Below the pieces are notes generated by a model. That model was not told where the DNA came from, did no database searches, and was given only the letters and a program-made list of their open reading frames with translations. The position numbers were made by a program, and so were the translations under genes. Positions 1-64,000 of a stretch of DNA of 64,000 nucleotides are shown piece by piece. The stretch lies in NCBI GenBank assembly GCA_048634345.1, contig JAIWAP010000001.1, forward strand, positions 48-64,047. The letters are read 5' to 3'. The DNA comes from Methanobacteriota archaeon. Its GTDB lineage: Archaea; Halobacteriota; Methanosarcinia; Methanosarcinales; Methanogasteraceae. Positions within the stretch are counted from its first letter, which is position 1. The number at the start of each line of letters is the position of its first letter.

Positions 1-152
1 GCAATCCGGACGCCGCCGATGGCAGGTCCCGCGGCGACGTTGTCAATGACCACGATCGCTCTTAATTTTGAGACCGGTTCGTAGATGTGGATTATCTTCT
101 CAGGTCCAAGATCGTCAGTGTATTCCTCAAAGATTGTCTGGCTTACGTCCAT
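1..152 (-). CDS. Glu/Leu/Phe/Val dehydrogenase-family protein, N-terminal part (gene continues beyond left edge)
   Basis: Own reverse translation from the ATG at 152-150 gives MDVSQTIFEEYTDDLGPEKIIHIYEPVSKLRAIVVIDNVAAGPAIGGVRI. The VIDN..GPA.GG.R block is the conserved N-terminal signature of this superfamily. It is absent from the ORF track because it is truncated. Confidence 0.6.
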   Translation of the reverse strand, partial: MDVSQTIFEEYTDDLGPEKIIHIYEPVSKLRAIVVIDNVAAGPAIGGVRI

Positions 153-344
153 GTATCAGATCCTCCTCTTTGTCCGGCGGTTCTGGCATTCTGTGACTCT
201 CTATCTTTAAGGCAATGCGATAAAACTTACGTACATGTCGGTCGCATACCAGATACTCACAACAACCAGTGATACTGTCTGGGATCCGTTCATGATGACT
301 CTGCTCATCGGGACCGGCATATTCCTTAGCGCTTACCGAAAAAT

Positions 345-1632
345 AAAGTAGCAAAATTTATTAGGTAAACTATCATATATACGAGCATGGATGATCACAC
401 ACAATACGTATCGTGGTTGAAAGCCTTGTCCGGAGCGGATGAAGTTCAAGCACGGCGGTTTGCAGCAGCTAAAGCACTTGAACTTGGCTGGGGCGGAATC
501 ACGAAGGTTGTAAAACTTACAGGCATGTCCCACACGACCATCAGAAAAGGGATCCACGAGCTTCAGAGTCCGGATGAGTTAAAACAGTCAAACCGACTTC
601 GGAAGCCTGGTGGAGGGCGAAAGAAGATAGAAATCAAAGATCCGAAGATCGTTGAAGACCTTGAGACGATTATGGATGAGAATACCGCAGGCGATCCCAT
701 GAGTCTCCTGAAGTGGACTAACAAATCGACATACAAGATAGCCGAAGAGTTAAATCGTCGTGGACACCGGATAGACCCGGATACCGCAGGACGGCTTTTG
801 AAGAGCGGGGGCTTCTCACTTCAGGCAAATGTGAAGACCAAAGAAGGTGGTAAAGCGCCAGAGCGAGATGCCCAGTTTCGATATATAAACGAACAGGCGA
901 AGAAATTTACGGCACAAGGCGATCCTGTGATCTCGGTGGATGCAAAGAAGAAAGAGAATGTAGGGGAATTTAAAAACCAGGGTAGAACATGGAGGAAGAC
1001 CGGACAACCAGTGGAAGTGAATGTTTATGACTTTGCATCGTTGGGAGTCGGAAAGGCGATTCCTTATGGAATCTACGACGTCAACAGAAACGAAGGAATG
1101 GTGAACGTTGGTATAAGCTATGATACGTCGGAATTTACAGTCGAGAGCATCCGGCGGTGGTGGTTAATGTTTGGGAGAGATCACTATCCTACTGCTGGTG
1201 GGTTGTTGATCTGTGCCGATGGTGGCGGAAGTAATGGAAGCCGCCGCAGGGGGTGGAAATTCTTTTTACAGAAATTATCTGACCAGATAGGAATTCCTAT
1301 AACGGTTTGCCACTACCCGCCCGGGACCAGTAAATGGAACAAGATAGAGCATTGTATGTTCTCATTTATCAGTATGAACTGGCGGGGACAGCCTCTGGTT
1401 AGTTATGAAACTGTCATTAAACTGATTGGTGGTACGACAACAAACAAAGGTCTGAGCGTGGCAGCACGCATCGATGAGCAAGAATATGAGAAAGGAATCA
1501 AGTTTTCGGATGACGATATGGCGCAACTACAAATACAACCGCACTTATTGCATCCTAAATGGAATTATTCTATATTATCAAGAGATGCTGGTGTGTATGA
1601 GACGAGCTGATTTCGATATGTTATTTTTCGGT
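345..1632 (+). mobile_element. ISAzo13-like (IS630-superfamily) insertion sequence, apparently intact
   Basis: Perfect 12-bp terminal inverted repeat: ACCGAAAAATAA at 345-356 and its reverse complement TTATTTTTCGGT at 1621-1632. These bracket a single 407-aa transposase ORF. No clear target-site duplication was seen. Confidence 0.7.
387..1610 (+). CDS. ISAzo13-family DDE transposase
   Basis: 407-aa ORF. N-terminal HTH (GITKVVKLTGMSHTTIRKGIHEL) and a C-terminal block (ISVDAKKKENVGEFKN.G..W; LICADGGGSNGSRRRGWK; CHYPPGTSKWNKIEH) typical of ISAzo13/Rhodopirellula-type transposases. Confidence 0.85.
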   Translation: MDDHTQYVSWLKALSGADEVQARRFAAAKALELGWGGITKVVKLTGMSHTTIRKGIHELQSPDELKQSNRLRKPGGGRKKIEIKDPKIVEDLETIMDENTAGDPMSLLKWTNKSTYKIAEELNRRGHRIDPDTAGRLLKSGGFSLQANVKTKEGGKAPERDAQFRYINEQAKKFTAQGDPVISVDAKKKENVGEFKNQGRTWRKTGQPVEVNVYDFASLGVGKAIPYGIYDVNRNEGMVNVGISYDTSEFTVESIRRWWLMFGRDHYPTAGGLLICADGGGSNGSRRRGWKFFLQKLSDQIGIPITVCHYPPGTSKWNKIEHCMFSFISMNWRGQPLVSYETVIKLIGGTTTNKGLSVAARIDEQEYEKGIKFSDDDMAQLQIQPHLLHPKWNYSILSRDAGVYETS

Positions 1633-1892
1633 GGCCCCTTACAATAACCACAATAAGAAATAACGTTGTTGATTTCAACCAAATAATAATTTTGGTAGGC
1701 ACAATAGTTTTTTTGCTTTTTTTCCCAAGATTAAAAAGCTAAAATTGGCTCCTTTGGGAGTTGAGTTTGAAATAGAAAATCCAAAGGAAGAGGAGTGAAA
1801 AAGCGAAATAATTTGGGACCAGTTTTTACTATGGCACAGTATTCATTCCCAGACGATTCGTAACAAGTCTTAATAAAACACCATCAGTTCAA

Positions 1893-3100
1893 TTGCACAT
1901 GCCTGAACGAAAACTGATTATCGAAGTTGATATCAACGATGATAGGGTCAACAGCATAGAAGACCTCGAACGGGAGATTCTTGCACAGGACCTCTGTGGG
2001 CAGGCGGCAAGGAAATATCTCGATGGTTTGCAGGAGGATTTGGCACAACAAGTGAGAATAAGGAAGGGAAGCAAAAAAGTACACATCAAAACACCCCATT
2101 TTGAATTTGACTTCCAGGCAAAGAGAGCGCTCGATGGGATGGGGAAAAAACGTTCATAGTGCCTTATTTGCACAATCGAGATAAAACTCTGCTCGATTCC
2201 ATACACTATCCCCCATGGAAGTACCTCTCGCACAATCGTCTCGTTTTCGGAGGCATCTTTTCTAATCGGCATCTTGCAGGGGATTAAGGTGAGTTCTTCC
2301 AAGTTAAAGAAAATATTCTATGAAAATAAGATACTGCCAATAAGAAATCCAATTTATTCGCAATATAACGGTCAAACGGTCGATGCCATAATCATAGATG
2401 ACACCAGATCGTTGAGAAGGTCGGGCGGTCGCCCCAGCATCAAAGGCGCGTTGGGGCTCGATTTAGAAACTGGAGAAGAGTTTCTTCTGTATCTGGGTGC
2501 TGTTAAGAGCTGGTCTGAGGTTTTATCCTACATCAGAGAGAATTACAACATGTCCGACGAAACGTATGCCATCTGCGACGGCGACGATAATTTACAGCGG
2601 CATTTGGAAGACTATGGATACAAAATACAACAATGCACGAATCATTTTGTCAAAACATCGATGTATTACCTGTGGAAAGAGCAATATCCAAAAGATGAGC
2701 GAATGAAGCTCAAAAAAGAGATAAGCGGGATAATTTCCACGTTGAAGAACTCGGTGAAAAAGCACAGAATAGATCGTAATTTTGCAAGGCTCGAATGGAG
2801 AATAGATACGACGGGGGAAAGAGTTGCTGTCAATCGCTAATGAGCTGTTATCAAGGAACAAAGACAGTAATACTGCTAAATTCATTCTCAGGACTGTAAT
2901 CATTGTGACACTCTTCGCAGAATTGACAACAAGAGGAATACAGATCCCTGACAATAATAATCACGCCCTAAAACCTTATGGGGAACGCTAAGGCAGAGAA
3001 TAAAGAAGAATCGCCAGTCATGGGTCGATAAAAATCTGGAAATTATGGTGAACACTATCTGGCAGATAATCTCGTAGGCGATGGTTCGGAACATGTACTA
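1893..3100 (+). pseudogene. Decayed transposase gene (second IS remnant), broken over several frames
   Basis: AT-rich stretch. ORFs 1893-2159 and 2274-2840 plus further in-order pieces in other frames read like one DDE-type transposase (AICDGDDNLQRHL, QQCTNHFVK; tail ...NAKAENKEE...). It is interrupted by stops and frameshifts. Family not resolved. Confidence 0.4.
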
Positions 3101-3207
3101 TTGGCATCCCGGATCCCGGCAAGTGTTACTGGATTTTTCGGATAGATTTTTTGTGCCCCAAATCTAGACTGGTCCCAGTAGTTGCTTGATGATCGCATTC
3201 ATACCCG

Positions 3208-3579
3208 TCATATAGGGGATGTTATTGCAGTAATAATCTTGAAATTATAGAACCCTGTATATCTCAGTCCAGCCACCACCGCGTCAACCGAATAAAATCT
3301 TGCATATCTATAAAATTTACTCTTTTCATTTTTATGAAGGTATGTTCTACCAAAAAAACTGTATTTATCGATAAAACCAACAATTAAAGATCCGTTCACC
3401 TCTAATCCAATGTAAACTTCATCAAATGCTCTTTTTACATCATCCACGAAACAGATAGTTACCATCATCAGCACAAAATCGAACTCTTCACCCCTGAAAG
3501 GCAGACTCTCGGCAACGCCACCAAGAAGTGCGATAGCCCGCCCCGTACAAAACTTTATGAATTCCTGCAAACATAGTGG
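3208..3579 (-). pseudogene. C-terminal fragment of a class-I SAM-dependent methyltransferase
   Basis: Translation ...GGVAESLPFRGEEFDFVLMMVTICFVDDVKRAFDEVYIGLEVNGSLIVGF... matches the post-motif-I half of Methyltransf_11-type enzymes. The SAM-binding GxGxG part is missing. The upstream part of the track ORF (to 3999) is antisense to the acylphosphatase gene. Confidence 0.5.
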
Positions 3580-3582
3580 GTT

Positions 3583-4131
3583 TTGATGAAAAAGATCAGA
3601 GCAGTAGTGTCCGGAACGATTCAGAATGTGGGTTACCGGGCAAAGGTGATCGGGTTTGCAAGGGCTTTTGATCTGACCGGTTTTGTTTATAATCTTGATG
3701 ACGGACAGGTCAGGATAATTGCGGAAGGTGCAGAAAATAATTTGAATGCGTTTATTGGTGCGATACAGATTGCGAACACTTTGATTAAGGTCGATGACGT
3801 CGAAGTGGAATATGCGGAGGTCACAGGGGACCTCAATGATTTTTATAAGCTTGTGGGCAGCGGAGAGACTGATGAGAGACTGGACACAGCCGCGGAGTAC
3901 CTCAAAAAACTGATTTCCGTCACTGAGAGTGGATTTGGAAGTCTGGGCTCCAAGATGGATGTGATGATTGAGAAGCAAGATGTGATGATTGAGAAGCAAG
4001 ACGAGACCATCGATGAGATCCAGGGTTTGAGAGTGGATATGAAGAGTTACATGGATCGTAAATTCGGCGAAATCGAGGATGATCTGTTCATGATAAAGAG
4101 TGTATTGAAAACCAGTGGGATGCTCAATTAA
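3583..4131 (+). CDS. Acylphosphatase-like domain protein with C-terminal coiled-coil extension
   Basis: N-terminal ~90 aa (IRAVVSGTIQNVGYRAKVIGFARAFDLTGFVYNLDDGQVRIIAEG) fit the acylphosphatase fold signature. The C-terminal ~90 aa are charged and helical and contain a 21-bp tandem duplication (3958-3978 and 3979-3999, DVMIEKQ x2). Confidence 0.6.
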   Translation: MMKKIRAVVSGTIQNVGYRAKVIGFARAFDLTGFVYNLDDGQVRIIAEGAENNLNAFIGAIQIANTLIKVDDVEVEYAEVTGDLNDFYKLVGSGETDERLDTAAEYLKKLISVTESGFGSLGSKMDVMIEKQDVMIEKQDETIDEIQGLRVDMKSYMDRKFGEIEDDLFMIKSVLKTSGMLN

Positions 4132-4135
4132 AACG

Positions 4136-4326
4136 ATTGACTGGACATTACGAGAGTGTGTTCAGGCAAAACTCCAGAGGAATTGTCAAACGAATACTCG
4201 GGGAAGTGCAGGGATCTTCCCGACAAGCAGAAGAAGGCGGCAGATGCCGCGCTGGAGCAGGTAGTGTTGATATATGATATTTTGGGCAGTGGATCGATGG
4301 ATTACGGGACGCTCACCGGATTGTAG
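4136..4326 (+). pseudogene. Relic of the 3' end of a type-I restriction enzyme R-subunit (hsdR) gene
   Basis: Three consecutive pieces in three frames (IDWTLRECVQAKL / GIVKRILG / RDLPDKQKKAADAALEQV) follow the order of the HsdR C-terminal consensus as I remember it (DWT.RE.VRAKLR..VKRIL.KYGYPPDKQ..A...VLEQ). There is no start codon and at least two frameshifts. Confidence 0.4.
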
Positions 4327-4377
4327 ATAACGGATGAGACAACCACACCCTCATGAGCCGTCATGCGTCCTGGAGGA

Positions 4378-7131
4378 TCAATCCACCTCATTCTCCATGT
4401 AATACCGCTCCATAACCTCCACGATATTCATGACATCGCACTTGATCCCATTTCTCGCAAGTCCGTGCCTGAACTGGAGTTCACAGCTCGGGCAGGTGGT
4501 AACGACCACATCAGGCTCGATCTCCTGGATCTCAGCCGCCTTTCGGTCAAATATCTTAAGAGATATCTCGGGATGCAGGAAACTGTACGCTCCAGCCCCG
4601 CCGCAGCACCCATCGCCGGTCTCAACGAAATCGGAGACGATACGCTTCAATAACTCGCCCCCATTAACACCGATAGCCGCAAGATGACAGGGATTGTGGT
4701 ATGCCACACGGGTGTCCAGTTTCTTTCCGGAAAACGCTCTTTCATCGAGATGTTTTAGCAAAAACTCGCCAATATCGTAGGTGATCCCGGATACTCTCGC
4801 CGCAGCCCTGCTGACGTCATCATCGTTATCGTCTTTCAGCAGTTCCGCAGACTTCCTTAACATCATCGTGCAGGACGCACACGCCGTCACGATGGCGTCG
4901 TACCGCGTGTCCGAAAACACAGAAACGTTCTTCCTTGCAACGTCCCTTGCAAGATCGTACATGCCCTGTTCGATCATCGGCAGTCCACAACACTGTTGTT
5001 CCGGTACAAAGACATTAAACCCACTTTTTTCGAGCACCCGGATCATAGAGTCAAAGACGCCGTCATCAAGGATCATAGACGCGCATCCAGCGAATACTGC
5101 AACATTCAGCGAATCGCCGGCATTCATGCCATGTTCAGGTTCAACCGCCGGCATATCCCCCTTCCGGAACCGGGGGAGCGATCGTTTCAGGAGCATTTTT
5201 GCTGCCGGGTTTGTAATCGGACGCATCTTCCCAAAAATTCGTGCGTACCTGCTGAATCGATCTTGATCGGATGCCCACGTATGCATTGTCTGTCTAACCA
5301 GCAGAGGTGCGGTCTTCTGTGTGAATAGCAGTTCACCGATGCTCGCATGGCTCGGGCATCTCGTCGCACACCTCAGGCAACCAAGACAGAGCTTAAGCAT
5401 CTTTTCTGCCTGGCGTGACTCTGCTGTTGTCGTTTGTTCAAGGTTTCCGAACCGCAGAAGCTGGAGAAACGACCTTGATCCTGTTTCCCCACCCATCGTG
5501 GTCGATATCGGGCAGACTGACTTGCAATATCCACAGTTGACGCATGGTTGTTCAAACCGATTCACGTATTCTGTCGGATATTTGATGTCATCGGCGATCT
5601 CCCTATCGCTGAACATGACCTCAGGGTTCAGGAGGTCTCGAGGATCGAATATCTCCTTAATCTTACGCATATAGCCGTATATCGGCTCTCCCCACTCCTT
5701 CTCAAGAAACATCGTCCTCAGGCGACCCATCCCGTGCTCTCCGGTCATGGTTCCGTTGTATCTGAATACCGCATCATACACGCGGTCCACGAGTCCCGGG
5801 AGCAGATCAATGTTCTTTGGATCGTTTAAGTTCAGCATCGGTCTGATATGCAGATTTCCTGATCCGGCATGTCCGTAGATCGCAGATACTATCTTATATT
5901 CGTCGAATATCTCGTGCAGGTCAACTATCAGCGGAGCAAGGTCGGATATCCTGACAGCAACGTCATCAATGAACGCATCGGGCTTTGTGTCAGGATCGTA
6001 GTTTGTCAGGATCGGGACAAGCGCTTTCCTAACCGCCCACACCTTCTCCTGCATGAGAACGTCTTCTGCTTCGGATGCGACTTCTCCGCAGATGTTATAT
6101 CGATCATCGATCAGTTTTTCGAGATCGCGTATCCTTGATCTTCGATCATCCCCCTCAAACTCAACAAAGAGTGCACTCACCCCCGCATCCGCAGGTATTC
6201 CCATATCAGGGTACTCTGACCGCACGATACCAAGGGATGTCGAGTCCATCATCTCGACTTTCACAGGACCGAGTTCGTTGATATGCTGCACAGCATCGCC
6301 TGCATCATACAGGCTCCTGAAGTATATCGCACTGATGGACGTTCCTGCAACGATCGGAAGGACTTTCAGCCGTATTTTCGTAAAAATACCGAGCGTTCCA
6401 ACGCTGGAGGACATCAGGTGTGCGATCATCTCTCCGATGCTCTCGTAATCGAGCAACGCTCTGATATTGTAGCCACTTGCAATCTTGATCTCCTTTCGCA
6501 TGTCCAGACGGCTGGTAACGCCCGGATCTGCGAGCAGCAGTTTCCTTAACGTGAGCAAACCATCTGAGATCCGGGCAGGGATGGTTTCGGAAACGGCGGT
6601 GTCGATGATCTCGCCTCTCGCGGATACAAACTCCACAGATGCCACATAATCGTCGATAGTGCCATATTTGACGGATCGTGCGCCACTTGCCTTTGTGCCG
6701 ACGTTGCCGCCGATCATGCATATCTCGGAACTCGACGGGTCAGGCGGAAGAAACAGTCCTCTTTCCCCAAGATACGCCTGGAGATTATTGACTATGACTC
6801 CTGGCTCTACATCCACAAAGAACTCACCCGTATCTTGCTTTTCCTCAACCATACCGATGATTCGGTTCATATTCTTCGAGAAATCAAGAATAATCCCCTC
6901 GCCAAGACAGCTTCCGGCAAGATTCGTGCCCGCAGCCCTCGGTGTGATCGGAAGTCCAAGAACCGCTGCCGCAACCGCACACTCACGCACATCACGGGCA
7001 TCGAGAGGGCAGACGACCGCGGACGGCATGACCTGATAGATGCTCGCATCGGTTGAATAGCAGTAAAGCGTCGGGAGATCGGTGTATACCTCGCCTTTCA
7101 CGTTTCGGAGTGCTTTTTTGATGCGATTCAT
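4378..7131 (-). CDS. FAD-linked oxidase fused to Fe-S/CCG-domain module (GlcD-GlcF / D-lactate dehydrogenase-like)
   Basis: N-terminal FAD_binding_4-like region (PRAAGTNLAGSC), central 2x[4Fe-4S] motifs (CVNCGYCKSVCP, CLGCLRCATRCP) and C-terminal CCG repeats (CCG..., CPSC). Start moved to the internal ATG at 7131 (MNRIKK), preceded by GGGGGAT. The longer track ORF would run into prf1. Confidence 0.8.
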   Translation of the reverse strand: MNRIKKALRNVKGEVYTDLPTLYCYSTDASIYQVMPSAVVCPLDARDVRECAVAAAVLGLPITPRAAGTNLAGSCLGEGIILDFSKNMNRIIGMVEEKQDTGEFFVDVEPGVIVNNLQAYLGERGLFLPPDPSSSEICMIGGNVGTKASGARSVKYGTIDDYVASVEFVSARGEIIDTAVSETIPARISDGLLTLRKLLLADPGVTSRLDMRKEIKIASGYNIRALLDYESIGEMIAHLMSSSVGTLGIFTKIRLKVLPIVAGTSISAIYFRSLYDAGDAVQHINELGPVKVEMMDSTSLGIVRSEYPDMGIPADAGVSALFVEFEGDDRRSRIRDLEKLIDDRYNICGEVASEAEDVLMQEKVWAVRKALVPILTNYDPDTKPDAFIDDVAVRISDLAPLIVDLHEIFDEYKIVSAIYGHAGSGNLHIRPMLNLNDPKNIDLLPGLVDRVYDAVFRYNGTMTGEHGMGRLRTMFLEKEWGEPIYGYMRKIKEIFDPRDLLNPEVMFSDREIADDIKYPTEYVNRFEQPCVNCGYCKSVCPISTTMGGETGSRSFLQLLRFGNLEQTTTAESRQAEKMLKLCLGCLRCATRCPSHASIGELLFTQKTAPLLVRQTMHTWASDQDRFSRYARIFGKMRPITNPAAKMLLKRSLPRFRKGDMPAVEPEHGMNAGDSLNVAVFAGCASMILDDGVFDSMIRVLEKSGFNVFVPEQQCCGLPMIEQGMYDLARDVARKNVSVFSDTRYDAIVTACASCTMMLRKSAELLKDDNDDDVSRAAARVSGITYDIGEFLLKHLDERAFSGKKLDTRVAYHNPCHLAAIGVNGGELLKRIVSDFVETGDGCCGGAGAYSFLHPEISLKIFDRKAAEIQEIEPDVVVTTCPSCELQFRHGLARNGIKCDVMNIVEVMERYYMENEVD

Positions 7132-7300
7132 CCCATATCCCCCGGATCGAAAGCAACGTATCGGTCTTCCAAAAACACAGTCTCCAAACCGCGGTCGATG
7201 AGCCATTGATGCCGCCGGTGCTGCTGCCGGTGTGGTATGTGCATAAGTTGTTGCATAAGTATCATACAGTACTGACAACTTGTCAGGTCCGTGCCCTGCA

Positions 7301-8563
7301 TCACACCCCTGCGTCATACCGCAGAATCGCAGCAATGCCCCCAAACGCCCGCATCAACTGGTCCCCCTCCTCGAAATCGGTGGATATGAACTCTACAGTG
7401 GTCCCCATCTGGTCACATAGCTCTGTTAACTCATCGACGACGTCTACAGTGCCCACGATCTTAAGATCAGATCTACATGAAGGACATTTCTCTCCAAAGT
7501 CGTCCGAGATGGATTCTATGGTCTCTTTTCTAACATAATCACAGTTCTGGCATCTGATGTCTGCACGCACCTGCCGCAGGTCCTCAGATATTAGTAGCGT
7601 ACCAACAGCGCCCATTTCGAGGTTTGCACGCACCTGCTGATCCCCATAGGCGACAAGCCCACTATCACTTACCAGTTCCTGCATAAATCGTTGCATACTC
7701 CTCTTCTGCTTGACGACATCCAGATCCTGCAGGGCATCGGATGCAGCATCCATGAGCTCATAAAGACCCGATTCATCAGTATATGCGATATCGAATAACC
7801 CTATGATTTTTTTCTGCAGTTCATGGTGTAAAAACTCGCCTTCGAAGAATTCTTCCTTTGTTGGCGAGGGTCCTCCGATCAGAATTCCTTCAAAGTCCTT
7901 GTGATCGATGGTTAGAAATATTTCGCTTGCGCTGTTACCTATCTTCTTGTAAAAATCGTGGATTGCGATGAGGCGCAGTTGCTGGAATCTTTTTGCGCTC
8001 TGACCACCTTGTCGCTGTTTTCCGGGAACCGTGGATGTCAGGTGCTTGCGTGCATCAATAACTTTGCCACGCAAAAGCCCCACGGTCGCCTCCCTCCGGT
8101 CAACGGCGAGGAGTCCGAACGTTTTTTTTTCCACAAGCATATCTTCGAGTGGTTCGAGATAAAAAGAAGAGTCACAATGATATTTATAAGAGGTGATTGG
8201 CTCTGGTGGCTCGATGATCATCGTATCAAGTGTTGTCCGATGTCCGCCAAGCTCAAGTGTTCCGCAGAAGATTACAAATCCACTTTCAGGAGGTTTATTA
8301 TAATATCTAAGGCGAGCAAGCACTGATTCGAGTGCGCTCTGTACGTTTGTCCGTGTGGATTTCGATTTGATGTTTGCAGCCTGTCCGTGCTCTGCCCTGA
8401 GCTGCGCAGTCACGTCAGAGATCAGTTTGTCATAAGGGATATAGAGCGAGATCAGTTCGGTGCCCTTCCCGGTCTTACGGCGCATCTCTTCGAGCTGCCG
8501 CTTGAATTCGTACCGTTTGTGTGCCTGTGATATCGTCATGCGTGTGGGTAGTATCGGTCGCAC
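7301..8563 (-). CDS. prf1: Peptide chain release factor aRF1
   Basis: 420 aa. GGQ motif (PGKQRQGGQSAKRF), NIKS motif (ANIKSKSTR) and a C-terminal zinc-ribbon-like insert (CQNC...CPSC). Confidence 0.95.
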   Translation of the reverse strand: MRPILPTRMTISQAHKRYEFKRQLEEMRRKTGKGTELISLYIPYDKLISDVTAQLRAEHGQAANIKSKSTRTNVQSALESVLARLRYYNKPPESGFVIFCGTLELGGHRTTLDTMIIEPPEPITSYKYHCDSSFYLEPLEDMLVEKKTFGLLAVDRREATVGLLRGKVIDARKHLTSTVPGKQRQGGQSAKRFQQLRLIAIHDFYKKIGNSASEIFLTIDHKDFEGILIGGPSPTKEEFFEGEFLHHELQKKIIGLFDIAYTDESGLYELMDAASDALQDLDVVKQKRSMQRFMQELVSDSGLVAYGDQQVRANLEMGAVGTLLISEDLRQVRADIRCQNCDYVRKETIESISDDFGEKCPSCRSDLKIVGTVDVVDELTELCDQMGTTVEFISTDFEEGDQLMRAFGGIAAILRYDAGV

Positions 8564-8603
8564 ATCACTTTAACTATGTGACGCTACGTGACTTGCGAGG
8601 CTG

Positions 8604-10061
8604 TCACCCCTTCGCAACCCCTATCGGCACGACCTGCGCCACCCTGCGTGCGACCCCTACCTGATGCATGACCTCCACGACCGCATCACTTGGCTTATAC
8701 ACCGCGGGCGCCTCCTCTGCAAGCACGCTCGGATGCGTAGCCTTAACCGTGATCCCTTTTGCAAGCAGCTCTTTTTCGATTTCCGCTCCTCTGAATTTTC
8801 GCATTGCCGCCTTTCTGCTTCCTACCCTTCCGGCGCCGTGACATGCGCTTCCAAACGTGAGTTCCATCGCCTTGTCCATGCCGCAAAGGATGTACGACGG
8901 CGTGCCCATGCTCCCTGGGATCAAAACAGGCTGCCCGACGCTTCTATATGCTTTCGGGACATCGGGGTGCCCTGCAGGAAACGCCCGGGTTGCGCCTTTC
9001 CTGTGCACATATACCATCTTCGCCTTCCCATCGATTACATGTTCCTCGAGTTTCGCGACGTTGTGCGCCACATCGTAGACAAGATCCATCTCGACATCCC
9101 CGAAGAACTGGTGAAACGTCTCCCGGACCCAGTGTGTGATCACCTGCCGGTTTGCCCACGCATAGTTTGCCCCGGCACACATCGCTGTGAAGTACGCCTG
9201 CCCTTCCTTTGATTGCACGGGCGCACATGCAAGCTGACGGTCCACAAGCTCGATTCCGTACTTCTTTGCCGCTTTCCCGAGCACCTTGAGGTGGTCTGTG
9301 CAGATCTGGTGTCCTGCGCCCCGGGATCCGCAGTGAATCATGACAGTGATGTCGCCAACGCGTAGCCCGAATGCGTCCGCAATGTCCTGATCATAGATCT
9401 CACGCACGCACTGCACCTCCAGAAAGTGGTTTCCGCTCCCGAGCGTCCCGAGTTGCGGCTTTCCTCGTTTCATCACCTTGTCGCTCACATTGAGGTCTCC
9501 CGGAAGCTCGATTCTCCCGTTCTCCTCGCAGTGCTCGAGGTCATCCGCAACGCCGTAGCCCTCTTCGACAGCCCATCTTGCCCCGTCCTCAAATACCCGG
9601 CGTAACTCGGAGTCTGAGACCCGCAGCTTGCTCTTTGCGCCGACGCCGGTTGGAACTGCGCGGAAGAGTGCGTCGATCAGTTTTCGGATCTTCGGGCGGA
9701 CGTCTTTTTCGGTCAGGTTCGTGCGGATGACGCGGACGCCACAATTAATATCAAAACCCACCCCACCAGGGCTGATAACGCCCTCTTCTACGTCAAATGC
9801 CGCAACGCCCCCTATGGGAAAGCCATATCCGGGATGCGCATCGGGCATCGCCATCGAGTACTTCTGAATACCGGGGAGGGTTGCGACGTTCGCGGTCTGT
9901 GAAAGTGTATCGATCTCCAGTCCCTTAAGCAGTCTCGGGGACAGGAATAATCTGCCCGGCACCCGCATCCCCTCCATAAAGTCGGTGGGGACGTCCCAGA
10001 TGTAGTCTGTGACCCTGGAGAGCTTTGGCATCGTCTTTTTCTTTTTCGGCTGCGTCGTCAT
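8604..10061 (-). CDS. rtcB: RNA-splicing ligase RtcB
   Basis: Conserved RtcB blocks (GGVGFDINCGVR, GTLGSGNHFLE, HCGSRGAGHQ, SACHGAGR). Start set at the internal ATG (MTTQPKKKK), giving ~485 aa. Confidence 0.95.
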   Translation of the reverse strand: MTTQPKKKKTMPKLSRVTDYIWDVPTDFMEGMRVPGRLFLSPRLLKGLEIDTLSQTANVATLPGIQKYSMAMPDAHPGYGFPIGGVAAFDVEEGVISPGGVGFDINCGVRVIRTNLTEKDVRPKIRKLIDALFRAVPTGVGAKSKLRVSDSELRRVFEDGARWAVEEGYGVADDLEHCEENGRIELPGDLNVSDKVMKRGKPQLGTLGSGNHFLEVQCVREIYDQDIADAFGLRVGDITVMIHCGSRGAGHQICTDHLKVLGKAAKKYGIELVDRQLACAPVQSKEGQAYFTAMCAGANYAWANRQVITHWVRETFHQFFGDVEMDLVYDVAHNVAKLEEHVIDGKAKMVYVHRKGATRAFPAGHPDVPKAYRSVGQPVLIPGSMGTPSYILCGMDKAMELTFGSACHGAGRVGSRKAAMRKFRGAEIEKELLAKGITVKATHPSVLAEEAPAVYKPSDAVVEVMHQVGVARRVAQVVPIGVAKG

Positions 10062-10308
10062 GGTGATTACTCTCCCGCACCTCTTCAAATCAGTTGTGGT
10101 TGTATGGAATGGGTGTTTCATCAACATCTGGCAACCGTCCACCCACAGAAAGCACATAATTGGAGAGGGTCATTCCGAAGTATCTCGATGCGCCTGAGAG
10201 TACCGTGGAATGTGCCGGGAAAAGATTTATTGCAAACTAAACAGCACAATTGCACAACAGCAGGATGAAAAATTTATTTTCAGGTGCCATATAAACGAGA
10301 TAAATCCC

Positions 10309-11187
10309 ATGATCTTCCCCCCCGAATATAAAGCGGTCGGCGTGATCCGCACCGATGAAACGCTGTCTGTTGCACACGATGAACTTCTACGCCGCAAGAC
10401 CATCCGGAACACGGAGTCCGAGATGTACTTCCTCTCGGAGTACCTGATCATCTTTGCATCCAACGGCTGCGCTATCTACGCCGTAACAAGCGAGGGAGAT
10501 GGATTATTCCGAAGAGTTACCGCGTTAACACAGGTAGCATCAGGAGATGAAGTCGCACAACACGACGAACTTGTGAATATGCACAACCGGACCCGGCTTG
10601 TGAAAATAGCCCGCGAATACGAGACTGACACTGTAAACACGATCATATTCAAGAGTGTGGACCAGCACCTCACATTCGTGCACAAACCGGATCTGGGCGA
10701 CCTCCTCGAGATCGACGTGATCGACGTGATCCCACCTGTTCCGGGCTGGCTCGTGTACATGGTCGGAGAGCTAAGCGACTGTCTGCTCGGAGAACTCGGT
10801 GTCGTGTTTACGCACAACGTCCTGGACCTGAGGCAGTTCGAGGGTGCTGATGCGGTCTTCCCCTGCTTCACATCGGGGCTCTCCGGGAGATACCTTGACA
10901 GCGAGGAGATCACAGAGCCTGCCACCCTGATCGGGTGCGACATCTCAAAGATGATCCTTGATCAGCGGTTCCCGAAGATTCACTACAAATTCATCAACAT
11001 CTGCTCGCAGACCAGCGGATTATATCCAATCACAAAGCCGTTCATTGCACGCTGCTGCCAGTCTGAGCGTGCAGGGCTTGTCGAGATCGATGGTATCGAT
11101 GGCGTGGTCGTGCACTGGGCGGCATCTGGTTATGAGGTCGCGGATGCGCTGCGGAGTCTGGTACGGAAGGTACGGTCACAACCATGA
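10309..11187 (+). CDS. Hypothetical protein (no family recognised)
   Basis: Long ORF. Probable start at MIFPPEYK. Its stop overlaps the start of the following Fap7-like gene (ATGA at 11184-11187). Confidence 0.45.
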   Translation: MIFPPEYKAVGVIRTDETLSVAHDELLRRKTIRNTESEMYFLSEYLIIFASNGCAIYAVTSEGDGLFRRVTALTQVASGDEVAQHDELVNMHNRTRLVKIAREYETDTVNTIIFKSVDQHLTFVHKPDLGDLLEIDVIDVIPPVPGWLVYMVGELSDCLLGELGVVFTHNVLDLRQFEGADAVFPCFTSGLSGRYLDSEEITEPATLIGCDISKMILDQRFPKIHYKFINICSQTSGLYPITKPFIARCCQSERAGLVEIDGIDGVVVHWAASGYEVADALRSLVRKVRSQP

Positions 11188-11717
11188 TCATCGGAATCAC
11201 AGGCACGCCCGGAACCGGAAAGACATCCGCATGTGCTCTTGTAGGGGGCGTCCTTGATCTGAATGGACTCATCAAGGACGAAGGATTGCACCTGGGCGTT
11301 GACGGAGAGCGGGGCTCCCTGATCGCTGATATGGACGTGGTGTACGATCGTATTTGTGAGATTGCAGAGGGCAGGGGCGGGAATCTCGTAATCGAGGGAC
11401 ATCTCTCGCACCATGTCTGCGATGTTGCGATCGTGCTCCGTCTATCGCCGGGCGAACTTGGGAGGCGTCTTGAGGAGCGCGGGTATCGCGGGGCAAAGAT
11501 TTCGGAGAACGTTGAGGCTGAGGCGATCGATGTGATCCTTGTCGAGGCGGTCGAATGGTGCGGGCGGGACCGGGTCTATGAGATTGATACAACCGGCAAA
11601 ACGGTGGGAGAGGTCGCTGAGATGATCCGCGAGGTTCTTGATGCGATCGGTCGCGGAATTGCGGTCGAGGGGTACGAGCCAGGATCGGTTGACTGGGTAT
11701 CCGGTTACATCTTCTGA
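11184..11717 (+). CDS. Fap7/AK6-like nucleoside-triphosphatase (putative adenylate kinase)
   Basis: P-loop at the N-terminus (MIIGITGTPGTGKTS). ~177 aa, with the overall layout of the archaeal Fap7/AK6 family. Confidence 0.8.
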   Translation: MIIGITGTPGTGKTSACALVGGVLDLNGLIKDEGLHLGVDGERGSLIADMDVVYDRICEIAEGRGGNLVIEGHLSHHVCDVAIVLRLSPGELGRRLEERGYRGAKISENVEAEAIDVILVEAVEWCGRDRVYEIDTTGKTVGEVAEMIREVLDAIGRGIAVEGYEPGSVDWVSGYIF

Positions 11718-11774
11718 CGCTTCTCTTTTTCTTCGAGCGGTCTCATCTTTTCCCTTCTGATGCGTGACCCCCTC

Positions 11775-12071
11775 TCACGGTTCCGGCAATTCCGGTTCGA
11801 TCGCCACCTGTTTCGTATGCAAAACCTCTCCATCGCCCTCAACCAGTTCCTCGATCCGCATCTCGGCATCATCAAGCCGCTTGTGACAGAGTCTTGAGAG
11901 CTTAACCCCTGCCTCAAACTTCCTTAGCGCCTCATCAAGCGTAAGTCCCGATCCTTCCAGTTCATGCACGATATCTTCCAGATGTTTGAGTTCATCCTCA
12001 AATGAGGTCCCGGCATCTGTTTCGGCGCCCGTTTTCGTATCCATCCATGTATTCGTTTCATTATCAGCCAT
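11775..12071 (-). CDS. xseB: Exodeoxyribonuclease VII small subunit
   Basis: 98 aa. The helical core FEDELKHLEDIVHELEGSGLTLDEALRKFEAGVKL is typical of XseB. It overlaps xseA by 8 nt. Confidence 0.85.
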   Translation of the reverse strand: MADNETNTWMDTKTGAETDAGTSFEDELKHLEDIVHELEGSGLTLDEALRKFEAGVKLSRLCHKRLDDAEMRIEELVEGDGEVLHTKQVAIEPELPEP

Positions 12072-13302
12072 GTTCCCCGATCTCCTTTATTTCATGTACC
12101 CTGCACCCGATCTCGCCATCAGTGACCCGTATCTGTAGATCGCTTCCGGCAGAGACTGCTTTGACCGTGTTTACAACCGCCAGGTCCGGCATCCTGAGAA
12201 CGATGCTGTATCCACGCTGCAGATGGTTGAGCGGACTCAGCGCATGGAGCGTCGCCCCAAGCATCGACAGATCCTTTCTTCGCAGTTCCAGCCGGTGCAG
12301 AACCGATCTATGCATCTGCCTGAGCAGTTCATCGATGTACTGCCGGTGCTGGTTGATCCGGTCTCTCGGATGCACCACGCCGCGCTCAAGGTACGCCAAT
12401 CGATCCCGCTCTGTATCAACCGCCCTCCGAATCGCGTGAACGAGCCTGATATGTAGTCCTGCGACCTGTTGCGCAAGCTGCCCCCTATCAGGCACCACGA
12501 GCTCAGCCGCCGCTGATGGCGTTGGCGCACGCAGGTCAGCAACAAAATCACAGATCGTGATATCAGTCTCATGCCCGACCGCCGATACAATCGGGATCTC
12601 GGATTCAAAGACCGCTTCCGCGACCTCGGGTTCGTTGAATGCCCAGAGTTCTTCGATCGAGCCGCCGCCCCGGGCAACGATCATCACATCGATCCCGTGT
12701 GCGGCGGACCGGTACCGGGATATGGACAGCCGGTTCATCTGCCTGATCGCGTGAGCAATCTCTGCTGCCGCCCCATCACCCTGCACCCGCGCCGGCGCAA
12801 GGATGATGCGCACATCAGGAAACCGCCGCCTGATGACGTTTATCATGTCGTGTAGCACAGCACCGGTGCGGGATGTGACGATCCCGATGGTCTCCGGAAA
12901 TGCCGGCAGCGGCTTTTTATGCGCGTCATCAAAGAATCCCTTTTTGGATAGCTGCTCCTTTAGCTGCTCGAACGCCTGATACAGCGCACCGATGCCGTCC
13001 GGCTGGATAGCCCAGACCAGCAGTTGATACACGCCTCTGGCTTCGTATACCGTGATATTGCCACCGCACACCACCTTCATCCCACTTCCGGGCTTGAATC
13101 TCAGTTTCTGGTTCGCACCACGGAACATCACGCAATTTAACTGGCTATGTGCATCTTTCATCGTGAAATACATGTGTCCTGACGTATGATGCACGAAATT
13201 GGAAATTTCGCCGCGAACAGAGATGTTGTTTAATGAGGGATCATTCTGAAGCCTCTGTTTGACATACTGCGTCAGTTCATGCACGGTGTAGAGCATGAAC
13301 AA
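12064..13302 (-). CDS. xseA: Exodeoxyribonuclease VII large subunit
   Basis: 412 aa. N-terminal OB-fold region (VRGEISNF..HTSGHMYFTMKD) and the catalytic region (IVARGGGSIEELWAFN, SAVGHETD). Confidence 0.9.
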   Translation of the reverse strand: MFMLYTVHELTQYVKQRLQNDPSLNNISVRGEISNFVHHTSGHMYFTMKDAHSQLNCVMFRGANQKLRFKPGSGMKVVCGGNITVYEARGVYQLLVWAIQPDGIGALYQAFEQLKEQLSKKGFFDDAHKKPLPAFPETIGIVTSRTGAVLHDMINVIRRRFPDVRIILAPARVQGDGAAAEIAHAIRQMNRLSISRYRSAAHGIDVMIVARGGGSIEELWAFNEPEVAEAVFESEIPIVSAVGHETDITICDFVADLRAPTPSAAAELVVPDRGQLAQQVAGLHIRLVHAIRRAVDTERDRLAYLERGVVHPRDRINQHRQYIDELLRQMHRSVLHRLELRRKDLSMLGATLHALSPLNHLQRGYSIVLRMPDLAVVNTVKAVSAGSDLQIRVTDGEIGCRVHEIKEIGEHG

Positions 13303-13416
13303 ATGTCATCGCAGAGAGACATAAAACTGTGCCGGAAGAGCGGGGCGAAAGTGAGTGAGCGGATGCGTGAGGGGTGACATGTTTATTAACATCCGCACCG
13401 ATCACATACATACCAA

Positions 13417-13491
13417 GGGCTCGTGGCTTAGCCAGGATATAGCGCCGGACTTCTAATCCGGACGTCCCGGGTTCGAATCCCGGCGAGTCCG
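13417..13491 (+). tRNA. tRNA-Arg (anticodon TCT)
   Basis: Folded by hand. Acceptor stem GGGCTCG/CGAGTCC (one G-T pair), anticodon stem CCGGA/TCCGG with loop CTTCTAA, and T-arm CCGGGTTCGAATCCCGG. 75 nt including the discriminator; no encoded CCA. Confidence 0.9.
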
Positions 13492-13519
13492 TCCGGATAC
13501 CCGCGAGGGAGAGGTAATC

Positions 13520-13921
13520 GTGGTCAAACAGATCAAGGGAATCGCACGCGACACTCTTACATTCATACTCGAGGTGAGTAAATCCACCGCGCCCAATGAA
13601 TTTGCAGGGCTTTTGCGCGCCGACGATAGGGTTATCACGGAGGTCATCGTGCTTCCGGGCACTGAGTCCTCTGAGGTGAGTGCGGTCATGCGCCTGTACA
13701 TGCTGCCAACGATCTCGATTGCCGGTTCGGTGCATAGCCACCCGACACCGAACGTAAGTCCGTCGGGGGCAGACCTCTCGCTCTTTCTGCGGACCGGAAA
13801 CTGCCACATCATCGCTGGTTTCCCGTACAACGATAAAAGCTGGCGATGCTATGATGCAAGCGGGCAAAAGAGAGTGCTTCCGGTTCTCGATATCGATTTT
13901 GAGGATGAAATTGTTCTCTGA
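13520..13921 (+). CDS. JAB1/MPN/Mov34 (JAMM) metalloprotease-domain protein
   Basis: 133 aa with the JAMM motif HSHPTPNVSPSGAD and an upstream E in the expected context. Confidence 0.8.
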   Translation: MVKQIKGIARDTLTFILEVSKSTAPNEFAGLLRADDRVITEVIVLPGTESSEVSAVMRLYMLPTISIAGSVHSHPTPNVSPSGADLSLFLRTGNCHIIAGFPYNDKSWRCYDASGQKRVLPVLDIDFEDEIVL

Positions 13922-14003
13922 TACGACACTATCTAAAAATCCGGGTGTTTTGCGCCGATTACATGGATTCGCGGCATCCGTGATTTTATCACAAATCAGG
14001 GTA

Positions 14004-15500
14004 TTACCGCGCCCTGCCAGCCTCTGTGAGTCTGTTTAACAAAAATGCCCGGTCCAGCGATGCCATGAAATACCCGGCTCGCGGACCCGATTTCTTCCCG
14101 AGAATAGCTATATAGATCGCCTGAAACATCTTGCTTCCGCTGATCCCTGCCGCTTCGGACGCCTCATACACCAGATCATGAAGACCGCTTGCTGTCAGAT
14201 CGTCGTTGATCCCGGATGCAAGCCGCAAAAGCCCTGCTCTCTGCTCAGGAGTGAGGCTTTCCACAACAGGGGGCAGGGTTTCCTGCACCTCGAACTTGAC
14301 CGACTCAGGCGCATACGATGCAAGCCAGTTCGATGCATTCTCCATGCGCCTCTGCACAGACTCCATATCAAGTGCACCATAACCGCTGCGCCTGAGGACC
14401 TCATGAAAGTCATCAGGGCAGGATGCAATCTGTAGCGCGGTCACGATGTGTGTGAACGGGATATCTGACCGAAGAGACGTCTCTGTCAGGGATAATTCAC
14501 GCGCCCTGCCGGTTGCACGGTCGTATTCATCGATCAACTCGACGATGCGGGACGGATCAAAGTCGATGTGTTTCTCAGGCTTCGTTTTGAGGATCAGGTA
14601 CCTGAGCACCTCCGGCGGCATGACCTGAAGCATATCAGTGATCGTAACTGTCACGCCGGTCGATGATGACATCGCGCCCTTTCCCTTCAGGTGAATCCAT
14701 TCGTAGATGATCGGATACGGGGGCTCATATCCATAGATCTCTCTTGAGATCCTTGTTCCGGTGTCATACGATCCACCCCTCGTCGCATGGTCCTTGCCGA
14801 ACGGCTCGATCGTGACACCGAGAATGCCCCACCGTGAAGCCCAGTCAACCCGCCAGGTCAGCTTCCCGTTCCCTTTCACTGCCACCGTGCCAGCATAACC
14901 ACAATCGCAGGTGTAATCGACCGTCTCGCGACGATCATCAAATCCTGTGACCTTTGTCGCAGTGATCCGTCCGCATGATTCGCACAGAACATTGAAAGGA
15001 CTCCAGTCAGCAGGAAGCGTCCGTTTTGACACTTTCTCAAGGATTGCTGCAATATTATCCCGGTTTTGCAGTGCTTTTATGGTTGCTGGCACGAAATCCC
15101 CGTTTCCGTAGAGTTCGTGCGCCAGGTAGACCGCAGGTTTGATGTCCAGTTCCTCGAGGGACTGGAGAAATGGCATCAGGTAATGTTCGGCATAGTTTGC
15201 GCAATTGCCGCACGGACAGGGTATGGCATAGAGCGGCTTGCCAACATGTTCGGCGTAATCATCAGACAGGAACGGATATACCTTGCGGAGCGGATCAAAG
15301 GTGTCCCCTATATAGATCAGTTCCGCATCTGCCCCGGCGTCACAGAGTGCCCGGTATGCCCCGTCCGCGGTCAGTACCTCGCGCAGGTTTCCGATATGGA
15401 TGCTCCCCGAAGGCGTAATCCCTGTCGCGATGATATGCCTCTCCCGGGTCGCAGCCACATTGTCTGCGATGACATCTGCCCAGTGCCTTGTCTCGTCCAT
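14004..15500 (-). CDS. lysK: Lysine--tRNA ligase, class I
   Basis: 498 aa. HIGH-like motif (SIHIGNLREV) and KMSKS-like motif (GAMSSSTG). Zn-binding Cys pairs typical of archaeal class-I LysRS. Confidence 0.9.
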   Translation of the reverse strand: MDETRHWADVIADNVAATRERHIIATGITPSGSIHIGNLREVLTADGAYRALCDAGADAELIYIGDTFDPLRKVYPFLSDDYAEHVGKPLYAIPCPCGNCANYAEHYLMPFLQSLEELDIKPAVYLAHELYGNGDFVPATIKALQNRDNIAAILEKVSKRTLPADWSPFNVLCESCGRITATKVTGFDDRRETVDYTCDCGYAGTVAVKGNGKLTWRVDWASRWGILGVTIEPFGKDHATRGGSYDTGTRISREIYGYEPPYPIIYEWIHLKGKGAMSSSTGVTVTITDMLQVMPPEVLRYLILKTKPEKHIDFDPSRIVELIDEYDRATGRARELSLTETSLRSDIPFTHIVTALQIASCPDDFHEVLRRSGYGALDMESVQRRMENASNWLASYAPESVKFEVQETLPPVVESLTPEQRAGLLRLASGINDDLTASGLHDLVYEASEAAGISGSKMFQAIYIAILGKKSGPRAGYFMASLDRAFLLNRLTEAGRAR

Positions 15501-15525
15501 CTTACGCCGTCACACTTCCCGGGTT

Positions 15526-15948
15526 TTACTCTTCGACCGAGACTGTGGTCAGTTTCAGGTGCTGCACCCCCTTAAGCGCCATGAGCCCTTCCGCTACCAG
15601 TTTAACCTCGCTTACATCACCATGCAGCACGATGACCTCCATGCATAGCTCCGCATCCACATGCATGTGGAGTGATGATCTGATCACGTCCAGATGTTTA
15701 TGCTGGACATTGGCAAGCTCATCAACAAGTCCGCGCTGATGGTGGTTGTATGTAAGCGATATGATGCCGACCCTATCACCCTTAACCTCGCTTGTCCATT
15801 CGTAGTACCTGATGTAACTCCGGATCGCGTCCCTGATGCCCTCTGATCTTGATGAGTATCCTCGTTTTGCAAGGATATCGTCAAATTTCGTTAGCAGATT
15901 ATCCGGGAGCGATACCCCGATTCTCATCAATTCCTTTTCATTTTCCAT
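15526..15948 (-). CDS. nikR: Nickel-responsive transcriptional regulator NikR
   Basis: N-terminal ribbon-helix-helix (MRIGVSLPDNLLTKFDDILAKRGYSSRSEGIRDAIR). C-terminal ACT-like domain with His/Cys Ni ligands (HH...H.H...C). Confidence 0.9.
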   Translation of the reverse strand: MENEKELMRIGVSLPDNLLTKFDDILAKRGYSSRSEGIRDAIRSYIRYYEWTSEVKGDRVGIISLTYNHHQRGLVDELANVQHKHLDVIRSSLHMHVDAELCMEVIVLHGDVSEVKLVAEGLMALKGVQHLKLTTVSVEE

Positions 15949-16075
15949 TTGATCAACCCACGTCGTGTGATGTTGTGTTAATCAACCTGTTGTATGTTAT
16001 TCATTAATAATATTGCGCTCCACGGCGCAGGATCATGGGATTACCTTATGATAATAATGATAATGTTTTAATAGG

Positions 16076-16930
16076 ATGAGAAACAAAGTCACGTTTGTAG
16101 GAGTGAATAATGAGATGCCAGGATTGCGAAGTGCACTTGTGAAAGATGTACAAACCAGGATGGCAAAAACGCCCACCGCAACCACAATTGGAAAGCCCAC
16201 CGATGTTGGAGTGGTCGCCCACGCTCCAATCATCAAATCCACAGGAATTGCCGTCCTGGATCGCAATCTCGAAGGAGGACTTCCGGCAGGCTCGGTCGTA
16301 TATATGTCAGTAGACTCAAAATCGATGTCAGAGGTGTTTCTGTACCAGTTTACGCAGGCGCGCAAGACATACTATATTACCACGGGCAGGCGACCCCGTT
16401 ATATTGCGTGGGACGTGCAGAATATGGAATATGATATATCAAATATAACATTCATTGATGTATATAGTGAATACTATATCACTGCACAGGGCGATCTGGT
16501 AGACAATGTGGCTAATGAATACGTGGATAAGCAGATCACGGAATTTATGATAGACAACCTCCGGAATATCCAGATCGAAGAAGAACTTGGAGATATAAAC
16601 ATCATAGTGGATACGATTTCATTTTTTCTTGGTTTGAATGTCAATACCGGCGAGATCAAGAAACTCATGAACGTTATTTACGAAACGACCAAGGAAACGA
16701 ACGGGCTGACGTATCTGTACGGGCTGAAGGATACGCACAGTCCCTCGCTTGAAAACGAGGTCATCAACTCGTGCGACGCGGTCTTTGATGTCGAACTGTA
16801 CCGCGGTTCTGACGAGGTCATGAGCAGACTCACTATCCCAAAGATACGCGGACGGACGCCGGTCACAGATCTGCTCAAGTTCAGGATCGGCGATGGTATC
16901 CAGATCGATACCTCGACTGATATCGCATGA
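16076..16930 (+). CDS. KaiC/RecA-superfamily-like protein with degenerate Walker A
   Basis: The region TGIAVLDRNLEGGLPAGSVVYMSVDSKSMSEVFLYQF aligns with the KaiC/RAD55-like opening (TGI.GLD..L.GG.P.GS...I.G.PGTGKT), but the GxxGxGKT box is replaced by VDSKSMSE. Start uncertain. Confidence 0.45.
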   Translation: MRNKVTFVGVNNEMPGLRSALVKDVQTRMAKTPTATTIGKPTDVGVVAHAPIIKSTGIAVLDRNLEGGLPAGSVVYMSVDSKSMSEVFLYQFTQARKTYYITTGRRPRYIAWDVQNMEYDISNITFIDVYSEYYITAQGDLVDNVANEYVDKQITEFMIDNLRNIQIEEELGDINIIVDTISFFLGLNVNTGEIKKLMNVIYETTKETNGLTYLYGLKDTHSPSLENEVINSCDAVFDVELYRGSDEVMSRLTIPKIRGRTPVTDLLKFRIGDGIQIDTSTDIA

Positions 16931-18098
16931 TTCGGCGCAGCACCGCATAAAGAAGCGATGCGATCAGCAGATAAATAAAGAGATATACGCCGCAGCCCGG
17001 GCTGTCGATCGCCAGTTTTGCCACGAGGTTCATCGGCGAGTTCTGAAAGATGTAGCAGAGAAGAAAGAGCGTGATCAGGATCAGTGAATAGAACAATTGA
17101 GACGTTCCCCGATTCTTAAGCGTGGTTGAGATAAACACACCTACTAAAACAAGAATAAGTGTCACTGCGGTGACGAGAAGCAGGATCGCCACCGGATTGT
17201 GCACCGGGATCTGGTTGAGCGATAATAGCGCAATCCACACCGACGCCTGTACCGGTACAATCCCTGTTGCCACGAGTATTTTTCCATCAAGGATGTCAGC
17301 GAAGGTCACCGGAGATACAAGAAGCAGATCAATCGTTTTCTGTTCGAATTCCTCGGTGATAAAGTCGATGATCAGACCGCCAGAGATGAATGCCGGAGTA
17401 AACATGAGTAACGGTATTAAAACAACATAAATGAACTCAAAATAAGGATTCGATGGTTTTTCAGGAAATTTCAGATCGATTGGCGCGTATCCCGGAAGTC
17501 GCGCGGTTCTTATATTACGCGCATACTGTTCGAACCGCTCGAGTGGTTCTTTCAATTGCAGCATCAGTACGGTTGCTTTGAGATCGGTTTTCGGGAGGTA
17601 TATATGGATATCGATGAGATCACTCCCCTCAATCGTGGTATTTGGGACGAGAAGGATGCCGTCGATCTCGCTTCTGTAAAAATCGCTGCCAGCTGTGGAA
17701 TAATCTGGATATGCTACCGGGGACAGCCTGCCTGCTTCGATCAGGCGGTACAGCAGGGTTTCATTGACCGATCGTTTTGGGCTTATATCGGTGGTGTATC
17801 TGGCGTAACCGGCGTAGTTAGAGCCGTTTGCGCCGGTGCTGCTGTTCAGCACGATCTCTGATCGGTGCGCAAGCCCGAGGTTTGCGCTTTTCATCTCAGA
17901 CTCGGAGAGAGAGCCCGGATCATAGAAGGATGTCAGCCCGACCACGAGGAAGGAAGAGAATAGCGCGATGAACAACTGGATAAAGATGGTGAGAACCAGT
18001 GTTTTCTCGCTAAAAAGACCTTTCAGATCTTTTTTTGCAATCGAAAGGATATTATGCAAAGATAACCTCCCGAAGCAGGAAAAAATTGTATGCGACAT
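16881..18098 (-). CDS. ABC-2-type transporter permease
   Basis: N-terminal TM segment, large extracytoplasmic loop, then ~5 C-terminal TM segments, the typical ABC-2 permease layout. Start ambiguous: either the ATG at 18098 or the TTG at 18059, which is preceded by GGGAGG. Confidence 0.6.
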   Translation of the reverse strand: MSHTIFSCFGRLSLHNILSIAKKDLKGLFSEKTLVLTIFIQLFIALFSSFLVVGLTSFYDPGSLSESEMKSANLGLAHRSEIVLNSSTGANGSNYAGYARYTTDISPKRSVNETLLYRLIEAGRLSPVAYPDYSTAGSDFYRSEIDGILLVPNTTIEGSDLIDIHIYLPKTDLKATVLMLQLKEPLERFEQYARNIRTARLPGYAPIDLKFPEKPSNPYFEFIYVVLIPLLMFTPAFISGGLIIDFITEEFEQKTIDLLLVSPVTFADILDGKILVATGIVPVQASVWIALLSLNQIPVHNPVAILLLVTAVTLILVLVGVFISTTLKNRGTSQLFYSLILITLFLLCYIFQNSPMNLVAKLAIDSPGCGVYLFIYLLIASLLYAVLRRIMRYQSRYRSGYHRRS

Positions 18099-19938
18099 GC
18101 ACAGCGGTTGCCGCAAGCAAACACACGGAATAACGCTGGTATCTAAGCCCGATTGCGACGATTGCCACACAACCGATGTGCAGTAGCAGCGGATAAACAA
18201 GGAGCGAGCCCATAGAAAGGACCGTGCCAAAGACTGAGTCCGCAATCGAGGCTACGGTGACGAGCATCATCAGCTTCTCCCCGACAAAGAAGCCCGAACC
18301 CGCGAGTATTGCCAGGATGATCGCTTGTTTTCCGGTATATCCCTTCAAGGAGAGCGTATAAACCCCGGCAGACTTGAGCACCTCTTCGATCAGCGCGGAG
18401 ATGCAAATCATCGCGATGATCGAGTAAGGGAGCGGGATATTAAATAATAGCACAATCGACATTAATTCAAACATATAAGCGAACGGGATGAAAATAAGGG
18501 TCAGCAGAAACAGATACGATCGCTTGCGCAGGAACAGTTCGATACAGTCGATAATCTTCTTTTTCACGGTTTTTTGGGTGAACAGATCTTCTTCCCTGAA
18601 TATGAGCGTAGCAAACCCAAATGTTGCGATTGAAACGCAGTAAAACGGAACCGTTGAGAACAGATACTCGCTTAAGCATATCTCTGTTCCGGTCAGGATC
18701 TTTACAACCAGTGTCATCGGGGATATCAGAGCAATCGCATGAATATGCGCAAACATCGCCGGAAAGAAGAGATAACCTGATACAATCGTTGAAAAGAATA
18801 CGCTGACAAACGTCAGTTCCTTGAAGCTTCTTGCAAGTATCGAAGAGAGGAGCGAGAATGATAAAAACAGCGAAACGACAGGGATCATGACCGCGACGAT
18901 CACGAGGCTGTTTTTCACGATTTCAGGTATCGAGGTGGATCCAAGTGTGTATTTGAGGTACATAGCCAGCACAAACATGATTCCGATGGTGGTGATCAGG
19001 TATGGAAGCGTCTTGCCCGCGACGATCTCGCGCCTTGTTAGCGGCGATACCAGCAGGAACTCGCCGCTACGGTTGGTACGTTCGTTCATGATGCTCGCAG
19101 AATAGAACTGGGCGACAAAATACATCGGAAACATGAATATGAACGCAAAGATGACCGAAGTGAACGGGATCGGAGGCTCGATGTTCGACGGCGTTGCAAC
19201 GGTCTGTTTCTCAAGGAAATTTCGTTTTGCCATCTGCCTGAACTCTTGCATGTCAGCCGGCGGTGCAAGGGTGCCTGCGTCCGTTTCATCGGGATATATA
19301 GCCCCGGATCGCTCAAGTTCCATGATGATCGCATCTTCTCCGGATACATACGCCTGCGAACCCCCCGCCGTACCTGCCGCCCCATGTCCTGCGCCTTCGC
19401 TACCGGCTACGCCGCCATCTTCGTCCGAGTCCGACTCTGAGCCTGACTGCGCGGATGCAAGCATCTGAAAGCTCTGCTCACGCTCAAGATGATGAATCGT
19501 GATCCAGACCGGAAAAGAATTGTTCAGGTCAGGATACGACGAAAGCGTGATCTCCCGATACAGTTTCATCGTACTCTTCAGGGCATCCAGAGCTGCTATC
19601 GATTTTTCAGTGCCATGGACCGACACATTTCCACCGATAATCAAAATATCGGCATCTTTGTTCAGATACGCATCTCTGGCATCATCTGATCCCCGCAGCA
19701 GGATGTTGAACCGGTCGTCGCACTCAAGAATCTGTGCCAGACCTGCGTCATCAAGCGAGATTACGTACAAGCCGCTACCCATGTAGCTCTGCGATGCAAA
19801 CGACGCGATCACCGCTATCGCAACGACGAAACCGCCCGCCGCGATCACCGATCTGGTGCTCAGATCGAGTCTCGAGCGCAATAACTCCCACTTCGCAATC
19901 GTAAATACCCCCACCATCATGTTTATGTCGGTATCCAT
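18052..19938 (-). CDS. ABC-2-type permease fused to a C-terminal CPBP (CAAX/Abi) intramembrane protease domain
   Basis: 628 aa. The N-terminal two thirds have ABC-2 permease topology. The C-terminal ~150 aa carry CPBP motifs (ALIEEVLK; LLLH; HVAYNFF). Confidence 0.65.
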   Translation of the reverse strand: MDTDINMMVGVFTIAKWELLRSRLDLSTRSVIAAGGFVVAIAVIASFASQSYMGSGLYVISLDDAGLAQILECDDRFNILLRGSDDARDAYLNKDADILIIGGNVSVHGTEKSIAALDALKSTMKLYREITLSSYPDLNNSFPVWITIHHLEREQSFQMLASAQSGSESDSDEDGGVAGSEGAGHGAAGTAGGSQAYVSGEDAIIMELERSGAIYPDETDAGTLAPPADMQEFRQMAKRNFLEKQTVATPSNIEPPIPFTSVIFAFIFMFPMYFVAQFYSASIMNERTNRSGEFLLVSPLTRREIVAGKTLPYLITTIGIMFVLAMYLKYTLGSTSIPEIVKNSLVIVAVMIPVVSLFLSFSLLSSILARSFKELTFVSVFFSTIVSGYLFFPAMFAHIHAIALISPMTLVVKILTGTEICLSEYLFSTVPFYCVSIATFGFATLIFREEDLFTQKTVKKKIIDCIELFLRKRSYLFLLTLIFIPFAYMFELMSIVLLFNIPLPYSIIAMICISALIEEVLKSAGVYTLSLKGYTGKQAIILAILAGSGFFVGEKLMMLVTVASIADSVFGTVLSMGSLLVYPLLLHIGCVAIVAIGLRYQRYSVCLLAATAVHVAYNFFLLREVIFA

Positions 19939-19955
19939 CGTATTAATCTCTATCC

Positions 19956-20855
19956 ATGGGCGACGTGGCTATCAGTGTGAAAGGTGTGTGCAAATACTAC
20001 GATGACTTCTTAGCGGTGGCGGGCATCGATCTCGAGATCCATGAGGGCGAGATATTCGGAATCGTCGGACCAAACGGCGCAGGAAAGACCACGCTCCTCA
20101 AGATGATCAGCGGGCTTGTTTCACAGAGCAGCGGGGAAATAAACATTCTTGGATACGATTTTGCGACAAACGAAGTTGAAATCAAGAAAAGGATCGGATT
20201 TCTCCCGGAAGACTCTCCCCTCTATGAGAACATGCGTGTCATGGATTATCTGATCTTCTTTTCCGAGATATTCGATGTAAAGAAGGATACCGCAACCAGC
20301 CGCATCCGGGAATTGTTGGCTGCGCTTGATCTCCATCCGAACAGGAAAAAGATCGGTGAGCTCTCGAAAGGGATGAAAAGAAAGGTCGCCATCGCCAGAT
20401 CCCTGATTAATGACCCTGAACTTCTCATCTATGATGAGCCGACCTCAGGACTTGACCCGATGACCTCAAAGTACATCGTGGACTTTATCAGGGAACTAAA
20501 AGGGCAGGGAAAAACGATTGTGTTCAGTGCACATAACTTATATCAGGTTGAATCGATTTGTGACCGGATATTAATCATGAACAACGGAAAAAAGATCGTA
20601 AATGACTTTACCAGAGATATCATCCGCAGATACGGGCGCACTGAGTATCAGATCGAGTTCAGGATCAATGACGCCAGTGGGCTTCATTTTGAGGGGCTGG
20701 AGCGGTGCGATGAGCATTATCTAGTCAGAACATCAAGTATCGACGATATCAACCGCATCACAAGAAAGATCATCGAGAATGACGGGGATATCGTTGAGGT
20801 ACGGACGCCTGAGACTCCGCTCGAAGAAATTTTCCTTGAACTGGTAGGGGACTAA
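19956..20855 (+). CDS. ABC transporter ATP-binding protein
   Basis: Walker A GPNGAGKTT, signature LSKGMKRKV, Walker B LLIYDEPTSGLD. Confidence 0.9.
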   Translation: MGDVAISVKGVCKYYDDFLAVAGIDLEIHEGEIFGIVGPNGAGKTTLLKMISGLVSQSSGEINILGYDFATNEVEIKKRIGFLPEDSPLYENMRVMDYLIFFSEIFDVKKDTATSRIRELLAALDLHPNRKKIGELSKGMKRKVAIARSLINDPELLIYDEPTSGLDPMTSKYIVDFIRELKGQGKTIVFSAHNLYQVESICDRILIMNNGKKIVNDFTRDIIRRYGRTEYQIEFRINDASGLHFEGLERCDEHYLVRTSSIDDINRITRKIIENDGDIVEVRTPETPLEEIFLELVGD

Positions 20856-20920
20856 AGGCGGCGGCAAAGCCCCTGAAACCGCATCTTAATTAAGAGATCA
20901 GTGACAAAGGTTGAGGCAAC

Positions 20921-22804
20921 ATGCCGCAGACACCACCCATCGCAGAAAAACTCGCAGAAAGCCAGAAATCGATCAGCATAGCAGAGTTCTTTGAAAAAAA
21001 CAAGCAGATGCTCGGGTTTGATTCGCTGCAGCGGTCACTGATCACCACGATCAAGGAAGCGGTGGATAATGCGCTTGATGCGTGTGAGGAAGCAGAAATC
21101 CTCCCTGATCTCTTCATCGAGATAAAACAATCCCCGTCTGGCTCAAGCTCGAACCTTGTTGTGATCGTCGAGGACAACGGTCCGGGCATTGTCAGGGACC
21201 AGATTCCGAAAGTCTTTGCAAAATTGCTGTATGGCTCCCGCTTTCACACCATCAAACAATCCAGAGGGCAGCAAGGTATCGGGATCAGCGCTTCGGTGTT
21301 GTACGGGCAGCTCAGTACCGGAAAACCGGCAAAAATCATCTCGAAGATCGATCCCGGCGAGCCAGCGCATTACTGCGAGTTGATCATCAATACAAGCAGA
21401 AATGATCCGGAGATTCTTGAAGAAAGGATCGTTGACTGGGATCCCCCGCACGGCACAAGAATCGAACTCGAACTCGCCGGGGCTTATGTAAAAGGAAGGC
21501 GCCAGTCTGTGCTCGAATACCTGCGAAACACCGCAATCGTGAACCCGCACGCAAGAATCACGCTGGTAGATCCTGATGGTGAGTATACCACATTCAACAG
21601 AGCGACCGATCTGCTCCCGGAGCAACCAAAGGAGATCAAACCTCATCCAGCCGGTATAGAACTTGGCACGCTTGCAAAGATGCTGAGATATACCGACAAA
21701 CATCGATTGTCTGCGTTTTTGAAGGATTCCTTCTCAAGGATCGGAGCAGTGACTGCCGAAGAGATATGTACGCACGCAAAACTGAAGCCCGCAGCCGATC
21801 CGAGAAAACTCACGCATGATGATGTTGAACGGCTGCTTAAGGCATTTAGAGCCGTAAAGATCGGATCTCCTCCAACCGATTGCCTATCTCCGATTTCGGA
21901 GGATCTTATTCACAAGGGAGTTGAAAAAGAATACACCATCGACTTTATATCGACGGTAAAACGATCGCCTGCCGTGTACGCGGGAAGTCCGTTCCTTATC
22001 GAGGTTGCAATCGCTTATGGTGGCGATCTTCCTGCTGACGGCAAGGTAGAGATCCTCAGGTTCGCAAACCGGGTGCCTCTTCTGTACCAGCAGGGCGCAT
22101 GTGCGATCACGCACGCCATCGAGCGCGTAAACTGGAAATATTACGGATTGTCGCAACCGGGTGGGTTCCCTGCCGGACCGTGTACGATTCTGGTGCATGT
22201 TGCGTCAACCAACGTGCCATTCACATCCGAATCGAAGAATGCGATCGCTGACGTCCCTGAAATTCTGGATGAGGTCGAAAACGGGGTGCGGGCGGTCGCG
22301 AGCAAGATGCGGAAGTATCTTGGAAGGCGGGACACACTTTCAAAGCGCAAAGAGAAGGAGAATCTCATTCGGAGAGTGATTCCAAGGCTTGCAATCAAAG
22401 TTTCCGATATCCTTGACAGGGAGCCACCCAATATCAATCCTGTCGTTGCAAAGATCATGGGAAATCTCCTTGTGTACCGTTTGATCAGAAGGACCGAGGA
22501 TGGATTTGATGTCGAGATACGGATCAAGAATCATACAGGGACTGCACATTCGTTTAAACTGCATGATTTTATTCCCTATGAGATCGAAAGCGCAAAACCG
22601 TTACCACACAAGGCGGCAGTCGGGGACCGGTTCGATTATCTCTGGGAAGTGTCTCTCCGCTCAGGAGAGGGCGTGTATCTACGATATACCATCAATGGTG
22701 GCGATAGTAACAATAACAGCGACGAAGAGAATATCACACTTCCGGAACCCGTGGTTGAGGGCGTGTCTGCCGAACTGGTCACCGGCGCCAGGGCGATTGC
22801 GTAG
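20921..22804 (+). CDS. top6B: DNA topoisomerase VI subunit B
   Basis: 627 aa. Bergerat ATP-binding fold motifs ([24 protein letters not shown]) and a transducer domain. Confidence 0.95.
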
Positions 22805-22934
22805 GTTGGCAGCCTCTGTTTTGTCCGGGCGGCACAGTACGCGATTGCTCAGGCTCAGGTGTCTGACCAAACCGCCCGCCAGCGCGCCACCACATAAGTA
22901 CGGGGCGCTTCACCGCACCCATCACCCCAGCACA

Positions 22935-23702
22935 TCACCCAGGTGCGCCCGCAAACCTGATCAGCGCTTCCGCCTCCATCTGGTGCAGAGTCGCAGGGAC
23001 GATCAGCACATGCATGGGCGCACCAAAATCGGATGCGGCAAGGCGTATGAGGCGGTCACACTTCACCATGACATCAGGAGATCCTGCCCGCGCAATTCCG
23101 ACGCCAAGCGCATCCTCGAGAGCCTTCGACTCATCGACTCGCATCAACAACCGGGCAGCGTATGGAATCGTCATGAAGCCCTGTTCCGGATCGATATCAA
23201 GGAATAACAATGTGTGAAGATCGTTATCGCGGTTTTGCAGGATGACATTGTACGGCGTCTCCGAAATTACGGTCTTCGACCTGCTATGATATGGAAAAGG
23301 GATGGTTGCCGATTTTCCAAACCGGTAGTTTTGCAAGCCCGTAAGACCCGCTACCGCAGATGCAATCGATGAACCATGTACAATCGCGGTCTTAATTCCG
23401 AGATCGGATGCGCGCAGACGGAGATCGACGTGCGTTGTCGATACCATCGGATCTCCACCGGTAAGGAGCACCACATCCTCCTTGATCGCATGGTGCAGCC
23501 ACGCCGGGTCTACCTCGATCTCGTTTCGCGAAAGCACTGTTACCTTCTTTTGGTAGAGCGATTCCATGCGTTCGATGGTTGTTCCCATCATTTTCGAGGT
23601 GTAAAACTCAGCAAAGACCATATCCGCGTCTCTTATTGCCCTGACGCCTTTTAACGTAACATCCTCTTCATCGTAGAGTCCAAGACCGACAAACGTGAGC
23701 AT
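22935..23702 (-). CDS. dph5: Diphthine synthase
   Basis: 255 aa. MLTFVGLGLYDEEDVTLKGVRAIRDADMVFAEFYTS is the classic Dph5/tetrapyrrole-methylase-fold N-terminus. Confidence 0.9.
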   Translation of the reverse strand: MLTFVGLGLYDEEDVTLKGVRAIRDADMVFAEFYTSKMMGTTIERMESLYQKKVTVLSRNEIEVDPAWLHHAIKEDVVLLTGGDPMVSTTHVDLRLRASDLGIKTAIVHGSSIASAVAGLTGLQNYRFGKSATIPFPYHSRSKTVISETPYNVILQNRDNDLHTLLFLDIDPEQGFMTIPYAARLLMRVDESKALEDALGVGIARAGSPDVMVKCDRLIRLAASDFGAPMHVLIVPATLHQMEAEALIRFAGAPG

Positions 23703-23754
23703 GAGGTTGATTCTGGCATCAGTTTATTTAAGGTACACCACAAAAGCCGGAATT

Positions 23755-24246
23755 ATGGAGATCCACATCAGATCAAGACACTACCTGCGAAGCAACAATG
23801 TGAAGAAAATCTTAAAAGAACTTGAAAAGATGTTCGATCCGTTGGACATCGATGCAGCGTTCAAAGGAAAACGATTTGAACTGCTCAAAACAGGTCCTTA
23901 TGACATCATACTGGTCGATGATGAACCGATGATCTTCATGCCGGATGGTGAACCGTTTCTCACCGTGAAAGGCGCGCTTTCGACCAAACCGAAGCGGCGG
24001 GTCGTTATGGTGGACGCTGGCGCCACCAAATTCGTGGTAAACGGCGCTGATGTGATGCGCCCGGGGATCGTACAGGCGGATCCTGATATCGAGGCTGGCG
24101 ATCTCGTGATCGTTGTCGAGGAGTTGCACAAAAAAGCGCTTGCAATCGGACGTGCGCTCGTTTCAGGAGATGACATGCCCGGCGAATCAGGCAAGGCGGT
24201 CAAGTCCATCCACTATGTCGGGGATACACTGTGGAATATCGTGTGA
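23755..24246 (+). CDS. PUA-domain RNA-binding protein (Tma20/MCT-1-like)
   Basis: C-terminal PUA signature (VVNGADVMRPGIV...GDLVIVVEE..KKALAIGRALVSG). Start set at MEIHIRSRH (23755). Confidence 0.7.
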   Translation: MEIHIRSRHYLRSNNVKKILKELEKMFDPLDIDAAFKGKRFELLKTGPYDIILVDDEPMIFMPDGEPFLTVKGALSTKPKRRVVMVDAGATKFVVNGADVMRPGIVQADPDIEAGDLVIVVEELHKKALAIGRALVSGDDMPGESGKAVKSIHYVGDTLWNIV

Positions 24247-24547
24247 TGTTATGATTTCCAAAAAGTTTATTAACGAGTAAGAATTATGTATAGATGACAC
24301 GCACCGTGTCACATAGTCAAAGGTGAGTAAATGCCTCCATTTGCCTTTGATATTTGAATCGCGATGGGGTGAAAGGTTCCTCCTCAAACACCCCTCTCGC
24401 GTGTGGGCTGGTGGGAGGGGCGTGGGGTTTATTATTATCATGTAGCGGTCCCTGCGCTACCCGCGTGCATGACGGCAGTCATTCCAAAACGTAAAACGCG
24501 GGGCAGACTACCAAAAAACGATTGGCTCACTCTTAGCGGTTCCCGGA

Positions 24548-25183
24548 TCACGACTTTACAGCCGCGCAGATCTCATCTGCTATCTGCTCAATGCTGCCAC
24601 TTCCATCGACTGTCACAAGCGTTCCCATATTTCCGTAATAATCGATCAGGGGCTGCGTCTGTTTTTTATACACAGAAAGGCGATTTTTAATCGATTCTTC
24701 CCGATCATCGTCGCGGTGATACAGTCTCTTGCCACACCGGTCGCATACGCCCTCGTTTTCCGGCGGGTTGAATATCAGGTGGTATGTTGCCCCGCATTCA
24801 CATACACGCCGCGCTGACAGGCGAGTGATCAACTCGGCGTCCGGCACCTCGATATTGAGCACGATATCCAGTCCCCGGTCAAGCCCCCTAAGTATGTCTG
24901 CAAGCGCATCAGCCTGCGGAATCGTTCGCGGGTAGCCGTCAAGGATGAAAGCCCTGGCACAGTCCGCTTGGGAGAGCCTATCCCGGATTATCTCGATCAG
25001 CACCGAATCAGGGACGAGTTCGCCCCTGTTCATGTATTCTGCGGCGCGGTTTCCAAGTTCCGTGCCTACCGATCTCCGCAGGATGTCGCCGGTAGAGATG
25101 TGGGGGGCGTTAAGTTTTCCAGACAGCAGTGCTGCCTGCGTTCCTTTTCCGGAACCTGGAGGTCCGAGGAGTATGATGTTCAT
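24548..25183 (-). CDS. adk: Adenylate kinase
   Basis: MNIILLGPPGSGKGTQA P-loop. LID with a Cys4 zinc knuckle (CECG...CDRCG). Confidence 0.95.
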   Translation of the reverse strand: MNIILLGPPGSGKGTQAALLSGKLNAPHISTGDILRRSVGTELGNRAAEYMNRGELVPDSVLIEIIRDRLSQADCARAFILDGYPRTIPQADALADILRGLDRGLDIVLNIEVPDAELITRLSARRVCECGATYHLIFNPPENEGVCDRCGKRLYHRDDDREESIKNRLSVYKKQTQPLIDYYGNMGTLVTVDGSGSIEQIADEICAAVKS

Positions 25184-25195
25184 CAGACCCTCGTC

Positions 25196-26671
25196 TCATG
25201 TCCCGCCGAAGAACGAGCGCATCATCGGGTGCATCTCCATCAACTGCTCTGATGCAAGATCCTCGTACAGTCGGTACACGATGCTCACGGTCAGCAGAAG
25301 CCCTGTGCCGCCAGCCTGACCGACCGTCCCGAGCAGCGATGCAAAGAGCGTGAGCGCGCCGATAAACGCCCCACCAATGATCGTGACCTTCGGGATATAC
25401 CGCTCCATGACTCGCTCGATGCTCTGCGGGCTCCGCCTGAACCCTGGAATCTGCATCCCGGACTTGTGTATATTCTGCGCGACGCTCTTTGCACCCATGC
25501 CTGTCGTCTCGATCCAGAAGAGAGCAAAGATGATGCCACCTCCGATCAGCATTCCTGCGTCACAGAAGACGCGGAGCGCGATCTGCCAGACATCGATCGT
25601 GATCCCCATACTTGCGTATTCTGTCACCACAAGCGAGGGGATCCAGTCGTATGGACTGTTAATCGGTGAAATATAGTACATTAAACCGCCAAGCGGCGTG
25701 GTTCCGGTGCTTCCACCAAACTCGCCGAGTATCGTGATTCCTTTGTTGGACAGGAGCATTCCGATCATCTGTATGTTTGCCTGTAGTGCCCTGACAAGAA
25801 TCATCGGAAGCACGCTTGCATAGATCAATTTCACCGGGAACCTGCCTCTTGCGCCGCGAACTGCGCTGTGAGCCAGTGGAATCTCGATTCGAGTACTCTC
25901 CGCAAACACAACGACCAAAAATATGGCAATGGTACTGACCAGTGCAAGGAGTCCTGTGACAAGCAGGATGTCAATGGTATTCGTTGGTAGCCATCCGACC
26001 TGAATCATAGATACCCATTTCGGAATCAGACCGACCGGCAGTGAACCCACCCCCGATTCCGGTATCCAGCTGAAGAGACCTGTGAAGATCTGCTGGGATA
26101 CGCCCGCGACGATGAAAAGTCCAACGCCGGACCCGATGCCCCACTTGGATATGACCTCGTCCATGAAGAGAATCAGCACGCCGCCGATACATATCTGGAT
26201 GAGTAGGAGAAGCATGATGGTACCAAGGCTGACACCAAACGCACTGGCAACCTCGGTAGACGGCTCGATATATCCGCCCATTACCTGCGGAAGCGCCGTG
26301 AACAGGATCATTGCAAAGACCAGCATCTTTTGCGCGCCCTGGAAGATCGACTGATCACGAGGATCGGACATATCAAGATTGATGACCTTCGCACCGACCA
26401 GCAGTTGCAGAATGATCGATCCGGTAACGATCGGACCGATACCAAGCAACATCAGTGTTCCACCCTGTCCTGCAAGGAAGGCACGATACATCGCAAACAG
26501 GTCGGTAGACTCAGGTGACATGCCAAAGAGAGGTACGTTCGAAAGCGCGAGATACAGTATAAGGACGCCAATAGTCCACAGGAGCTTCTTCTTGAGGTGT
26601 ACATGCCCCTCCGGACTTGCAACGGCTGGAAGTCTGGCAAGAATCGGCTCAACCGCTTCTTTAAAACTCAT
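25196..26671 (-). CDS. secY: Preprotein translocase subunit SecY
   Basis: 10-TM protein with SecY blocks (LGIGPIVTGSIILQLL, GTLLL...). Start set at MSFKEAVEP. It sits between rpl15 and adk as in archaeal spc-type operons. Confidence 0.95.
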   Translation of the reverse strand: MSFKEAVEPILARLPAVASPEGHVHLKKKLLWTIGVLILYLALSNVPLFGMSPESTDLFAMYRAFLAGQGGTLMLLGIGPIVTGSIILQLLVGAKVINLDMSDPRDQSIFQGAQKMLVFAMILFTALPQVMGGYIEPSTEVASAFGVSLGTIMLLLLIQICIGGVLILFMDEVISKWGIGSGVGLFIVAGVSQQIFTGLFSWIPESGVGSLPVGLIPKWVSMIQVGWLPTNTIDILLVTGLLALVSTIAIFLVVVFAESTRIEIPLAHSAVRGARGRFPVKLIYASVLPMILVRALQANIQMIGMLLSNKGITILGEFGGSTGTTPLGGLMYYISPINSPYDWIPSLVVTEYASMGITIDVWQIALRVFCDAGMLIGGGIIFALFWIETTGMGAKSVAQNIHKSGMQIPGFRRSPQSIERVMERYIPKVTIIGGAFIGALTLFASLLGTVGQAGGTGLLLTVSIVYRLYEDLASEQLMEMHPMMRSFFGGT

Positions 26672-26690
26672 TAAAACACCATCTGCATGA

Positions 26691-27116
26691 TCATTCAGAA
26701 GGTATGACTGCTGTACCGCCTGCGTTCTCAATCTTTGTGATCGCAGTGGCGGAAAACGCCGGTGCAGTGATCGTCATGGACTGATTCACCCTGCCAGTAC
26801 CAAGGATCTTGTTGATGCCAAGTCTGCCGGCATCGATGTGTACCACACTATCCTTCTGCTCGGCTGCCCCCGTGCGCAGCAATTCAGGCACCATGCCATC
26901 GAGTTCACCTATATTAACGGCGTTCATACCGGAAATAACTTTTTGCGGTCGTGTGAACCCGTGTTTTCCATAAGCATACCCACGCAGAAACGCCCGTACG
27001 GCATGATGTTTGCATGCGCCGCATTTACCGCGTCCTCCGCGATTACCTGCACCCCGTCTGTTCTTATGCGTACCTCCGCCACAGGTGCGCGATCCTCGAA
27101 ATTTCTTTGCGTTCAT
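26691..27116 (-). CDS. rpl15: 50S ribosomal protein uL15
   Basis: [30 protein letters not shown] is a typical uL15 N-terminus. Confidence 0.9.
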
Positions 27117-27317
27117 CCGTATGTAGCCTCTATGATTTTTTTAGATTTCGCATTTTGCAATTGCTCATGTTCATAACGGATTCCTACGGATATAAAGGTT
27201 ATTATACCAGTTGATCAGCGATTGACCATGCATGGTACGATCATGCACGACACAGCGGAAAAACAAGCATACCTTAAATATAAAGAGATATAAGTAGTAG
27301 ACACCAACATCGGAGGG

Positions 27318-27575
27318 ATGGAAATGGCAAGAATATTCGCAAAAAATCTGTCGAAGAAAAATGTCATGAGCAGCGATGGGTCTGTGATCGGGGTGCTGTA
27401 CAACATTGTGATGGATGTCCGAACCGGGAAATTGGTCAATCTTGTGGTGAAACCTGATATGTCAGTGGACAAAGCCAGGTACCAGATGGAAGGAAATTAC
27501 ATATTGATCGGCTTTAGCGCTGTTCGTGCAGTCAGGGATTTCATTGTTGTTGACAAGAAAGAAGCGATGGCATAA
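27318..27575 (+). CDS. PRC-barrel domain protein
   Basis: 85 aa. KNVMSSDGSVIGVLYNIVMDVRTGKLVNLVV fits the PRC-barrel pattern. Confidence 0.75.
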   Translation: MEMARIFAKNLSKKNVMSSDGSVIGVLYNIVMDVRTGKLVNLVVKPDMSVDKARYQMEGNYILIGFSAVRAVRDFIVVDKKEAMA

Positions 27576-27595
27576 CGCCGGTATAACGCTACTAA

Positions 27596-28438
27596 ATGTC
27601 TGCAAATACACAGTATTCGTATGTATCTCCTGAAGAGTCGTATGCAGAGACTCTACGGACAGTTAAAAAACTGATGCTGATAACTTATGCGGTTCTTACG
27701 GCATCGTTCGTCATACTCGGCATCATTGCCGTTTTGCTGGTCTTCAGATTGTATAGCGAGGGCGTGTTCATCGTCTGCAATTTTATCGACTCCATGAGCT
27801 GGTGGATCGCGGTGCTGATATTCGCACCGATCACAGGATATGCGGTGACTTATGCAGTCGCCCCCCGCATTATACAGAAGGCGCTGTATGCCGATATCCA
27901 GCTTCGAGAGGAGTCGCTTGGTGTGCGCAACCAGATGATGCTGCTCGAAGAGCACGTCGATACGCTTGTCTCGGTCGTGGACAAAATTCATGTTGCGGCT
28001 GACGAGTGCAATGAATCTGCGCGCGAGTGCAGCGTCTCTGCAAACGAGAGCAGAACAGCGACCGGCAGGCTGGAGGATGAGATTCGCGGGCTTAAGAAGG
28101 CGACTGGTAGGGCGTATGAGGTCGTCGGATTGTTCGATGAAGCTATCGACCTGTTCAGCAAGAAAACCGCAGAGTTGAACGATGATATGGAGTCGCTTGA
28201 GAAAACTCTCGATGATCTGGCAAATAACCGGGCACAGGTGCTCGAAGAGTCGCTGCAACCGATGAAGAACAGTCTCCTTGCGTTAAGAAAGGAGAACGTG
28301 CAGATGCACAGAGCCTCGGTTGAACGGATCAAATCGATAGAAGATGCGGACGAGGACCTGCACGAGTTCCTGCTCGAAATGATACGCGGTGTCTCGTCAG
28401 CTTATCGCAGCCACGAGGACAAGAAGCGGGTGAGTTGA
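27596..28438 (+). CDS. Hypothetical membrane protein with long cytoplasmic coiled coil
   Basis: Two or three N-terminal TM helices followed by ~180 aa of heptad-like E/L/R-rich sequence. No family recognised. Confidence 0.5.
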   Translation: MSANTQYSYVSPEESYAETLRTVKKLMLITYAVLTASFVILGIIAVLLVFRLYSEGVFIVCNFIDSMSWWIAVLIFAPITGYAVTYAVAPRIIQKALYADIQLREESLGVRNQMMLLEEHVDTLVSVVDKIHVAADECNESARECSVSANESRTATGRLEDEIRGLKKATGRAYEVVGLFDEAIDLFSKKTAELNDDMESLEKTLDDLANNRAQVLEESLQPMKNSLLALRKENVQMHRASVERIKSIEDADEDLHEFLLEMIRGVSSAYRSHEDKKRVS

Positions 28439-28516
28439 TCATTTTATGTAATGATCAGGTGGATGTGCAACAGCGCGAAGAACATGAAAACAAGGGGACA
28501 TGTCCCTGTGGCGGCA

Positions 28517-28557
28517 ATGTCCACATGTTCACGTTCAGATTAGCCATTACAATATAA
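28517..28557 (+). repeat. Dispersed intergenic repeat family 'C', partial copy C4
   Basis: TGTTCACGTTCAGATTAGCCATTACAATA aligns with the core of copies C1, C2 and C3 (GTTCAYGGTCAGATTRACCAYYACAAAA). Confidence 0.5.
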
Positions 28558-28644
28558 TAGAGAAGTTGGAACTGCCTATTTACGTAAAATGGGCAGAGTT
28601 ATGGCTCAAATTGTGGCGGTGTGAAGTATACCCCCAGTCACCAA

Positions 28645-29799
28645 CTATTGCTCGCAATCGGCAGATCCCCTGGTGAACTCGTATATCGAAGTCTGCCTCG
28701 TATCCGTCTTCCGGAGATTTGACAACCGTACCCCGATCAGCCGGATCTTCTTTTCCCCGATGAACTCACCCACGAGTTCCTTTGAGATGTTCTTGACCAG
28801 TTGCAGGTCAGAACCCGGGAACCCGATGCTCCTTGCCCGTGTGTGCGTATCAAAGTCCTCGAACCTGACTTTTACCGAGACTGTCCTGAACTTATGTCCG
28901 GTCTTGAGCAGGGCTCTATGCGTCCTATCGGCGAGCGCATCGATGGAACCATAAATAACCCCCTGATCAGCTGTGTCTTCATCAAATGTCAACTCCCTGC
29001 CTACGGATTTGACCGTGGGCGCTTCTTTCACCTCGCGTTTATCGATCCCATGAGCAAGATCATGCATCTGGTACCCCCACTTCCCGAAACTCGATACAAG
29101 TTTTTTGACATCATGCATACGGAGGTTGCGTATCGTCTCGATCCCCATGCCCTCAAGCGTTTTTCCAGTCTTTTTTCCGATTCCGGGAATTTTTGTAACC
29201 GGCATCGGGTCAAGGAACTCCTGCACCTCACCATGCGTAACAACGGTAAGCCCGTCCGGCTTCTCTACATCAGACGCAATCTTTGCCACGAGTTTATTCG
29301 GACCGATCCCGATGGAACACGTGAGTTTCTCCTTTTCGAGGACCTCTTCTTTGACGCTACGGGCGATCAGGGTCACGTCCGCAGAATCATCCGTTTTTAT
29401 CTCAAGAAATGCCTCGTCGATACTGACCTTCTGGAATTTATCCGCGTAAGCATAACTCCGGAGAATCTTCATGATCCGCCCTGAAACCGTCTGGTACAGA
29501 GCCATTGCAACCGGCAGAAACTTTGCATCCGGGCAGAGCCGGTACGCTTTTGATATCGGCATTCCCGAATGAATCCCGTACTCTCTGGCTTCGTAGGAAC
29601 ATGTGCTGACGACACCTCTCCCGGTTCCCTCTTTAGGGTCAGCACCAACCACCACGGAAAGCCCCACAAGTTCAGGATGCTCGACCATCTCGATTGATGA
29701 GAAGAAGCCATCCATATCCACAAGAAGAATCGTCCGGGTCCCGTAACTTGAGTCAGGTGGTTTATCAGTTCTCTTCGGAATCGCGCAGTTCCTCGCCAT
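28645..29799 (-). CDS. dbh: DNA polymerase IV (Y-family, Dbh/Dpo4-like)
   Basis: ILLVDMDGFFSSIE, SIDEAFLE and IGIGPNKLVAKIASD are Y-family polymerase motifs. Confidence 0.9.
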   Translation of the reverse strand: MARNCAIPKRTDKPPDSSYGTRTILLVDMDGFFSSIEMVEHPELVGLSVVVGADPKEGTGRGVVSTCSYEAREYGIHSGMPISKAYRLCPDAKFLPVAMALYQTVSGRIMKILRSYAYADKFQKVSIDEAFLEIKTDDSADVTLIARSVKEEVLEKEKLTCSIGIGPNKLVAKIASDVEKPDGLTVVTHGEVQEFLDPMPVTKIPGIGKKTGKTLEGMGIETIRNLRMHDVKKLVSSFGKWGYQMHDLAHGIDKREVKEAPTVKSVGRELTFDEDTADQGVIYGSIDALADRTHRALLKTGHKFRTVSVKVRFEDFDTHTRARSIGFPGSDLQLVKNISKELVGEFIGEKKIRLIGVRLSNLRKTDTRQTSIYEFTRGSADCEQ

Positions 29800-31066
29800 C
29801 TACGATCATGTTGAGCATGAAGTACTTCTCGACGTACCGGGTCAGTTCCTCATCCGAGATGCATGAAACCCGCTCTTCCGCATCGTAGATCCGCTGAATC
29901 TCCTTTTGAATTCCCGTGATTCTCGAGTCACCTTTTTCGATGCTGACTTTCAGTTGCATCAGTTCGCACAACGCCTCCTCAACCTTATGCCGGATCACTT
30001 CCCTGCCGGATGAGTCCCCGATCAGCAACTGTCGCTCTGCTCCGATGATTTCGGGGGGATACGGCTCATAAGTGAACGGATTTCTGATTACGCCCGCTGT
30101 GTGTATCCCGCTTTCGTGAACAAATACGTTCCTGCCGACGATCGACTTGTTTCTCGGTATCCTGATCCCGATGTGGTGTTCCATATACTCTGCAAAGCGT
30201 GCCATGCAGGAGAGATCGTATTTTTCAAAACCTTCGACCCTTCTTACGAGGAATAACAGGATCTTTTCAAGTTCCGTGTTTCCTGATCGCTCCCCGATCC
30301 CGAGGAACGTCAGACTTGACCAGTTTGCCCCGTACCAGTATCCTGCAATGGCTGATGAAACACTCATCCCGAAATCGTCGTGGATGTGCGTCTCTATGTT
30401 CTTTGCGCCAAGTTCCTTGAGACTGGTCACGATCTTCGGGATGCTATATGGCGCACACATATCTGCAAACGGTACGGCAAAGCCAAGCGTGTCGCATATC
30501 CTGATGGTACACGCGGGATCGATCTCAAGAATCTCCTTAGCCAGCGGGTACACAAAACCATGCAGATCGGCGCGGGTCATATCCTCGAGGTGTGCACGGG
30601 TGCGCAGCCCGTGATCGACCGCATACTGTATGGCATCCAGATATCGTTCGCGAGCTTCCTCCCGGCTGCCAAGCTGCATCTTATCAAAGATGTGCGAATC
30701 AGAGACCGACATCAGTATCCCGGTTTCATTGATTCCGTTAACATCGAGCACAAAGTCGATGTCCGCGGGGAGTGCACGCGCCCATCCCGTGATCTCAGGG
30801 TATTCGTAACCGAGATCCTGCATATCTGCAATGGGGTCGCGATCTCGCTCATGGTACACGAATGTCTCCAGCTTCTCAACCCCGATCTCATGCAGGAATT
30901 CATAGATCTTGAGCCGGTGCTTGCGCTTGATCACAACGCCGGGCATCTGCGAGCCGTCCCGGATCGTGCTGTCGCTAATAAACACCTCGCGCCCCTCGGG
31001 CAGCACGATCTTTGGCAGATCGTCATAAGTTTTGTATATTGTATTTTCCATAAACGCCAGTCGCAA
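29765..31066 (-). CDS. LeuA/CimA/AksA-family (HMGL-like) 2-oxoacid:acetyl-CoA condensing enzyme; specificity unresolved
   Basis: DSTIRDGSQ opening motif, HIHDDFGM and the GIGERSGN TIM-barrel metal-site motifs. 433 aa without a LeuA-type regulatory domain. Confidence 0.7.
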   Translation of the reverse strand: MRLAFMENTIYKTYDDLPKIVLPEGREVFISDSTIRDGSQMPGVVIKRKHRLKIYEFLHEIGVEKLETFVYHERDRDPIADMQDLGYEYPEITGWARALPADIDFVLDVNGINETGILMSVSDSHIFDKMQLGSREEARERYLDAIQYAVDHGLRTRAHLEDMTRADLHGFVYPLAKEILEIDPACTIRICDTLGFAVPFADMCAPYSIPKIVTSLKELGAKNIETHIHDDFGMSVSSAIAGYWYGANWSSLTFLGIGERSGNTELEKILLFLVRRVEGFEKYDLSCMARFAEYMEHHIGIRIPRNKSIVGRNVFVHESGIHTAGVIRNPFTYEPYPPEIIGAERQLLIGDSSGREVIRHKVEEALCELMQLKVSIEKGDSRITGIQKEIQRIYDAEERVSCISDEELTRYVEKYFMLNMIVDGEELRDSEEN

Positions 31067-31076
31067 TACCAGTCAT

Positions 31077-31535
31077 TTATCGCGTGATTAACATCTCAGC
31101 GGTGTCTGGTTTGTATACCCAGTCTGCCGGAAGCACGCCTGTTTTGCGATAATATTTTACAAGCCGCCTGATCTTGGATTCGGTCAGTTGCAGCGCACGT
31201 TTGTTATGAATGTCCCTTTTGTTCTCACCAAGATGTGTGCGTAGTCTGAGCGCTTTGACGATGAGGTTGCGCATACCCTCCGGGAAATTTGGTGCCAGAC
31301 CATGATCCCTGATCGTATGCATGATCTTTTTATTTGTGACCAGTTTGGCATCAGGTATGCCGTACTGATCCCGCAGGACCATTCCGATCTCGCTTGAGGA
31401 CTTGTCCGCTTTCCATAACCGGACGATGTGCCCTTCGAGTTCTTCTGCATCAATCTCAACCCACGACGGTGTCTCCGTCCGGTTTGGTCTGGTCGATCCT
31501 GATTTTCCTTTTCTGCGTGAATACATTCGTGCCAT
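31077..31535 (-). CDS. rps15: 30S ribosomal protein uS15
   Basis: [18 protein letters not shown]-terminus. 152 aa, as for archaeal S15/S13e. Confidence 0.95.
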
Positions 31536-31713
31536 ATTGCCCTATATGTTGGAACGAACTGATTTAAGTGTTTCCTAAACCGGAGTTCCGGGACAATATC
31601 ATTCGACCGACGACAAATATCTGGCAGGACATGTATGTGCCGTCACAATGGCACGGCTGCCCGGGACCCGGGATAGTTCTGATGCAAGCGGCGGTGGGGG
31701 TATACCATAAAAA

Positions 31714-31749
31714 ACGATTTTTTCACAACGATTTTTTCACAAAAAATCG
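31714..31749. repeat. 14-bp direct duplication (ACGATTTTTTCACA x2) overlapping a perfect 9-bp-stem hairpin
   Basis: Direct copies at 31714-31727 and 31728-31741. Hairpin CGATTTTTT-CAC-AAAAAATCG at 31729-31749. Confidence 0.8.
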
Positions 31750-31917
31750 AGTAAAAACTGCCCTCCGGGTCGGAAGCCAGTTTTTGATCAAACTTTTGTG
31801 AAAAGTTTGGTGAAAAGTTTGCGAGTAAGAAATGCCCTCCCAGGTCGGAGACCAGTTTTTGATCAAACTTTTGTGAAAAGTTTGGTGAAAAGTTTGCGAG
31901 TAAGAAATGCCCTTCAG
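31749..31917. repeat. Tandem repeat, 75-bp period, ~2.2 units
   Basis: Unit CCAGTTTTTGATCAAACTTTTGTGAAAAGTTTGGTGAAAAGTTTGCGAGTAAGAAATGCCCTCC.AGGTCGGAGA starts at 31777 and again at 31852, with a partial unit before. Each unit holds the palindrome AAACTTTT-GTG-AAAAGTTT and a 12-bp direct doublet GTGAAAAGTTTG x2. Confidence 0.85.
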
Positions 31918-31920
31918 TGG

Positions 31921-31976
31921 TGTATGGGCATCAGTCGCTCTTGCGTTCACGGTCAGATTAACCACCACAAAAAATG
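31921..31976 (+). repeat. Dispersed intergenic repeat family 'C', copy C1
   Basis: TGTATGGGCATCAGTCGCTCTTGCGTTCACGGTCAGATTAACCACCACAAAAAATG is highly similar, judged by eye, to 45956-46012. Confidence 0.75.
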
Positions 31977-32083
31977 TATGTGTTTAGCTGAGGCGAAAAA
32001 CCACGAGATTGACACAAGAAGATGGTAGTACGTACAAGATATTGGTGATATGTTTGCATTTTACTGATTCCGATGGATTCTGT

Positions 32084-32153
32084 GGTTTTCAATCTTTGCG
32101 CCCTTGCGTCACCCTCGTCTTTCTCGTTCTCGTTCGCCAGTTTAACGCAAAGG
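32084..32153 (+). repeat. Dispersed repeat family 'X', copy X1
   Basis: GGTTTTCAATCTTTGCGCCCTTGCGTCACCCTCGTCTTTCTCGTTCTCGTTCGCCAGTTTAACGCAAAGG aligns with the reverse complement of 51751-51822. Confidence 0.6.
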
Positions 32154-32230
32154 TAGGGGGGATGCCTGCGATTTTTTGCATACGCGAGGGGGGGTTTATA
32201 ATATATATACCATGAAAAAAAATCGGGGAA

Positions 32231-32674
32231 CTAAAGCGCTTCAGCAACTCCTGATCCCCATGCTTCGGCATCTCCGAATGCAGGTTCGACGTCTCCATCG
32301 ACCTTGAAACTCTCAGCAACAATCTCGGCGCCGCATTTCTTGAGCGCATCCTCGAGAATATCCACTGCATTGCAGAACGTGTCCGGATAATCCTCGCTAT
32401 CACCCGGACCAAAGACCGCTGCCTTCTTGCCATCCAGGGATACGCCGTCCATCTCATCGTGGAAATCGATGAAATCGTCCTGCAACTCACCATTGCCCCA
32501 TGTGGAGCAGCCGAATATGACCGCGTCGTAATCGGCGAGTTCACCGGCGCTCGCATCTAATACATTCTTCACCGTGACATCCGCGCCCGCCTGTTTGAGA
32601 CCGGCTGCCACATGCTCGGAGAGCGCTTCTGTGTTTCCTGTGGTCGAACCATATACCAGAACTACCTTTGCCAT
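32231..32674 (-). CDS. Flavodoxin (short-chain)
   Basis: MAKVVLVYGSTTGNTE FMN-phosphate loop. 147 aa, acidic. Confidence 0.9.
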   Translation of the reverse strand: MAKVVLVYGSTTGNTEALSEHVAAGLKQAGADVTVKNVLDASAGELADYDAVIFGCSTWGNGELQDDFIDFHDEMDGVSLDGKKAAVFGPGDSEDYPDTFCNAVDILEDALKKCGAEIVAESFKVDGDVEPAFGDAEAWGSGVAEAL

Positions 32675-32775
32675 TGTTATTCCTTCCTGTGTTTCGGACG
32701 TTTTGACTGGAACTTCGAGATACGTATGCTAATTAGGTAAATAAATAACAAACCCTAACAAAAGTAGGGAAAATG

Positions 32776-32926
32776 CAAAATCCTAACTTTATTCGGTTTT
32801 TTAACCAAAACCGAACTTTGATAGGGCAAGGTTATTGATTACCTAATACGTCATGTCTCGGTAGAGGTTTCACCGTCGATAAACATCCTGACGCGGTGTA
32901 CCGGGACATAACAGAGGAGGAATCAA
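32776..32926 (+). promoter_or_regulatory. Conserved ~150-nt leader/promoter module, copy 1 (upstream of CobN-like gene 1)
   Basis: Aligns along its whole length with 37617-37768. Contains a 44-nt imperfect palindrome (32782-32825) whose centre is TTTTTTAACC (TATA-like). GGAGG lies 8 nt before the ATG. Confidence 0.55.
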
Positions 32927-35900
32927 ATGACAAGAAACTATATGCAAGACGTGCGTTCATTCGCACCGATACCGCTGCTGGTTGCAGTCCTGTTCATGGC
33001 GCTCTTAATCGTGCCGCTATCAGCAACCGCACAACCGGAAGAGAACAGGATAATATTCGTTCTCGGAACAGACGAGAACAAGGACTCGCTCTATAATGCG
33101 TCAGCAAGTACCACGCTCGAAGTTGAGATATACAATGCGTCAGTCGCCATGTCAAAGGACTTTAGCAATGAGAGCGTTGTATTCCTGGCTTCCCTTGATA
33201 ACGAGACCGTTTCGAGCATAAATCAGACGATGAACAGAAGCGCTCACGTCTTTGCGTACAATTTAAGCTCGGAGATCGACATCGGAAACGTTGTGGATGT
33301 AAACATCACCAATTACTGGGAGGCTGGCGGCGATGTGAGGATGTTGCATCTGATAACATACCTTGGCGCGAAGTTCTACGACTTGCAGACGGTGGATGTC
33401 CTGTTCATACTTCAGGAGGGTACGATCCACCGTTACTACCTCGAGGAGGTGATGAAGGAGTATACCCTTGCGAACACAACGATAAGCCTCACGATTTACA
33501 ACCGTGATCAGGCAGCAGAGAACAATCTCACATCCTTTGACATAATCGCATTGTACCACGTCACATACCTCCCATCGGTTCAGACAAAGCTTGATGAGGC
33601 GGACAATACGAGCAAGACGATATGGCTTTCCAAATCTACCTCTTTGTGGGATGTGAATGTGCCGCAGAGCACAGGAAAGCACGCGTATGATAAATACTGG
33701 ACACCCAGCGGGATTGAGAACCACCGCCGCATCCTCACCTACCTGGCAGTTACGTTGCTGGACGCTGATGAAGAGATAAAACCCGGAATAAACCTTCCTC
33801 GCAGCGGAATATTCCATCCTGATTATAAATCGGAGTTCCAGCCCTGCAAGGATTGTCTATTCCAGAATCTATCCTCTTACATGGAATGGTACACCGACAC
33901 CGGAAAGTATCACCCGGAGAATCCAACGGTCGGTCTCACGCTATCAGGTTATTACTATGCCAACGGATACTATCTTGATGATTGGATCGCAATTGTAAGG
34001 GAGTTTGAGAATAGAAGCGTAAACGTGATCCCGATCCTCGATGGAACCGATATCAGAGAGTTTTTCTTCGATGAGACCGAGAACGCCACGGTTGATATCG
34101 TCCTCTCATATATGGGGACATTCCATGGCAGCAAGGCATTCAACCTGAGCAGCATCAGCGAGAGAAAAGAGGTGATCGCACGACTTGGCGTGCCATGGCT
34201 AAATTGTATAACAACGGGACAGACACCTGTTGAGTGGGCAAACTCGACGATCGGGATTCCTACCTCGTACATAGGCTGGGCGGTCGCGCTTCAGGAACTC
34301 GAGGGTTTGATTGAGCCAATCGTCATAGGGGGAAGCGTTCTTGACGAGATAACAAACTCAAACATGAAGATTCCAATTCCCGGAAGGGCGAGTTACGTCG
34401 TGAACAGGACGCTGATGTGGACCGATCTCAAGTACATGAACAACAGCGAGAAGAGGATTGCGCTCATCTATTACTCGTATCCGCCAGGAAAGTCCGAGAT
34501 CGGTGCGAGTTACATGGACGTGCCGAGAACACTTGAGGTGCTCTTGAATGAGATGGACGGTGCTGGCTACGATCTTGGGGGGAATTTCACAAGGTACAAC
34601 ATCAGCGACCGGAATGATACGCTGTCGAACAACGGTAGCATCGTTGCCAAACTGATCACACAGGGGCGGAATATCGGCGCATGGGCGCAGGATGATGTGG
34701 ATGAACTTGCCAGATCCGGTGCTATCGTACTGGTTCCGGAAGACGACTATCTCCAATGGTTTAATGAATTTCCTGATGATATGCGAGATGTGGTGATAAA
34801 AGACTGGGGAGAGCCTCCGGGAGATCAGATGGTTTATACCGCACCAAATGGCAGCAGATACATCGTGATTCCATGCATAAAGTACGGAAACGTACTGCTT
34901 GCTCCACAGCCGTATCGGGGCTATCAGAACAGCGAAAAGCTGCTCTACCACAACTCAAGCCTGCCGCCAAACCACCAGTACATCGCCTTTTATCTGTGGT
35001 TGAAGAAGGGTTTTGATGCATCCGCACTGGTCCATATCGGAACGCACGGCACACTGGAATGGCTTCCTGGAAAACAGGTCGGGCTGGACAGCAGATCATG
35101 GTCCGAAGCACTGATACAGGACTTTCCGAATCCGTACATCTACATCGTTGACAATGTCGGTGAGGGAACGCAGGCAAAGAGGAGGAGTTATTCAGTTATC
35201 ATAGACCATGCAACTCCGCCATTCATCCCTTCCGGATTGTACGGCAATTATTCGAACCTTCATCAGGCGATCCATCACTATCTGCTTGCAAAGGAGAATG
35301 GCAACGCGCCTCTCATGAGTGGATACAAGAACACGAGCATCGGGATCATAAAAGATACGCACATCGATGAAGACCTCGGGATAAACATCTCTTATGATGT
35401 GAGTTTTGATGATTTTGAAGCTATGGTCGTCGCGGGACCGGTGCATGACTATCTGCATGAGATGATGTACACGAATATGCCTTATGGTCTCCGGATATTT
35501 GCAAATCCCATACCTGACGAGAGCGCGGTTGCACTGGTGCGTGGGATGCTGGGTGATGAATATATACAGGACATACATGCGGTGAATGCCTCCTGCGATT
35601 CTCATGATGTCGAGGAGTTCAACAAGACCGAGTCATACCGACTTCTTTATCGCGTGCTGGTCGATGGTGTGAATATTACAGATGCCCAGAACGAGATTCT
35701 TGGGAATTCATCCGCAGACGTCTCCGCGGATCTGGCGATTGCAAGGGAATATTACCAGAACATCCTCGCATCCTCTCCAAACGAGATCAAAAGTCTCCTG
35801 GACGCGCTGGACGCGAAATACATCATGCCAGCGGTCGGCGGGGATGTCTTAAGGACGCCTGATGTTCTGCCGACAGGGAGAAATTTCTATTCGTTCGATC

Positions 35901-37594
35901 CAAGAACAATTCCAACAGAGGAGGCTTATGCGATCGGGAGAGAGACGATGGACGCGCTTCTTGTGGATTACTATGAGAGAAACGGCGAATTCCCTGAAAA
36001 GGTCGCATTCGTCCTCTGGGGAATAGAGACGATGCGCAATCACGGTATTCCTCACGCCCAGATGCTCTATCTCATGGGCGTTGAACCAATATGGAAGGCT
36101 GATGGCAAGATCCTCTATTACAGCAAGCCAAAAGTAGAGAATCTGAAAATAATCGACACATCCAATCTGACGATACAGTTGACCGATGGAACAGTGATCA
36201 CGCGTCCGAGAATTGATGTTATAGGTCACAGCTCTGGCTTGCACCGGGATCAGTTCCCATGGCAGATGAAGCTTCTTGACGATGCGGTCAGGATCGTTTC
36301 GCAGTTGAACGAGTCCGAGGATATGAACTATGTGCGGAAGCACTCCCTTGCGCTGAAGGCGTACTACATGGAACTTATGGAGTCCATGAATGTAACCGTG
36401 GACGAGGAAGAAGCCGAGAAGTTATCGATGTCACGACTATTCGGACCGCCTGAGGGCGATTACGGCGTAAGAATTGCAGATGCAACATGGGCAAGCGATA
36501 CATGGGAGAATACGGACCGGATTGCGGATCAATTCATCGAACGCTCAGGAAATGTGTATATTGATGGAGAAATGTATACAAGCCCCCTTATTTCAGGCGT
36601 AGAGGTCTTCAAAGCAGCCATAAAGGATACTGATATCTCAGTATTCATAAGAAGCAGCAATCTCTACGGCGTTCTGGACGGTGATGATCCGTTCCAGTAC
36701 TTCGGAGGATTGAGTCTGGCGATTGCCCGGGTAAGTGATGGTGAACGTCCTGAGATGTGGATAACGAATGCAAGGAATATCGGCAATCCACGGATGCAAA
36801 CGCTGAGCGAATTTATGAATATGGAGATGCGGACACGCATGTTAAATCCAAATTACATAAAGGGCATGATGGAGCACGGTTATGCCGGAGCCGGGAAGCT
36901 TTCAGACCATCTGGCGAACCTCTTTGGCTGGGATGTTGTGGATACGAGATTCGTTGATGCTGCCGACTGGAACGAGGTGTACGAGGTGTATATCCTGGAT
37001 AAATACGATCTCGGAACCAAAGACTGGTTTGATGAGAACAGTCCATGGGCACGTCAGGAGATGATGGCAAGAATGCTCGAAGCTGCACGGAAGGATTTCT
37101 GGGAGCCATCGGATGAACTGAAAGCAGCACTTGCCGAAGAATACCAGCAATCGGTCGAGAAATATGGGCCCTGCTGCTGTATGGTCTGCTGCGGAAATCC
37201 GCTGCTTGATACGTACATGAAGGATATAACAAAGGCATATTCAGAGTCTCCTCAGAGCAGCGGGACCTATTCGGAGCATCAGAGCAGCAGTAGCGGTAAC
37301 AGAGACAGCACATACCCGCCCGAGCCTTCCGAAGACGGGGCAACGAATCAGACGACAACGTCATCTTCGCGAGCAGGTGTCGGGATAACCGGAGATGTGG
37401 TGCCGGAGCCACCCGCGGAAACCAGCAAACCCAGCGATACCAGTGACGCCCCAGATACGGTTGAAGGACAGGTGATGACCGAGATGAAGACCTCTTCATC
37501 GCTGCCGATATCCGGTGCGCCGCTGATGGCAATCGTTGCGGTGGTTGCAATCCTCGGACTGATCGGTACAGGGCTATGGCTTAAACGCAAATAG
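32927..37594 (+). CDS. CobN/Mg-chelatase-H-family protein, predicted exported and C-terminally anchored (CobN-like 1)
   Basis: 1555 aa. CobN signature block ALDAKYIMPAVGGDVLRTPDVLPTGRNFYSFDPRTIPTEEAY. Signal-peptide-like N-terminus (PLLVAVLFMALLIVPLSATAQP) and many N-x-S/T sequons. C-terminal Cys cluster GPCCCMVCCGNP, then an S/T/P-rich linker, a hydrophobic helix and KRK. Confidence 0.85.
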   Translation: MTRNYMQDVRSFAPIPLLVAVLFMALLIVPLSATAQPEENRIIFVLGTDENKDSLYNASASTTLEVEIYNASVAMSKDFSNESVVFLASLDNETVSSINQTMNRSAHVFAYNLSSEIDIGNVVDVNITNYWEAGGDVRMLHLITYLGAKFYDLQTVDVLFILQEGTIHRYYLEEVMKEYTLANTTISLTIYNRDQAAENNLTSFDIIALYHVTYLPSVQTKLDEADNTSKTIWLSKSTSLWDVNVPQSTGKHAYDKYWTPSGIENHRRILTYLAVTLLDADEEIKPGINLPRSGIFHPDYKSEFQPCKDCLFQNLSSYMEWYTDTGKYHPENPTVGLTLSGYYYANGYYLDDWIAIVREFENRSVNVIPILDGTDIREFFFDETENATVDIVLSYMGTFHGSKAFNLSSISERKEVIARLGVPWLNCITTGQTPVEWANSTIGIPTSYIGWAVALQELEGLIEPIVIGGSVLDEITNSNMKIPIPGRASYVVNRTLMWTDLKYMNNSEKRIALIYYSYPPGKSEIGASYMDVPRTLEVLLNEMDGAGYDLGGNFTRYNISDRNDTLSNNGSIVAKLITQGRNIGAWAQDDVDELARSGAIVLVPEDDYLQWFNEFPDDMRDVVIKDWGEPPGDQMVYTAPNGSRYIVIPCIKYGNVLLAPQPYRGYQNSEKLLYHNSSLPPNHQYIAFYLWLKKGFDASALVHIGTHGTLEWLPGKQVGLDSRSWSEALIQDFPNPYIYIVDNVGEGTQAKRRSYSVIIDHATPPFIPSGLYGNYSNLHQAIHHYLLAKENGNAPLMSGYKNTSIGIIKDTHIDEDLGINISYDVSFDDFEAMVVAGPVHDYLHEMMYTNMPYGLRIFANPIPDESAVALVRGMLGDEYIQDIHAVNASCDSHDVEEFNKTESYRLLYRVLVDGVNITDAQNEILGNSSADVSADLAIAREYYQNILASSPNEIKSLLDALDAKYIMPAVGGDVLRTPDVLPTGRNFYSFDPRTIPTEEAYAIGRETMDALLVDYYERNGEFPEKVAFVLWGIETMRNHGIPHAQMLYLMGVEPIWKADGKILYYSKPKVENLKIIDTSNLTIQLTDGTVITRPRIDVIGHSSGLHRDQFPWQMKLLDDAVRIVSQLNESEDMNYVRKHSLALKAYYMELMESMNVTVDEEEAEKLSMSRLFGPPEGDYGVRIADATWASDTWENTDRIADQFIERSGNVYIDGEMYTSPLISGVEVFKAAIKDTDISVFIRSSNLYGVLDGDDPFQYFGGLSLAIARVSDGERPEMWITNARNIGNPRMQTLSEFMNMEMRTRMLNPNYIKGMMEHGYAGAGKLSDHLANLFGWDVVDTRFVDAADWNEVYEVYILDKYDLGTKDWFDENSPWARQEMMARMLEAARKDFWEPSDELKAALAEEYQQSVEKYGPCCCMVCCGNPLLDTYMKDITKAYSESPQSSGTYSEHQSSSSGNRDSTYPPEPSEDGATNQTTTSSSRAGVGITGDVVPEPPAETSKPSDTSDAPDTVEGQVMTEMKTSSSLPISGAPLMAIVAVVAILGLIGTGLWLKRK

Positions 37595-37616
37595 CCCCCG
37601 GTTTTAGGTTTTTAGC

Positions 37617-37768
37617 CAAAATCCTAACAAAATTCGGTTTTTAAGTCAGAACCGAATTTTGTTAGGGCAATGTTCTTATTCACCTAACAGGCTATGACCT
37701 GAAAGATGTTTCATCGCCGACGAACACGCGTTCTGACGCGGTGCACCTGAAAACATAGGAGAAATCAA
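37617..37768 (+). promoter_or_regulatory. Conserved ~150-nt leader/promoter module, copy 2 (upstream of dockerin gene / CobN-like gene 2)
   Basis: Perfect 17-bp-arm palindrome CCTAACAAAATTCGGTT-TTTAAGTCAG-AACCGAATTTTGTTAGG at 37623-37666. A TATA-like TTTTTAAG spans the end of the 5' arm and the loop. AGGAG precedes the ATG. Confidence 0.55.
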
Positions 37769-38368
37769 ATGGAAAGAAATAATACGGTAAATCTGCTGAT
37801 TGCAGCACTGGTAATGGCGCTCTTGATCGTGCCGCTGTCAGTGGCTGCAGAATCGGGAAACATTACCGCACTTGCGAATACGACCTCTGATGAGAACGGG
37901 AACTACACATTCACAAACCTCCCCGCAGGGGATTACGTCATAAACGTGGCATACTACACGCCCGCGATGGGTGGCAAATGGTTCACAGGGCGTACGTATA
38001 CCAGTGTCGGCGATGGAGAAGATCGAAGCGATGTTGAGGTATGTCTGACCTTCGGAAGCGAGGCGGATGCAAACAATATACGGAACGCAAGCATTGATTC
38101 GAGCAGCCCCTCTGGCACCTCAACGATCTCGGGGCAGACACTTGCACACAAGATGGGGGGCGAGGTTGTGGCGATGACGAACGCAACAGTTATCATAAGC
38201 AGCTACCTCAAGGGCGACCTCGATTGTGACGGTCGTCTCACGTCGATAGATGCGCTCATAGCCCTTCAGATGAGTGTTGGGTCTCGCGAATCTAACCATG
38301 TGGGCGACATGAATTTCGATGGGGCGGTCACATCGCTGGATGCGCTCATGATCTTACAGGCGGTGTAG
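37769..38368 (+). CDS. Secreted protein: CarboxypepD_reg-like module + type-I dockerin
   Basis: Signal-like N-terminus (LLIAALVMALLIVPLSVAAES). Module TSDENGNYTFTNLPAGDYVINVAY... Two dockerin EF-hand-like repeats, GDLDCDGRLTSIDALIALQ and GDMNFDGAVTSLDALMILQ (nt 38213-38365). Confidence 0.75.
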   Translation: MERNNTVNLLIAALVMALLIVPLSVAAESGNITALANTTSDENGNYTFTNLPAGDYVINVAYYTPAMGGKWFTGRTYTSVGDGEDRSDVEVCLTFGSEADANNIRNASIDSSSPSGTSTISGQTLAHKMGGEVVAMTNATVIISSYLKGDLDCDGRLTSIDALIALQMSVGSRESNHVGDMNFDGAVTSLDALMILQAV

Positions 38369-38373
38369 CCACG

Positions 38374-41300
38374 ATGAAAAAAAACACGCTAAACCGCGGC
38401 ATAACACCCATACTACTGATCGCAGCACTGATCGTGGCGTTTTCGGTTGTGCCGCTGCCCGCAACCGCACAACCCGGGAACATGACCGTGCTTGCGAAAA
38501 CGACCTCTGATGAGAACGGAAACTACACATTCTCCAATCTCACCACCGGAAATTACACGATCGACGTGGCATACTACACACCCGCGATGGGCGGCACATG
38601 GTTCACAGGAAGCACGAACGCCAGTTTGGGTGATTGCGAGGATCTCACAGGAACAGATGTGTGGCTCTCCTTCGGAAGTGAGGAAGATGCGATCGAGATC
38701 GTGAATGCGACAGTAAATTCGAGTGGCATGGCTGGCACTTCAACGATCTCAGGGCAGACACTTGCACACGGCATGGGCGGTGCGACGACTGTTATGACCA
38801 ATGCAACTGTCGTCCTGATAAAGGTGGACGAGTCAGGAGATGACGGCTCCGCCGATGATGATGACAGTGATCTGCCATTGGCAGATGGACTTGTTCTGCC
38901 AGCACCAAACATGGCAACCGGTGCGGACGGAGCGTTCGCGTTCACCAATCTGCCTGCAGGCAACTACACGATAACTGCGCTGTCCGGAGATGCGATCGGA
39001 AATATCAGCGTGGAAATGGGCGCAGGAGCGCACATAAGCGATCTTGAGATCTGGCTGAACGATACCGCTGACGGTGCGACTGCAGACGCCACCAGAAACG
39101 CGACATACAACAATTCGGGAGGCTCGTATGGCACCGGCTCAATCTCTGGCAGGGTGTGCAACATCACCACTGGAGACTCTGCTCTTGTCACAATCACGAG
39201 CTACACCGGAGATGGGAATCTCGGAAGCGTGAATATAGAGCCAAAGATGGTGTTCATCCTCTCATCACCTGGCGACGTCTTCTTAGCCAGAAAATCGGCG
39301 GCGAGCATCGGTCTGAATATAAGCGTGTACGATAGTCACGGAGTCCCTCCGGATCTCAATCTGACGACGTATGACGTGATCTTTGCAGTGCACCTGACAA
39401 CAAAATCGATCCAGGACGTGCTCGTGCCGCTGATTGAGGCTGCAAATGAGAGCGGCGTTACAGTGATCTGCACGGATCCTGACCACCTGACAAACGTCAA
39501 TCTCACCGAGCACCCATACATCATGGAGTACTGGGAGAGCCGCAACGATAGGAACATGGAACGACTTTTAGTCTATCTCGGTTGCAAGTTCTGCGGTCTT
39601 TCCGGTCTTATCGAAGAGCCGATAATCACTCCCGGCGACGGAATATACCATCCCGATGCTGATCCTGATACTGGCAGAGTCTTTGAGAACTTAACCGAGT
39701 ATCTCCAGTGGTACAACGAGGATGCCGGGGATCATCACGTCTACAATCCGGATAACCTGACAATAGGAATCGTATTCTGGAAGTCACGGTCCGGGACCGG
39801 TGAGATTGGTGTTGTGGACGCGCTCATCAGGGATGCAGAGGCGCGAGGAGCAAACGTAATCCCGGCATTCCAGCCATTCCTGCTCTTTGAAGAGAACCTG
39901 ACCATGATGTTTATGGATGGCAACGAGTCCGCTGTCGATGTCATGATCGATCTCGGGCTCGGGATGGGTCCGCTCACTGTGATGGTTAAGAAGCGGGAGT
40001 ATCTCGAACTGATGAACGTTCCTGTCATGAAATGCATCGAACTCTACACGACAATCGAGGAATGGGAGAACGAGACAACCGGAAAAGACGGTTACTTCAA
40101 TATGCAGATCCCGGTGATGGAGATTGCAGGCGAGATCGAGTTCATCGTTGTCGGCGGGAGGGTGTACAATGCGACATACAACGTCGAGATCATTGAGCCA
40201 ATCGACTATCAGATAGAGTGGGCTGTCGATCGTGCACTCTCGTGGGGCAGTCTGCGTCACACAGAGAACAGCGAGAAGAGGGTTGCGATCCTCTACTATC
40301 ACCACTCCGTTGGAAACGGAAGCGCTCTTGCCGCAGCAAATCTCGATGTTGCGCCAAGCATCGTTAACATCCTTCATGCGATGAATGATTCGGAACAGGG
40401 CTACACACTCGGCGATGAGATACCGACTGATAAGGAACTCCTGGATATGGTGCTCTCGCAAGGCAGGAATATCGGGGTATGGGTTCCTGACCAGATCAAG
40501 AATGTCGCTGAGAACTATGATGTTGCGCTCGTTTCAGAGGAGGAGTACCTGACATGGTTCGAGAAACTTCCGGAAAAGAAGAGAAACGAGGTTACGGCGC
40601 GGTGGGGCGAGCCTCCTGGCAGGATCATGGTCTATGAGAACGAATCCGGCAAATACCTCGTGATTCCGAAGATAACGCTTGGAAACATCTTGATTGCGCC
40701 GCAGCCATCACGCGGGGCAGAGCAGAATATGACCGCTCTTTACCATGATCAGTCAGTTCCGCCGACGCATCAGTACATCGCATTCTACTACTGGCTGAAC
40801 CACGTCTATGAGGCTGATGCTATCGTTTCGATGGGCAGGCACGGAACACAGGAATGGTTGCCCGGAAAAGGCGTTGGCTTGTCAGTGAGGGACTGCTGGC
40901 CCGCAATCTTGATTCAGGATATGCCTGTTGTGTACCCCTACGAGGTGGAGGGCGTCGGAGAAGGTATCGTTGCGAAGAGGCGGGGCAGTGCAGTCATGAT
41001 CGACCATCTGACACCCGTTATCGTCGCAGCAGGGCTCTACGGGAATCTATCGAATCTTGAACAGACGATACCGCTCTACGAGCAGGAAGAGAACGGCACG
41101 CTCAAGGAGAAGTACAGAGAGCAGATTATGGATATGTGCCGCGACCTGAATCTCGGCTGGGATCTGGGCGTTGATCTGGATGAGATCGCTGCATCGAACG
41201 ACACCGTCTTTGAGGAGTTTCTCGAGGAGGTGCACGACTATCTCCTTGAGATTAAGAGGGAGTACATGCCTTACGGCTTACATATCATGGGCAAGCAGCT

Positions 41301-43680
41301 CTCCAACGATAGTCTCGTGGATATGACCAAATCGATTCTTGGTTATGATTTCAGAGAGTACATCGAGAAGACAAACATTACCGAGAACCAGACGAGAATG
41401 CTCCTCTGGGAAGTTATTGTCAACGAAACAACTCCTGATGATGCGCAGAAGAGTGTGCTTGGGTGGTCAGAGAACGCAACCGATCCTGAATCAGGAAAAA
41501 GGGTAGTTGCGAAGACAATCTCCGATGAGAACGGAAACTACACGTTCTCCAATCTCACCGCCGGAAATTACACGATCGATGCGGCGTACTACACCCCAGC
41601 GATGGGCGGCACATGGTTCATTGGAAGCAACGACACGAACCTGAACGATGGAGAGCATCCGGACGGGCTCGACGTGTGGCTAACATTCGGAAGCGAGGAG
41701 GATGCGCTTGAGATTGTGAATGCAACCGTTGATTCAGGCGGCGTCTCTGGTACTTCGACGATCTCGGGGCGGACGCTTGCTGAGGGCATGGACGGAGTGA
41801 TGACGATGGATAACTCAACAGTCGTCCTGCGCAGAACGGATTCAGACGAGGAGCCGGCAGAGACGCCACTCACAGACTTCCTGAACCTCGCAATCGAGTA
41901 TGCAGATAACCTCCGGGACTGCGAAATCGAGATACCAAAGACGCTTGATGCACTCGAAGGAAAATACATCATGCCGGGACCGAGTAACGATCCGATCAGA
42001 AACCCGGATGTGCTGCCGACCGGCAGGAACTTCTATGGCTTCGATCCGAATATCGTGCCGACCGAGGCTGCGTGGGAGGTTGGGTGCGAACTGATCGACC
42101 AGTTGCTCTCGTTGTATTCGAACGGAACCGACGAGAGCTACCCAAAGAAGGTCGGATTTGTCCTGTTTTCAGCCAATACGATGAAGGACCTGGGCGTGCT
42201 CGAGTCAGAGATATTTTACCTCCTTGGTGTGGAGCCGGTCTGGGACAACAGCAACAACATCCACGATGTCAAGCTCATACCAACAGAGAAGCTTGGGAGA
42301 CCGAGAATCGATGCCGTTGTCACGATGAGCGGCATATACCGGGAGAATTGGCCCCGCCAGATCGAACTGATCAACAAGGCGGTTCGCTTAGCCTCTGAAG
42401 CGGATGATTTCCCGCATCACCGGAACTTTGTCAATGAGAGCACCCAGCGGACATACGACTGGTTAATCGAGCACAATTACACCGAAGAACAGGCGCGGGA
42501 TCTCTCGTTGATCCGGATCTTCGGACCTCCAGAGGGCGTCTGGGGTGTCGGCGGACTCACATCAGCGATCGCCGGAACCGGCACGTGGGACAGCGAAGAA
42601 ACGATAGCAGACCTCTACATCAGGAATATGGCTAATGTGTACGGCGACACGATCTGGGGCGAGCAGTACGTCGATCTCTTCAAGCAGAATCTCGCTGGGA
42701 TCGAGGTTGCGGTCTTTAGCTGGACATCGCATTCCCACAGCGTGCTTGGAATCGATCACACCTTCGAGTTCTTCGGGGGCTTAAGCATGGCGATCCGAAG
42801 CGTATCAGGTGAGTCGCCTGATATGTATATTAACAACCTCAAGAACCCTGGCGGCGCAAAACTGGAGACGCTGCAGCACGTCTTGATGAGGGATCTGCGT
42901 TCGATGTACTACAACGAACTCTGGATCAAGGGTATGATGGAGCATGGCTACGCAGGTGCAGGATCGATGTCTACGATCATGTCAAACCTCTGGGGCTGGC
43001 AGGTCACAAACCCGGACATCATAACCGACGAGATGTGGAATACGATGTACTCGATCTATATGCAGGACGAGTACGATCTTGGGCTTACGGATTGGCTCAA
43101 TGAGAACAATGCGTGGGCACGCCAGGAGATGATGGCACGGATGATTGAGTCGACACGGATGCTTGATTCCGAAGGAAACCCGTACTGGAATCCATCCGAT
43201 GAGATAAAAGCGGCTCTTGCACAGGAGTACCAGCAATCGGTCGAGAAATACGGACCCTGCTGCTGCATTGTCTGCTGCGGAAATCCGATGATTGATACGT
43301 ACGTGAAGGGGCTGCTTCAGCCGGGCGCAGAACCCGGGCATCAGAGCAGTAGCAGTAGCAGTAGCAGCGGAAGCGGCACATATCCTGCAGACTGGAGTAA
43401 AGCGGATGCGGGCGCAACGAATCAGACAGAAACATCGTCGCAATCGTCGTCTTCGCCAACAGGTGTCGGGATAACCGGGGATGCGGTTCCGGAACCACCA
43501 TCGGAAACCAGTAAGCCCAGTGACGCAAGCGACGCTCCGGATAAGGTCGAAGGAAAAGTGATGACCGAGATGCAGACATCATCCTCGCTGCCGATATCGG
43601 GTGCACCGCTGATGGCGATCGTTGCGGTGATCGTGATCCTCGGACTGATCGGCTCAGGGTTGTGGCTTAAACGGAGATAG
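38374..43680 (+). CDS. CobN/Mg-chelatase-H-family protein, predicted exported and C-terminally anchored, with three CarboxypepD_reg-like modules (CobN-like 2)
   Basis: 1768 aa. CobN block ALEGKYIMPGPSNDPIRNPDVLPTGRNFYGFDPNIVPTEAAW. Signal-like N-terminus (ILLIAALIVAFSVVPLPATAQP). Two N-terminal modules and one mid-protein module, GPCCCIVCCGNP, a poly-Ser/S-T-P linker, a hydrophobic helix and KRR. Starts 5 nt after the dockerin gene stop. Confidence 0.85.
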   Translation: MKKNTLNRGITPILLIAALIVAFSVVPLPATAQPGNMTVLAKTTSDENGNYTFSNLTTGNYTIDVAYYTPAMGGTWFTGSTNASLGDCEDLTGTDVWLSFGSEEDAIEIVNATVNSSGMAGTSTISGQTLAHGMGGATTVMTNATVVLIKVDESGDDGSADDDDSDLPLADGLVLPAPNMATGADGAFAFTNLPAGNYTITALSGDAIGNISVEMGAGAHISDLEIWLNDTADGATADATRNATYNNSGGSYGTGSISGRVCNITTGDSALVTITSYTGDGNLGSVNIEPKMVFILSSPGDVFLARKSAASIGLNISVYDSHGVPPDLNLTTYDVIFAVHLTTKSIQDVLVPLIEAANESGVTVICTDPDHLTNVNLTEHPYIMEYWESRNDRNMERLLVYLGCKFCGLSGLIEEPIITPGDGIYHPDADPDTGRVFENLTEYLQWYNEDAGDHHVYNPDNLTIGIVFWKSRSGTGEIGVVDALIRDAEARGANVIPAFQPFLLFEENLTMMFMDGNESAVDVMIDLGLGMGPLTVMVKKREYLELMNVPVMKCIELYTTIEEWENETTGKDGYFNMQIPVMEIAGEIEFIVVGGRVYNATYNVEIIEPIDYQIEWAVDRALSWGSLRHTENSEKRVAILYYHHSVGNGSALAAANLDVAPSIVNILHAMNDSEQGYTLGDEIPTDKELLDMVLSQGRNIGVWVPDQIKNVAENYDVALVSEEEYLTWFEKLPEKKRNEVTARWGEPPGRIMVYENESGKYLVIPKITLGNILIAPQPSRGAEQNMTALYHDQSVPPTHQYIAFYYWLNHVYEADAIVSMGRHGTQEWLPGKGVGLSVRDCWPAILIQDMPVVYPYEVEGVGEGIVAKRRGSAVMIDHLTPVIVAAGLYGNLSNLEQTIPLYEQEENGTLKEKYREQIMDMCRDLNLGWDLGVDLDEIAASNDTVFEEFLEEVHDYLLEIKREYMPYGLHIMGKQLSNDSLVDMTKSILGYDFREYIEKTNITENQTRMLLWEVIVNETTPDDAQKSVLGWSENATDPESGKRVVAKTISDENGNYTFSNLTAGNYTIDAAYYTPAMGGTWFIGSNDTNLNDGEHPDGLDVWLTFGSEEDALEIVNATVDSGGVSGTSTISGRTLAEGMDGVMTMDNSTVVLRRTDSDEEPAETPLTDFLNLAIEYADNLRDCEIEIPKTLDALEGKYIMPGPSNDPIRNPDVLPTGRNFYGFDPNIVPTEAAWEVGCELIDQLLSLYSNGTDESYPKKVGFVLFSANTMKDLGVLESEIFYLLGVEPVWDNSNNIHDVKLIPTEKLGRPRIDAVVTMSGIYRENWPRQIELINKAVRLASEADDFPHHRNFVNESTQRTYDWLIEHNYTEEQARDLSLIRIFGPPEGVWGVGGLTSAIAGTGTWDSEETIADLYIRNMANVYGDTIWGEQYVDLFKQNLAGIEVAVFSWTSHSHSVLGIDHTFEFFGGLSMAIRSVSGESPDMYINNLKNPGGAKLETLQHVLMRDLRSMYYNELWIKGMMEHGYAGAGSMSTIMSNLWGWQVTNPDIITDEMWNTMYSIYMQDEYDLGLTDWLNENNAWARQEMMARMIESTRMLDSEGNPYWNPSDEIKAALAQEYQQSVEKYGPCCCIVCCGNPMIDTYVKGLLQPGAEPGHQSSSSSSSSGSGTYPADWSKADAGATNQTETSSQSSSSPTGVGITGDAVPEPPSETSKPSDASDAPDKVEGKVMTEMQTSSSLPISGAPLMAIVAVIVILGLIGSGLWLKRR

Positions 43681-43690
43681 CCGGAGGATT

Positions 43691-44395
43691 ATGCCAGACA
43701 CAACCAACTTAATCGCATTCGGCGTTCTGATCGGAGTCGCAGTCCTTGCCCTGAAGACGGGGCTTGGCTGCGGTTTCGCCAGCCTGAAATGGAAAGAGGT
43801 CGTCTATCTTGCGACCGTCTATCTCGTGATGTCGATCGTTATGGGCTACCTTGTCGGGGTTATTCCGCTCGATCTGACGCAGAACATCCTTGCTGCAGGC
43901 GTTACGATGCATCTCATCATCGCAACCGGGCTGCTTTACTTCGGAGTCCACACAAAGAGGAAGTGGATATCCGGCGGGTGCGACATCTCGAGAAAGACGT
44001 TTCTCTGGCTCTCCCTCCCCTGCCCGGTCTGCATGGTCGCGCTCTTTCTTGCGTGTACTGTTCTTGCAGGTGCGATTGACAAAAGCAATATCGTGATCGG
44101 CGCAATGGTGGGCGTGGTCTTCTTTGCAGGCATCTGTTTATCCGCACTCTCGATTGCGTTTCTTGCAGGGAGATTCGGATGCAGGGACCCGTCAGCACTT
44201 GGAACAGCGATGATACTCTTCGGGCTTTTCTACCTGCTATCACCGCTCATAATCCCTGCGTACATGCAGGCTCAGACGGTTCCAATGCCTGGCATCCCGA
44301 TTGATATGGGCGAGACGCTTCTCTCGTCTGCGCTGATGGCTACACTTGGCATAATCGGCTTCGCGGGGTACAGATACAGACGGTCGAATGATTGA
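43691..44395 (+). CDS. Polytopic membrane protein (DUF2162-like 'predicted transporter') with intramembrane CPVC motif
   Basis: 234 aa, ~6-7 hydrophobic helices. SLPCPVCM (CPVC at nt 44021-44032) lies inside a helix. Starts 10 nt after CobN-like 2, with GGAGG. The DUF2162 assignment rests on size and topology from memory and needs an HMM check. Confidence 0.6.
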   Translation: MPDTTNLIAFGVLIGVAVLALKTGLGCGFASLKWKEVVYLATVYLVMSIVMGYLVGVIPLDLTQNILAAGVTMHLIIATGLLYFGVHTKRKWISGGCDISRKTFLWLSLPCPVCMVALFLACTVLAGAIDKSNIVIGAMVGVVFFAGICLSALSIAFLAGRFGCRDPSALGTAMILFGLFYLLSPLIIPAYMQAQTVPMPGIPIDMGETLLSSALMATLGIIGFAGYRYRRSND

Positions 44396-44441
44396 GTGAT
44401 TAAGTGATTCTAATGAATTAAAAGACTTAAAGGAGAATAAA

Positions 44442-45059
44442 ATGGACATATCTTCAGGAATATTTGGAACGATGTTTATGATCTCGAATACGCTGCTTTA
44501 TCCGGTGGTCCTCATCCTGCTCGGACTGATCGCATGGTCGTTTGTCTCGACAGGGCAGTTCATATCCGAGTACACATCGAGAAACAGGGACGCGAAAAGG
44601 CTCAAGGCGGGTTGCAGGGATACGAGGGCGAAGATTGAGAATGGTGATCCAAACGGGGCGGCAGCAGTGCTCACGGCTAGTGGATCGAACAATCTCTTAA
44701 AGAAGTTCATAAAAGAGATCTCAGAGATTCTCGGTGCAGGAAATTTTCCGGTTGAGGCAGAGAAGCTGCTTCAGGACTACGAACTGAAAATTGCCGATGA
44801 ACTGATGCATGTGAGACTGGTGGCACGAATTGGTCCGATGCTTGGGCTTATGGGGACGCTGATCCCAATGGGTCCTGCGCTGATGGGCTTATCATCAGGG
44901 AACATCCAGCAGCTTGCAGCAAATCTGGTGATCGCATTCTCAACAACGGTTCTCGGTCTTCTGGCTGGCGGGGTGGCTTACAGCATCCTCTTAATCAAGA
45001 AGAAGTGGTATACGCAGGACTTAAGCGACATGGAGTATGTTGTGGAGGTCTTGAAGTGA
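44442..45059 (+). CDS. MotA/TolQ/ExbB-family proton-channel protein
   Basis: 205 aa. C-terminal block IGPMLGLMGTLIPMGPALMGL....LAANLVIAFSTTVLGLLAGGVAY matches the MotA_ExbB signature. Confidence 0.8.
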   Translation: MDISSGIFGTMFMISNTLLYPVVLILLGLIAWSFVSTGQFISEYTSRNRDAKRLKAGCRDTRAKIENGDPNGAAAVLTASGSNNLLKKFIKEISEILGAGNFPVEAEKLLQDYELKIADELMHVRLVARIGPMLGLMGTLIPMGPALMGLSSGNIQQLAANLVIAFSTTVLGLLAGGVAYSILLIKKKWYTQDLSDMEYVVEVLK

Positions 45060-45394
45060 GATCAACCCGGAAGCGGATCGTTCTGGACGACGAGGAGGAT
45101 CCGCTGGGTGGCGTTGCAAACCTCTTTGATGCCGCGATGGTCTTTGCTGTCGCGCTCCTTGTTGCGCTTGTTGTCTCCTACAACGTGCCGGAACTGCTTG
45201 ACGCTGATGCGAGCGTAACAATCGTCAAGAACCCGGGAGACCCGAATATGCAGGTGATAATCAAGGATAAGGAGACGATAAAGGTTATGAATATGACCGA
45301 GCAGCTCATGGGTGGTCAGGGGTCAAAGATCGGGACTGCGTACCGGCTGGAGACCGGAGAGGTGATATATATGCCCGAGAATGAGACCGGATGA
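45056..45394 (+). CDS. Small single-TM protein, ExbD/TolR-analogous position (DUF2149-like)
   Basis: A GTG start at 45056 overlaps the MotA-like stop (GTGA). Layout: basic N-terminus, one TM helix (LFDAAMVFAVALLVALVV), then a ~70-aa extracytoplasmic tail. The family name is from memory. Confidence 0.55.
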   Translation: MRSTRKRIVLDDEEDPLGGVANLFDAAMVFAVALLVALVVSYNVPELLDADASVTIVKNPGDPNMQVIIKDKETIKVMNMTEQLMGGQGSKIGTAYRLETGEVIYMPENETG

Positions 45395-45494
45395 TGACTG
45401 CTGCCGTCGAATACAGATGCTACCGAAATGTTGAGCGCCAGCGGTATGTAAAGCATCGGTGAGGTGTGGTATCGTCGAAGGTATTGTGAGTTAA

Positions 45495-45885
45495 TGGAGG
45501 TGGGGCACTAAGCAAAACAACATTAGAACACGTAAGGAGCAGAAATTCCGGAGTAAAAACGCTTCGAGCTACGATCAGTCAATGATAGGAAGATACTGGA
45601 AGATCTATCCGTCCCCCCTCGATAAGATCTCCAGTGATCTTGGGACCGGAGGCACTGTACTCGAGGTTGCAACCGGAACCAGGTCTCGTTGCGCTGAAGA
45701 TAGCAAGCGCAGCAGATCATGTTCATGCGATAGACATCTCGCCGCAGATAATTGATGTCGCAAAGAAGAAGGCAGAAGAGAGCGGAATCGATAACGTGGC
45801 GTTCTCGGTGGTGGATGCGTGTGCCATGCCTTATGATGGCGGCATGTTTGATACGGTTATCTGTAAATGCGCTCGCATAATATGA
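45495..45885 (+). pseudogene. Class-I SAM-dependent methyltransferase, frameshifted and 3'-truncated
   Basis: ...YDQSMIGRYWKIYPSPLDKISSDLGTGGTVLEVATGT then a frameshift to GLVALKIASAADHVHAIDISPQIIDVAKKKAEESGIDNVAFSVVDACAMPYDGGMFDTVIC. It ends prematurely (KCARII*) and has no start codon after the upstream stop. Confidence 0.65.
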
Positions 45886-45955
45886 AACATCCGGGAGATT
45901 GCGTTATCGAAAAATTTCGGAAGTAGGGGTCACTTCCGGTTATCTTTAAAAGTCC

Positions 45956-46012
45956 GGTATGAGCATCTGTCGCTCTTGTGTTCATGGTCAGATTGACCAT
46001 TACAAAAAAAAT
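45956..46012 (+). repeat. Dispersed intergenic repeat family 'C', copy C2
   Basis: GGTATGAGCATCTGTCGCTCTTGTGTTCATGGTCAGATTGACCATTACAAAAAAAA contains the perfect hairpin ATGGTCA-GAT-TGACCAT followed by A8. Confidence 0.75.
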
Positions 46013-46038
46013 CAAAAAAGGCGAATTCCGATGTTATC

Positions 46039-47001
46039 TTATCTCATTCGCCTTGCCATGTATGCTGCTATACCTGCAACGGTCAGCAACATCGCCCCAA
46101 ATCCGGGTGTGGCATCTTCTCCAGTTGCCGCGCCTTCCTCTGGCGCTGCCGCCGTCTCTGTTGTCTCTGCCGTCCCGGTTGGTTCGGTTGTTGCAGCCGG
46201 TGTGGCAGTCATATCCGGAGCCACTGTGGCACTGCTTGAAGGGTGGCAGACCGAACAGTCCAGTCCGCGCTGCGTCGGCGGTACCACCGTGATCAGGTGC
46301 AGCCCTGTCAGGTTATGGCAGTTGCTGCACGGGGGCAGGATTACCTTGCCCTCTGGCATGTGGCAGCCATCACAGGTTGCCAGATCCGGCAGATGAATCA
46401 GGTGCGGAATCACGTCCGGTTTCAGCTCCCGTTCTTCAGTGTTGCCTTCAGGTCTGTGGCACATGTAACAGATCGATGAATCGGTCTCTTCACCGTGAAG
46501 ATGCACCAGATCGTCATACGCGTGGCAATCCTGACACAGGATGGTCACTCCGGCGTGCTGGACCGGCTTCACGATGTTTGGCGCGGTCTTGTGGCAGGCT
46601 TCGCATCCGTTATGCACATCCACGAGATCACGGTGGCAGTGTGCGCACACTGTAGTGTCAAGGATCTCGCTGTTGTGGTGTGTGTTGATATCACCATGGC
46701 AGTACGAACAATCCTCGGTCTTCACCTTTGCGATGTGTGCATCATGAATCGTGCCGCCGTGGCAGTTTTCACACTGCGGGATCGCAATCTCCAGTGCCTC
46801 TCCGTGACAGGCTTCACAGGTCACCCGGTTCTGATTCATCACCTCTTCATGGAGGGTGTGTGGTGACCCGGGGTGACACTTTGTACAGTCAACATCCTGG
46901 GTCTTCAGTGCGAGCGTATCAAACTGCACCTCAGAAAAAACCATCGGGATGCTTGAAATCAGCAGAATAAGCGTTGAGAGCAATATCAGTGTTTTTCTCA
47001 T
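46039..47001 (-). CDS. Multihaem c-type cytochrome (11 CxxCH) with PGF-CTERM archaeal sorting signal
   Basis: Signal peptide MRKTLILLSTLILLISSIPMVFS. 11 CxxCH motifs counted. A T/P/A/E-rich linker is followed by ATPGFGAMLLTVAGIAAYMARRMR at the C-terminus. Confidence 0.85.
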   Translation of the reverse strand: MRKTLILLSTLILLISSIPMVFSEVQFDTLALKTQDVDCTKCHPGSPHTLHEEVMNQNRVTCEACHGEALEIAIPQCENCHGGTIHDAHIAKVKTEDCSYCHGDINTHHNSEILDTTVCAHCHRDLVDVHNGCEACHKTAPNIVKPVQHAGVTILCQDCHAYDDLVHLHGEETDSSICYMCHRPEGNTEERELKPDVIPHLIHLPDLATCDGCHMPEGKVILPPCSNCHNLTGLHLITVVPPTQRGLDCSVCHPSSSATVAPDMTATPAATTEPTGTAETTETAAAPEEGAATGEDATPGFGAMLLTVAGIAAYMARRMR

Positions 47002-47556
47002 GCATTCACCTCTTAAATCACAATCGATTGGCAGATTGTAACCATAAGGTCTCCGCGTCTATGTATATATTGGTTTCCCACCGCATGACCCCTCCACCCA
47101 CCACAAAAATCCTGTCAGATCTCTGAGTAGTATCACTCGCTCATCAGCGAATGATTATTCTGATGGTAGGATACTTCTATTTCCCTCCTTTACACATTCT
47201 ACATCAGCAATGATAGTGTCCAAGCAAACAAACCACAAATATATTTAAGTCCATCCACCATAAGTTAATAATTATGTTTGAGGTAAATGGACGGAGTTTT
47301 ACAACTCCAGAGGCACACACACCTTCAGGACATATAAACATTGCCGAAAACAAGCCGATATTCGCAGTGAATAAGATTCTCTTGGCGAGAGAATGGCTAC
47401 CCCTAACAGGCAACACATTGCCATTCAGCCTGATTCCAGGGGATATCATCGCTCTAATAAAGGAGAATCTATCCGTTGAAGAAGCGGTGGATTTGATCGG
47501 TGGAAGAGCCGAGGAATCCGTAATTCAGGAAATAGTGAGAGAAGCACCATTCCTTT

Positions 47557-48000
47557 TTATGATACGCTTGATTGTTGCCAAGCTCGGAGCCTCATCTTCC
47601 GAATAGCCAAGTTCATGCATCCGAAACTGTATCTCATCAGCGGAAATAGCAACGATACTTTGTGTCTTCGGTTTTTCCTTCCATCAGCGACTTCCGCACG
47701 TTCACCACGAGTTGTTCCATCTCTGAATCTATCTTTCTGCGAACATTCTTCGGTTGCTCTCTGATTCATCCCTAAACCACTCCCTCTTACTGCTTTTATC
47801 GAAATTGTCGTATCTTCTGATCCACTTTCGCAGCCATACCCTCGATCTGCCAAGACTTTTGCAGATTTTGGAGGGGCGTTCACCCCTCTGATATCGATTG
47901 ACCGCATACGATTGGGCTCTTGTTCCTCTTCCGTGTACGGTTCGTTTGATTTCGCCATGACACATCATCGGATGCATCACGGCTTTTTGACGCTCAAATC
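47557..48000 (-). pseudogene. N-terminal (HTH) remnant of an IS630/IS481-type transposase, multiply frameshifted
   Basis: Pieces in three frames: ...YQRGERPSKICKSLGRSRVWLRKWIRRYD..., ...KTQSIVAISADEIQFRMHELGYSEDEAPSLATIKRIIKRNG... No catalytic domain was recognisable downstream. Confidence 0.4.
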
Positions 48001-48090
48001 TCCAAAATTGTAAACGATGTGTTGAGCCTTTCCAGATAACTTTTTGAGATGACCCGTCCAACCGATGCATATCTACCGTACAGGAAGTGA

Positions 48091-49227
<1,137 letters not shown>

Positions 49228-49318
49228 CGTGTTCCTGGGCCCGTGTCGAATTGTATCACGAGTTTAGCCGCCGCAAACAATTTCCTCCTTTTGCCCACGC
49301 GATATCTCTGGTTGAGTC

Positions 49319-50998
49319 TCACATCGACTCAGGCGCATCGATCCCGAGCACGTCCAGCACGCCCGCAAGCACGATTCGTGCGCACTCGACAAGCCCGATG
49401 CGTGCATCACGAAGATTATCTGGCGCACTTAAGACCGGTGACAGCCGGTAGAATTGATTAAACGATTCCGCAAGCTCGCGTGCGTAGATCGCCACGATAT
49501 GTGGCTTTAGATTCGATGCAGCAGCATTGGTAACGTGCGAGAATCTGGCAAGCTCTTTCACAAGCGAGATCTCCGCCTCACCAGTCAGAACAGACGGGTC
49601 GATCGAATCAGGGACGCCGGACGTCTTCTTAAGGATGCTACATGCCCTTGCATGAGAGTACTGGATGAATGGCGCGCCGAGTTTATCAAAATCAAGAGCG
49701 CTCTCCCAGTCAAAGGTCGTCGCCTTCTCGGGCGATATCTTCACGATGTCGTACCTGACCGCGCCGATGCCAACCGGCACTGATACGTGCTTTCTGAAGT
49801 CTTCCCCGGTCTCGGGTCTGCGCTTTGTCACCTCGACGAGTGCCTGCTCCTCGACCTGATCAAGCAGATCGTCCGCAGAGATAAATTTACCAGCCCGGGT
49901 GCTCATCGACCCTTCAGGAAGGGATACAAACTCAAAAATAACGATCTCCGGTTCTTTTATCCCGCACACTCTCAGGACATAACAGAGCTGACTGGATATG
50001 AGCTTGTGATCCGCGCCAAGAACGTCGATCATGCGGTCGCACTGTTCTGCTTTCCATCGGTGGTATGCAAGGTCCCGCGTAACATACAGCGATGTGCGGT
50101 TGCTCCGCCGGATCACGAGATCCTTGTCGAATTCCGGCATCGGAACCGTGAGCGCGCCGTCGATGGTCTCTGCAAGCCCGCTTTCCTCGAGTTCCTGCAG
50201 AAAGTCAGCTACCCCGCCGTCTTTCACAAACCTTGACTCATACACGAACCGATCATGATGAACGTTCATGCGCTTGAGCGTGGACGTAATTCCTGTGATA
50301 GCAAGATCCGTGGCACGATCGAACCGTTCGATCATTTCTTCGTCGCCAAGTTCGATCTTCTGCATCATCTCATCGATCTGCCGGGAAAGATCAGGATCCG
50401 CCCCAAGTTCCTGATTTGCCCGGATGTACACGTCTGCGATTGCATGGTCTGTCTTTTTCTGGCGGTTAAATTCAAAACGATCCAGCGCCCACGCGACGAT
50501 TGCAATCTGCCTGCCCATATCGTTGGCATAGTACTGGACCTCCACCTCGTACCCCACCTTCTTCAAAATCCTTGCAAGAGTATCGCCGATGATCGAATTT
50601 CTTATATGTCCAACGTGCAACGGACCGTTTGGGTTTGCAGAGGTGTGTTCGATGATTACCTTTCCTTTTCCGTGACCTGTGCCATACAAGTCCCGTTTTT
50701 CAAAAATTTCGTATATCGTGTCGTTTAAGAATTTTTTACTGACAAAGAAGTTGATGTATGCGCCAGCAACCTCCACCCTGTCGATCAACGAGTTTTCAGG
50801 GATCGTGATTGCGTCGGCAATTGTGCCTGCAATGATCGCCGGACTCTGCTTATATTTCGATGCCAGCCTGAAGGATAACGACGATGCAAGGTCTGAATGC
50901 GCGGATTCTTCGATATATAGGTCGTCTGTCGAATAACCAGCCGTGTCAAGTGCGGATTTTAGCGTGGATTCGACAACGTGTTTGAATTTAAGAAACAT
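49319..50998 (-). CDS. argS: Arginine--tRNA ligase
   Basis: HIGH motif (SANPNGPLHVGHIRN) and a C-terminal DALR anticodon-binding region. 559 aa. Confidence 0.95.
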   Translation of the reverse strand: MFLKFKHVVESTLKSALDTAGYSTDDLYIEESAHSDLASSLSFRLASKYKQSPAIIAGTIADAITIPENSLIDRVEVAGAYINFFVSKKFLNDTIYEIFEKRDLYGTGHGKGKVIIEHTSANPNGPLHVGHIRNSIIGDTLARILKKVGYEVEVQYYANDMGRQIAIVAWALDRFEFNRQKKTDHAIADVYIRANQELGADPDLSRQIDEMMQKIELGDEEMIERFDRATDLAITGITSTLKRMNVHHDRFVYESRFVKDGGVADFLQELEESGLAETIDGALTVPMPEFDKDLVIRRSNRTSLYVTRDLAYHRWKAEQCDRMIDVLGADHKLISSQLCYVLRVCGIKEPEIVIFEFVSLPEGSMSTRAGKFISADDLLDQVEEQALVEVTKRRPETGEDFRKHVSVPVGIGAVRYDIVKISPEKATTFDWESALDFDKLGAPFIQYSHARACSILKKTSGVPDSIDPSVLTGEAEISLVKELARFSHVTNAAASNLKPHIVAIYARELAESFNQFYRLSPVLSAPDNLRDARIGLVECARIVLAGVLDVLGIDAPESM

Positions 50999-51147
50999 GG
51001 TTTTACTCGTGTTTGTTTACGCCATTTCGGTATTATGGGGTGGAATGGATTGTACACTCCTCCTAACCCTGCTTAAATATATCGCTGAATCGGATAAAGT
51101 GTGTATTCGTTGACAAAAACAGACATTTTAGAGTAGACCGGACACTC

Positions 51148-51633
51148 CTATGCCAGCGAGCGTGGCGACTGTGAGACTGTGACAATCACTCCCGAAAGCA
51201 GAACACCTCCGGAGATCGCTGCGAGCGCATGTCCAAAACGTATCCCGAATACGAACGCTGCCGCGCATCCGGTCCATGCGCCGGTGATCGGCAGCGGGAT
51301 TGCCACGAACAAAAGGAGCGTGATGGTACCATATCGCTCAAATCTTGCATTGTGCCGGTGGTACGTGCGCGTGAATAACCAGTTGAAGAAGACGTCCCAG
51401 AAGACCCACCGCCGTAGATAGTTAGACACCGACTCAAGAAAGAGCAGAAGCGGCACAACCGGCAGCATGTTCCCGATCACTGCGAGCATGTATGCTTTCA
51501 GCGGATCCATGCCGTACACGCCGATGGCGATCGGGATCGCACCCCTGAGTTCCGCAATCGGTAGTGCTGCAATAAACACAGTTGCAACCGAATGCGGCAC
51601 CGATTCAAAGAGTGCAACAAGAAAATCAATCAT
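51148..51633 (-). CDS. Small membrane protein, 'small multidrug export'-like (COG2426-type)
   Basis: 161 aa, 4-5 TM. The opening FIAALPIAELRGAIPIAIG is characteristic of that family as I remember it. Confidence 0.55.
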   Translation of the reverse strand: MIDFLVALFESVPHSVATVFIAALPIAELRGAIPIAIGVYGMDPLKAYMLAVIGNMLPVVPLLLFLESVSNYLRRWVFWDVFFNWLFTRTYHRHNARFERYGTITLLLFVAIPLPITGAWTGCAAAFVFGIRFGHALAAISGGVLLSGVIVTVSQSPRSLA

Positions 51634-51750
51634 GCATTGTTGTTATGGCACCTGCCTTGCATAACTTTTTGGCTCTCCATGGTTTTGTGTGATGTGTTGA
51701 CACACACGAAAGACGTGACGATAACGATGACACCCTTCGCGTCTCTTTCG

Positions 51751-51822
51751 CCTTTCTCGTTAAATTGGAGAATAAAAACGCAAAGACGCGATGGCGCAAG
51801 GACGAGAAAGATCGAATAAACC
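51751..51822 (-). repeat. Dispersed repeat family 'X', copy X2 (inverted relative to X1)
   Basis: The reverse complement GGTTTATTCGATCTTTCTCGTCCTTGCGCCATCGCGTCTTTGCGTTTTTATTCTCCAATTTAACGAGAAAGG aligns with 32084-32153. Confidence 0.6.
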
Positions 51823-51841
51823 TCTTGATTGGCTATCATGT

Positions 51842-51892
51842 TGTATGTGCCCCGGTCTTGTGTATTCATGGTCAAATTAGCAATTACAAAAG
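51842..51892 (+). repeat. Dispersed intergenic repeat family 'C', copy C3 (more diverged)
   Basis: TGTATGTGCCCCGGTCTTGTGTATTCATGGTCAAATTAGCAATTACAAAAG. Confidence 0.6.
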
Positions 51893-51932
51893 TCGCAGTT
51901 TATGCCGGTGATGAGTATAGTCAGGAGCGCTG

Positions 51933-52050
51933 TTCTTATCTCGCACCCAGAAAGATGAAGACGTCCACAAAGAGCACCGCAAAGCTGACCATGAGGATGC
52001 GCAAGCCCCACGTGAGCCAGCGCTGCTTTGTATCCGCTATTTTCTCGAAA
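51933..52050. repeat. ~118-bp direct repeat, copy A (3' end of the membrane-protein gene)
   Basis: Aligns with 55842-55960 at roughly 80% identity by eye (…CATCTCGCACCC.AGAA.GATGAA…AAAGAGCACCGCAAAGC…GCGCAAGCCC..CGTGAGCCA.CGCTGCTTT…). Confidence 0.8.
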
Positions 52051-52393
52051 TGCGCCTTCGCATCCTCTGGGTCGTCAGGATGAACCGTATACGGTCTTGT
52101 CGCAAGCACCATCGCCGCGCAGCCAATGACCATAAGCCAGAGCAGAACCGGCGCAGAGAAGAGGATTGCGAGCAGCCAGTGTTGAGCGGCATTCTCTGCC
52201 GCGCCAGACACGACCCGGGGTCAGCAAAGGACAGGGCGTGGAAATAGACGCCCTCAATGAAGCTTGCCGCCAATATTAGATGCTTTGCGCTTCCCTCGAT
52301 CGAGGATATGGACCCCTTCGCCATCTCAAGCATGACGTTCTTCCAGAATAGATCCTCGGGCTTGGGCGGTCTGCCGCTTATCTCATCGGTCAT
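51936..52393 (-). pseudogene. Small membrane protein, interrupted by a single-base frameshift in a CCCCGGG run (last gene of the ATPase-TPR operon)
   Basis: Frame 1 reads MTDEISGRPPKPEDLFWKNVMLEMAKGSISSIEGSAKHLILAASFIEGVYFHALSFADPG. Frame 2 reads (V)SGAAENAAQHWLLAILFSAPVLLWLMVIG...KQRWLTWGLRILMVSFAVLFVDVFIFLGAR. The span is 458 nt (3n+2). Its ATG overlaps the upstream stop (ATGA). Confidence 0.6.
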
Positions 52394-52580
52394 AGATAAA
52401 TCTCATTCTCTGCATCGCAGTAAGGGCAGGTTTTGAGGAGGCGCTTCTTCTCATCTCTCGGTTCTGCCGATGTTGATGGCGTCTCTCCTCTGTATATGGT
52501 TATAGCAGGATTTGCGCCTGATGCGGAGATCGTGAATTTTTCCGGCAGTTCCAGCACCTGATCACTACTTCGTCACTCAT
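52390..52580 (-). pseudogene. ~63-aa zinc-ribbon protein, interrupted by a single-base frameshift in an A5 run
   Basis: Own translation: MSDEVVIRCWNCRK | (K)FTISASGANPAITIYRGETPSTSAEPRDEKKRLLKTCPYCDAENEIYL. This gives CxxC...CxxC. The span is 191 nt (3n+2). Its ATG overlaps the TPR gene stop (ATGAGTGA) and its stop overlaps the next ATG (ATGA). Confidence 0.5.
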
Positions 52581-54549
52581 CTGCGGTGGTCATCTCCTCG
52601 TAGTATTTGTCGAAGAGTGCATCACCTATCTCTTCTTTTAGAGTTGCTATGAGTCGTCCTGCCAAATCCTTGTACGGTGAATCGAGTTCATAAAATATCG
52701 CGGAAGCATTGTGGTAACATCTCAAAGCTTCTTTGTAATTTCCTTGTGCCTGGAAAATCCGTCCCATCTGTCCGATGGAGATTGCTATCCCGCTTCTGTT
52801 CCCCAGTTCTTCTTCTATCTTCAGGCTCTCCTGATACTTCGCAACAGCCTCATAGTACCTGCCCTGTGCATAGTGCACATTTCCCAGCTGGTGGAGTGTT
52901 CCCGCTATCCCGCGTCGGTCTCCCAGTTCTTCTTTTAGCTTCAGGCTCTCCTGATACTTCGCAACAGCCTCCTCGTACCTGCCCTGATCATAGTGCACAT
53001 TTCCCAGCTGGTGGAGTGTGCTTGCTGTCCCGCGCTTGCCCCCCAGTTCTTCAAATATCTTCAGGCTCTCCTGATACTTCGCAACAGCCTCCTCGTACCT
53101 GCCCTGTGCCTGATGTATCATTCCAAGCTGGTGGAGTGTGCTTGCTATCCCTTTTCTGTCCCCCACTTCTTCAAATATCTTCAGGCCCTCCTGATACTTC
53201 GCAACAGCCTCATCGTACCTGCCCTGCAGGTAGTGGATATCTCCTAATCGGCGTACGGAAGCCGCGGTTCCCTTACCATATCCGATTCTTTTAGAGATTT
53301 CAAGCACCCTCAAATAGACTCGTCTGGCATCCCTGTAGCGACCAGCATTTGAATACACATCACCTATTTTAAAAAACAAGGTAGAACTGTCCCGGATCAT
53401 CTCATGATCTGCTTCACACGCATTTTCCAGATCCCCTTCTGCTCTCCGAACGTCACCGGTTCCTAAGTATCCAAAAGCCCTGAACACCAGTGCCTTACTC
53501 CGCACACTCTCGTCACTTTCAACCAATAGAATCTTGTTTTCCGCCTCTATTAATTTTTCAGGATCGTTTAGCATTTCTTCTGGCAGTCCCATCCCCGATA
53601 ATTCTGATTCGATGTCCCAGAGCTCAACTACAAATGATATATCCTCTCTTGCATCCTGCATCCGCATCATTGGCTCGGGTTCTCCCTGCCATGGTTCCAG
53701 AGTCTCCATCAACGCCTTGTAGTCGTCTCTGAGCCCCTCGTCTTCGATGCCATCGATGATTGTTCCAAAACTTCTTTCCATGATGCGAGGATCTTTTAAA
53801 GCTTTCAAACTATGTGAAGGTATCATTTCGCCATGGTATACACGAACGAAACCTTTCGACTCCAGACATTCAATAGCTTCATCGTCCATCTCTTCCGACT
53901 TCAAAAACATTAAAACAGACTTTAACTCGTTTGCATCAAGTTTGGATAACTTTTTTCTCAAAATATCAGCAATGGCATCTTTTACCGCTATCTCCACCCA
54001 TGTCCCATCCAGAAGCCGTCTTGTAGCACTGTCAAAGAATTCGACCACATCTATCGGGTCTTCAAAAGTCTTTAGTGCGATCAAAAACGGAAAATTCTTG
54101 AACAGTTTGGGATCCACCACCTTTCTCTTAAATATAGCAGATCGGACTGCGTTGTATGCGGTTTGTTTCATCTTGTCGAGCCATTTTCTGTTTACTTTCC
54201 CGGCTGCTTTCGATCGCACATCGATTACGGTTATCAGCGATTTAAACCACCGTAGGTTCTTATACACCTCTTCAAGCTCATTTTCAGACTTCACGCTTAT
54301 ACAAAGGACTGTTTTCTCATCCAATTTCACATCTTTGATTTCAGAGATTTTCCCACTCTTTATGTCAATTTCAGTCCAATCAACCCACAACAATCTTGGA
54401 TTGTGATCTCTAAATCCATATACGAGCATGTTCAGTATTTCAGACTTTCTATCATCCTGAATATCATAAGGAAGTGTCAGAGGGTCTCCCAAGTCAGTTT
54501 TACTAAGTTTGAATTCGGATAAACCCATTGGCTGGAATATTTCAATCAT
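52573..54549 (-). CDS. Protein with unknown ~370-aa N-terminal region and C-terminal TPR array (TPR_12/KLC-like)
   Basis: 658 aa. Five to six near-identical 42-aa units (GRYEEAVAKYQESLKIFEELGDRRGIASTLHQLGNVHYAQ). The ATGA overlap with the upstream ATPase gene lies at 54546-54549. Confidence 0.8.
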   Translation of the reverse strand: MIEIFQPMGLSEFKLSKTDLGDPLTLPYDIQDDRKSEILNMLVYGFRDHNPRLLWVDWTEIDIKSGKISEIKDVKLDEKTVLCISVKSENELEEVYKNLRWFKSLITVIDVRSKAAGKVNRKWLDKMKQTAYNAVRSAIFKRKVVDPKLFKNFPFLIALKTFEDPIDVVEFFDSATRRLLDGTWVEIAVKDAIADILRKKLSKLDANELKSVLMFLKSEEMDDEAIECLESKGFVRVYHGEMIPSHSLKALKDPRIMERSFGTIIDGIEDEGLRDDYKALMETLEPWQGEPEPMMRMQDAREDISFVVELWDIESELSGMGLPEEMLNDPEKLIEAENKILLVESDESVRSKALVFRAFGYLGTGDVRRAEGDLENACEADHEMIRDSSTLFFKIGDVYSNAGRYRDARRVYLRVLEISKRIGYGKGTAASVRRLGDIHYLQGRYDEAVAKYQEGLKIFEEVGDRKGIASTLHQLGMIHQAQGRYEEAVAKYQESLKIFEELGGKRGTASTLHQLGNVHYDQGRYEEAVAKYQESLKLKEELGDRRGIAGTLHQLGNVHYAQGRYYEAVAKYQESLKIEEELGNRSGIAISIGQMGRIFQAQGNYKEALRCYHNASAIFYELDSPYKDLAGRLIATLKEEIGDALFDKYYEEMTTADE

Positions 54550-55763
54550 AACTTCTTGAAGAAAACAAATTCCGGCGCAATCTTGTAGTATCGTGGTTTG
54601 TAAATGTCGTTTGGGATCAGAACCCCACGTTCACAGAGCCTTTCGAAAAACCCTTCTGAAAACTCCCTCTTCAGAATGTCCTCCTTTCCTTTATAGTTAT
54701 TGTCTTGCTCCAAGAAGAATTTGATTATTTTTTCCAACTCTCCTGGCAAAAAATCAGAAAAATGTGTATCGGTGTACCTTTTGAGGTCTTCTACTGCTGT
54801 TTCAGGATTTAAACTGGTGTTGTTGCATAGAAACTCAATCCAGGTAAGAACAGCAAGAGGATTTCCAGTCAGCGTTTTGAGAATATCTACTACTTCGAAT
54901 AATCGCGCCTCATCAATACCAGCTCTATCGTCTTTATCGCAGACTTCCAATCGTTTTCTAATAATCTCGATCAATCCAGCCCCATCAAGCTCTTCCACCG
55001 GAATTATTCTGCGGAAATCCCGGCGCAATTCGTTAGAAAGCGCCTCTGTTCGCACTGTTATTACCACAATTGGCTTTTTTATCGCAAGTAAACTCTTCAA
55101 GAAATCCGAAATCGTATCCTTTTCATATACTTGGTCTAAATTGTCGATAAAGAAGAGAAACTTCTGCTCCGCTCCTATGTTCTTGATGACCGAATTCAAG
55201 AGGTCTCGAAGGAATGGTACGTTGATATCGAACTCATATTCATCAGAAACTTCTTCACTCTTCGCAATTTCATCTGTTATGCCTAGTTTCGCTTTCAAGA
55301 AAGGTACTATCCCAGTTCCAATCTCAATGCCACTCTCGATCTTCGTACCCTTCATAATAGAGAGCGCATTTCTCCGGGTTATCTTGCTCTTTTCCACGAT
55401 GTCTTCGATGTAAGCAGCCTCTGCGAACAGTCTGCTTCCGTCGTCCCTGAACCTATCTCTCAGCGCACCGCACATCGTCCTGCAGAGGTTCTTGAGCAGT
55501 TCAAGCTCATCCCGGCATTCACGACCGTCAATTTCGACGAGAATGAAATCCCCTTCCTGATGGAGTTCCCTCAAAACCTTTCTGAAGAGGATGGATTTGC
55601 CAACACCCCTCTCGCCAGTCCCGAGGAATCTTATGCCCTCTATCCCTTTCGCTTTGATGGCGGTGGCGATCCTGCGTTTCAAATCCACCCTCAGTTCATC
55701 CCGATCTGCAAAAAGTTCAGGTTCTAGCCCCTCGGGTCTCAAGCACTCGGTATAGTAATACAT
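54546..55763 (-). CDS. P-loop NTPase, archaeal-ATPase (Arch_ATPase/ATPase_2, STAND-like) family
   Basis: FADRDELRVDL opening, Walker A GERGVGKS, Walker B KFLFFIDNLDQV, C-terminal helical/wHTH-like part. Confidence 0.75.
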   Translation of the reverse strand: MYYYTECLRPEGLEPELFADRDELRVDLKRRIATAIKAKGIEGIRFLGTGERGVGKSILFRKVLRELHQEGDFILVEIDGRECRDELELLKNLCRTMCGALRDRFRDDGSRLFAEAAYIEDIVEKSKITRRNALSIMKGTKIESGIEIGTGIVPFLKAKLGITDEIAKSEEVSDEYEFDINVPFLRDLLNSVIKNIGAEQKFLFFIDNLDQVYEKDTISDFLKSLLAIKKPIVVITVRTEALSNELRRDFRRIIPVEELDGAGLIEIIRKRLEVCDKDDRAGIDEARLFEVVDILKTLTGNPLAVLTWIEFLCNNTSLNPETAVEDLKRYTDTHFSDFLPGELEKIIKFFLEQDNNYKGKEDILKREFSEGFFERLCERGVLIPNDIYKPRYYKIAPEFVFFKKL

Positions 55764-55841
55764 GTTTTAATGATGTGGATAGTTGAGATATATAATCTTC
55801 GGTGATAATAACGCATCTGGGAAACGCCTTGCTCGATGCTC

Positions 55842-55960
55842 TTCTCATCTCGCACCCGAGAACGATGAATATGTCCGGAAAGAGCACCGCAAAGCGGATC
55901 ATGGGGGTGCGCAAGCCCTGCGTGAGCCACCGCTGCTTTTATAGGATTTTCGTAATCGAG
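55842..55960. repeat. ~118-bp direct repeat, copy B (orphan copy of the membrane-gene 3' end, upstream of the ATPase gene)
   Basis: On the minus strand it translates to KQRWLTQGLRTPMIRFAVLFPDIFIVLGCE, compared with KQRWLTWGLRILMVSFAVLFVDVFIFLGAR at copy A. No gene body is attached. Confidence 0.8.
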
Positions 55961-56042
55961 GGTCGAGAAGCGGCTTGCGAAACGGTTCGGCACCGCACGA
56001 TAGCGACGGATAAGTATGGAAATATAAAATAAGAAAAGAAGA

Positions 56043-56503
56043 TCACTTGACCGTGATCTTCGTAACTTCAGGAAGCGCACTCTTCGCCATCTCGATACGC
56101 AGTACTCCATCCTTCAGTGCGGCATCGACCTTGCCCGGGTCAACCTCAGCCGGCAGGGGTATTCTCCGGTAGAACCTGGAGTAGGCGCGCTCTCTTCGGA
56201 CATATCCCTCGCCCTTCTCTTCCTTCTCCTCCTTCTTTTCAGCCGTGATCTCAAGCACGTCTCCATGGACATTCACGGTGACTTCTCAACGCCGGGCACA
56301 TCGAGCGTGACCAGGATCTTGTCTTCGACGTCCTGTATGTCCATGGATGATGTTACGGTTTCCGCGATCTCCTCGCGAGTCCCTGCTGGCAGCAATCTCC
56401 CGGGGGCGATCGGTTCGAACTCTACAACCGCCATGTTTATCCATTCCTGCATCCTGCGTGGTTCTTCAGATGAGTCTATCCATCTTCGATACATTGCCAC
56501 CAC
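56043..56503 (-). pseudogene. Hsp20/alpha-crystallin small heat-shock protein, split by a single-base frameshift
   Basis: ...ILVTLDVPGVEKSP* then (T)VNVHGDVLEITAEKKEEKEEKGEGYVRRERAYSRFYRRIPLPAEVDPGKVDAALKDGVLRIEMAK. Together they form a complete ACD. The junction is near 56273-56280. Confidence 0.75.
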
Positions 56504-56647
56504 CGCCCAACGTTGGTGCAGACCTCATCATTTTTCCTGCTATAAAATATCGTTCCTTCTTCTGTGCCCTTATTACACCAGAACTCGGAGGTACCGCTGC
56601 TTCCGAACCGGTGAGCCGTGTTTCTTCTGAGGGGTGTAGATCCACCT

Positions 56648-57517
56648 TTAGAGCTTAATTCGCACCCGCTCATAGAAGTGCCATCTGGTCTTCACAAAGA
56701 GAGCCGGCTCGTCAGCACTTGTGATGCTGATGGTATCACCAGCGCGTACTGGCTGTGTGTACTGCCCATCAATCACGATAGCAGCACCATCTGATGCGTG
56801 TATCGGCTTGACCGTGATCTCGCTCTCGGCGCAGACCACCCATGGTCTCGATGACAGCTTGTACGGCGCAAGCGGCACGATGATTGTACCATCCACTCTT
56901 GGATCGACGATCGGACCTCCCGCGCTCATCGCATAAGCGGTGGATCCTGTCGGCGTTGCGATGACGATGCCGTCAGCGCGCAGTTCGTCGAGTTCATGAC
57001 CATCCACCAGAATGCGGAACGCAAACATCCTAGCCGGCGGTGTTGTGACGATTGAGGTTGTGACAATCACTGCTTCATTGGTAGCATACGGGAGGAAGTC
57101 TCCATTGATGTGTATCGCAAGCCGCATCCGCGCCTCGACCTCGAAATTGGCTAAAACTTCGTCAATCATCGCAAGCGCGTTTTCGGATGTGGCATCCGCA
57201 AGAAAACCGACCCTGCCAAAATTAACTCCGAGAACCGGTATCTGCTTCTTAAGTTTCTGGATGGTGCGCAGGATTGTGCCGTCGCCTCCGATAACGATCA
57301 GGAGATCCGCCCGCAGCTCCTCTATGGGCAAGCCACCGATCCCGAGTCCGGATGCGGTGTCGTGATCAAATATAACCTCCTCGATCGATGGTTTCGATTC
57401 GAGATGGCTTTGTATGCGCCCTGCCAACCTGATTGCGTCAGGCTCATCATATCTGGAAACGATTGCTACCCGTTTTACGGTCTCATCTGTGCTCACCAAA
57501 AAACGCCTCACCGACAT
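56648..57517 (-). CDS. nadK: NAD kinase
   Basis: GGDGTILR and ATPTGSTAYAMSAGGPIV motifs. Confidence 0.9.
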   Translation of the reverse strand: MSVRRFLVSTDETVKRVAIVSRYDEPDAIRLAGRIQSHLESKPSIEEVIFDHDTASGLGIGGLPIEELRADLLIVIGGDGTILRTIQKLKKQIPVLGVNFGRVGFLADATSENALAMIDEVLANFEVEARMRLAIHINGDFLPYATNEAVIVTTSIVTTPPARMFAFRILVDGHELDELRADGIVIATPTGSTAYAMSAGGPIVDPRVDGTIIVPLAPYKLSSRPWVVCAESEITVKPIHASDGAAIVIDGQYTQPVRAGDTISITSADEPALFVKTRWHFYERVRIKL

Positions 57518-57692
57518 TTGAGCGGGCGCATCACATTAGTCTTTTGTCTACTCTACTCGGGCTTCCGGGTGTTCGGATGTTACCTGATTATCGGATCTCC
57601 GGAGTTCGGGACTAAGACCTTAAAATAAAAATTAACCCCGCCGGGGGTGCCGGCGGAATTGTATCATCGTATCGGAATCGCGCGATCAGATC

Positions 57693-58631
57693 TCAGATCG
57701 GTGCATGCCCGTTCGTGTGACAGGTCATACAGTCAACGTCCACGACGATGTCCTTGTGCGCATCAGCATGGCAGTCGACACATTCCTTTGCTCCGGTGTG
57801 CTCGATGTGACAGTCGGTGCAGTTCAACTTCGCATGTTCGGTCGGATATGCGATGAACTCATCCTTAGTGTCTTCGTGGCACAACATGCACTTCTCGCTG
57901 GTCACGATCGCACCGAACTTGATCACGGTCGGAGCATGTGGGTTATGACAGACCTGACAGTCCGCCAGTCCTGATCCGTGTTCAATCCCATGACAGTCCA
58001 GACATGTCATGGATTCGGCATGATCCTTGTGACAGGAGTAGCATCCGTCTCCGATCAATGGCGCATCATAACTGTATGTCGTCGGACTCAGCGTGTATCG
58101 TCGAGCCTCATAGCTGGTGTCCTTCGTCGCATGTCCGCCACCGGATGTGATGAACTCGGTATACTGGGTCTCATGGCAGTCAGCACAGCCATAGCTGGTG
58201 TCTGCGGCGTGGGCAGGATGACAATCCCTGCAGTCGCCTTCTGCCAGTTCGGTGGCATGGTGGTAATCGCCATGGCATATCCTGCACTCTGTATACATCG
58301 GCGCAACAGGTGTGTTATGGCAGCGTATGCATTCGGTGGGTATCATTCCCTCGTGTAACTGCACGCTCTCCGGTGCCTGGGATTTCGCAAGGTCCCTGAG
58401 GCACTTCCCGGAATACGGCTCAGCACGTTCTCCTCTCTGGTCAGGAACGATCGCATTGAATACAGCGGGCCATATACCAGTCCCTGCCATCTCCTGAGTA
58501 TACTCAGGATTATGACAGCCACCACACTGCTGCATCTCGATCGATGCGTCTGAGTCATAGACGATAATCGAGATAATGACCAACCCAAGAACCATCAGCA
58601 TCAGCACGGCAAATAATTGAGTTTTGTTCAT
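57693..58631 (-). CDS. Multihaem c-type cytochrome (12 CxxCH), N-terminally membrane-anchored
   Basis: Start set at MNKTQLFAVLMLMVLGLVIISIIVY (ATG at 58631, with GAGGAA upstream). 12 CxxCH motifs counted. Confidence 0.85.
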   Translation of the reverse strand: MNKTQLFAVLMLMVLGLVIISIIVYDSDASIEMQQCGGCHNPEYTQEMAGTGIWPAVFNAIVPDQRGERAEPYSGKCLRDLAKSQAPESVQLHEGMIPTECIRCHNTPVAPMYTECRICHGDYHHATELAEGDCRDCHPAHAADTSYGCADCHETQYTEFITSGGGHATKDTSYEARRYTLSPTTYSYDAPLIGDGCYSCHKDHAESMTCLDCHGIEHGSGLADCQVCHNPHAPTVIKFGAIVTSEKCMLCHEDTKDEFIAYPTEHAKLNCTDCHIEHTGAKECVDCHADAHKDIVVDVDCMTCHTNGHAPI

Positions 58632-58719
58632 GGTAGGTTCCTCAACATTATCATAAGATGATAGTAAACACACCAAATTCCTATAAATATGTTTCGGCAT
58701 TTGCCACCAGATTGAAGTA

Positions 58720-59480
58720 ATGTTTGATCGCAAATATGCTGATATGGACTTTGAAGAACTGCGCAATACCCTGAAACAGGAGCAGAAATCGAAACTCGCA
58801 AAACTCGAGCCTGACTTTTATGAAAGTGTGCGCACGTATCTTGATGGGCTTCGTGAGGAGCAGAAAACAGCCTCTGGCAAAGAAGCCCAGTTTCTTGCAG
58901 ACGAACTTGAGACCGCAAGCGATCGTTTGCAGCGCATCTTCAATCTACGGATCGGAAAGATCGTTAATCTTGCGTCCTTGAGCATAATGGGTGAGATTGG
59001 TGGCATCAAGCATGACATCGATATGATGACGCAAATTGAGCATGGCATCTATGATTCGGTGCTTGGTGCGGTGCGGCAGGGCTGGAGTGCGGTTGAACAG
59101 ACGATTGCTGGTGAGTCGGTTGCAACGGGGGCAGCAGTTGCACCATTGCCCCTGTTACTCCAGTTACTCCAGTTACATCGGCTGCACATGTCCCGCCTGT
59201 CGAGTCGGTCACATCGGTGCCAGAAGAGGTAGCCAATAGACCATCTGAAGATGCGGGAGGGGTTGGGGGGGTTGAAGTGGTTGAAACAGTGAATTCCAGC
59301 GCACCGGATGGTTACACAATCGTGCGCGTGCTAAAGAACATCCCCACCTTCGTGGGCACGGATAGCTGCCATTACACCCTTGCAAAGAACGATGTGGTGA
59401 CGCTGCCCGACCTTCATGCAAAGGTGCTGTGCAAGCGAAGGGCGGTGCTGCCGGTTGAGATATCCTCCGAGTCCGGGTGA
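58720..59480 (+). pseudogene. GINS subunit (Gins51/Gins15-like), split by a frameshift most plausibly at the G5 run in the inter-domain linker
   Basis: A-domain: MDFEELRNTLKQEQKSKLAKLEPDFYESVRTYL...RIFNLRIGKIVNLA. B-domain in the +2 frame: GYTIVRVLKNIPTFVGTDSCHYTLAKNDVVTLPDLHAKVLCKRRAVLPVEI. The +2 frame opens after a stop at 59109-59111 and the G5 run lies in the following stretch. It may be a sequencing artefact. Confidence 0.7.
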
Positions 59481-59890
59481 GGTTAACGCCGGATGATGAT
59501 GGCGATTTAGGGACTCCCAAGCAAATAGTTTGCTCCGATGTATGCCCTGAAGTCGCCAAATCCACGATAAATACGGGGCATCTATGGGGCTCAGAGGTCG
59601 CGTGTTGGGGTGAGTGCAGACGGATGCGGGGGGGCAGGGATACAGTCATGCACGTCATAGCCAAGGGTCGCTCGGTCATCACTGTAAGTCACCATTGCAC
59701 CAGCACCATGTATGTGAGCGTTCACAGGTGGTTGGCATATTATCAAGCATCACAGGAACAACTGCGGCATATCTGTTCCAGATGTTCAAATCCGAAGCTG
59801 CCGACACAAGACTTGAATCAACAACTTCAAAACAATGACAACACCGGATAAGTTGACAGCCCCTTAGGGGGAGTTGTAATAGTATAAACA

Positions 59891-62800
59891 TTACATTGGT
59901 CTTAAATCGATGGCAAACGCACCTCTATAGTTGAATGCTATATTAAACTCCACATCCTGTCTTAAATATACTTCTCTTTTTTGAGCAAGTGGGTTAAATT
60001 TTATGTCATAACCGATCTCTTCAGATACTACGTATGCCTCCCTTTTAGACATAAATTTCGAAGTATATCCTTTAAACTTTATATCTTCTTTATTAGAATC
60101 CTTAGCCACTCTCTTAATCCCACTTGTATAAGGGTGGTCATAACTTTTTTCATTCAGTTCTTTGAAAAATGTCTTTGATGTATTATATTCTCCGCGCTCA
60201 AAGGATATCACACCCAACTCGAAAAGCAATTTCAATTCCGAGCAATTTCCATCAAACGTTTCATATCTTTCAAGAAGTAGTTCATAGATTCTTTCTACAT
60301 TATCAGGTTCGATTTCTATGGTTATATAATATTTCATCTTTAAGAGATCCTGATTTTTTTCGGATATTCTTAATCCCTCTTCCACATAAAATAAGGTTTG
60401 ATCGAGGAGTTCTTCATATTTCGATAGATCTCTTCGATGCTTTTTTGTTTCATTAAATATAAATCTACTCATGAGAATATATCCACTTATTGCATGAGGT
60501 GCATCATCAATAAATAACAAGAGTTTGTTCTTTGCCGTATTGAAATCACCAAATTTTTCATTATAAATCTTTGATTCTAGACTGACTATTGATTCAAGCT
60601 CATAATTAGCAATTGATTCTTTTGCTTCTTCGATAACTTCTAATGCTTCTGAATAATATTTATATGCATCTTCCGTTTGTTCAATGTGATCATAATACTC
60701 TCCTCTTTTAAATGAAGAATATGCTTGCGAGTGATAGGGGTACATATTCATAACACCTTTCATCTTGGAAGATTTAAAATAGAAATTAGCTCGGTCATAT
60801 AACTCTAATGCAGTATCAAAATCATCTGATAGATTGTTTAATGCTTCTTTTGAATATAGAACTCCCAAAGAGTTTAATATGACCGTTTCTGAATCCCTCC
60901 CCAAACTTCCTCCCCTGTATTTCCTTGAACTACTTAATGATCTATTTAACAAAATTTTCGCCTTCTCAAAATTTCCTTTATCTCTCTCAAGGATTCCATA
61001 ATGATGAAGAATGGTGCTATCTTCTATGCCTTTGCTCAGAATAGCGTCGTAGAGTTTTATCAAATGTTCTTCATCTATTTTCCCCTTGTCAACGCCGTTA
61101 GGTCCCAAATATTTGACCAAAAGCGATCTAACAATCTCCATCTCAGTTCGATCCAATGCTCTGACTTCTGATAAGACTTCTACATATCTTCCAACCATCG
61201 TCTCCAATTGTTCTTTATTAATCGGATCGAATAATTTTTCAACTATTTTTTGCGCAACTATCTTATTCTTTGTCCTATAGAACAAGTCTCCAGCAATAGT
61301 TTCATCTAACTCAATTATGAGCGACTTAGCTTCTGTTTCATATATATCTTCTAAAAATTCACGATAAGAATAATTGAATATCTTTTGTAGTGGACTAACT
61401 ATCATCTCCAACTTTAATGGCATATCATACTGATAAAAGAGACAGACATATTCATAGGCGCGTTTAGTTGGCTCCGATGGTAGCTTTTTATACTCATCCC
61501 ACAGTATTTCGTTTAACTTCCTTCTTGCTGGATCGACCAAGCCGTATATTATAGCAAAAAAATCGCTTTCATAGTCGGTCAGCGATTTAGCAGCCCAAAA
61601 GGGTAAATCGGCTAAAAACTCTTCATGATTCAGTAACTTTCCCAGATGTTTAATCAGACGCGTAATTTCTCCTTCATCCATTTCCTGGGGAATTTCAAAT
61701 ATATTACTATCTGATATAATCGCTCCAAATCCCCACTGCTGTTTGGAATATTCCCATTCATTGGGACGCGCCGCTCCGACTATAACTACAGGTCTGGAAT
61801 GATTTTTAAGATAAATAAGCATCTTTTTTACATTATCTATATTAGCATCTATATTATCAAATATTATTACAACTTTATGTATTTCTTCTACTGATTCGGA
61901 TTTCGAATTCACATCTTGGCAGAACTTATCGATAAGTTTGTAATCAAAGAAGCTCAGATGACTGTTGAGTACTATTACGGGATTGCCAGCTTCGTATAAG
62001 TCGTATGCCAACCTCTTAAGTAAGATCGATTTACCTAAACCGCCTCCACCCAATAGAAGAATTGCATCATTATCTTCTGGTCTATTTTCATTTACCTCGT
62101 ATTCCACCCTCTTCTTCACCTCAAAATAAATATCTCGCTTAAAATCCCATCCTTTTTTAAAAGCTTCCCAATTTTCAGATTGTCCCTTTAGGAATCTCTC
62201 AATTCGCTTTTCTTCTGTTAATCCTTCTTCAATTTTTCCTTTTTGTAAATCCTCCTCGCTAACGATCTTAAAATATTCTTCAAACTCTTTATATTCTCGA
62301 TAAGGAACTTTTACATCCCCATATTTCAATTTAAGTGATATATTAGCAGTTTTTCCTTCTGTATGAGCTGTCATTGCAGGATTTTTCCCCAATTCATTAA
62401 TAAACTCCTCGAAAGTAAGTGGTATTGGTACAATGTTTCGCTTATTGAGAAGTCTTTCGATTTTTGACCCGCGTTCGAGAGTCGGTATCAGTGCAAACGA
62501 GTTATCCATCCTATCACCGAGCTGTTTGCGCAATTCGTCTATCAATTCGACGACTATCCTATCTTTGAAGCTATAACCAATGTATAATACCGCACCATCA
62601 TGAACAAAACTGGAGAAAGTTTCTAACATCTTTCTTCTACTGTCTGATCTATTATTGTAATCTGTTCTTGTTAATACAGGAGATTCACCGGGATCGTCCC
62701 TTCTAACATCTCCCATTAGTTTAAATAGGTGAATTTCATCCCTTTTATTGAAGTTATATGGAACATCACCTCTAATTGTTGGTTTACATATTCGTGCAGT

Positions 62801-63244
62801 CTCTTCATTTTCACCATAATATTCTTCAAACGTCTTTTCGATTAGATCGTCATAATTAGTTGTAAAAATTACAGGCCACGGGTACTGGGGGATGGTTAGA
62901 TGAGCATCATTTGGTTTTAAACCATAGAATATTTTCCCGATGTGCCGTTCTAATGCACGTCTTTGCCCATTCTCTTCTATTTCCTGGCAAATATCAAGTA
63001 GGTTATATCCAATATCTTCAAAATCCACATCAGCGAACTTTTCTTTTATTAGATCAACCAATTCTTTTCCAGATAGGGAACCAGAGCCGATAGATGCACC
63101 TGCGCCTATGAAAAGTGCGATTTCTCCATCCATAATTTTCCTTAACAGATTTTGCAGCGATTTTTTTTCAGGAGATGTTAACGATTGTATATCGGACTTA
63201 TTTTCAACCGCACGTTTTCTTTGTTTCTTCAACTTTTTTGGCAT
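59891..63244 (-). CDS. SIR2-like domain - STAND P-loop NTPase - helical/TPR-like repeat protein (Avs5/SIR2-STAND-type defence candidate)
   Basis: 1117 aa. SIR2_2-type motifs IALFIGAGASIGSG, VIFTTNYDDLIE, LFKLMGDV. Walker A LLLGGGGLGKS (~aa 398-406), Walker B VVIIFDNID. The C-terminal ~500 aa are helical repeats. The gene is strongly AT-rich relative to its flanks. Confidence 0.8.
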   Translation of the reverse strand: MPKKLKKQRKRAVENKSDIQSLTSPEKKSLQNLLRKIMDGEIALFIGAGASIGSGSLSGKELVDLIKEKFADVDFEDIGYNLLDICQEIEENGQRRALERHIGKIFYGLKPNDAHLTIPQYPWPVIFTTNYDDLIEKTFEEYYGENEETARICKPTIRGDVPYNFNKRDEIHLFKLMGDVRRDDPGESPVLTRTDYNNRSDSRRKMLETFSSFVHDGAVLYIGYSFKDRIVVELIDELRKQLGDRMDNSFALIPTLERGSKIERLLNKRNIVPIPLTFEEFINELGKNPAMTAHTEGKTANISLKLKYGDVKVPYREYKEFEEYFKIVSEEDLQKGKIEEGLTEEKRIERFLKGQSENWEAFKKGWDFKRDIYFEVKKRVEYEVNENRPEDNDAILLLGGGGLGKSILLKRLAYDLYEAGNPVIVLNSHLSFFDYKLIDKFCQDVNSKSESVEEIHKVVIIFDNIDANIDNVKKMLIYLKNHSRPVVIVGAARPNEWEYSKQQWGFGAIISDSNIFEIPQEMDEGEITRLIKHLGKLLNHEEFLADLPFWAAKSLTDYESDFFAIIYGLVDPARRKLNEILWDEYKKLPSEPTKRAYEYVCLFYQYDMPLKLEMIVSPLQKIFNYSYREFLEDIYETEAKSLIIELDETIAGDLFYRTKNKIVAQKIVEKLFDPINKEQLETMVGRYVEVLSEVRALDRTEMEIVRSLLVKYLGPNGVDKGKIDEEHLIKLYDAILSKGIEDSTILHHYGILERDKGNFEKAKILLNRSLSSSRKYRGGSLGRDSETVILNSLGVLYSKEALNNLSDDFDTALELYDRANFYFKSSKMKGVMNMYPYHSQAYSSFKRGEYYDHIEQTEDAYKYYSEALEVIEEAKESIANYELESIVSLESKIYNEKFGDFNTAKNKLLLFIDDAPHAISGYILMSRFIFNETKKHRRDLSKYEELLDQTLFYVEEGLRISEKNQDLLKMKYYITIEIEPDNVERIYELLLERYETFDGNCSELKLLFELGVISFERGEYNTSKTFFKELNEKSYDHPYTSGIKRVAKDSNKEDIKFKGYTSKFMSKREAYVVSEEIGYDIKFNPLAQKREVYLRQDVEFNIAFNYRGAFAIDLRPM

Positions 63245-63666
63245 GGTTGACCTCTGCTTATGTGGAATGGGTCACTAGATCGTACCCCGTGGCTAGCTCA
63301 AATATAAATCGGATTCAAACATTAAGAATCTTTTGCAATATTGGAGCCCATCCACTAAATCATAACTTACACTCCACACTGCTCACGCGATCAACCCGAC
63401 CTTATGTTCATTGTGAGAGTCTCTTACGTCACCAAACCCCTCCCGCAAGTCCGGAGCCTGTACATAGCAATCCCCTGCCACATATCTCACCGTTGCACTC
63501 CGGATCAAGCCCACCAGCCGCCATACCAACGACGATATCGCAAGACTGCCATCTCGATCGCAGGGATTCCGTACGGTTGACGGCTCAGTTGACTTGACAC
63601 GCAAACCCGAGCACCGATTCCACAAGTGTTCGGTAAGCGATCTTAATATAAAATGCGGAAGACCAC

Positions 63667-64000
63667 TCATTGGTGGTCTGACGCTTCCGGCACATCCTCG
63701 CTTGCAAGCTCCCTGACCGGTGATGATCCGGAGCCAATGATCTCGATTGCCCGCTGCACAACCTCGTCAACGCCGTATCCGGTCTCTGTCGAGATCTTGT
63801 ACTCCCACTCGCCGTGAAAGTCGTCAAGATCGCACTTATTCGCAACAGCAAGAACCGGAATTGCAAGTGTTTGCTCGATCTCATGAAGTAGGCTGAGCTG
63901 AGCCGTTAGCGGATACCCACAGTGCTCGGCAGGGTCGATCAGAAGCAGTACGAGGTCGCCTACGTGTTTCAGCGCTGTTATCGCCTGCAACTCAATCGCA
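63667..64000 (-). CDS. NOG1/DRG-like GTP-binding protein, C-terminal part (gene continues beyond right edge)
   Basis: VLLLIDPAEHCGYPLTAQLSLLHEI....PVLAVANKCDL contains the G4 NKxD motif and is typical of archaeal NOG1-family GTPases. The frame stays open to the window edge. Confidence 0.65.
   Translation of the reverse strand, partial: AIELQAITALKHVGDLVLLLIDPAEHCGYPLTAQLSLLHEIEQTLAIPVLAVANKCDLDDFHGEWEYKISTETGYGVDEVVQRAIEIIGSGSSPVRELASEDVPEASDHQ

Follow-up and report, generated by a model that had tools for sequence, protein, structure and literature searches.

A conserved TTAGG/CCTAA promoter cassette upstream of archaeal CobN/HmuS-like chelatase genes, a predicted operator for an iron-dependent DtxR-type repressor

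Genes and promoters at the chelatase locus

The window, i.e. the whole 64,000-nucleotide stretch analysed, carries two genes encoding CobN/HmuS-like proteins (Table 1). CobN-like 1 has an N-terminal signal or anchor sequence and a C-terminal transmembrane anchor. Among solved structures it matches the HmuS heme dechelatase best (9d26_A, 458 bits), with lower scores for CobN (388) and ChlH (382), and we consider it a putative heme de-chelatase. CobN-like 2 belongs to a five-gene operon with the gene set of hmuS-T-U-V (PMC11681262), including a CobN-like HmuS, a MotA/ExbB and a DUF2149 protein. In Bacteroides, HmuS and BtuS cooperate with FeoAB in iron acquisition (PMC12583661, PMC6460266). The window also encodes multiheme cytochromes. 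The only transcription factor gene found in it encodes NikR.

Table 1. Coordinates of genes, promoter cores and operator units in the window
Feature	Position	Strand	Remarks
nikR	15526-15948		
Flavodoxin gene	32231-32674	-	Pfam Flavodoxin_1, E 7e-31; divergent from CobN-like 1
Flavodoxin-promoter core	32732-32768	-	CCTAC-TTTTG-TTAGGG-TTTGTTATTTATTTA-CCTAAT; interior TTATTTAT TATA-like
Two middle operator units	32764-32815	none	Common to both divergent promoters (flavodoxin, CobN-like 1)
Middle unit GTAGG-N13-CCTAA	32764-32786		
Middle unit TTCGG-N14-CCGAA	32792-32815		Encloses the T-run TTTTTTAACC of the sequence-only reading
CobN-like 1 promoter core	32811-32848	+	CCGAA-CTTTG-ATAGGG-CAAGGTTATTGATTA-CCTAATA; TATA-like interior ~32831-32841
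Presumed CobN-like 1 5'UTR (CobN1-type leader)	32849-32926	+	CACCGTC...GACGCGGTG; Shine-Dalgarno GAGGAGG
CobN/HmuS-like chelatase 1	32927-37594	+	1555 aa; Pfam CobN-Mg_chel
Copy 2 upstream operator units	37604-37656	none	TTAGG-N14-CCTAA 37604-37627; TTCGG-N14-CCGAA 37633-37656
44-nt palindrome	37623-37666	none	Half-sites 2+3 mirrored by half-sites 4+5; perfect in copy 2 only
Dockerin/CobN-like 2 operon promoter core	37652-37689	+	CCGAA-TTTTG-TTAGGG-CAATGTTCTTATTCA-CCTAACA; 0 mismatches; TATA-like interior ~37671-37682
Presumed dockerin gene 5'UTR (dockerin-type leader)	37690-37768	+	
Operon behind copy 2	37769-45394	+	Five genes
Dockerin/CarboxypepD_reg protein	37769-38368	+	
CobN-like 2	38374-43680	+	
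DUF2162	43691-44395	+	
MotA/ExbB	44442-45059	+	
DUF2149	45005-45394	+	

A first inspection of the bare sequence (here denoted the sequence-only reading) had described a duplicated leader of ~150 nt in front of CobN-like 1 and of the dockerin gene. Pairwise alignment confirmed the duplication: the leaders at 32776-32926 (copy 1) and 37617-37768 (copy 2) align over their full length up to the ATG, with ~75% identity. The inverted repeat reported for copy 2 is also there. Its 17-nt 5' arm, CCTAACAAAATTCGGTT (37623-37639), finds a perfect match on the opposite strand at 37650-37666 across a loop of 10 nt, and copy 1 retains part of the pairing (the inner 9 and the outer ~5 pairs). Folded as single-stranded RNA, the copy 2 palindrome scored z = -7.45 relative to shuffled sequences and the corresponding region of copy 1 z = -3.1. 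A bacterial promoter and terminator scan, inapplicable to an archaeon, re-found only the palindrome, as a 'terminator-like' hairpin.

Both leaders contain a conserved core without indels, CCNAA-N5-TTAGGG-N15(TATA-like)-CCTAACA, in which TTAGGG and CCTAAC are the two best-conserved half-sites, 21 bp apart, and bracket a 15-nt interior that is probably the BRE/TATA region. A third copy of the core, absent from the sequence-only reading, lies on the minus strand at 32732-32768 before the divergent flavodoxin gene, the ATG of which is 84 nt downstream of TTAGGG. Exact TTAGG-N13..17-CCTAA occurs three times in the window vs 0.09 times expected. The half-sites extend into arrays: four units in unbroken succession (32733-32846) are shared by the two divergent promoters, those of flavodoxin and CobN-like 1, and three units (37604-37687) serve the dockerin-CobN-like 2-DUF2162-ExbB-DUF2149 operon. 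The search pattern suggested earlier, CCTAAC-N5-TTCGGTT, is off by one and misses both copies; with N4 spacing both are found. The analysis supports the earlier proposals that a protein operator overlaps an archaeal promoter, which stays a sequence-based prediction, and that one signal reaches both halves of the CobN-like cluster. To these halves the flavodoxin gene can be added as a predicted member of the regulon.

The T-run in the palindrome loop had been read as the TATA box. Promoters without this T-run retain a TATA-like stretch in the interval from TTAGGG to CCTAAC, and start codons cluster no nearer than +38..43 from TTAGGG; the assignment is therefore probably wrong, and the TATA box more likely resides inside the core. 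Transcription would then start ~65 nt before the ATG instead of the ~100 nt proposed, near 32861 for CobN-like 1 and near 37702 for the dockerin operon. T-runs situated just past the CobN-like 1 stop codon (37592-37594) could also end transcription of that gene.

Conservation of the cassette in related archaea

Scanning genome contigs with CobN-like 1 yielded two loci only; other orthologues were obtained through the protein database and contig look-ups. In total, 17 promoters from 7 contigs were found via protein homology alone, preceding genes for CobN, small CobN-like, DUF2162, MFS and beta-helix proteins. All have the cassette in common, free of indels across ~75 nt, and TAG of TTAGGG and CCTAA are invariant. 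The earlier operator proposal had hinged on the motif preceding orthologous clusters as well, and it does. A metagenome scan with a single core pattern of 19 specified bases matched at least 120 contigs, from which 113 dereplicated promoters were derived. Core conservation in these contigs is partly imposed, because the retrieval pattern fixes part of the core; the flanks, which the pattern left unconstrained, again read TTAGGtTTTTtATC..AAAACC. The site consensus was built with orientation, since TTAGG-N16-CCTAA is its own reverse complement. One to three further TTAGG-N14-CCTAA units often lie upstream of the core with a period of ~29 bp, at -29, -58 and -88 in 40, 10 and 7 of the 113 promoters, respectively. 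Use of the cassette extends across an uncultured archaeal clade related to Methanosarcinales/Syntropharchaeales.

The same promoters speak against the 44-nt palindrome as a functional unit, as which it had been presented. Pairing at 17 of 17 arm positions is found in copy 2 only among the 113 promoters, the mean being 8.3 of 17, and at the middle four positions of the arms pairing is no better than chance (1.0 of 4). Arm complementarity across homologous copies, the mark of a hairpin or cruciform, is thus missing, and in two contigs (L002b and L001a) the left arm is gone altogether. The conserved unit is the TTAGG/CCTAA promoter cassette, not the long palindrome.

These data also bear on control at the RNA level, either by a transcribed palindrome hairpin or by the long 5'UTR as a riboswitch-like leader, which we regard as highly improbable. 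The copy 2 hairpin is very stable, yet it is perfect in only one of 113 promoters, its middle positions do not covary and its left arm is absent from the two contigs named above. The dockerin-type leader shows identities of 0.84-0.94 between W2, L002b and L001a, higher than the 0.68-0.84 at 4-fold synonymous sites of the downstream gene (Fisher p = 0.0007-0.03). For the CobN1-type leader, identity to orthologous leaders (0.62-0.69) is about the same as at 4-fold synonymous sites (0.64-0.79). An alifold analysis of eight 5'UTR sequences gave one 8-bp stem (CACCGC/GCGGTG) with one compensatory change, but the covariation term is only -0.23 kcal/mol, the folds of the UTRs are unexceptional (z = -1.8 and -0.08), and orthologues at 59-81% identity have short unrelated leaders instead. 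Rfam provided no relevant match, whether at gathering thresholds over the whole window, where only tRNA scored, or at E<=10 over 32400-38000, where chance-level miRNA and sRNA matches appeared. The 5'UTR is conserved in close relatives only and may possibly have a regulatory role; a riboswitch is not supported.

It could further be argued that the leaders are a functionless, neutral remnant of a recent segmental duplication, given that both copies also share the signal-peptide coding region and that the ends of CobN-like 1 and 2 show raised synonymous identity. We give this virtually no credence. Both leader types occur in three genomes and cluster by type, as required by the sequence-only reading of something more than a recent duplication; CobN-like 1 and 2 are only 43% identical, with 19-42% identity at 4-fold sites of the gene bodies; and more than 100 contigs have the cassette in front of unrelated genes. 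The leader types in three genomes and the cassette before unrelated genes refute the explanation.

Regulon content and candidate regulators

Genes downstream of the cassette were assigned to families by Pfam. Among the 113 promoters listed, FeoA follows 15 distinct promoters, a secreted CbiX-like chelatase 8, CobN-like proteins 6, MFS 4, flavodoxin and a dockerin protein 3 each, and DUF2162 2; cohesin and DUF2149 proteins are among the single cases. Iron-uptake promoters, where DtxR operators would be looked for, are thus represented by FeoA, together with flavodoxin, MFS and chelatase genes. Flavodoxin homologues adjoin motif sites in four contigs (L050, L063, L067, L098). Because the same cassette precedes genes for the ferrous-iron transporter, flavodoxin and DtxR-family repressors in more than 100 related archaeal contigs, it is probable that an iron-starvation regulon includes the secreted CobN/HmuS-like chelatase genes.

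DtxR-family genes (Fe_dep_repress plus Fe_dep_repr_C) were detected in 8 of at least 120 motif contigs, while phmmer found no DtxR-like ORF in the 64-kb window itself. In 6 of the 8 contigs, dtxR is adjacent to the motif or in the same operon, within ~3 kb of a site, arranged as motif-dtxR (L060), dtxR-motif-gene (L059, L100, L107) or motif-feoA-feoB-dtxR (L020, L080). This linkage could in part be a by-product of a general feoAB-dtxR neighbourhood. TTAGG and CCTAA are the half-sites of DtxR/IdeR (PMC8464063); the core pentamers are identical to them and invariant or near-invariant in both the 17 and the 113 promoters. Canonical TTAGG-N4-CCTAA boxes number 25 (10 of them exact) in the 113 promoter regions vs 0.8 in shuffles, an enrichment of ~30-fold, and 14 of the 25 fall at +37..+50. 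One of them, GTTAGGGCAACCTAAAA, closely resembles the Haloferax TroR motif TTTAGGC-NNN-CCTAAAA. These boxes are extra sites only, present in ~12% of the clade promoters, and neither leader of the window contains one. The core itself departs from canonical DtxR geometry (TTAGG-N4-CCTAA or a 19-bp box), its half-sites being everted at N5, or 21 bp apart.

This departure leaves some room, if not much, for the core being bound by a different protein, such as a ribbon-helix-helix or Lrp-like factor on CCTAA-N5-TTAGG or a tetramer across TTAGGG-N15-CCTAAC, with DtxR a mere regulon member or neighbour. Repetition of 15-bp 5-N5-5 palindromes at intervals of ~29 bp is typical for Lrp-like arrays. The core geometry is unlike that of described DtxR sites (PMC8464063, PMC10783522), and dtxR commonly adjoins feoAB anyway. 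Against such a binder, the pentamers are those of DtxR, these very promoters show a 30-fold enrichment of canonical DtxR boxes, and among the matches listed no other transcription factor family recurs beside the sites, where only small uncharacterised wHTH-like ORFs were seen.

We considered NikR because of the 6-N16-6 geometry of the core: GTTAGG-N16-CCTAAC, found in all promoters of both sets, is a 27-28-bp inverted repeat with 6-7-nt half-sites two helical turns apart, like NikR operators (PMC545781). The nickel-responsive tetramer, the gene of which is present in the window, would accordingly repress a nickel-scavenging CobN-like system, and in Methanothermobacter CobN1 and NikR1 are indeed induced by Ni limitation (PMC12350162). 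A NikR_C gene also adjoins a more distant CobN orthologue in contig L008; that contig, however, has no motif, nor does the promoter region of nikR in the window. The half-sites differ from those known for NikR, GTATGAT-N13/14-ATCATAC and GTGTTAC-N13/14-GTAACAC (PMC545781). In addition, a nikR-like ORF occurs in none of the motif contigs listed (at least 120) vs dtxR in 8, FeoA predominates in the regulon, which also includes flavodoxin, and no nikMNQO, hydrogenase or CODH genes figure among the families downstream of the promoters listed. A NikR operator is therefore very unlikely, in keeping with the doubts voiced in the sequence-only reading, and we rejected this regulator on regulon content and linkage.

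The position of the half-sites raises yet another explanation. In every promoter the two elements with the best conservation adjoin the TATA-like box directly and at a fixed distance, and this rigid spacing would suit a specialised class of basal promoters, in which TTAGGG and CCTAAC act as an extended BRE and downstream elements read by a TFB/TBP paralogue, with no repressor involved. We hold this to be as improbable as NikR control: the pentamers recur upstream with the 29-bp period and in DtxR boxes near +40, outside the reach of basal factors, the genes form a functionally coherent set for acquiring metal, and dtxR genes are linked to the sites.

We therefore favour, as the likely though not certain reading of these sequences, a set of operators arrayed on both sides of the TATA box, through which an Fe(II)-dependent DtxR-type repressor would control an iron-starvation regulon. 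The sequences establish how the cassette is built, that it is conserved, which genes follow it and that dtxR genes are linked to it; the binding protein, repression as its action, the metal signal and the transcription start-sites are all inferred. When Fe(II) is replete, the repressor would occupy the TTAGG/CCTAA half-sites, with probable cooperativity along the array, and exclude TBP/TFB or RNA polymerase from the promoter. Upon iron limitation it would leave, allowing transcription of a regulon made up of feoAB for the uptake of ferrous iron, of flavodoxin and of an HmuS-like (de)chelatase system, secreted and anchored at the surface, with ExbB/ExbD-like partners.

Comparison with known systems and significance

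The predicted DtxR-type array shares its pentamers with the DtxR/IdeR iron box of Actinobacteria (TTAGGTTAGSCTAACCTAA; minimal form TTAGGNNNNCCTAA), as well as the location of sites in iron-uptake promoters, the linked DtxR-family gene (here in related contigs) and, in a minority of clade promoters, exact TTAGG-N4-CCTAA. It differs from the 19-bp box in that half-sites are everted at N5 and stand 21 bp apart around the TATA box, and it operates in an archaeal TBP/TFB promoter, with arrays of up to four units at a 29-bp period. Closer still is TroR of Haloferax volcanii, whose operator TTTAGGC-NNN-CCTAAAA was validated by ChIP-seq and reporter assays and occurs in tandem ~30 bp apart (PMC10783522). 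TroR is an archaeal DtxR-family repressor of iron uptake under iron sufficiency; its sites share the TTAGG/CCTAA pentamers with the cassette and lie in tandem near the TATA box. The TroR site, however, is of the N4 type and either site alone is sufficient, whereas in the cassette an invariant pair stands on either side of the TATA box, with N16 spacing, in an arrangement fixed to the base pair. Lineage differs as well, and the regulon consists of Feo, HmuS-like and flavodoxin genes rather than siderophore genes. Archaeoglobus fulgidus MDR1, a metal-dependent repressor of the DtxR family, has three operators that cover its own promoter and prevents transcription from initiating. It resembles the present case as an archaeal metal-dependent repressor with several adjacent, promoter-overlapping operators, but the MDR1 sites are reported to be downstream of the TATA box and those described here flank it.

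The regulated genes find their counterpart in hmuYRSTUV of Bacteroidota: the CobN-like protein corresponds to hmuS (best PDB match HmuS, 9d26), DUF2162 takes the position of hmuT, MotA/ExbB is hmuU and DUF2149 is hmuV. Functional partnership with FeoAB and a signal of iron or heme limitation, which we infer here, are further likenesses. In contrast, there is no HmuY hemophore in the archaeal system and no TonB-dependent receptor, the latter since archaea are without an outer membrane; CarboxypepD_reg/SdrD-like domains are found on the chelatases, the set has a dockerin protein and the control element is another one.

More tentatively, and at odds that we would not put high, a DtxR-type iron repressor of this clade may use an operator architecture not described before, in which the TATA box is held between half-sites at a distance of 21 bp within an array of 29-bp period. 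Its regulon would then mark the enigmatic secreted archaeal CobN/HmuS homologues as an iron-starvation-induced, surface-assembled system that would strip iron from environmental metalloporphyrins with ExbB/ExbD-like, cohesin/dockerin and CbiX-like partners. A similar motif class may already be catalogued.

How Archaea use their many HmuS/CobN/ChlH homologues was called unclear in a 2025 paper on HmuS (PMC12583661). Our analysis demonstrates that archaeal CobN/HmuS-like genes have a base-for-base conserved operator cassette in common with feoA, flavodoxin and dtxR genes. For the DtxR family this poses a puzzle, in that the half-sites are the family's own and the geometry around the TATA box is non-canonical. 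In practical terms, the cassette offers a scan sequence for rebuilding iron regulons in MAGs. It predicts that such CobN/HmuS-like genes would respond to iron limitation, perhaps encoding extracellular (de)chelatases that supply Feo, in a group of uncultured archaea with a very high demand for iron.

Conservation of the two leaders

The leaders before CobN-like 1 (copy 1) and before the dockerin gene (copy 2) align over their full length up to the start codons, as the sequence-only reading had stated; their identity is ~75% (self-comparison family D9). The perfect 17-bp-arm palindrome it had described in copy 2 is also there: CCTAACAAAATTCGGTT has a perfect opposite-strand match across a 10-nt loop, and the region folds as a single strand with z = -7.45 vs shuffles. 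In copy 1 just its inner and outer portions remain (z = -3.1 vs shuffles). The half-site proposed for searching, spaced N5, has a true spacing of N4.

The 44-nt palindrome is not the conserved object, because its left arm is entirely missing in L002b and L001a, two of the four further leaders on the MAG contigs L001 and L002 (CobN-like 1 orthologues 88-89% identical). Across 113 dereplicated promoters, among the metagenome matches listed, 8.3 of the 17 arm positions pair on average vs ~4.5 in shifted controls; all 17 pair in copy 2 only, and at the middle four pairing is no better than chance (1.0 of 4). The symmetry stems from putative protein half-sites, and the perfect palindrome in copy 2 is a local peculiarity.

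We aligned 17 promoters on the proximal TTAGG and found zero indels across ~75 nt (consensus aaa.CC.AAC.tT.TT.GGtTTTT.Atc.aAAACC.AAc.TT.TTAGGG.A...T..TTat..aCCTAACA). The cassette is built from TTAGG/CCTAA pentamers arrayed with alternating orientation. TTAGGG and CCTAAC(A), 21 bp apart with a T/A-rich interior, are the best-conserved pair and lie within its core. The window has 3 exact TTAGG-N13..17-CCTAA sites vs 0.09 expected.

Features in the window
Feature	Position	Strand	Remarks
NikR	15526-15948		sole obvious metal regulator within the window
29-mer TTTTCACAAAAAATCGAGTAAAAACTGCC	31734-31762		exact matches in L002, L019, L051
75-nt tandem unit (D11)	31765-31838 / 31840-31913		96% identity
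Four-unit array	unit starts 32733, 32764, 32792, 32821		continuous; flavodoxin/CobN-like 1 intergenic
Flavodoxin core	leftmost unit of four-unit array	minus	CCTAC-TTTTG-TTAGGG-TTTGTTATTTATTTA-CCTAAT, complete; ATG 84 nt downstream
Copy 1	32776-32926		flavodoxin gene divergent
CobN-like 1	32927-37594		CobN/Mg-chelatase family, 1555 aa
Three-unit array	units 37604, 37633, 37662		after CobN-like 1 stop codon
Copy 2	37617-37768		palindrome arms 37623-37639 / 37650-37666
Dockerin gene	37769-38368		dockerin/CarboxypepD_reg protein
CobN-like 2	38374-43680		1768 aa
Multiheme c-type cytochromes	46039-47001; 57693-58766	minus	Cytochrome_C7 / Cytochrom_c3_2
84-nt direct repeat (D10)	51946-52029 / 55856-55939		85% identity, 3.9 kb apart

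A six-leader HMM, run on contigs with 59-81% identical orthologues (L003-L007), matched over the first ~90 nt alone, leaving the UTR unmatched; the matches precede genes for CobN, a small CobN-like protein, DUF2162-ExbB-DUF2149, an MFS transporter and a beta-helix protein. The motif is present upstream of orthologous clusters and also before unrelated genes. Another lineage (L009-L012, 70% orthologue) retains CCTAA-N5-TTAGC-N16-CCTAAC. The cassette was not found at the CobN-like locus of the more distant L008 (47% orthologue). There, in 4848-5800, a NikR_C-domain gene lies immediately upstream of the CobN-like gene and the promoter palindromes differ (ATTACC-N6-GGTAAT); CobN-like control may be nickel-linked in that lineage.

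A recent neutral duplication as the source of leader similarity was rejected: both leader types occur in three genomes, where they group by type, and CobN-like 1 and 2 are 43% identical. DNA repeats D3/D6/D8 of the two paralogues are 71-84% identical, and 4-fold-site identity is 19-42% mid-gene but reaches 50% for the N-terminal and 63% for the C-terminal end. The higher synonymous identity at both ends suggests gene conversion at the signal-peptide and membrane-anchor ends.

Other repeats were also seen. Short dispersed repeats lie in the intergenic DNA around the 75-nt tandem unit; 31976-32063 has matches in L085, in L001 (6554-6597) and, as two inverted copies, in L090. Rfam gave no match for this region (31700-32070), whose repeats may represent MITE-like elements or genes for small RNAs. 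The D10 copies flank a region with genes for a TPR protein and for an AAA/NACHT-like ATPase. L003 (7040-7140) and L004 (9545-9660) carry, in the interval that separates the DUF2149 gene from the CobN promoter, a long inverted repeat with ~45-nt arms (…cacaacactttctttc…gtgctaa… / …ttagcac…gaaaaagtgttgtg…), followed by aatctcgtgg-like repeated motifs that likewise occur in L001 (6500-6580) and L007.

Spread of the cassette and candidate regulator

A single scan of metagenomes with the core pattern CCNANNNNNNTTAGGGNANNNNNNTTNNNNNCCTAACA, whose 19 specified bases fix part of the core in the retrieved set, yielded at least 120 contigs. Among the matches listed, flanks outside the pattern repeat the upstream T-run and pentamers, and upstream TTAGG-N14-CCTAA units stand at -29 in 40, -58 in 10 and -88 in 7 of the 113 promoters. 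The genes downstream, counted there as distinct promoters, encode FeoA (15), secreted CbiX-like (+FmdE) proteins, the second most frequent family (8), CobN-like proteins (6), O-methyltransferase and DUF2325 (5 each), MFS and DUF2249-like (4 each), dockerin proteins, DUF454 and flavodoxin (3 each) and DUF2162 (2); among those seen once are a cohesin protein, DUF2149 and a DtxR-family repressor. The CbiX-like chelatases (L043, L026, L071, L062, L077 and others) reach 1586 aa, and some are fused to an FmdE domain.

A tiny Cys-rich ORF (MGCECDGNCAHCRCKKAKAVSEEVEDEE, 28 aa) with a strong AAAGGAGGT ribosome-binding site lies behind the cassette, ~65 nt past the motif, and looks like a metal-binding peptide. 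Its family occurs in at least 10 contigs (L023, L088, L022, L028, L038, L070, L105, L108, L117, L127); L096 has a 58-aa His-rich ORF at this position.

DtxR-family ORFs (Fe_dep_repress + Fe_dep_repr_C) occur in 8 motif contigs among the matches listed and are tightly linked in 6 of the 8, as motif-dtxR (L060), dtxR-motif-gene (L059, L100, L107) or motif-feoA-feoB-dtxR (L020, L080), although dtxR-feoAB adjacency is common generally. The 113 promoter regions, again among the matches listed, hold 25 canonical TTAGG-N4-CCTAA boxes, 10 of them exact, vs 0.8 in shuffles, and 14 of the 25 lie at +37..+50, e.g. GTTAGGGCAACCTAAAA. The cassette shares its pentamers with the IdeR/DtxR box (TTAGGTTAGSCTAACCTAA, minimal TTAGGNNNNCCTAA; PMC8464063) and with the Haloferax TroR site TTTAGGC-NNN-CCTAAAA, a ChIP-validated motif found in tandem ~30 bp apart (PMC10783522). 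The most likely candidate binder would be a DtxR-family Fe(II)-dependent repressor. In logic and half-site sequence the cassette parallels the way DtxR-family proteins (IdeR, TroR, MDR1) repress iron uptake, but its core geometry differs from the canonical operator that defines the family, so that it would be a variant of DtxR-type control. Its operator geometry is similar to that of NikR; as regulator, however, NikR fails on regulon content and nikR linkage among the matches listed. With the window NikR as query, no nikR-like ORFs were found in motif contigs among the matches listed, and the motif was not found in the window's nikR promoter.

TATA box and 5'UTR

The sequence-only reading had placed the TATA box at the T-run of the palindrome's 5' arm and loop, with transcription starting ~100 nt before the ATG. 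In promoters that lack the upstream T-run, such as L104, L115 and L087, the stretch from TTAGGG to CCTAAC still offers a good TATA-like sequence, e.g. CTTTTATAT. In addition, the distance from TTAGGG to the start codon has a sharp lower bound of 38-43 nt and spikes at 43, among the matches listed, and several genes near this bound are without a Shine-Dalgarno sequence, as expected if transcription starts near +40. Such a start would lie ~26 nt past a TATA box centred near +14. These observations disfavour the T-run, and on balance the TATA box would be within the core; for the window, transcription is then predicted to begin near 32861 and near 37702, giving ~65-nt 5'UTRs.

The leader 5'UTR is confined to close relatives (W1 and W2, the window's own copies, L001a/b, L002a/b, L014/L126, L030). 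RNAalifold on eight sequences gave a single 8-bp stem (CACCGC/GCGGTG); it shows one compensatory change, and the covariation term is -0.23 kcal/mol. Single-sequence folds are unremarkable. Identity of CobN1-type leaders (0.57-0.82) roughly equals that of synonymous sites (0.57-0.79), whereas dockerin-type leaders (0.84-0.94) exceed theirs (0.68-0.84; Fisher p = 0.0007-0.03). Some function of the dockerin-type leader is possible.

Putative iron and heme genes behind the cassette

CobN-like 1 carries a signal/anchor at its N-terminus and a membrane anchor at its C-terminus; among solved structures it scores highest against the HmuS heme dechelatase (9d26_A, 458 bits; CobN 388, ChlH 382). HmuS strips iron from heme and acts with FeoB in Bacteroides (PMC12583661, PMC6460266); PMC12583661 calls it unclear what archaeal HmuS/CobN homologues do. 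The genes under the cassette resemble hmuSTUV: those behind copy 2, encoding in order the dockerin protein, CobN-like 2, DUF2162, MotA/ExbB and DUF2149, match the hmuS-T-U-V set of Bacteroidota. The window comes from an uncultured archaeon, and the nearest CobN-like proteins carry the MAG labels Syntropharchaeales, Methanosarcinales or Methanobacteriota.

A cohesin protein (L017) and dockerin proteins (L031/L125 and the window's own) are secreted and all encoded behind the cassette, which hints at a cohesin-dockerin surface assembly co-regulated with the chelatases. The window's two multiheme cytochrome genes are consistent with a lineage of high iron and heme demand.

Follow-up and report, generated by a model that had tools for sequence, protein, structure and literature searches.

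The window, i.e. the whole stretch of 64,000 nucleotides of a Methanobacteriota archaeon that was analysed, contains two genes for large CobN-like proteins, with a gene for a small secreted protein of 199 amino acids lying between them and three further genes following the second one (Table 1). Copies of one module of about 115 residues are found in this cluster at the N-terminus and in the middle of CobN-like 2 and in the 199-aa protein.

Table 1. Features of the gene cluster; positions are counted from the first nucleotide of the window
Feature	Position	Strand	Remarks
CobN-like 1	32927-37594	+	1555 aa; signal peptide, C-terminal membrane anchor, no module
199-aa secreted protein	37769-38368	+	signal peptide, module copy A, type I dockerin
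Module copy A	37856-38206	+	in the 199-aa ORF
Antisense look-alike ORF 1	37954-38196	-	ends in VNH(L/V)PPIAGV; by-product of the repeat
Type I dockerin domain	38216-38365	+	two Ca-loop repeats, DLDCDGRLTSIDA and DMNFDGAVTSLDA
CobN-like 2	38374-43680	+	1768 aa; signal peptide, two N-terminal modules and one mid-protein module, C-terminal anchor
Module copy B	38476-38836	+	N-terminus of CobN-like 2, right behind the signal peptide
Antisense look-alike ORF 2	38574-38963	-	ends in VNH(L/V)PPIAGV; by-product of the repeat
Divergent fourth module copy	38887-39207	+	aa ~172-278 of CobN-like 2; tblastn and HMM
Module copy C	41494-41852	+	inside the CobN body of CobN-like 2; domain IV by homology
Antisense look-alike ORF 3	41589-41972	-	ends in VNH(L/V)PPIAGV; by-product of the repeat
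DUF2162 membrane protein	43691-44395	+	Pfam PF09930, 173 bits
MotA/ExbB-family protein	44442-45059	+	Pfam PF01618, 35.1 bits; HmuU family
DUF2149 protein	45005-45394	+	Pfam PF09919, 108 bits; HmuV family

Copies A, B and C all lie in sense frames. The relatedness of these three segments of ~120 amino acids, proposed in a preliminary description of the locus, was borne out by pairwise alignment: they are paralogous copies with 57-70% amino-acid identity (59-72% in tblastn, with E-values of 1e-36 to 7e-50, the whole window being searched), and the similarity is indeed visible at the nucleotide level, with 71-77% identity over 274-327 nt (blastn E-values of 5e-35 to 2e-66). The MAFFT alignment of the three proteins has 61 invariant columns. 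The more divergent module that had also been noticed, GADGAFAFTNLPAGNYTITAL, lies behind copy B, with an acidic linker in between, and was recovered both by tblastn with copies A, B and C as queries (E-values of 2e-4 to 7e-7 over 38887-39153) and by an HMM (i-E of ~5e-8, precisely 4.8e-8, over aa 177-278); beyond these four copies, tblastn against the whole window gave nothing better than E = 1.4. As for the three look-alike ORFs on the minus strand, they are present as described, but each results from reading the conserved TPAMGGxWF stretch in reverse and is thus a by-product of the repeat, not a gene; the sense frame opposite them is under purifying selection.

Both CobN-like proteins match the Pfam CobN-Mg_chel profile over their entire body (1037 bits for CobN-like 1, 1068 bits for CobN-like 2) and, by homology, would have the six-domain architecture of CobN and ChlH; the latter are cytoplasmic, however, whereas the proteins of the window are secreted and membrane-anchored. 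Their best solved relative is HmuS, with which gut bacteria strip iron from haem, of B. thetaiotaomicron (Bacteroidota; PDB 9D26/9P4S), encoded in the hmuYRSTUV operon: CobN-like 2 scores 494.9 bits (E 4.9e-147) against HmuS, 414.6 against CobN and 409 against ChlH, and CobN-like 1 scores 457.7 bits against HmuS (9d26) and 388.5 against CobN. All nine NCBIfam models remained below the equivalog cutoff (the best, NF004645, gave 1237 bits versus 1619) and there is no ChlI/ChlD/CobST-type gene within the cluster; with sub-cutoff scores, signal peptides and no AAA+ partner, the two proteins do not qualify as CobN cobaltochelatase equivalogs. HmuS likewise has no AAA+ partner encoded nearby, and the hydrophobic N-terminal leaders and C-terminal ...PLMAIVAVIVILGLIGSGLWLKRR tails of the CobN-like proteins are like the membrane anchors described at both ends of HmuS (PMC12583661), the body lying outside the cytoplasm in either case. 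Sequence comparison thus places the hosts of the module among the membrane-anchored, extracytoplasmic proteins that belong to the class-I chelatase superfamily (CobN/ChlH/HmuS), closest to the haem dechelatase HmuS.

The match to HmuS extends to some, but not all, of its key residues. Of the central-cleft residues, His-538 of HmuS is conserved (MGRHG at aa 820-824 of CobN-like 2), and CobN-like 2 also has DHTFE at aa 1461-65, which aligns to HmuS 1208-1212 and keeps His-1209 and Glu-1212; the corresponding DHxxE is found in all module-bearing homologues, and throughout P0001-P0026 except for the truncated P0006, which ends before the motif. CobN-like 1 does not have this His/Glu feature but a chelatase-type DDPFQ (aa 1253-57), as in CobN and ChlH. 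The residues that bind haem at the head/neck interface of HmuS, Met-79 and His-254, have no counterpart in CobN-like 2: in the phmmer alignment of this poorly conserved region, NGMG of HmuS is opposite VHLT and AHGR is opposite GLGM. The genes downstream of CobN-like 2 seem to parallel hmuU and hmuV, since HmuU belongs to the MotA/ExbB family and HmuV to the DUF2149 family (PMC11681262). Of the hmuYRSTUV set, it is these two families that follow CobN-like 2, and HmuY and HmuR are absent from the cluster. The DUF2162 gene, for which the relatives found are archaeal only, occupies the HmuT position and its product may be the HmuT counterpart. Unlike the HmuS system, the archaeal cluster encodes neither a hemophore nor a TonB receptor, which an archaeon, lacking an outer membrane, would not be expected to have; conversely, modules are additionally arrayed at the N-terminus, there is a dockerin partner, and each cluster holds at least two paralogous genes.

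Copy C is flanked in CobN-like 2 by ...DAQKSVLGWSENATDPESG (aa 1023-1041) and PAETPLTDFLNLAIEY (from aa 1161). It had been described as an insertion between the equivalents of DAQNEILG and LDALDAKYIMP, and CobN-like 1 is in fact uninterrupted at the equivalent junction, where DAQNEILGNSS is directly followed by ADVSADLAIAREY. The insert is also absent from P0020 and P0021, from the outgroups P0027 and P0028 and from the solved CobN and ChlH, CobN (7C6O) aligning straight across the site; since the segment is not universal in CobN homologues, its interpretation as an insertion stands. HmuS, too, carries an insertion in domain IV, a large one specific to its lineage, right ahead of the LDAL-G-YI-PGP..DP block, namely its Met-rich insertion, the MRI, which spans residues 780-898. 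The conserved block resumes at residue 922 of HmuS, aa 1175 of CobN-like 2 and aa 942 of CobN-like 1, and from this co-linear spacing along the sequences, good to about ±10-15 residues, copy C would lie roughly at the place of the MRI, within about a dozen residues. The two insertions differ in nature, that of HmuS being disordered and Met-rich, whereas the module, present here in 0-3 copies, is predicted to be a folded, glycosylatable beta-sandwich; CobN-like 1 has no insertion of either kind. The site would be on the 'dorsal' face, away from the membrane, with the insert probably exposed at the surface. Because the two haem ligands are not conserved, the MRI is absent and the DUF2162 protein is no more than a candidate HmuT, the substrate may differ from haem.

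The dockerin of the 199-aa protein scores above the Pfam Dockerin_1 cutoff (29.7 bits versus 22.9, aa 148-196) and has two Ca-binding repeats, and is thus a type I dockerin. The protein belongs to a conserved 199-aa family (P0030-P0047), and its gene, which precedes the module-bearing CobN gene, lies between two CobN genes in loci L001-L004 as well. One relative has two module+dockerin genes, each ahead of a module-bearing CobN gene, and in P0008 and P0014 a dockerin is found within the CobN protein itself. Ten large ORFs of the window were scanned for a cohesin gene, and none was found. In ANME archaea, NikA/OppA and TroA, which are binding proteins for metal uptake, commonly carry dockerins (Chadwick et al. 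2022, PMC9012536). The present arrangement resembles ANME dockerin-cohesin assemblies in that a small secreted dockerin protein is encoded beside metal-related surface proteins, but here the dockerin is fused to a copy of the very module found on the enzyme next door. Signal peptides are found on CobN-like 1, CobN-like 2 and the 199-aa protein, and the density of N-glycosylation sequons per 100 aa is 2.3-3.0 in the putatively extracellular proteins (2.25 for CobN-like 1) and 5-6.6 in the modules, versus 0-0.7 in the cytoplasmic proteins of the window. The module is probably an extracellular beta-sandwich domain rich in such sequons.

The proposed relationship to CarboxypepD_reg was recovered by profile searches, although single native copies match the Pfam profile partially and below its gathering score (24.7-26.6 bits versus 32.3); the same copies give 27.5-28.0 bits with SdrD_B (cutoff 29.7). 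When the copies are summed over the whole of CobN-like 2, the scores rise above both cutoffs, to 56.7 bits for CarboxypepD_reg (three stretches combined) and 57.9 for SdrD_B. Native copies align to profile positions ~28-56 only, and their ISGxTL...ATVVL segment is C-terminal to the hairpin part, whereas in the canonical order, exemplified by a Bacteroides receptor domain, strands A-B are N-terminal to the TSDENGNY hairpin. Re-permuting the copies raises the scores by 3-7 bits, to 30.5-31.5 for SdrD_B (above the cutoff) and 30.0-31.9 for CarboxypepD_reg (just under it), and moves the start of the alignment from profile position ~28 to ~12-14; members with CarboxypepD_reg matches at E ≤ 1e-5 go from 19 to 34 out of 38, and those matching SdrD_B from 22 to 31. 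Structure comparison points the same way. An AF2 model in the native frame (pLDDT 89.4) found nothing meaningful in the PDB with Foldseek (best E 0.07, probability ≤0.23, TM ≤0.31). A model in the re-permuted frame, taken from the natural tandem junction of P0002 (pLDDT 86.4), retrieved SdrD B domains, PA1324, UafA and CnaB pilins with E-values of 1.5e-4 to 1e-3, probability 1.00 and TM 0.47-0.57; up to E 1e-2 (TM ≤0.57), the matches include SdrD B1/B2, PA1324, UafA, GBS52, BcpA and CnaB2. These E-values (1e-4) are modest and both queries are predicted models. The re-permuted one joins halves of two adjacent copies, and what it shows is the capacity of the strands for the canonical fold rather than its adoption inside a single unit.

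The module therefore looks like a circularly permuted CnaB/SdrD-B/CarboxypepD_reg beta-sandwich; this apparent permutation, like the dockerin of the 199-aa protein and the HmuS affinity of the hosts and the downstream genes, was not part of the preliminary description. In the predicted fold, the usual first strands (..ISGxTL....ATVVL) are placed last, a helix and an extended linker connect the old C-terminus to the old N-terminus, and the new termini would be adjacent, at the former B-C hairpin. Such adjacent termini would allow one unit to enter a loop or to be strung into N-terminal arrays. With the B domains of SdrD and UafA and the CnaB pilin domains (prealbumin-like; Pfam SdrD_B, CarboxypepD_reg, SpaA), the module has in common the fold, once it is re-permuted, the T-D-x-x-G-x-Y-x-F-x-x-L-x-x-G-x-Y hairpin motif, and a use in surface proteins as reiterated stalk or spacer elements; it differs from them by its permuted strand order, with a helix-containing crossover connection, by its insertion within an enzyme body and by its archaeal host.

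Full-length copies of the module were found only in ANME-2/Methanosarcinales archaea, in numbers that vary across relatives from 0 to 5 at the N-terminus and from 0 to 3 at the mid site. The window itself stems from an archaeon of this ANME-2/Methanosarcinales group. P0002 has a tandem duplicate of the module, 87% identical, and between P0019 and P0020/21 (92-100% identical) the difference is exactly the presence or absence of a module. The mid copy of the window shares 56% identity with its positional orthologue in P0007, but reaches 66-69% with N-terminal copies, with which it forms a joint clade (99% bootstrap). These comparisons show that unequal recombination and ectopic conversion, acting among the copies as well as among paralogous genes, alter copy number.

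The family does, then, evolve by domain shuffling, as had been suggested, but 'recent' shuffling 'within the cluster' does not hold for the three copies of the window, which are ancient and under purifying selection. Their similarity at the nucleotide level, together with the recent tandem duplication and indel seen elsewhere in the family, could be taken to mean that they are the product of recent duplication and transposition inside this gene cluster. This is extremely improbable and already contradicted: dS is 0.92-1.04 for every pair, near saturation, with dN/dS of 0.19-0.33; orthologues (P0001-P0017) at 60-89% identity keep every one of the three positions (N-terminal, mid-protein and 199-aa), all of them being occupied down to about 60%, and the copies group by position; and the mid-site insert is common to paralogue clades that are only 38-42% identical, including Methanolobus (P0022-26). 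Age apart, the permutation itself could be apparent only, canonical domains being read in a shifted register so that the tail of one unit would join the head of the next in a domain-swapped array. Canonical and permuted tandem arrays are indistinguishable by sequence, in giant adhesins with canonical repeats the profile match runs over the border between units (P0119), and linkers between tandem copies are sometimes very short (KTESGL in P0022-25). But we regard this as improbable, given that lone copies (the mid-protein insert, that of the 199-aa protein and the one directly behind the signal peptide) hold both halves in permuted order without a pairing partner, and that the native single unit yields a self-contained model (pLDDT 89.4).

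What the module does is a separate matter. It might serve to capture a ligand, either a tetrapyrrole or a metal. The domain-IV copy would then do the job proposed for the MRI, catching substrate and passing it to the head/neck or central cleft, while the copies at the N-terminus and in the stand-alone protein would increase the capacity for capture in a hemophore-like manner. The insertion at about the place of the MRI, for which a role in feeding haem has been proposed, is consistent with this, as are the strong conservation of the Y-(Y/x)-T-P-A-M-G-G-x-W loop, even in 32%-identical copies, the periplasmic metal-binding Zcp and CueP among the weaker Foldseek neighbours (E 6e-3 to 1e-2), and a CbiMNQO Co/Ni importer located between two module-bearing CobN genes in a close relative. 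We nevertheless consider capture possible but rather unlikely. Only six columns are invariant across 38 copies (D, G, F, G, Y, G), while T, Y, W, L, I, S, L, G, T, V come close to invariance; residues of this kind suggest a core, and no His, Cys or Met is invariant. Met content is ordinary, at 3-4% (four in the 119 aa of copy C), arrays of up to five copies and a heavy sequon load are typical of stalks, and the module's closest relatives in fold are B domains of spacers and adhesins.

Our preferred reading, to which we would give a probability of about 0.65, is that old, permuted copies of the module on HmuS-like surface hosts have a stalk and docking role in the handling of metallo-tetrapyrroles or metals. 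The earlier idea of a binding or adhesion decoration agrees with the dockerin partner and with the proteins related in fold (SdrD B, UafA, CnaB pilins). The N-terminal copies would form a glycosylated stalk from the membrane to the catalytic head, and the domain-IV copy would project outwards as a knob through which proteins are contacted or substrate is handed over; the conserved stand-alone module+dockerin protein would link the whole to scaffolds that carry cohesins on the surface of ANME cells. Most likely, the gene set (HmuS-like, DUF2162, ExbB-like and DUF2149) would handle metallo-tetrapyrroles or their metals outside the cytoplasmic membrane, and the module would be the glycosylated stalk and docking decoration of this extracytoplasmic machine.

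Every gene of the cluster at 32.9-45.4 kb of the window is on the + strand. The preliminary description had named three segments in it, one in the 199-aa protein and two in CobN-like 2 (N-terminal and mid-protein), as copies of a single module, and this is what they are: in tblastn searches of the 64-kb window each copy retrieves the other two with E-values of 1e-36 to 7e-50 and 59-72% amino-acid identity, and the similarity extends, as claimed, to the nucleotide level (71-77% identity over 274-327 nt by blastn). Chance or low-complexity similarity was considered and rejected. The tblastn searches also revealed a fourth, divergent copy, beyond which no match in the window is better than E=1.4. 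The mid-protein copy is indeed an insertion relative to CobN-like 1, its flanks, DAQKSVLGWS... and ...LTDFLNLAIEYADNL, corresponding to DAQNEILGNSS and ADVSADLAIAREY in the latter. The three antisense ORFs ending in VNH(L/V)PPIAGV are likewise present, but they are the conserved TPAMGGxWF stretch read in reverse and, since purifying selection acts in the sense frame, we rejected them as real genes.

Other features of the window are included in the table. The direct repeat upstream of the cluster is a tandem pair of 74-75 nt units (96% identical), intergenic between the ribosomal protein S15 and flavodoxin genes, and its region matches no Rfam family; nor did Rfam find any riboswitch near the cluster, its sole match in the window being one tRNA. 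About 650 nt downstream of the cluster is the gene of a multihaem cytochrome c; the protein contains 11 CxxCH motifs, has a linker rich in Thr, Ala, Glu and Pro, and ends in a hydrophobic tail. Low GC content (34% at 60-62 kb) marks a stretch with a SIR2-STAND NTPase-TPR protein; KAP/AAA and TPR proteins lie ahead of this stretch, which has the appearance of a defence island.

Coordinates of the cluster genes, motifs and other features in the window
Feature	Position (nt)	Strand	Remarks
ISAzo13-family DDE transposase	387-1610		left end of window
Tandem direct repeat	31765-31913		upstream of cluster
CobN-like 1	32927-37594	+	1555 aa
GDDPFQYFGG (CobN-like 1)	36680-36709		aa 1252-1261; as in CobN and ChlH
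GPCCC(I/M)VCCGNP (CobN-like 1)	37166-37201
C-terminal 240 nt of CobN-like 1	37356-37594
199-aa protein	37769-38368	+
CobN-like 2	38374-43680	+	1768 aa
Fourth module copy	38887-39153		divergent
GIDHTFEFFGG (CobN-like 2)	42748-42780		aa 1459-1469; corresponds to HmuS His-1209/Glu-1212
GPCCC(I/M)VCCGNP (CobN-like 2)	43252-43287
C-terminal 240 nt of CobN-like 2	43441-43680
DUF2162, MotA/ExbB-family and DUF2149 proteins		+	within 32.9-45.4 kb
Multihaem cytochrome c	46039-47001	-
SIR2-STAND NTPase-TPR protein	59891-63244

By sequence, both CobN-like proteins are nearest to HmuS of Bacteroides thetaiotaomicron (9D26), a haem de-chelatase, and then to CobN and ChlH; they score under every NCBIfam CobN/BchH equivalog cutoff. 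As in the case of HmuS (PMC12583661), they have hydrophobic helices at both ends and lack an AAA+ partner gene nearby, and the downstream genes are of the HmuU (MotA/ExbB) and HmuV (DUF2149) families (PMC11681262). A search with the DUF2162 protein brought up archaeal relatives alone, and literature searches on DUF2162, COG4827 and PG1554 yielded no decisive evidence for a link with HmuT. His-1209 and Glu-1212 of HmuS are kept as D-H-x-x-E in CobN-like 2 and in every module-bearing homologue whose sequence extends to the motif (P0001-26), whereas CobN-like 1 and the outgroups have, like true chelatases, D-D-x-x-Q/D in its place. Because of this difference (DHxxE versus DDPFQ), the neighbouring paralogues probably differ in chemistry. 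The likeness to HmuS is incomplete: the haem ligands Met-79 and His-254 are not shared, nor are HmuY and HmuR or the Met-rich sequence. Just ahead of the C-terminal tail, both CobN-like proteins carry a Cys-rich motif, with CCHHTCGNP at the equivalent place in other homologues, which may be a metal site.

What sets HmuS apart is a disordered, Met-rich insertion in domain IV, 120 residues long (780-898) and located on the side that points away from the membrane (PMC12583661). In our alignments, the conserved block restarts at HmuS residue 922, which corresponds to residue 1175 of CobN-like 2 and 942 of CobN-like 1, and the module ends at residue 1160; this spacing places the module insert and the HmuS insertion at the same site, within about a dozen residues. 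The alignment with the solved CobN of M. tuberculosis runs straight across the site, without an insert.

What kind of domain occupies this site was not apparent from single copies in their native frame, whose Pfam matches are under gathering scores and confined to the first ~30-60 residues, i.e. the T-S-D-E-N-G-N-Y-T-F-x-N-L-x-x-G-N-Y hairpin. An AlphaFold2 model derived from 38 copies (pLDDT 89.4) comprises eight strands and one helix, and its comparison with the PDB by Foldseek gave nothing meaningful (best E 0.07, TM ≤0.31). The likeness of the C-terminal ..ISGxTL....ATVVL to strands one and two of canonical CarboxypepD_reg domains led us to test a circular permutation. With the C-terminal segment moved to the front, CarboxypepD_reg and SdrD_B scores rise by 3-7 bits for all three window copies, and their Pfam alignments lengthen toward the profile start; over the 38 copies, CarboxypepD_reg matches at E≤1e-5 go from 19 to 34, and SdrD_B matches from 22 to 31. 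A permuted-frame model (pLDDT 86.4), made from the natural junction of two tandem copies in the CobN-like 2 relative P0002 with a 9-row alignment, matches SdrD B domains, PA1324, UafA and CnaB-type pilin domains (E 1.5e-4 to 1e-3, probability 1.00, TM 0.47-0.57). The normal strand order is seen in a canonical-frame domain of a Bacteroides receptor. The module is predicted from these models to be a circular permutant of the CnaB/CarboxypepD_reg type. One could object that canonical repeats were simply read in a shifted register, but this does not explain the single copies (the mid-protein insert, that of the 199-aa protein and one directly behind a signal peptide), which hold both halves in permuted order. 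Arrays of canonical repeats, such as those of the giant adhesin P0119, are a plausible evolutionary source. A cut at the B-C hairpin would have brought the new termini side by side, as splicing into a loop requires, and the helix and linker would be the crossover connecting the old ends. When one genome per GTDB species was scanned with the three-copy module alignment, full-length matches were found solely in Methanosarcinales MAGs, and just the generic hairpin elsewhere. An exhaustive profile search was dominated by giant canonical-repeat adhesins matching the hairpin alone (profile positions ~4-35), so that the permuted family is not cleanly countable by this means.

The three copies had been taken as a sign of recent domain shuffling within the cluster. 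All three pairs of window copies have dS of 0.92-1.04 and dN/dS of 0.19-0.33 (Nei-Gojobori, codon alignment), from which it follows that the copies are old and under purifying selection in the sense frame, and recent duplication as their origin is rejected. To follow the module through the family, its HMM was mapped onto the relatives of CobN-like 2 (28 strong ones, from uncultured ANME-2/Methanosarcinales archaea and Methanolobus) and compared with a CobN-body tree. All orthologues of the CobN-like-2 type (55-89% identity) carry a single mid-protein copy, plus one to five copies at the N-terminus. A paralogous clade (P0022-26; 38-42% identity, Methanolobus sp. WCC1 included) has a tandem pair at this mid site, and the CobN homologue P0199 (1740 aa) has three tandem copies, the highest number seen there, with none at the N-terminus. 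CobN-like 1, the paralogues P0020/21 and the outgroups P0027/28 have no module at the site. P0019 is 92-100% identical to P0020/21 throughout, save for the presence or absence of exactly the ~133-aa module and a fall to 82% over the 60 residues upstream of it, and P0002 has an additional N-terminal copy, 87% identical to the adjacent one. The window's mid copy is closer to N-terminal copies (66-69% identity) than to its positional orthologue in the CobN-like 2 relative P0007 (56%), and mid copies of the close lineage form one clade with the N-terminal and 199-aa types (bootstrap 99%), an indication that ectopic replacement has happened at least once. Domain shuffling is therefore genuine in this family and still goes on, even though the window's own copies are ancient; the initial observation holds, and its interpretation does so in part. 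As a separate matter, the two CobN-like genes share 83% nucleotide identity over their final 240 nt, which encode an acidic/Ser-rich stretch and a membrane anchor, against an identity of only 34-45% between the protein bodies. Such tails and the leaders are also common to paralogues elsewhere (P0014, P0016, P0019-21), which suggests gene conversion or homogenisation.

In the 199-aa protein a signal peptide is followed by the module and then by a dockerin of type I (Pfam 29.7 bits versus a cutoff of 22.9). The protein belongs to a conserved family with lengths of about 199 aa (P0030-47) whose genes on other contigs likewise lie between CobN-like-1-type and CobN-like-2-type genes. In P0008 the protein is fused onto the N-terminus of a CobN-like 2 orthologue, and P0014 has an internal dockerin as well. 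A close relative provides a further illustration on a 138.7-kb contig (ERZ25073603 NODE_2, L032/L033), where the CobN-like 2 orthologue P0001 is 89% identical and a separate module-dockerin gene stands ahead of each of two module-bearing CobN genes. Its gene order is a PQQ-propeller-CobN fusion, a CobN, a 231-aa module-dockerin gene, P0023 (a CobN with PKD domain and modules), CbiM-CbiN-CbiQ-ABC ATPase, a 296-aa ORF, P0001, DUF2162, ExbB and DUF2149; a Co/Ni ECF importer (CbiMNQO) is therefore embedded between two module-bearing CobN genes. The 296-aa ORF (L032 9093-9983) joins the N-terminal ~125 residues of a CobN-like 1 orthologue directly to the module and dockerin of the 199-aa protein; nearly all of CobN-like 1 has been lost by deletion in that genome, and its remnant N-terminus is fused to one of the two module-dockerin genes. 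These fusions and linkages are Rosetta-stone-type evidence that the 199-aa protein works with CobN-like 2. BREX genes (BrxL, PglZ) come after the relative's cluster. Binding proteins for metal uptake that carry dockerins have been described as a feature of ANME genomes (PMC9012536); no cohesin domain was detected in the ten large ORFs of the window that were scanned.

CobN-like 1, the 199-aa protein and CobN-like 2 all have signal-peptide-like leaders and contain 2.3-3.0 N-x-S/T sequons per 100 residues (5-6.6 in the modules), versus 0-0.7 in cytoplasmic proteins of the window, as would suit archaeal surface proteins that are N-glycosylated. Along CobN-like 2 the sequons are very unevenly spread, which hints at the face that is exposed.

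ANME-2 archaea have a very large demand for Ni (F430), Co (corrinoids) and Fe (multihaem cytochromes), and to our knowledge little is known of how they acquire these metals in sulfidic sediments. Most likely, the system as a whole acts on metallo-tetrapyrroles or their metals on the outer side of the membrane. The N-terminal module copies would form a glycosylated stalk, the domain-IV copy would project outward as a knob that makes contacts or hands over substrate, and the 199-aa protein would serve as an adaptor onto cohesin scaffolds. The strongest alternative is a reading in which ligand is captured by the module itself, as proposed for the HmuS insertion. The shared site and the conserved PAMGG-W loop speak for this, the absence of an invariant His, Cys or Met in the module and its stalk-like arrays against it. 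A bolder scheme, which we consider improbable as a whole (about 0.15), is a dockerin-tethered salvage machine on the ANME-2 surface: HmuS-like de-chelatases would strip Ni, Co or Fe from environmental F430, corrinoids and haem, the metal or macrocycle would pass to DUF2162/ExbB/DUF2149 and, in some genomes, to the adjacent CbiMNQO, and the permuted beta-sandwich at the site of the Met-rich insertion would capture substrate or dock a partner. If this were true, the module would be a folded, modular substitute for the disordered Met-rich loop.

In the work that identified HmuS as a haem de-chelatase, many homologues of unknown use in archaea were pointed out. The present locus points to one archaeal HmuS-like branch that would be extracytoplasmic, with the HmuS-type cleft residues kept and a folded domain, in one to three copies, in place of the Met-rich insertion; the branch is also linked to dockerins, and a relative adds a link to a CbiMNQO transporter. 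What appears to be new is a permuted CnaB/CarboxypepD_reg-type domain carried by such a protein at the HmuS insertion site. The module seems to provide a clear case from nature of how a bead-on-a-string domain could become insertable in an enzyme loop through circular permutation, and the finding would gain in interest if the system proved to be a surface machine by which methane-oxidising archaea salvage metals or tetrapyrroles.

Follow-up and report, generated by a model that had tools for sequence, protein, structure and literature searches.

An eleven-haem cytochrome c gene of the McoB family, with a PGF-type C-terminal tail, in an ANME-2c archaeon

Introduction

McoB, also labelled AmcB, is the cytochrome c subunit of the methanophenazine:cytochrome c oxidoreductase (Mco) proposed by Chadwick et al. 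(2022, PLoS Biol, PMC9012536), and the family belongs to the part of its pathway that is understood least, the exit of electrons from the methanophenazine pool. According to the sections and supplementary sheets of that paper used here, ANME-2a/b carry a gene for a VhtC-like cytochrome b followed by one for a cytochrome that has 7-11 haem motifs, and the ANME-2c homologue is "found elsewhere in the genome", away from the cytochrome b. Sheet S11 Fig of S2 Data has two proteins of ANME sp. E20, PXF61810.1 and PXF56222.1, under "McoB (cyt c)", and S2 Data names PXF61052.1 as the McoA of E20. McoB is described as highly transcribed in ANME-2c E20, the paralogue being unspecified; in S3 Data the entry "AmcB (cyt c)" of E20, which likewise does not specify which of the two paralogues is meant, has a value of 6.95, compared with 10.1 for McrA, about 5 for Mtr, about 4 for Fpo and 7.23 for the highest multihaem cytochrome.

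The same sections report CcmABCEF in most ANME genomes and describe PGF-CTERM motifs in small multihaem cytochromes of ANME (PMC9012536). Archaeosortase A (ArtA) has been reported for ANME-2a and ANME-2d genomes, in a coverage that leaves ANME-2c outside (PMC5244752). In the literature searched, nothing on Mco or McoB beyond PMC9012536 and no biochemical evidence for Mco were found. Here we describe a gene from a 64-kb stretch of archaeal DNA (the window) that probably encodes McoB, as the ANME-2c-specific paralogue of this subunit of the proposed Mco.

Results

The features of the gene and its flanks are collected in Table 1. The 11 CxxCH motifs, located by regular expression at residues 39, 62, 77, 98, 119, 133, 156, 178, 210, 225 and 249, contain all 22 cysteines of the protein, and their number falls within the published McoB range. 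They are not a compositional accident, because just one other open reading frame in the window has two or more such motifs (57693-58817, with 12). The preliminary description of this DNA had called the product an eleven-haem c-type cytochrome, which is borne out by the motif count and by matches to Pfam Cytochrom_c3_2 (46.2 bits, cut-off 25) and Cytochrome_C7 (41 bits, cut-off 24.8); the haems are predicted from the motifs to be covalently attached. All 33 motif residues are invariant across the 79 homologous sequences (79/79), as are exactly 11 histidines outside the motifs (H48, 51, 86, 89, 109, 121, 130, 169, 200, 203 and 235); the remaining three histidines and all methionines vary, and there is no conserved methionine. 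This invariance makes it probable that each of the 11 haems is a bis-His centre for electron transfer. An AlphaFold2 model built on a 26-sequence alignment was unusable (mean pLDDT 49.5, pTM 0.22).

Table 1. Coordinates in the window of the McoB gene, its parts and adjoining features
Feature	Position	Strand	Remarks
McoB ORF	46039..47001	minus	complete, 320 aa + stop codon; predicted 11-haem c-type cytochrome, ANME-2c-specific (clade A) McoB paralogue
Signal peptide MRKTLILLSTLILLISSIPMVFS	46933..47001	minus	residues 1-23; predicted cleavage before E24; read from sequence
Haem domain	46243..46932	minus	residues 24-253; 11 CxxCH motifs and 11 invariant, putatively distal histidines; ~21 residues per haem
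Linker PSSSATVAPDMTATPAATTEPTGTAETTETAAAPEEGAATGEDAT	46108..46242	minus	residues 254-298, 45 aa; low-complexity, T/P/A/E/S-rich
C-terminal sorting/anchor tail	46042..46107	minus	residues 299-320: PGF, hydrophobic helix GAMLLTVAGIAAYMA, RRMR
Shine-Dalgarno-like AGAGGTGA	47006..47013	minus	4 nt upstream of ATG; GAGG core invariant in 10 clade-A loci
BRE/TATA-like element GAAACCAATATATAC	47063..47077	minus	~62 nt upstream of ATG; putative promoter
Oligo-T tract TTTTTTGATTTTTTTT	46004..46019	minus	20 nt downstream of stop codon; likely archaeal terminator
Truncated SAM-methyltransferase remnant	45634..45885	plus	83 aa; between McoB gene and DUF2149
Transposase-type HTH fragment	47729..48103	minus	in the 1.1-kb gap upstream of McoB; HTH_23, 30.3 bits (cut-off 24.6)

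Across its whole length the encoded protein shares 70% identity with an orthologue in ANME-2c E20 (Ca. Methanogaster E20, locus L012) whose 90% cluster includes PXF61810.1; PXF56222.1 is the second E20 paralogue. Its closest relatives, at 84-92% identity, are from ANME-2c metagenome-assembled genomes (MAGs), and the source of the window is an ANME-2c (Methanogasteraceae) archaeon. ANME-2c carries two unlinked McoB paralogues. The window copy belongs to the ANME-2c-specific one (clade A), which in a neighbour-joining tree is the sister of the clade with PXF56222.1, and the McoB duplication appears to be internal to ANME-2c. The two E20 genes have the locus tags C4B59_02900 (clade A) and C4B59_17220 (clade B). 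Compared with the McoB already published, the gene is an orthologue in another species of the same lineage, is likewise unlinked from cytochrome b and differs in nothing essential; it is a real gene and not a new one, the family having been described in 2022. A homologue in Methanoperedens is ANME2D_00864.

The family as a whole is limited to ANME-2a/b/c/d and ANME-3-type Methanosarcinales, and the gene therefore constrains lineage and lifestyle, as had been proposed from the sequence. The suggested link to extracellular electron transfer coincides with the interpretation of the McoB family given in the relevant section of PMC9012536. The label "surface redox protein" holds in that the protein is predicted to be secreted and anchored, and falls short in missing the named family: identity as McoB places the protein at the step from methanophenazine to cytochrome rather than among generic surface redox proteins.

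The N-terminus, MRKTLILLSTLILLISSIPMVFS followed by EVQ, reads directly as a signal peptide with a basic n-region, a hydrophobic core and V-x-S at -3/-1 before E. Homologues have V/A-x-A before E at the matching site and conserve the n/h/c regions and the small -3/-1 residues. Both the signal peptide and the T/P/A/E-rich linker had been noted earlier and are confirmed. The linker measures 33-62 aa in all five McoB clades, with a T/P/A/E/S fraction of 0.76 in clade A. The tail, PGFGAMLLTVAGIAAYMARRMR, matches the one quoted in the preliminary description, where it was called a canonical PGF-CTERM. Its three-part architecture is present and conserved, with PGF or PGY at this position in 80 of the 82 complete homologues (PGY replacing PGF in thirteen clade-A relatives) followed by a helix and a basic tail, but "canonical" is too strong because the tail fails the curated cut-off of TIGR04126 (8.1 bits, E = 2.1, cut-off 24.5). 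No Pfam family matches the tail. TIGR04126 matches 26 of 36 family tails at E<=10 (best E 2.4e-5), and about as many (27) match the Heimdall-CTERM model. Weak matches of the tail include ArtA-dependent S-layer glycoprotein tails and the tail of a PGF-anchored ABC-transporter binding protein.

Like substrates of ArtA such as the Haloferax volcanii S-layer glycoprotein (TIGR04126; Haft et al. 2012, as cited in PMC5244752), McoB has PGF, a hydrophobic helix and basic residues at its extreme end, preceded by a Thr/Pro-rich linker. The differences are that what the tail would anchor is a multihaem cytochrome instead of an S-layer protein, that the tail scores below the model cut-off and that some clade-A relatives have PGY. 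These sequence features support a c-type cytochrome with 11 haems that is secreted and anchored at its C-terminus; its tail may be processed by ArtA. Neither artA nor ccm genes were found in the 64-kb window. A further protein with a PGF tail is encoded in another ANME-2c locus (L005:5717-6745).

The BRE/TATA-like element occurs once in the window against 0 expected by chance, and in 10 clade-A loci it is invariant as GAAA(C/G)CAATATATAC, the sequence further upstream being unrelated between loci. It would serve as the promoter of the gene, and the oligo-T tract is likely to act as its terminator. Similarity to the DNA of other ANME-2c species is confined to 46001-47086, which leaves about 35 nt of similar sequence past the stop codon and about 85 nt ahead of the start codon. 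From promoter to terminator, the gene thus has the appearance of a self-contained, relocating single-gene unit. A T-run also follows a hairpin near the oligo-T tract, at 45918-45938. An Rfam scan of 45300-48200 gave no matches, and a scan for sigma-70 promoters, which are irrelevant to an archaeon, gave hits at chance level.

Among species, no fewer than six neighbourhoods of clade-A McoB can be distinguished. In the window the gene adjoins a cluster of DUF2162, ExbB, DUF2149 and CobN genes; the preliminary description had placed it beside this CobN-like machinery and a flavodoxin, and the first part of that statement is correct while about 13 kb separate the flavodoxin (32231-32674) from the gene. 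On one flank, the methyltransferase remnant matches only positions ~8-71 of a profile of ~95-97 positions (see also L002); on the other, region 47709-48039 is 83% identical to L049:7909-8235 from another ANME-2c MAG. Synteny with the window neighbours (two CobN genes, DUF2162, ExbB, DUF2149, SepCysS, ArgRS and others) was seen in none of 84 loci except the conspecific contigs (L001 and L002) and L021. The last, from a different ANME-2c MAG, has a paralogous DUF2162-ExbB-DUF2149 cluster (37-58% identity) about 1.1 kb from its clade-A orthologue, and no such clusters were found in the other ~1 Mb of fetched loci. Clade-A McoB genes within 2.5 kb of these clusters are thus known in two arrangements from two species.

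Eleven loci of the ANME-2a/b type have, on the strand of the McoB homologue and about 130-200 nt upstream of it, a 275-aa ORF that matches Pfam Ni_hydr_CYTB (35.4 bits, cut-off 30.1), so that cytochrome b synteny is present in 11 of the 12 loci of the ANME-2a/b clade. [quoted passage not shown]

Among better characterised cytochromes, OmcZ of Geobacter sulfurreducens (7lq5, 8d9m) is also an extracellular electron-transfer cytochrome, but its similarity to McoB is local and centred on the haem motifs. OmcZ has 8 haems with conserved non-haem N- and C-terminal regions, is secreted and polymerises, and McoB with its 11 motifs falls outside that family. CymA and the other NapC-NirT quinol dehydrogenases, together with the decahaem MtrA/DmsE proteins of Shewanella, may be analogous in role, passing electrons from a lipid-soluble carrier pool to outer cytochromes, and would share a dense bis-His packing. 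McoB scores far below the cut-offs of the DmsE/MtrA family (TIGR03508, 22.8 bits against 192.2) and of NrfH (15 bits against 134) and is a member of neither. In contrast to the CymA/MtrA systems its anchor is C-terminal rather than N-terminal, and its host, unlike Shewanella, is an archaeon that has an S-layer but lacks an outer membrane.

Discussion

In the mechanism that we propose, the McoB pre-protein would be exported by Sec and its 11 haems would act as low-spin, bis-His electron-transfer centres. The C-terminus would hold the protein at the membrane either as a transmembrane helix or through a lipid anchor added after processing by archaeosortase A, and the flexible linker of about 45 residues, probably glycosylated, would keep the compact haem domain above the membrane. 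Methane-derived electrons in reduced methanophenazine, a carrier with a potential of about -165 mV, would pass to McoA, a VhtC-like di-haem cytochrome b whose gene lies at another site in ANME-2c genomes, and from there to McoB, which would carry them across the pseudo-periplasm to multihaem cytochromes, OmcZ-like and of the S-layer, and finally to the sulfate-reducing partner.

A possible, though somewhat unlikely, alternative is that clade-A McoB works alone, without McoA, either oxidising methanophenazine directly through its C-terminal helix in the manner of CymA or serving as a general tethered "periplasmic" shuttle between several membrane complexes and the outer multihaem cytochromes. 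The gene is monocistronic, has its own promoter and never stands beside a cytochrome b gene in ANME-2c, ANME-2d or ANME-3-type loci; the S2 Data entries of PMC9012536 give ANME-3-type genomes a McoB homologue without McoA, and a CymA-like option for small anchored ANME multihaem cytochromes is raised in the text of that paper. The helix, however, lies behind a disordered linker and has no conserved polar or histidine residues with which to contact a lipid-soluble carrier, and none of it would be left if ArtA cleaves the tail. The strict synteny with cytochrome b in ANME-2a/b argues further for the oxidoreductase subunit over the lone cytochrome. It is extremely unlikely that McoB is instead a "nanowire" cytochrome like OmcZ, secreted and polymerising, with its tail removed as in OmcZ processing. 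The best sequence matches of the family profile among solved structures are indeed OmcZ (7lq5, E 8e-5; 8d9m, E 2e-4), and a haem-rich extracellular matrix is present in ANME consortia (PMC5947290), but the 7lq5 match consists of two short CxxCH-centred stretches only (25 bits), the haem number is 11 and not 8, ANME-2c has separate, true close homologues of OmcZ, and the conserved anchor tail argues for retention at the membrane.

The remaining alternatives turn on the neighbourhood. The preliminary description had speculated on a functional coupling to the CobN cluster and flavodoxin, and one form of this would have McoB feed electrons to the CobN-like/DUF2162/ExbB/DUF2149 machinery for the reductive mobilisation or uptake of Co, Ni or Fe. 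Adjacency in the window and the paralogous cluster near the L021 orthologue speak for it, yet the two genes converge on the methyltransferase remnant here and diverge around a deoxyhypusine synthase gene in L021, which has no CobN; the adjacency is missing from the about 18 loci that make up the other contexts of clade A, that to CobN being confined to conspecific contigs. McoB moreover has its own putative promoter and terminator, transposase and pseudogene remnants flank it in the window, and its conserved partner elsewhere is cytochrome b, so that this reading is hardly credible. A related view, in which clade-A McoB, rather than being a redundant duplicate, is a sub-functionalised, independently transcribed and repeatedly relocated gene for a second electron exit, for example towards ExbB/DUF2149/DUF2162-type (CobN-like) surface machinery, is very unlikely. 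Since the clade occupies so many neighbourhoods as an apparently autonomous unit, flanked in the window by gene remnants, the adjacency is not conserved, the coupling is unsupported, and proximity to CobN gives no basis for inferring the function of McoB.

The McoB gene is a reliable marker of an ANME-2c methane-oxidising archaeon with the capacity for extracellular electron transfer. The published picture is unchanged by the present analysis, which adds to the sections of PMC9012536 used here the PGF-type tail, the invariant, probably distal histidines for 11 haems, the placement of the ANME-2c copies as sister clades and the putatively relocating clade-A unit; these additions may be of use in expressing or modelling Mco.

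An exhaustive profile search for the family returned about nine full-length representative clusters, followed by giant proteins, 1000-3600 aa long, in which many stretches matched. The idea that McoB occurs as a module of such giant cytochromes was rejected, as BLAST alignments to two of them had about 25% identity and many gaps and were repeated along their length.

Protein architecture and family

The 320-residue product of the cytochrome gene carries eleven CxxCH motifs by regular-expression count (starting at residues 39, 62, 77, 98, 119, 133, 156, 178, 210, 225, and 249), which contain all 22 of its cysteines, and it matches the Pfam models Cytochrom_c3_2 (46.2 bits) and Cytochrome_C7 (41 bits) above their gathering scores. 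Just one other reading frame in the whole window has more than one CxxCH (57693-58817, 12 motifs), so a chance origin of the eleven motifs is not an issue. Plus-strand ORFs overlapping the gene were rejected as its shadows. The N-terminus (MRK, a hydrophobic core, and VFS|E) looks like a Sec signal peptide, and the last haem motif is followed by a T/P/A/E/S-rich linker of 45 residues and then by the extreme C-terminus, PGFGAMLLTVAGIAAYMARRMR. Motif count, Pfam, and sequence reading thus bear out the preliminary description of an eleven-CxxCH cytochrome with a signal peptide and a T/P/A/E-rich linker.

In an alignment of 79 sequences, the CxxCH residues are invariant (33/33), as are exactly eleven non-motif histidines (H48, 51, 86, 89, 109, 121, 130, 169, 200, 203, and 235), and the three remaining histidines and every methionine vary. 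With eleven distal histidines for eleven haems, all haems are probably bis-His coordinated, and the product is predicted to function purely in electron transfer, with one haem for roughly every 21 residues.

Among 5.8 billion proteins, a word-indexed search picked out only 25 relatives, all of them unnamed or labelled "cytochrome c3 family" and all from MAGs of Methanosarcinales, ANME-2, or Methanoperedens. When 1.84 billion representatives were searched exhaustively with an HMM, full-length matches were limited to about nine clusters at 50% identity; the giant cytochromes next in its list were discarded, their similarity being merely repetitive and at the CxxCH level. Scanning 185,579 species genomes gave 80 loci with a homologue, the closest in ANME-2c MAGs (CSMAG_2052, 92%; ANME-2c-GOS, 90%; Ca. 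Methanogaster E20, 70%), which also give a second homologue group at 40-45% identity; Ca. Methanocomedens (ANME-2a), ANME-3-type Methanosarcinaceae, and Ca. Methanoperedens contribute further groups. The gene does constrain the lineage, as had been proposed. Eleven CxxCH motifs are present in 66 of 82 complete homologues and ten in the other 16, whose first motif keeps its three motif residues in the alignment; the lower count is consistent with the four-residue spacing (e.g. CTSACH) seen in aligned relatives.

The second multihaem cytochrome of the window (57693-58631, minus strand; 312 aa from the ATG at 58631, 12 CxxCH motifs) has an N-terminal signal anchor, lacks a C-terminal anchor, and adjoins NAD kinase. 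Its family is small, with eight clusters at 66-87% identity followed by distant matches that include Desulfobulbaceae proteins.

C-terminal anchor

The C-terminal tail has the three-part PGF-CTERM architecture, yet the earlier term "canonical" is too strong for a tail scoring 8.1 bits against the curated TIGR04126 model (cut-off 24.5). It weakly matches tails of ArtA-dependent S-layer glycoproteins and one PGF-anchored binding protein. A PGF or PGY tail ends 80 of the 82 complete homologues, TIGR04126 is matched by 26 of 36 family tails at E<=10 (best E-value 2.4e-5), and a PGF-CTERM assignment appears reasonable for the family. Linkers measure 33-62 residues across all clades. The haem domain, with haems attached at its CxxCH motifs, would be tethered to the outer membrane face by this flexible linker, the tail being either cleaved by ArtA and lipidated or retained as a helix. 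The 64-kb window contains no artA and no ccm gene; archaeosortase A domains are reported from ANME-2a and ANME-2d genomes (PMC5244752), and small ANME cytochromes with PGF-CTERM motifs are mentioned in a passage of Chadwick et al. (2022, PMC9012536). One ANME-2c MAG encodes a PD40/WD40-like beta-propeller protein (L005:5717-6745) that ends in STPGFGWMVSAGMVMLLYLLARRAA and is a candidate further PGF-CTERM substrate of the lineage.

Identity as McoB

For ANME-2a/b, Chadwick et al. describe a cluster in which a cytochrome with 7-11 haem motifs comes after a VhtC-like cytochrome b, and call it methanophenazine-cytochrome c oxidoreductase (Mco); they place the homologous ANME-2c cytochrome elsewhere in the genome, and under "McoB (cyt c)" their S2 Data has the ANME-2c E20 entries PXF61810.1 and PXF56222.1 (PMC9012536). 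By exact look-up, PXF61810.1 shares a 90% cluster with the E20 orthologue (locus L012, 70% identical to the window protein), and PXF56222.1 represents E20 in the 40%-identity group (locus L040). The family is already described and named, and the window member belongs to the expected lineage. In 11 ANME-2a/b-type loci a 275-aa ORF matching Pfam Ni_hydr_CYTB above threshold lies about 130-200 nt upstream of the homologue on the same strand, independently reproducing the published cytochrome b linkage. The two ANME-2c groups are sisters in a neighbour-joining distance tree without support values, and the window protein thus looks like the product of a duplication inside ANME-2c.

The E20 transcript values in S3 Data give 6.95 for McoB ("AmcB", paralogue unspecified), above Mtr (~5), Fwd (~4-5), and most other methanogenesis-pathway genes listed, of which only Mcr (9.2-10.1), Mer1 (7.73), and Mtd (7.15) exceed it, and near the top multihaem cytochrome at 7.23 (PMC9012536). 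No experimental work on Mco turned up in the literature searched.

In seven Ca. Methanoperedens loci (L036, L037, L045, L054, L076, L079, and L084) a conserved, divergent block in the order c17, c18, c9 precedes the McoB homologue, with c16 also present in six. By eye, c9, adjacent to the homologue, resembles glutamate-1-semialdehyde aminomutase (HemL, tetrapyrrole synthesis).

Genome context

Features around the cytochrome gene
Feature	Position	Strand	Remarks
Flavodoxin	32231-32674	minus	
CobN-like protein	32927-37594	plus	secreted
Dockerin-containing protein	37769-38368	plus	199 aa; between both CobN-like genes
CobN-like protein	38374-43680	plus	secreted
DUF2162, ExbB, DUF2149			after CobN-like/dockerin genes
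SAM-dependent methyltransferase, truncated	45634-45885	plus	83 aa, central domain part only; between DUF2149 and cytochrome gene
Oligo-T tract	46004-46019		3' of stop codon
Cytochrome ORF	46039..47001	minus	320 residues
BRE/TATA-like element GAAA(C/G)CAATATATAC	47063-47077		upstream end of conserved interval
Transposase-type HTH fragment (HTH_23, 30.3 bits)	47729-48103		inside 1.1 kb gap upstream of cytochrome gene
SepCysS, ArgRS			beyond 1.1 kb gap

Only the conspecific contigs L001 and L002 share the window's neighbours of the gene, and none accompanies it in other species. Its orthologues in clade A (the ANME-2c-specific paralogue group of the window protein) occupy at least six different contexts, mostly housekeeping, and nucleotide similarity to their loci is limited to 46001-47086. 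The BRE/TATA-like element occurs once in the window and is invariant in 10 loci whose farther upstream sequence is unrelated; a GAGG immediately 5' of the ATG is conserved. Since the similarity is bounded by the oligo-T tract and this element and the neighbours differ, the gene is an autonomous unit, predicted to be transcribed alone.

Both CobN-like proteins are very large and combine signal peptides with prealbumin/CarboxypepD_reg-like domains; their C-terminal tails (SSSLPISGAPL, a helix, and KRK/KRR) are nearly identical and are not PGF. With the dockerin protein they resemble an extracellular CobN-like assembly, after which DUF2162/ExbB/DUF2149 follow.

Proposed role and alternatives

The published McoB role is the best-supported reading. 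Reduced methanophenazine would pass electrons to the cytochrome b McoA, with which the ANME-2c protein would also interact, and thence to McoB; by this relay they would cross the pseudo-periplasm, reach OmcZ-like and S-layer cytochromes, and end up at the sulfate-reducing partner. The main rival, in which McoB is a stand-alone tethered relay or a CymA-like oxidase, draws on the missing cytochrome b linkage outside ANME-2a/b.

The published role is also preferred to the formation of OmcZ-type filaments by the protein, which is unlikely, and to a part in CobN-linked metal reduction, likewise unlikely. The functional coupling to the CobN cluster raised as speculation in the preliminary description is unsupported, given the gene's autonomy and neighbours shared only within the species, and the adjacency looks like the product of a local rearrangement. 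A paralogous DUF2162-ExbB-DUF2149 cluster (37-58% identity) does lie upstream of the McoB orthologue in another ANME-2c MAG (L021:7266-9967), divergently and with deoxyhypusine synthase in between; that locus has no CobN, and the proximity is probably chance.

Additional features of the window

In a different ANME-2c MAG, a stretch just downstream of the other McoB paralogue (L049:7909-8235) shares 83% identity with 47709-48039 of the window, which may be a shared mobile-element remnant. An apparently non-coding interval (51684-51922) shares 90% identity with L016:3278-3513 and 78% with L020:4345-4460, in unrelated contexts of other ANME-2c MAGs, and may represent a small element or a short, dispersed repeat. 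Between the ribosomal protein S15 and flavodoxin genes lies a tandem repeat (31748-31917; 75 nt unit, 2.3 copies, 91% matches). On the minus strand, 52573-55763 encodes a 405-aa KAP/AAA NTPase together with a 658-aa TPR protein, and 59891-63244 encodes a single 1117-aa protein combining SIR2, STAND NTPase, and TPR; the arrangement looks like a defence island, and PycTM matches weakly at 51936-52211. An intact ISAzo13-type DDE transposase (PF07592, E 1e-140) is encoded at 387-1610 on the plus strand.
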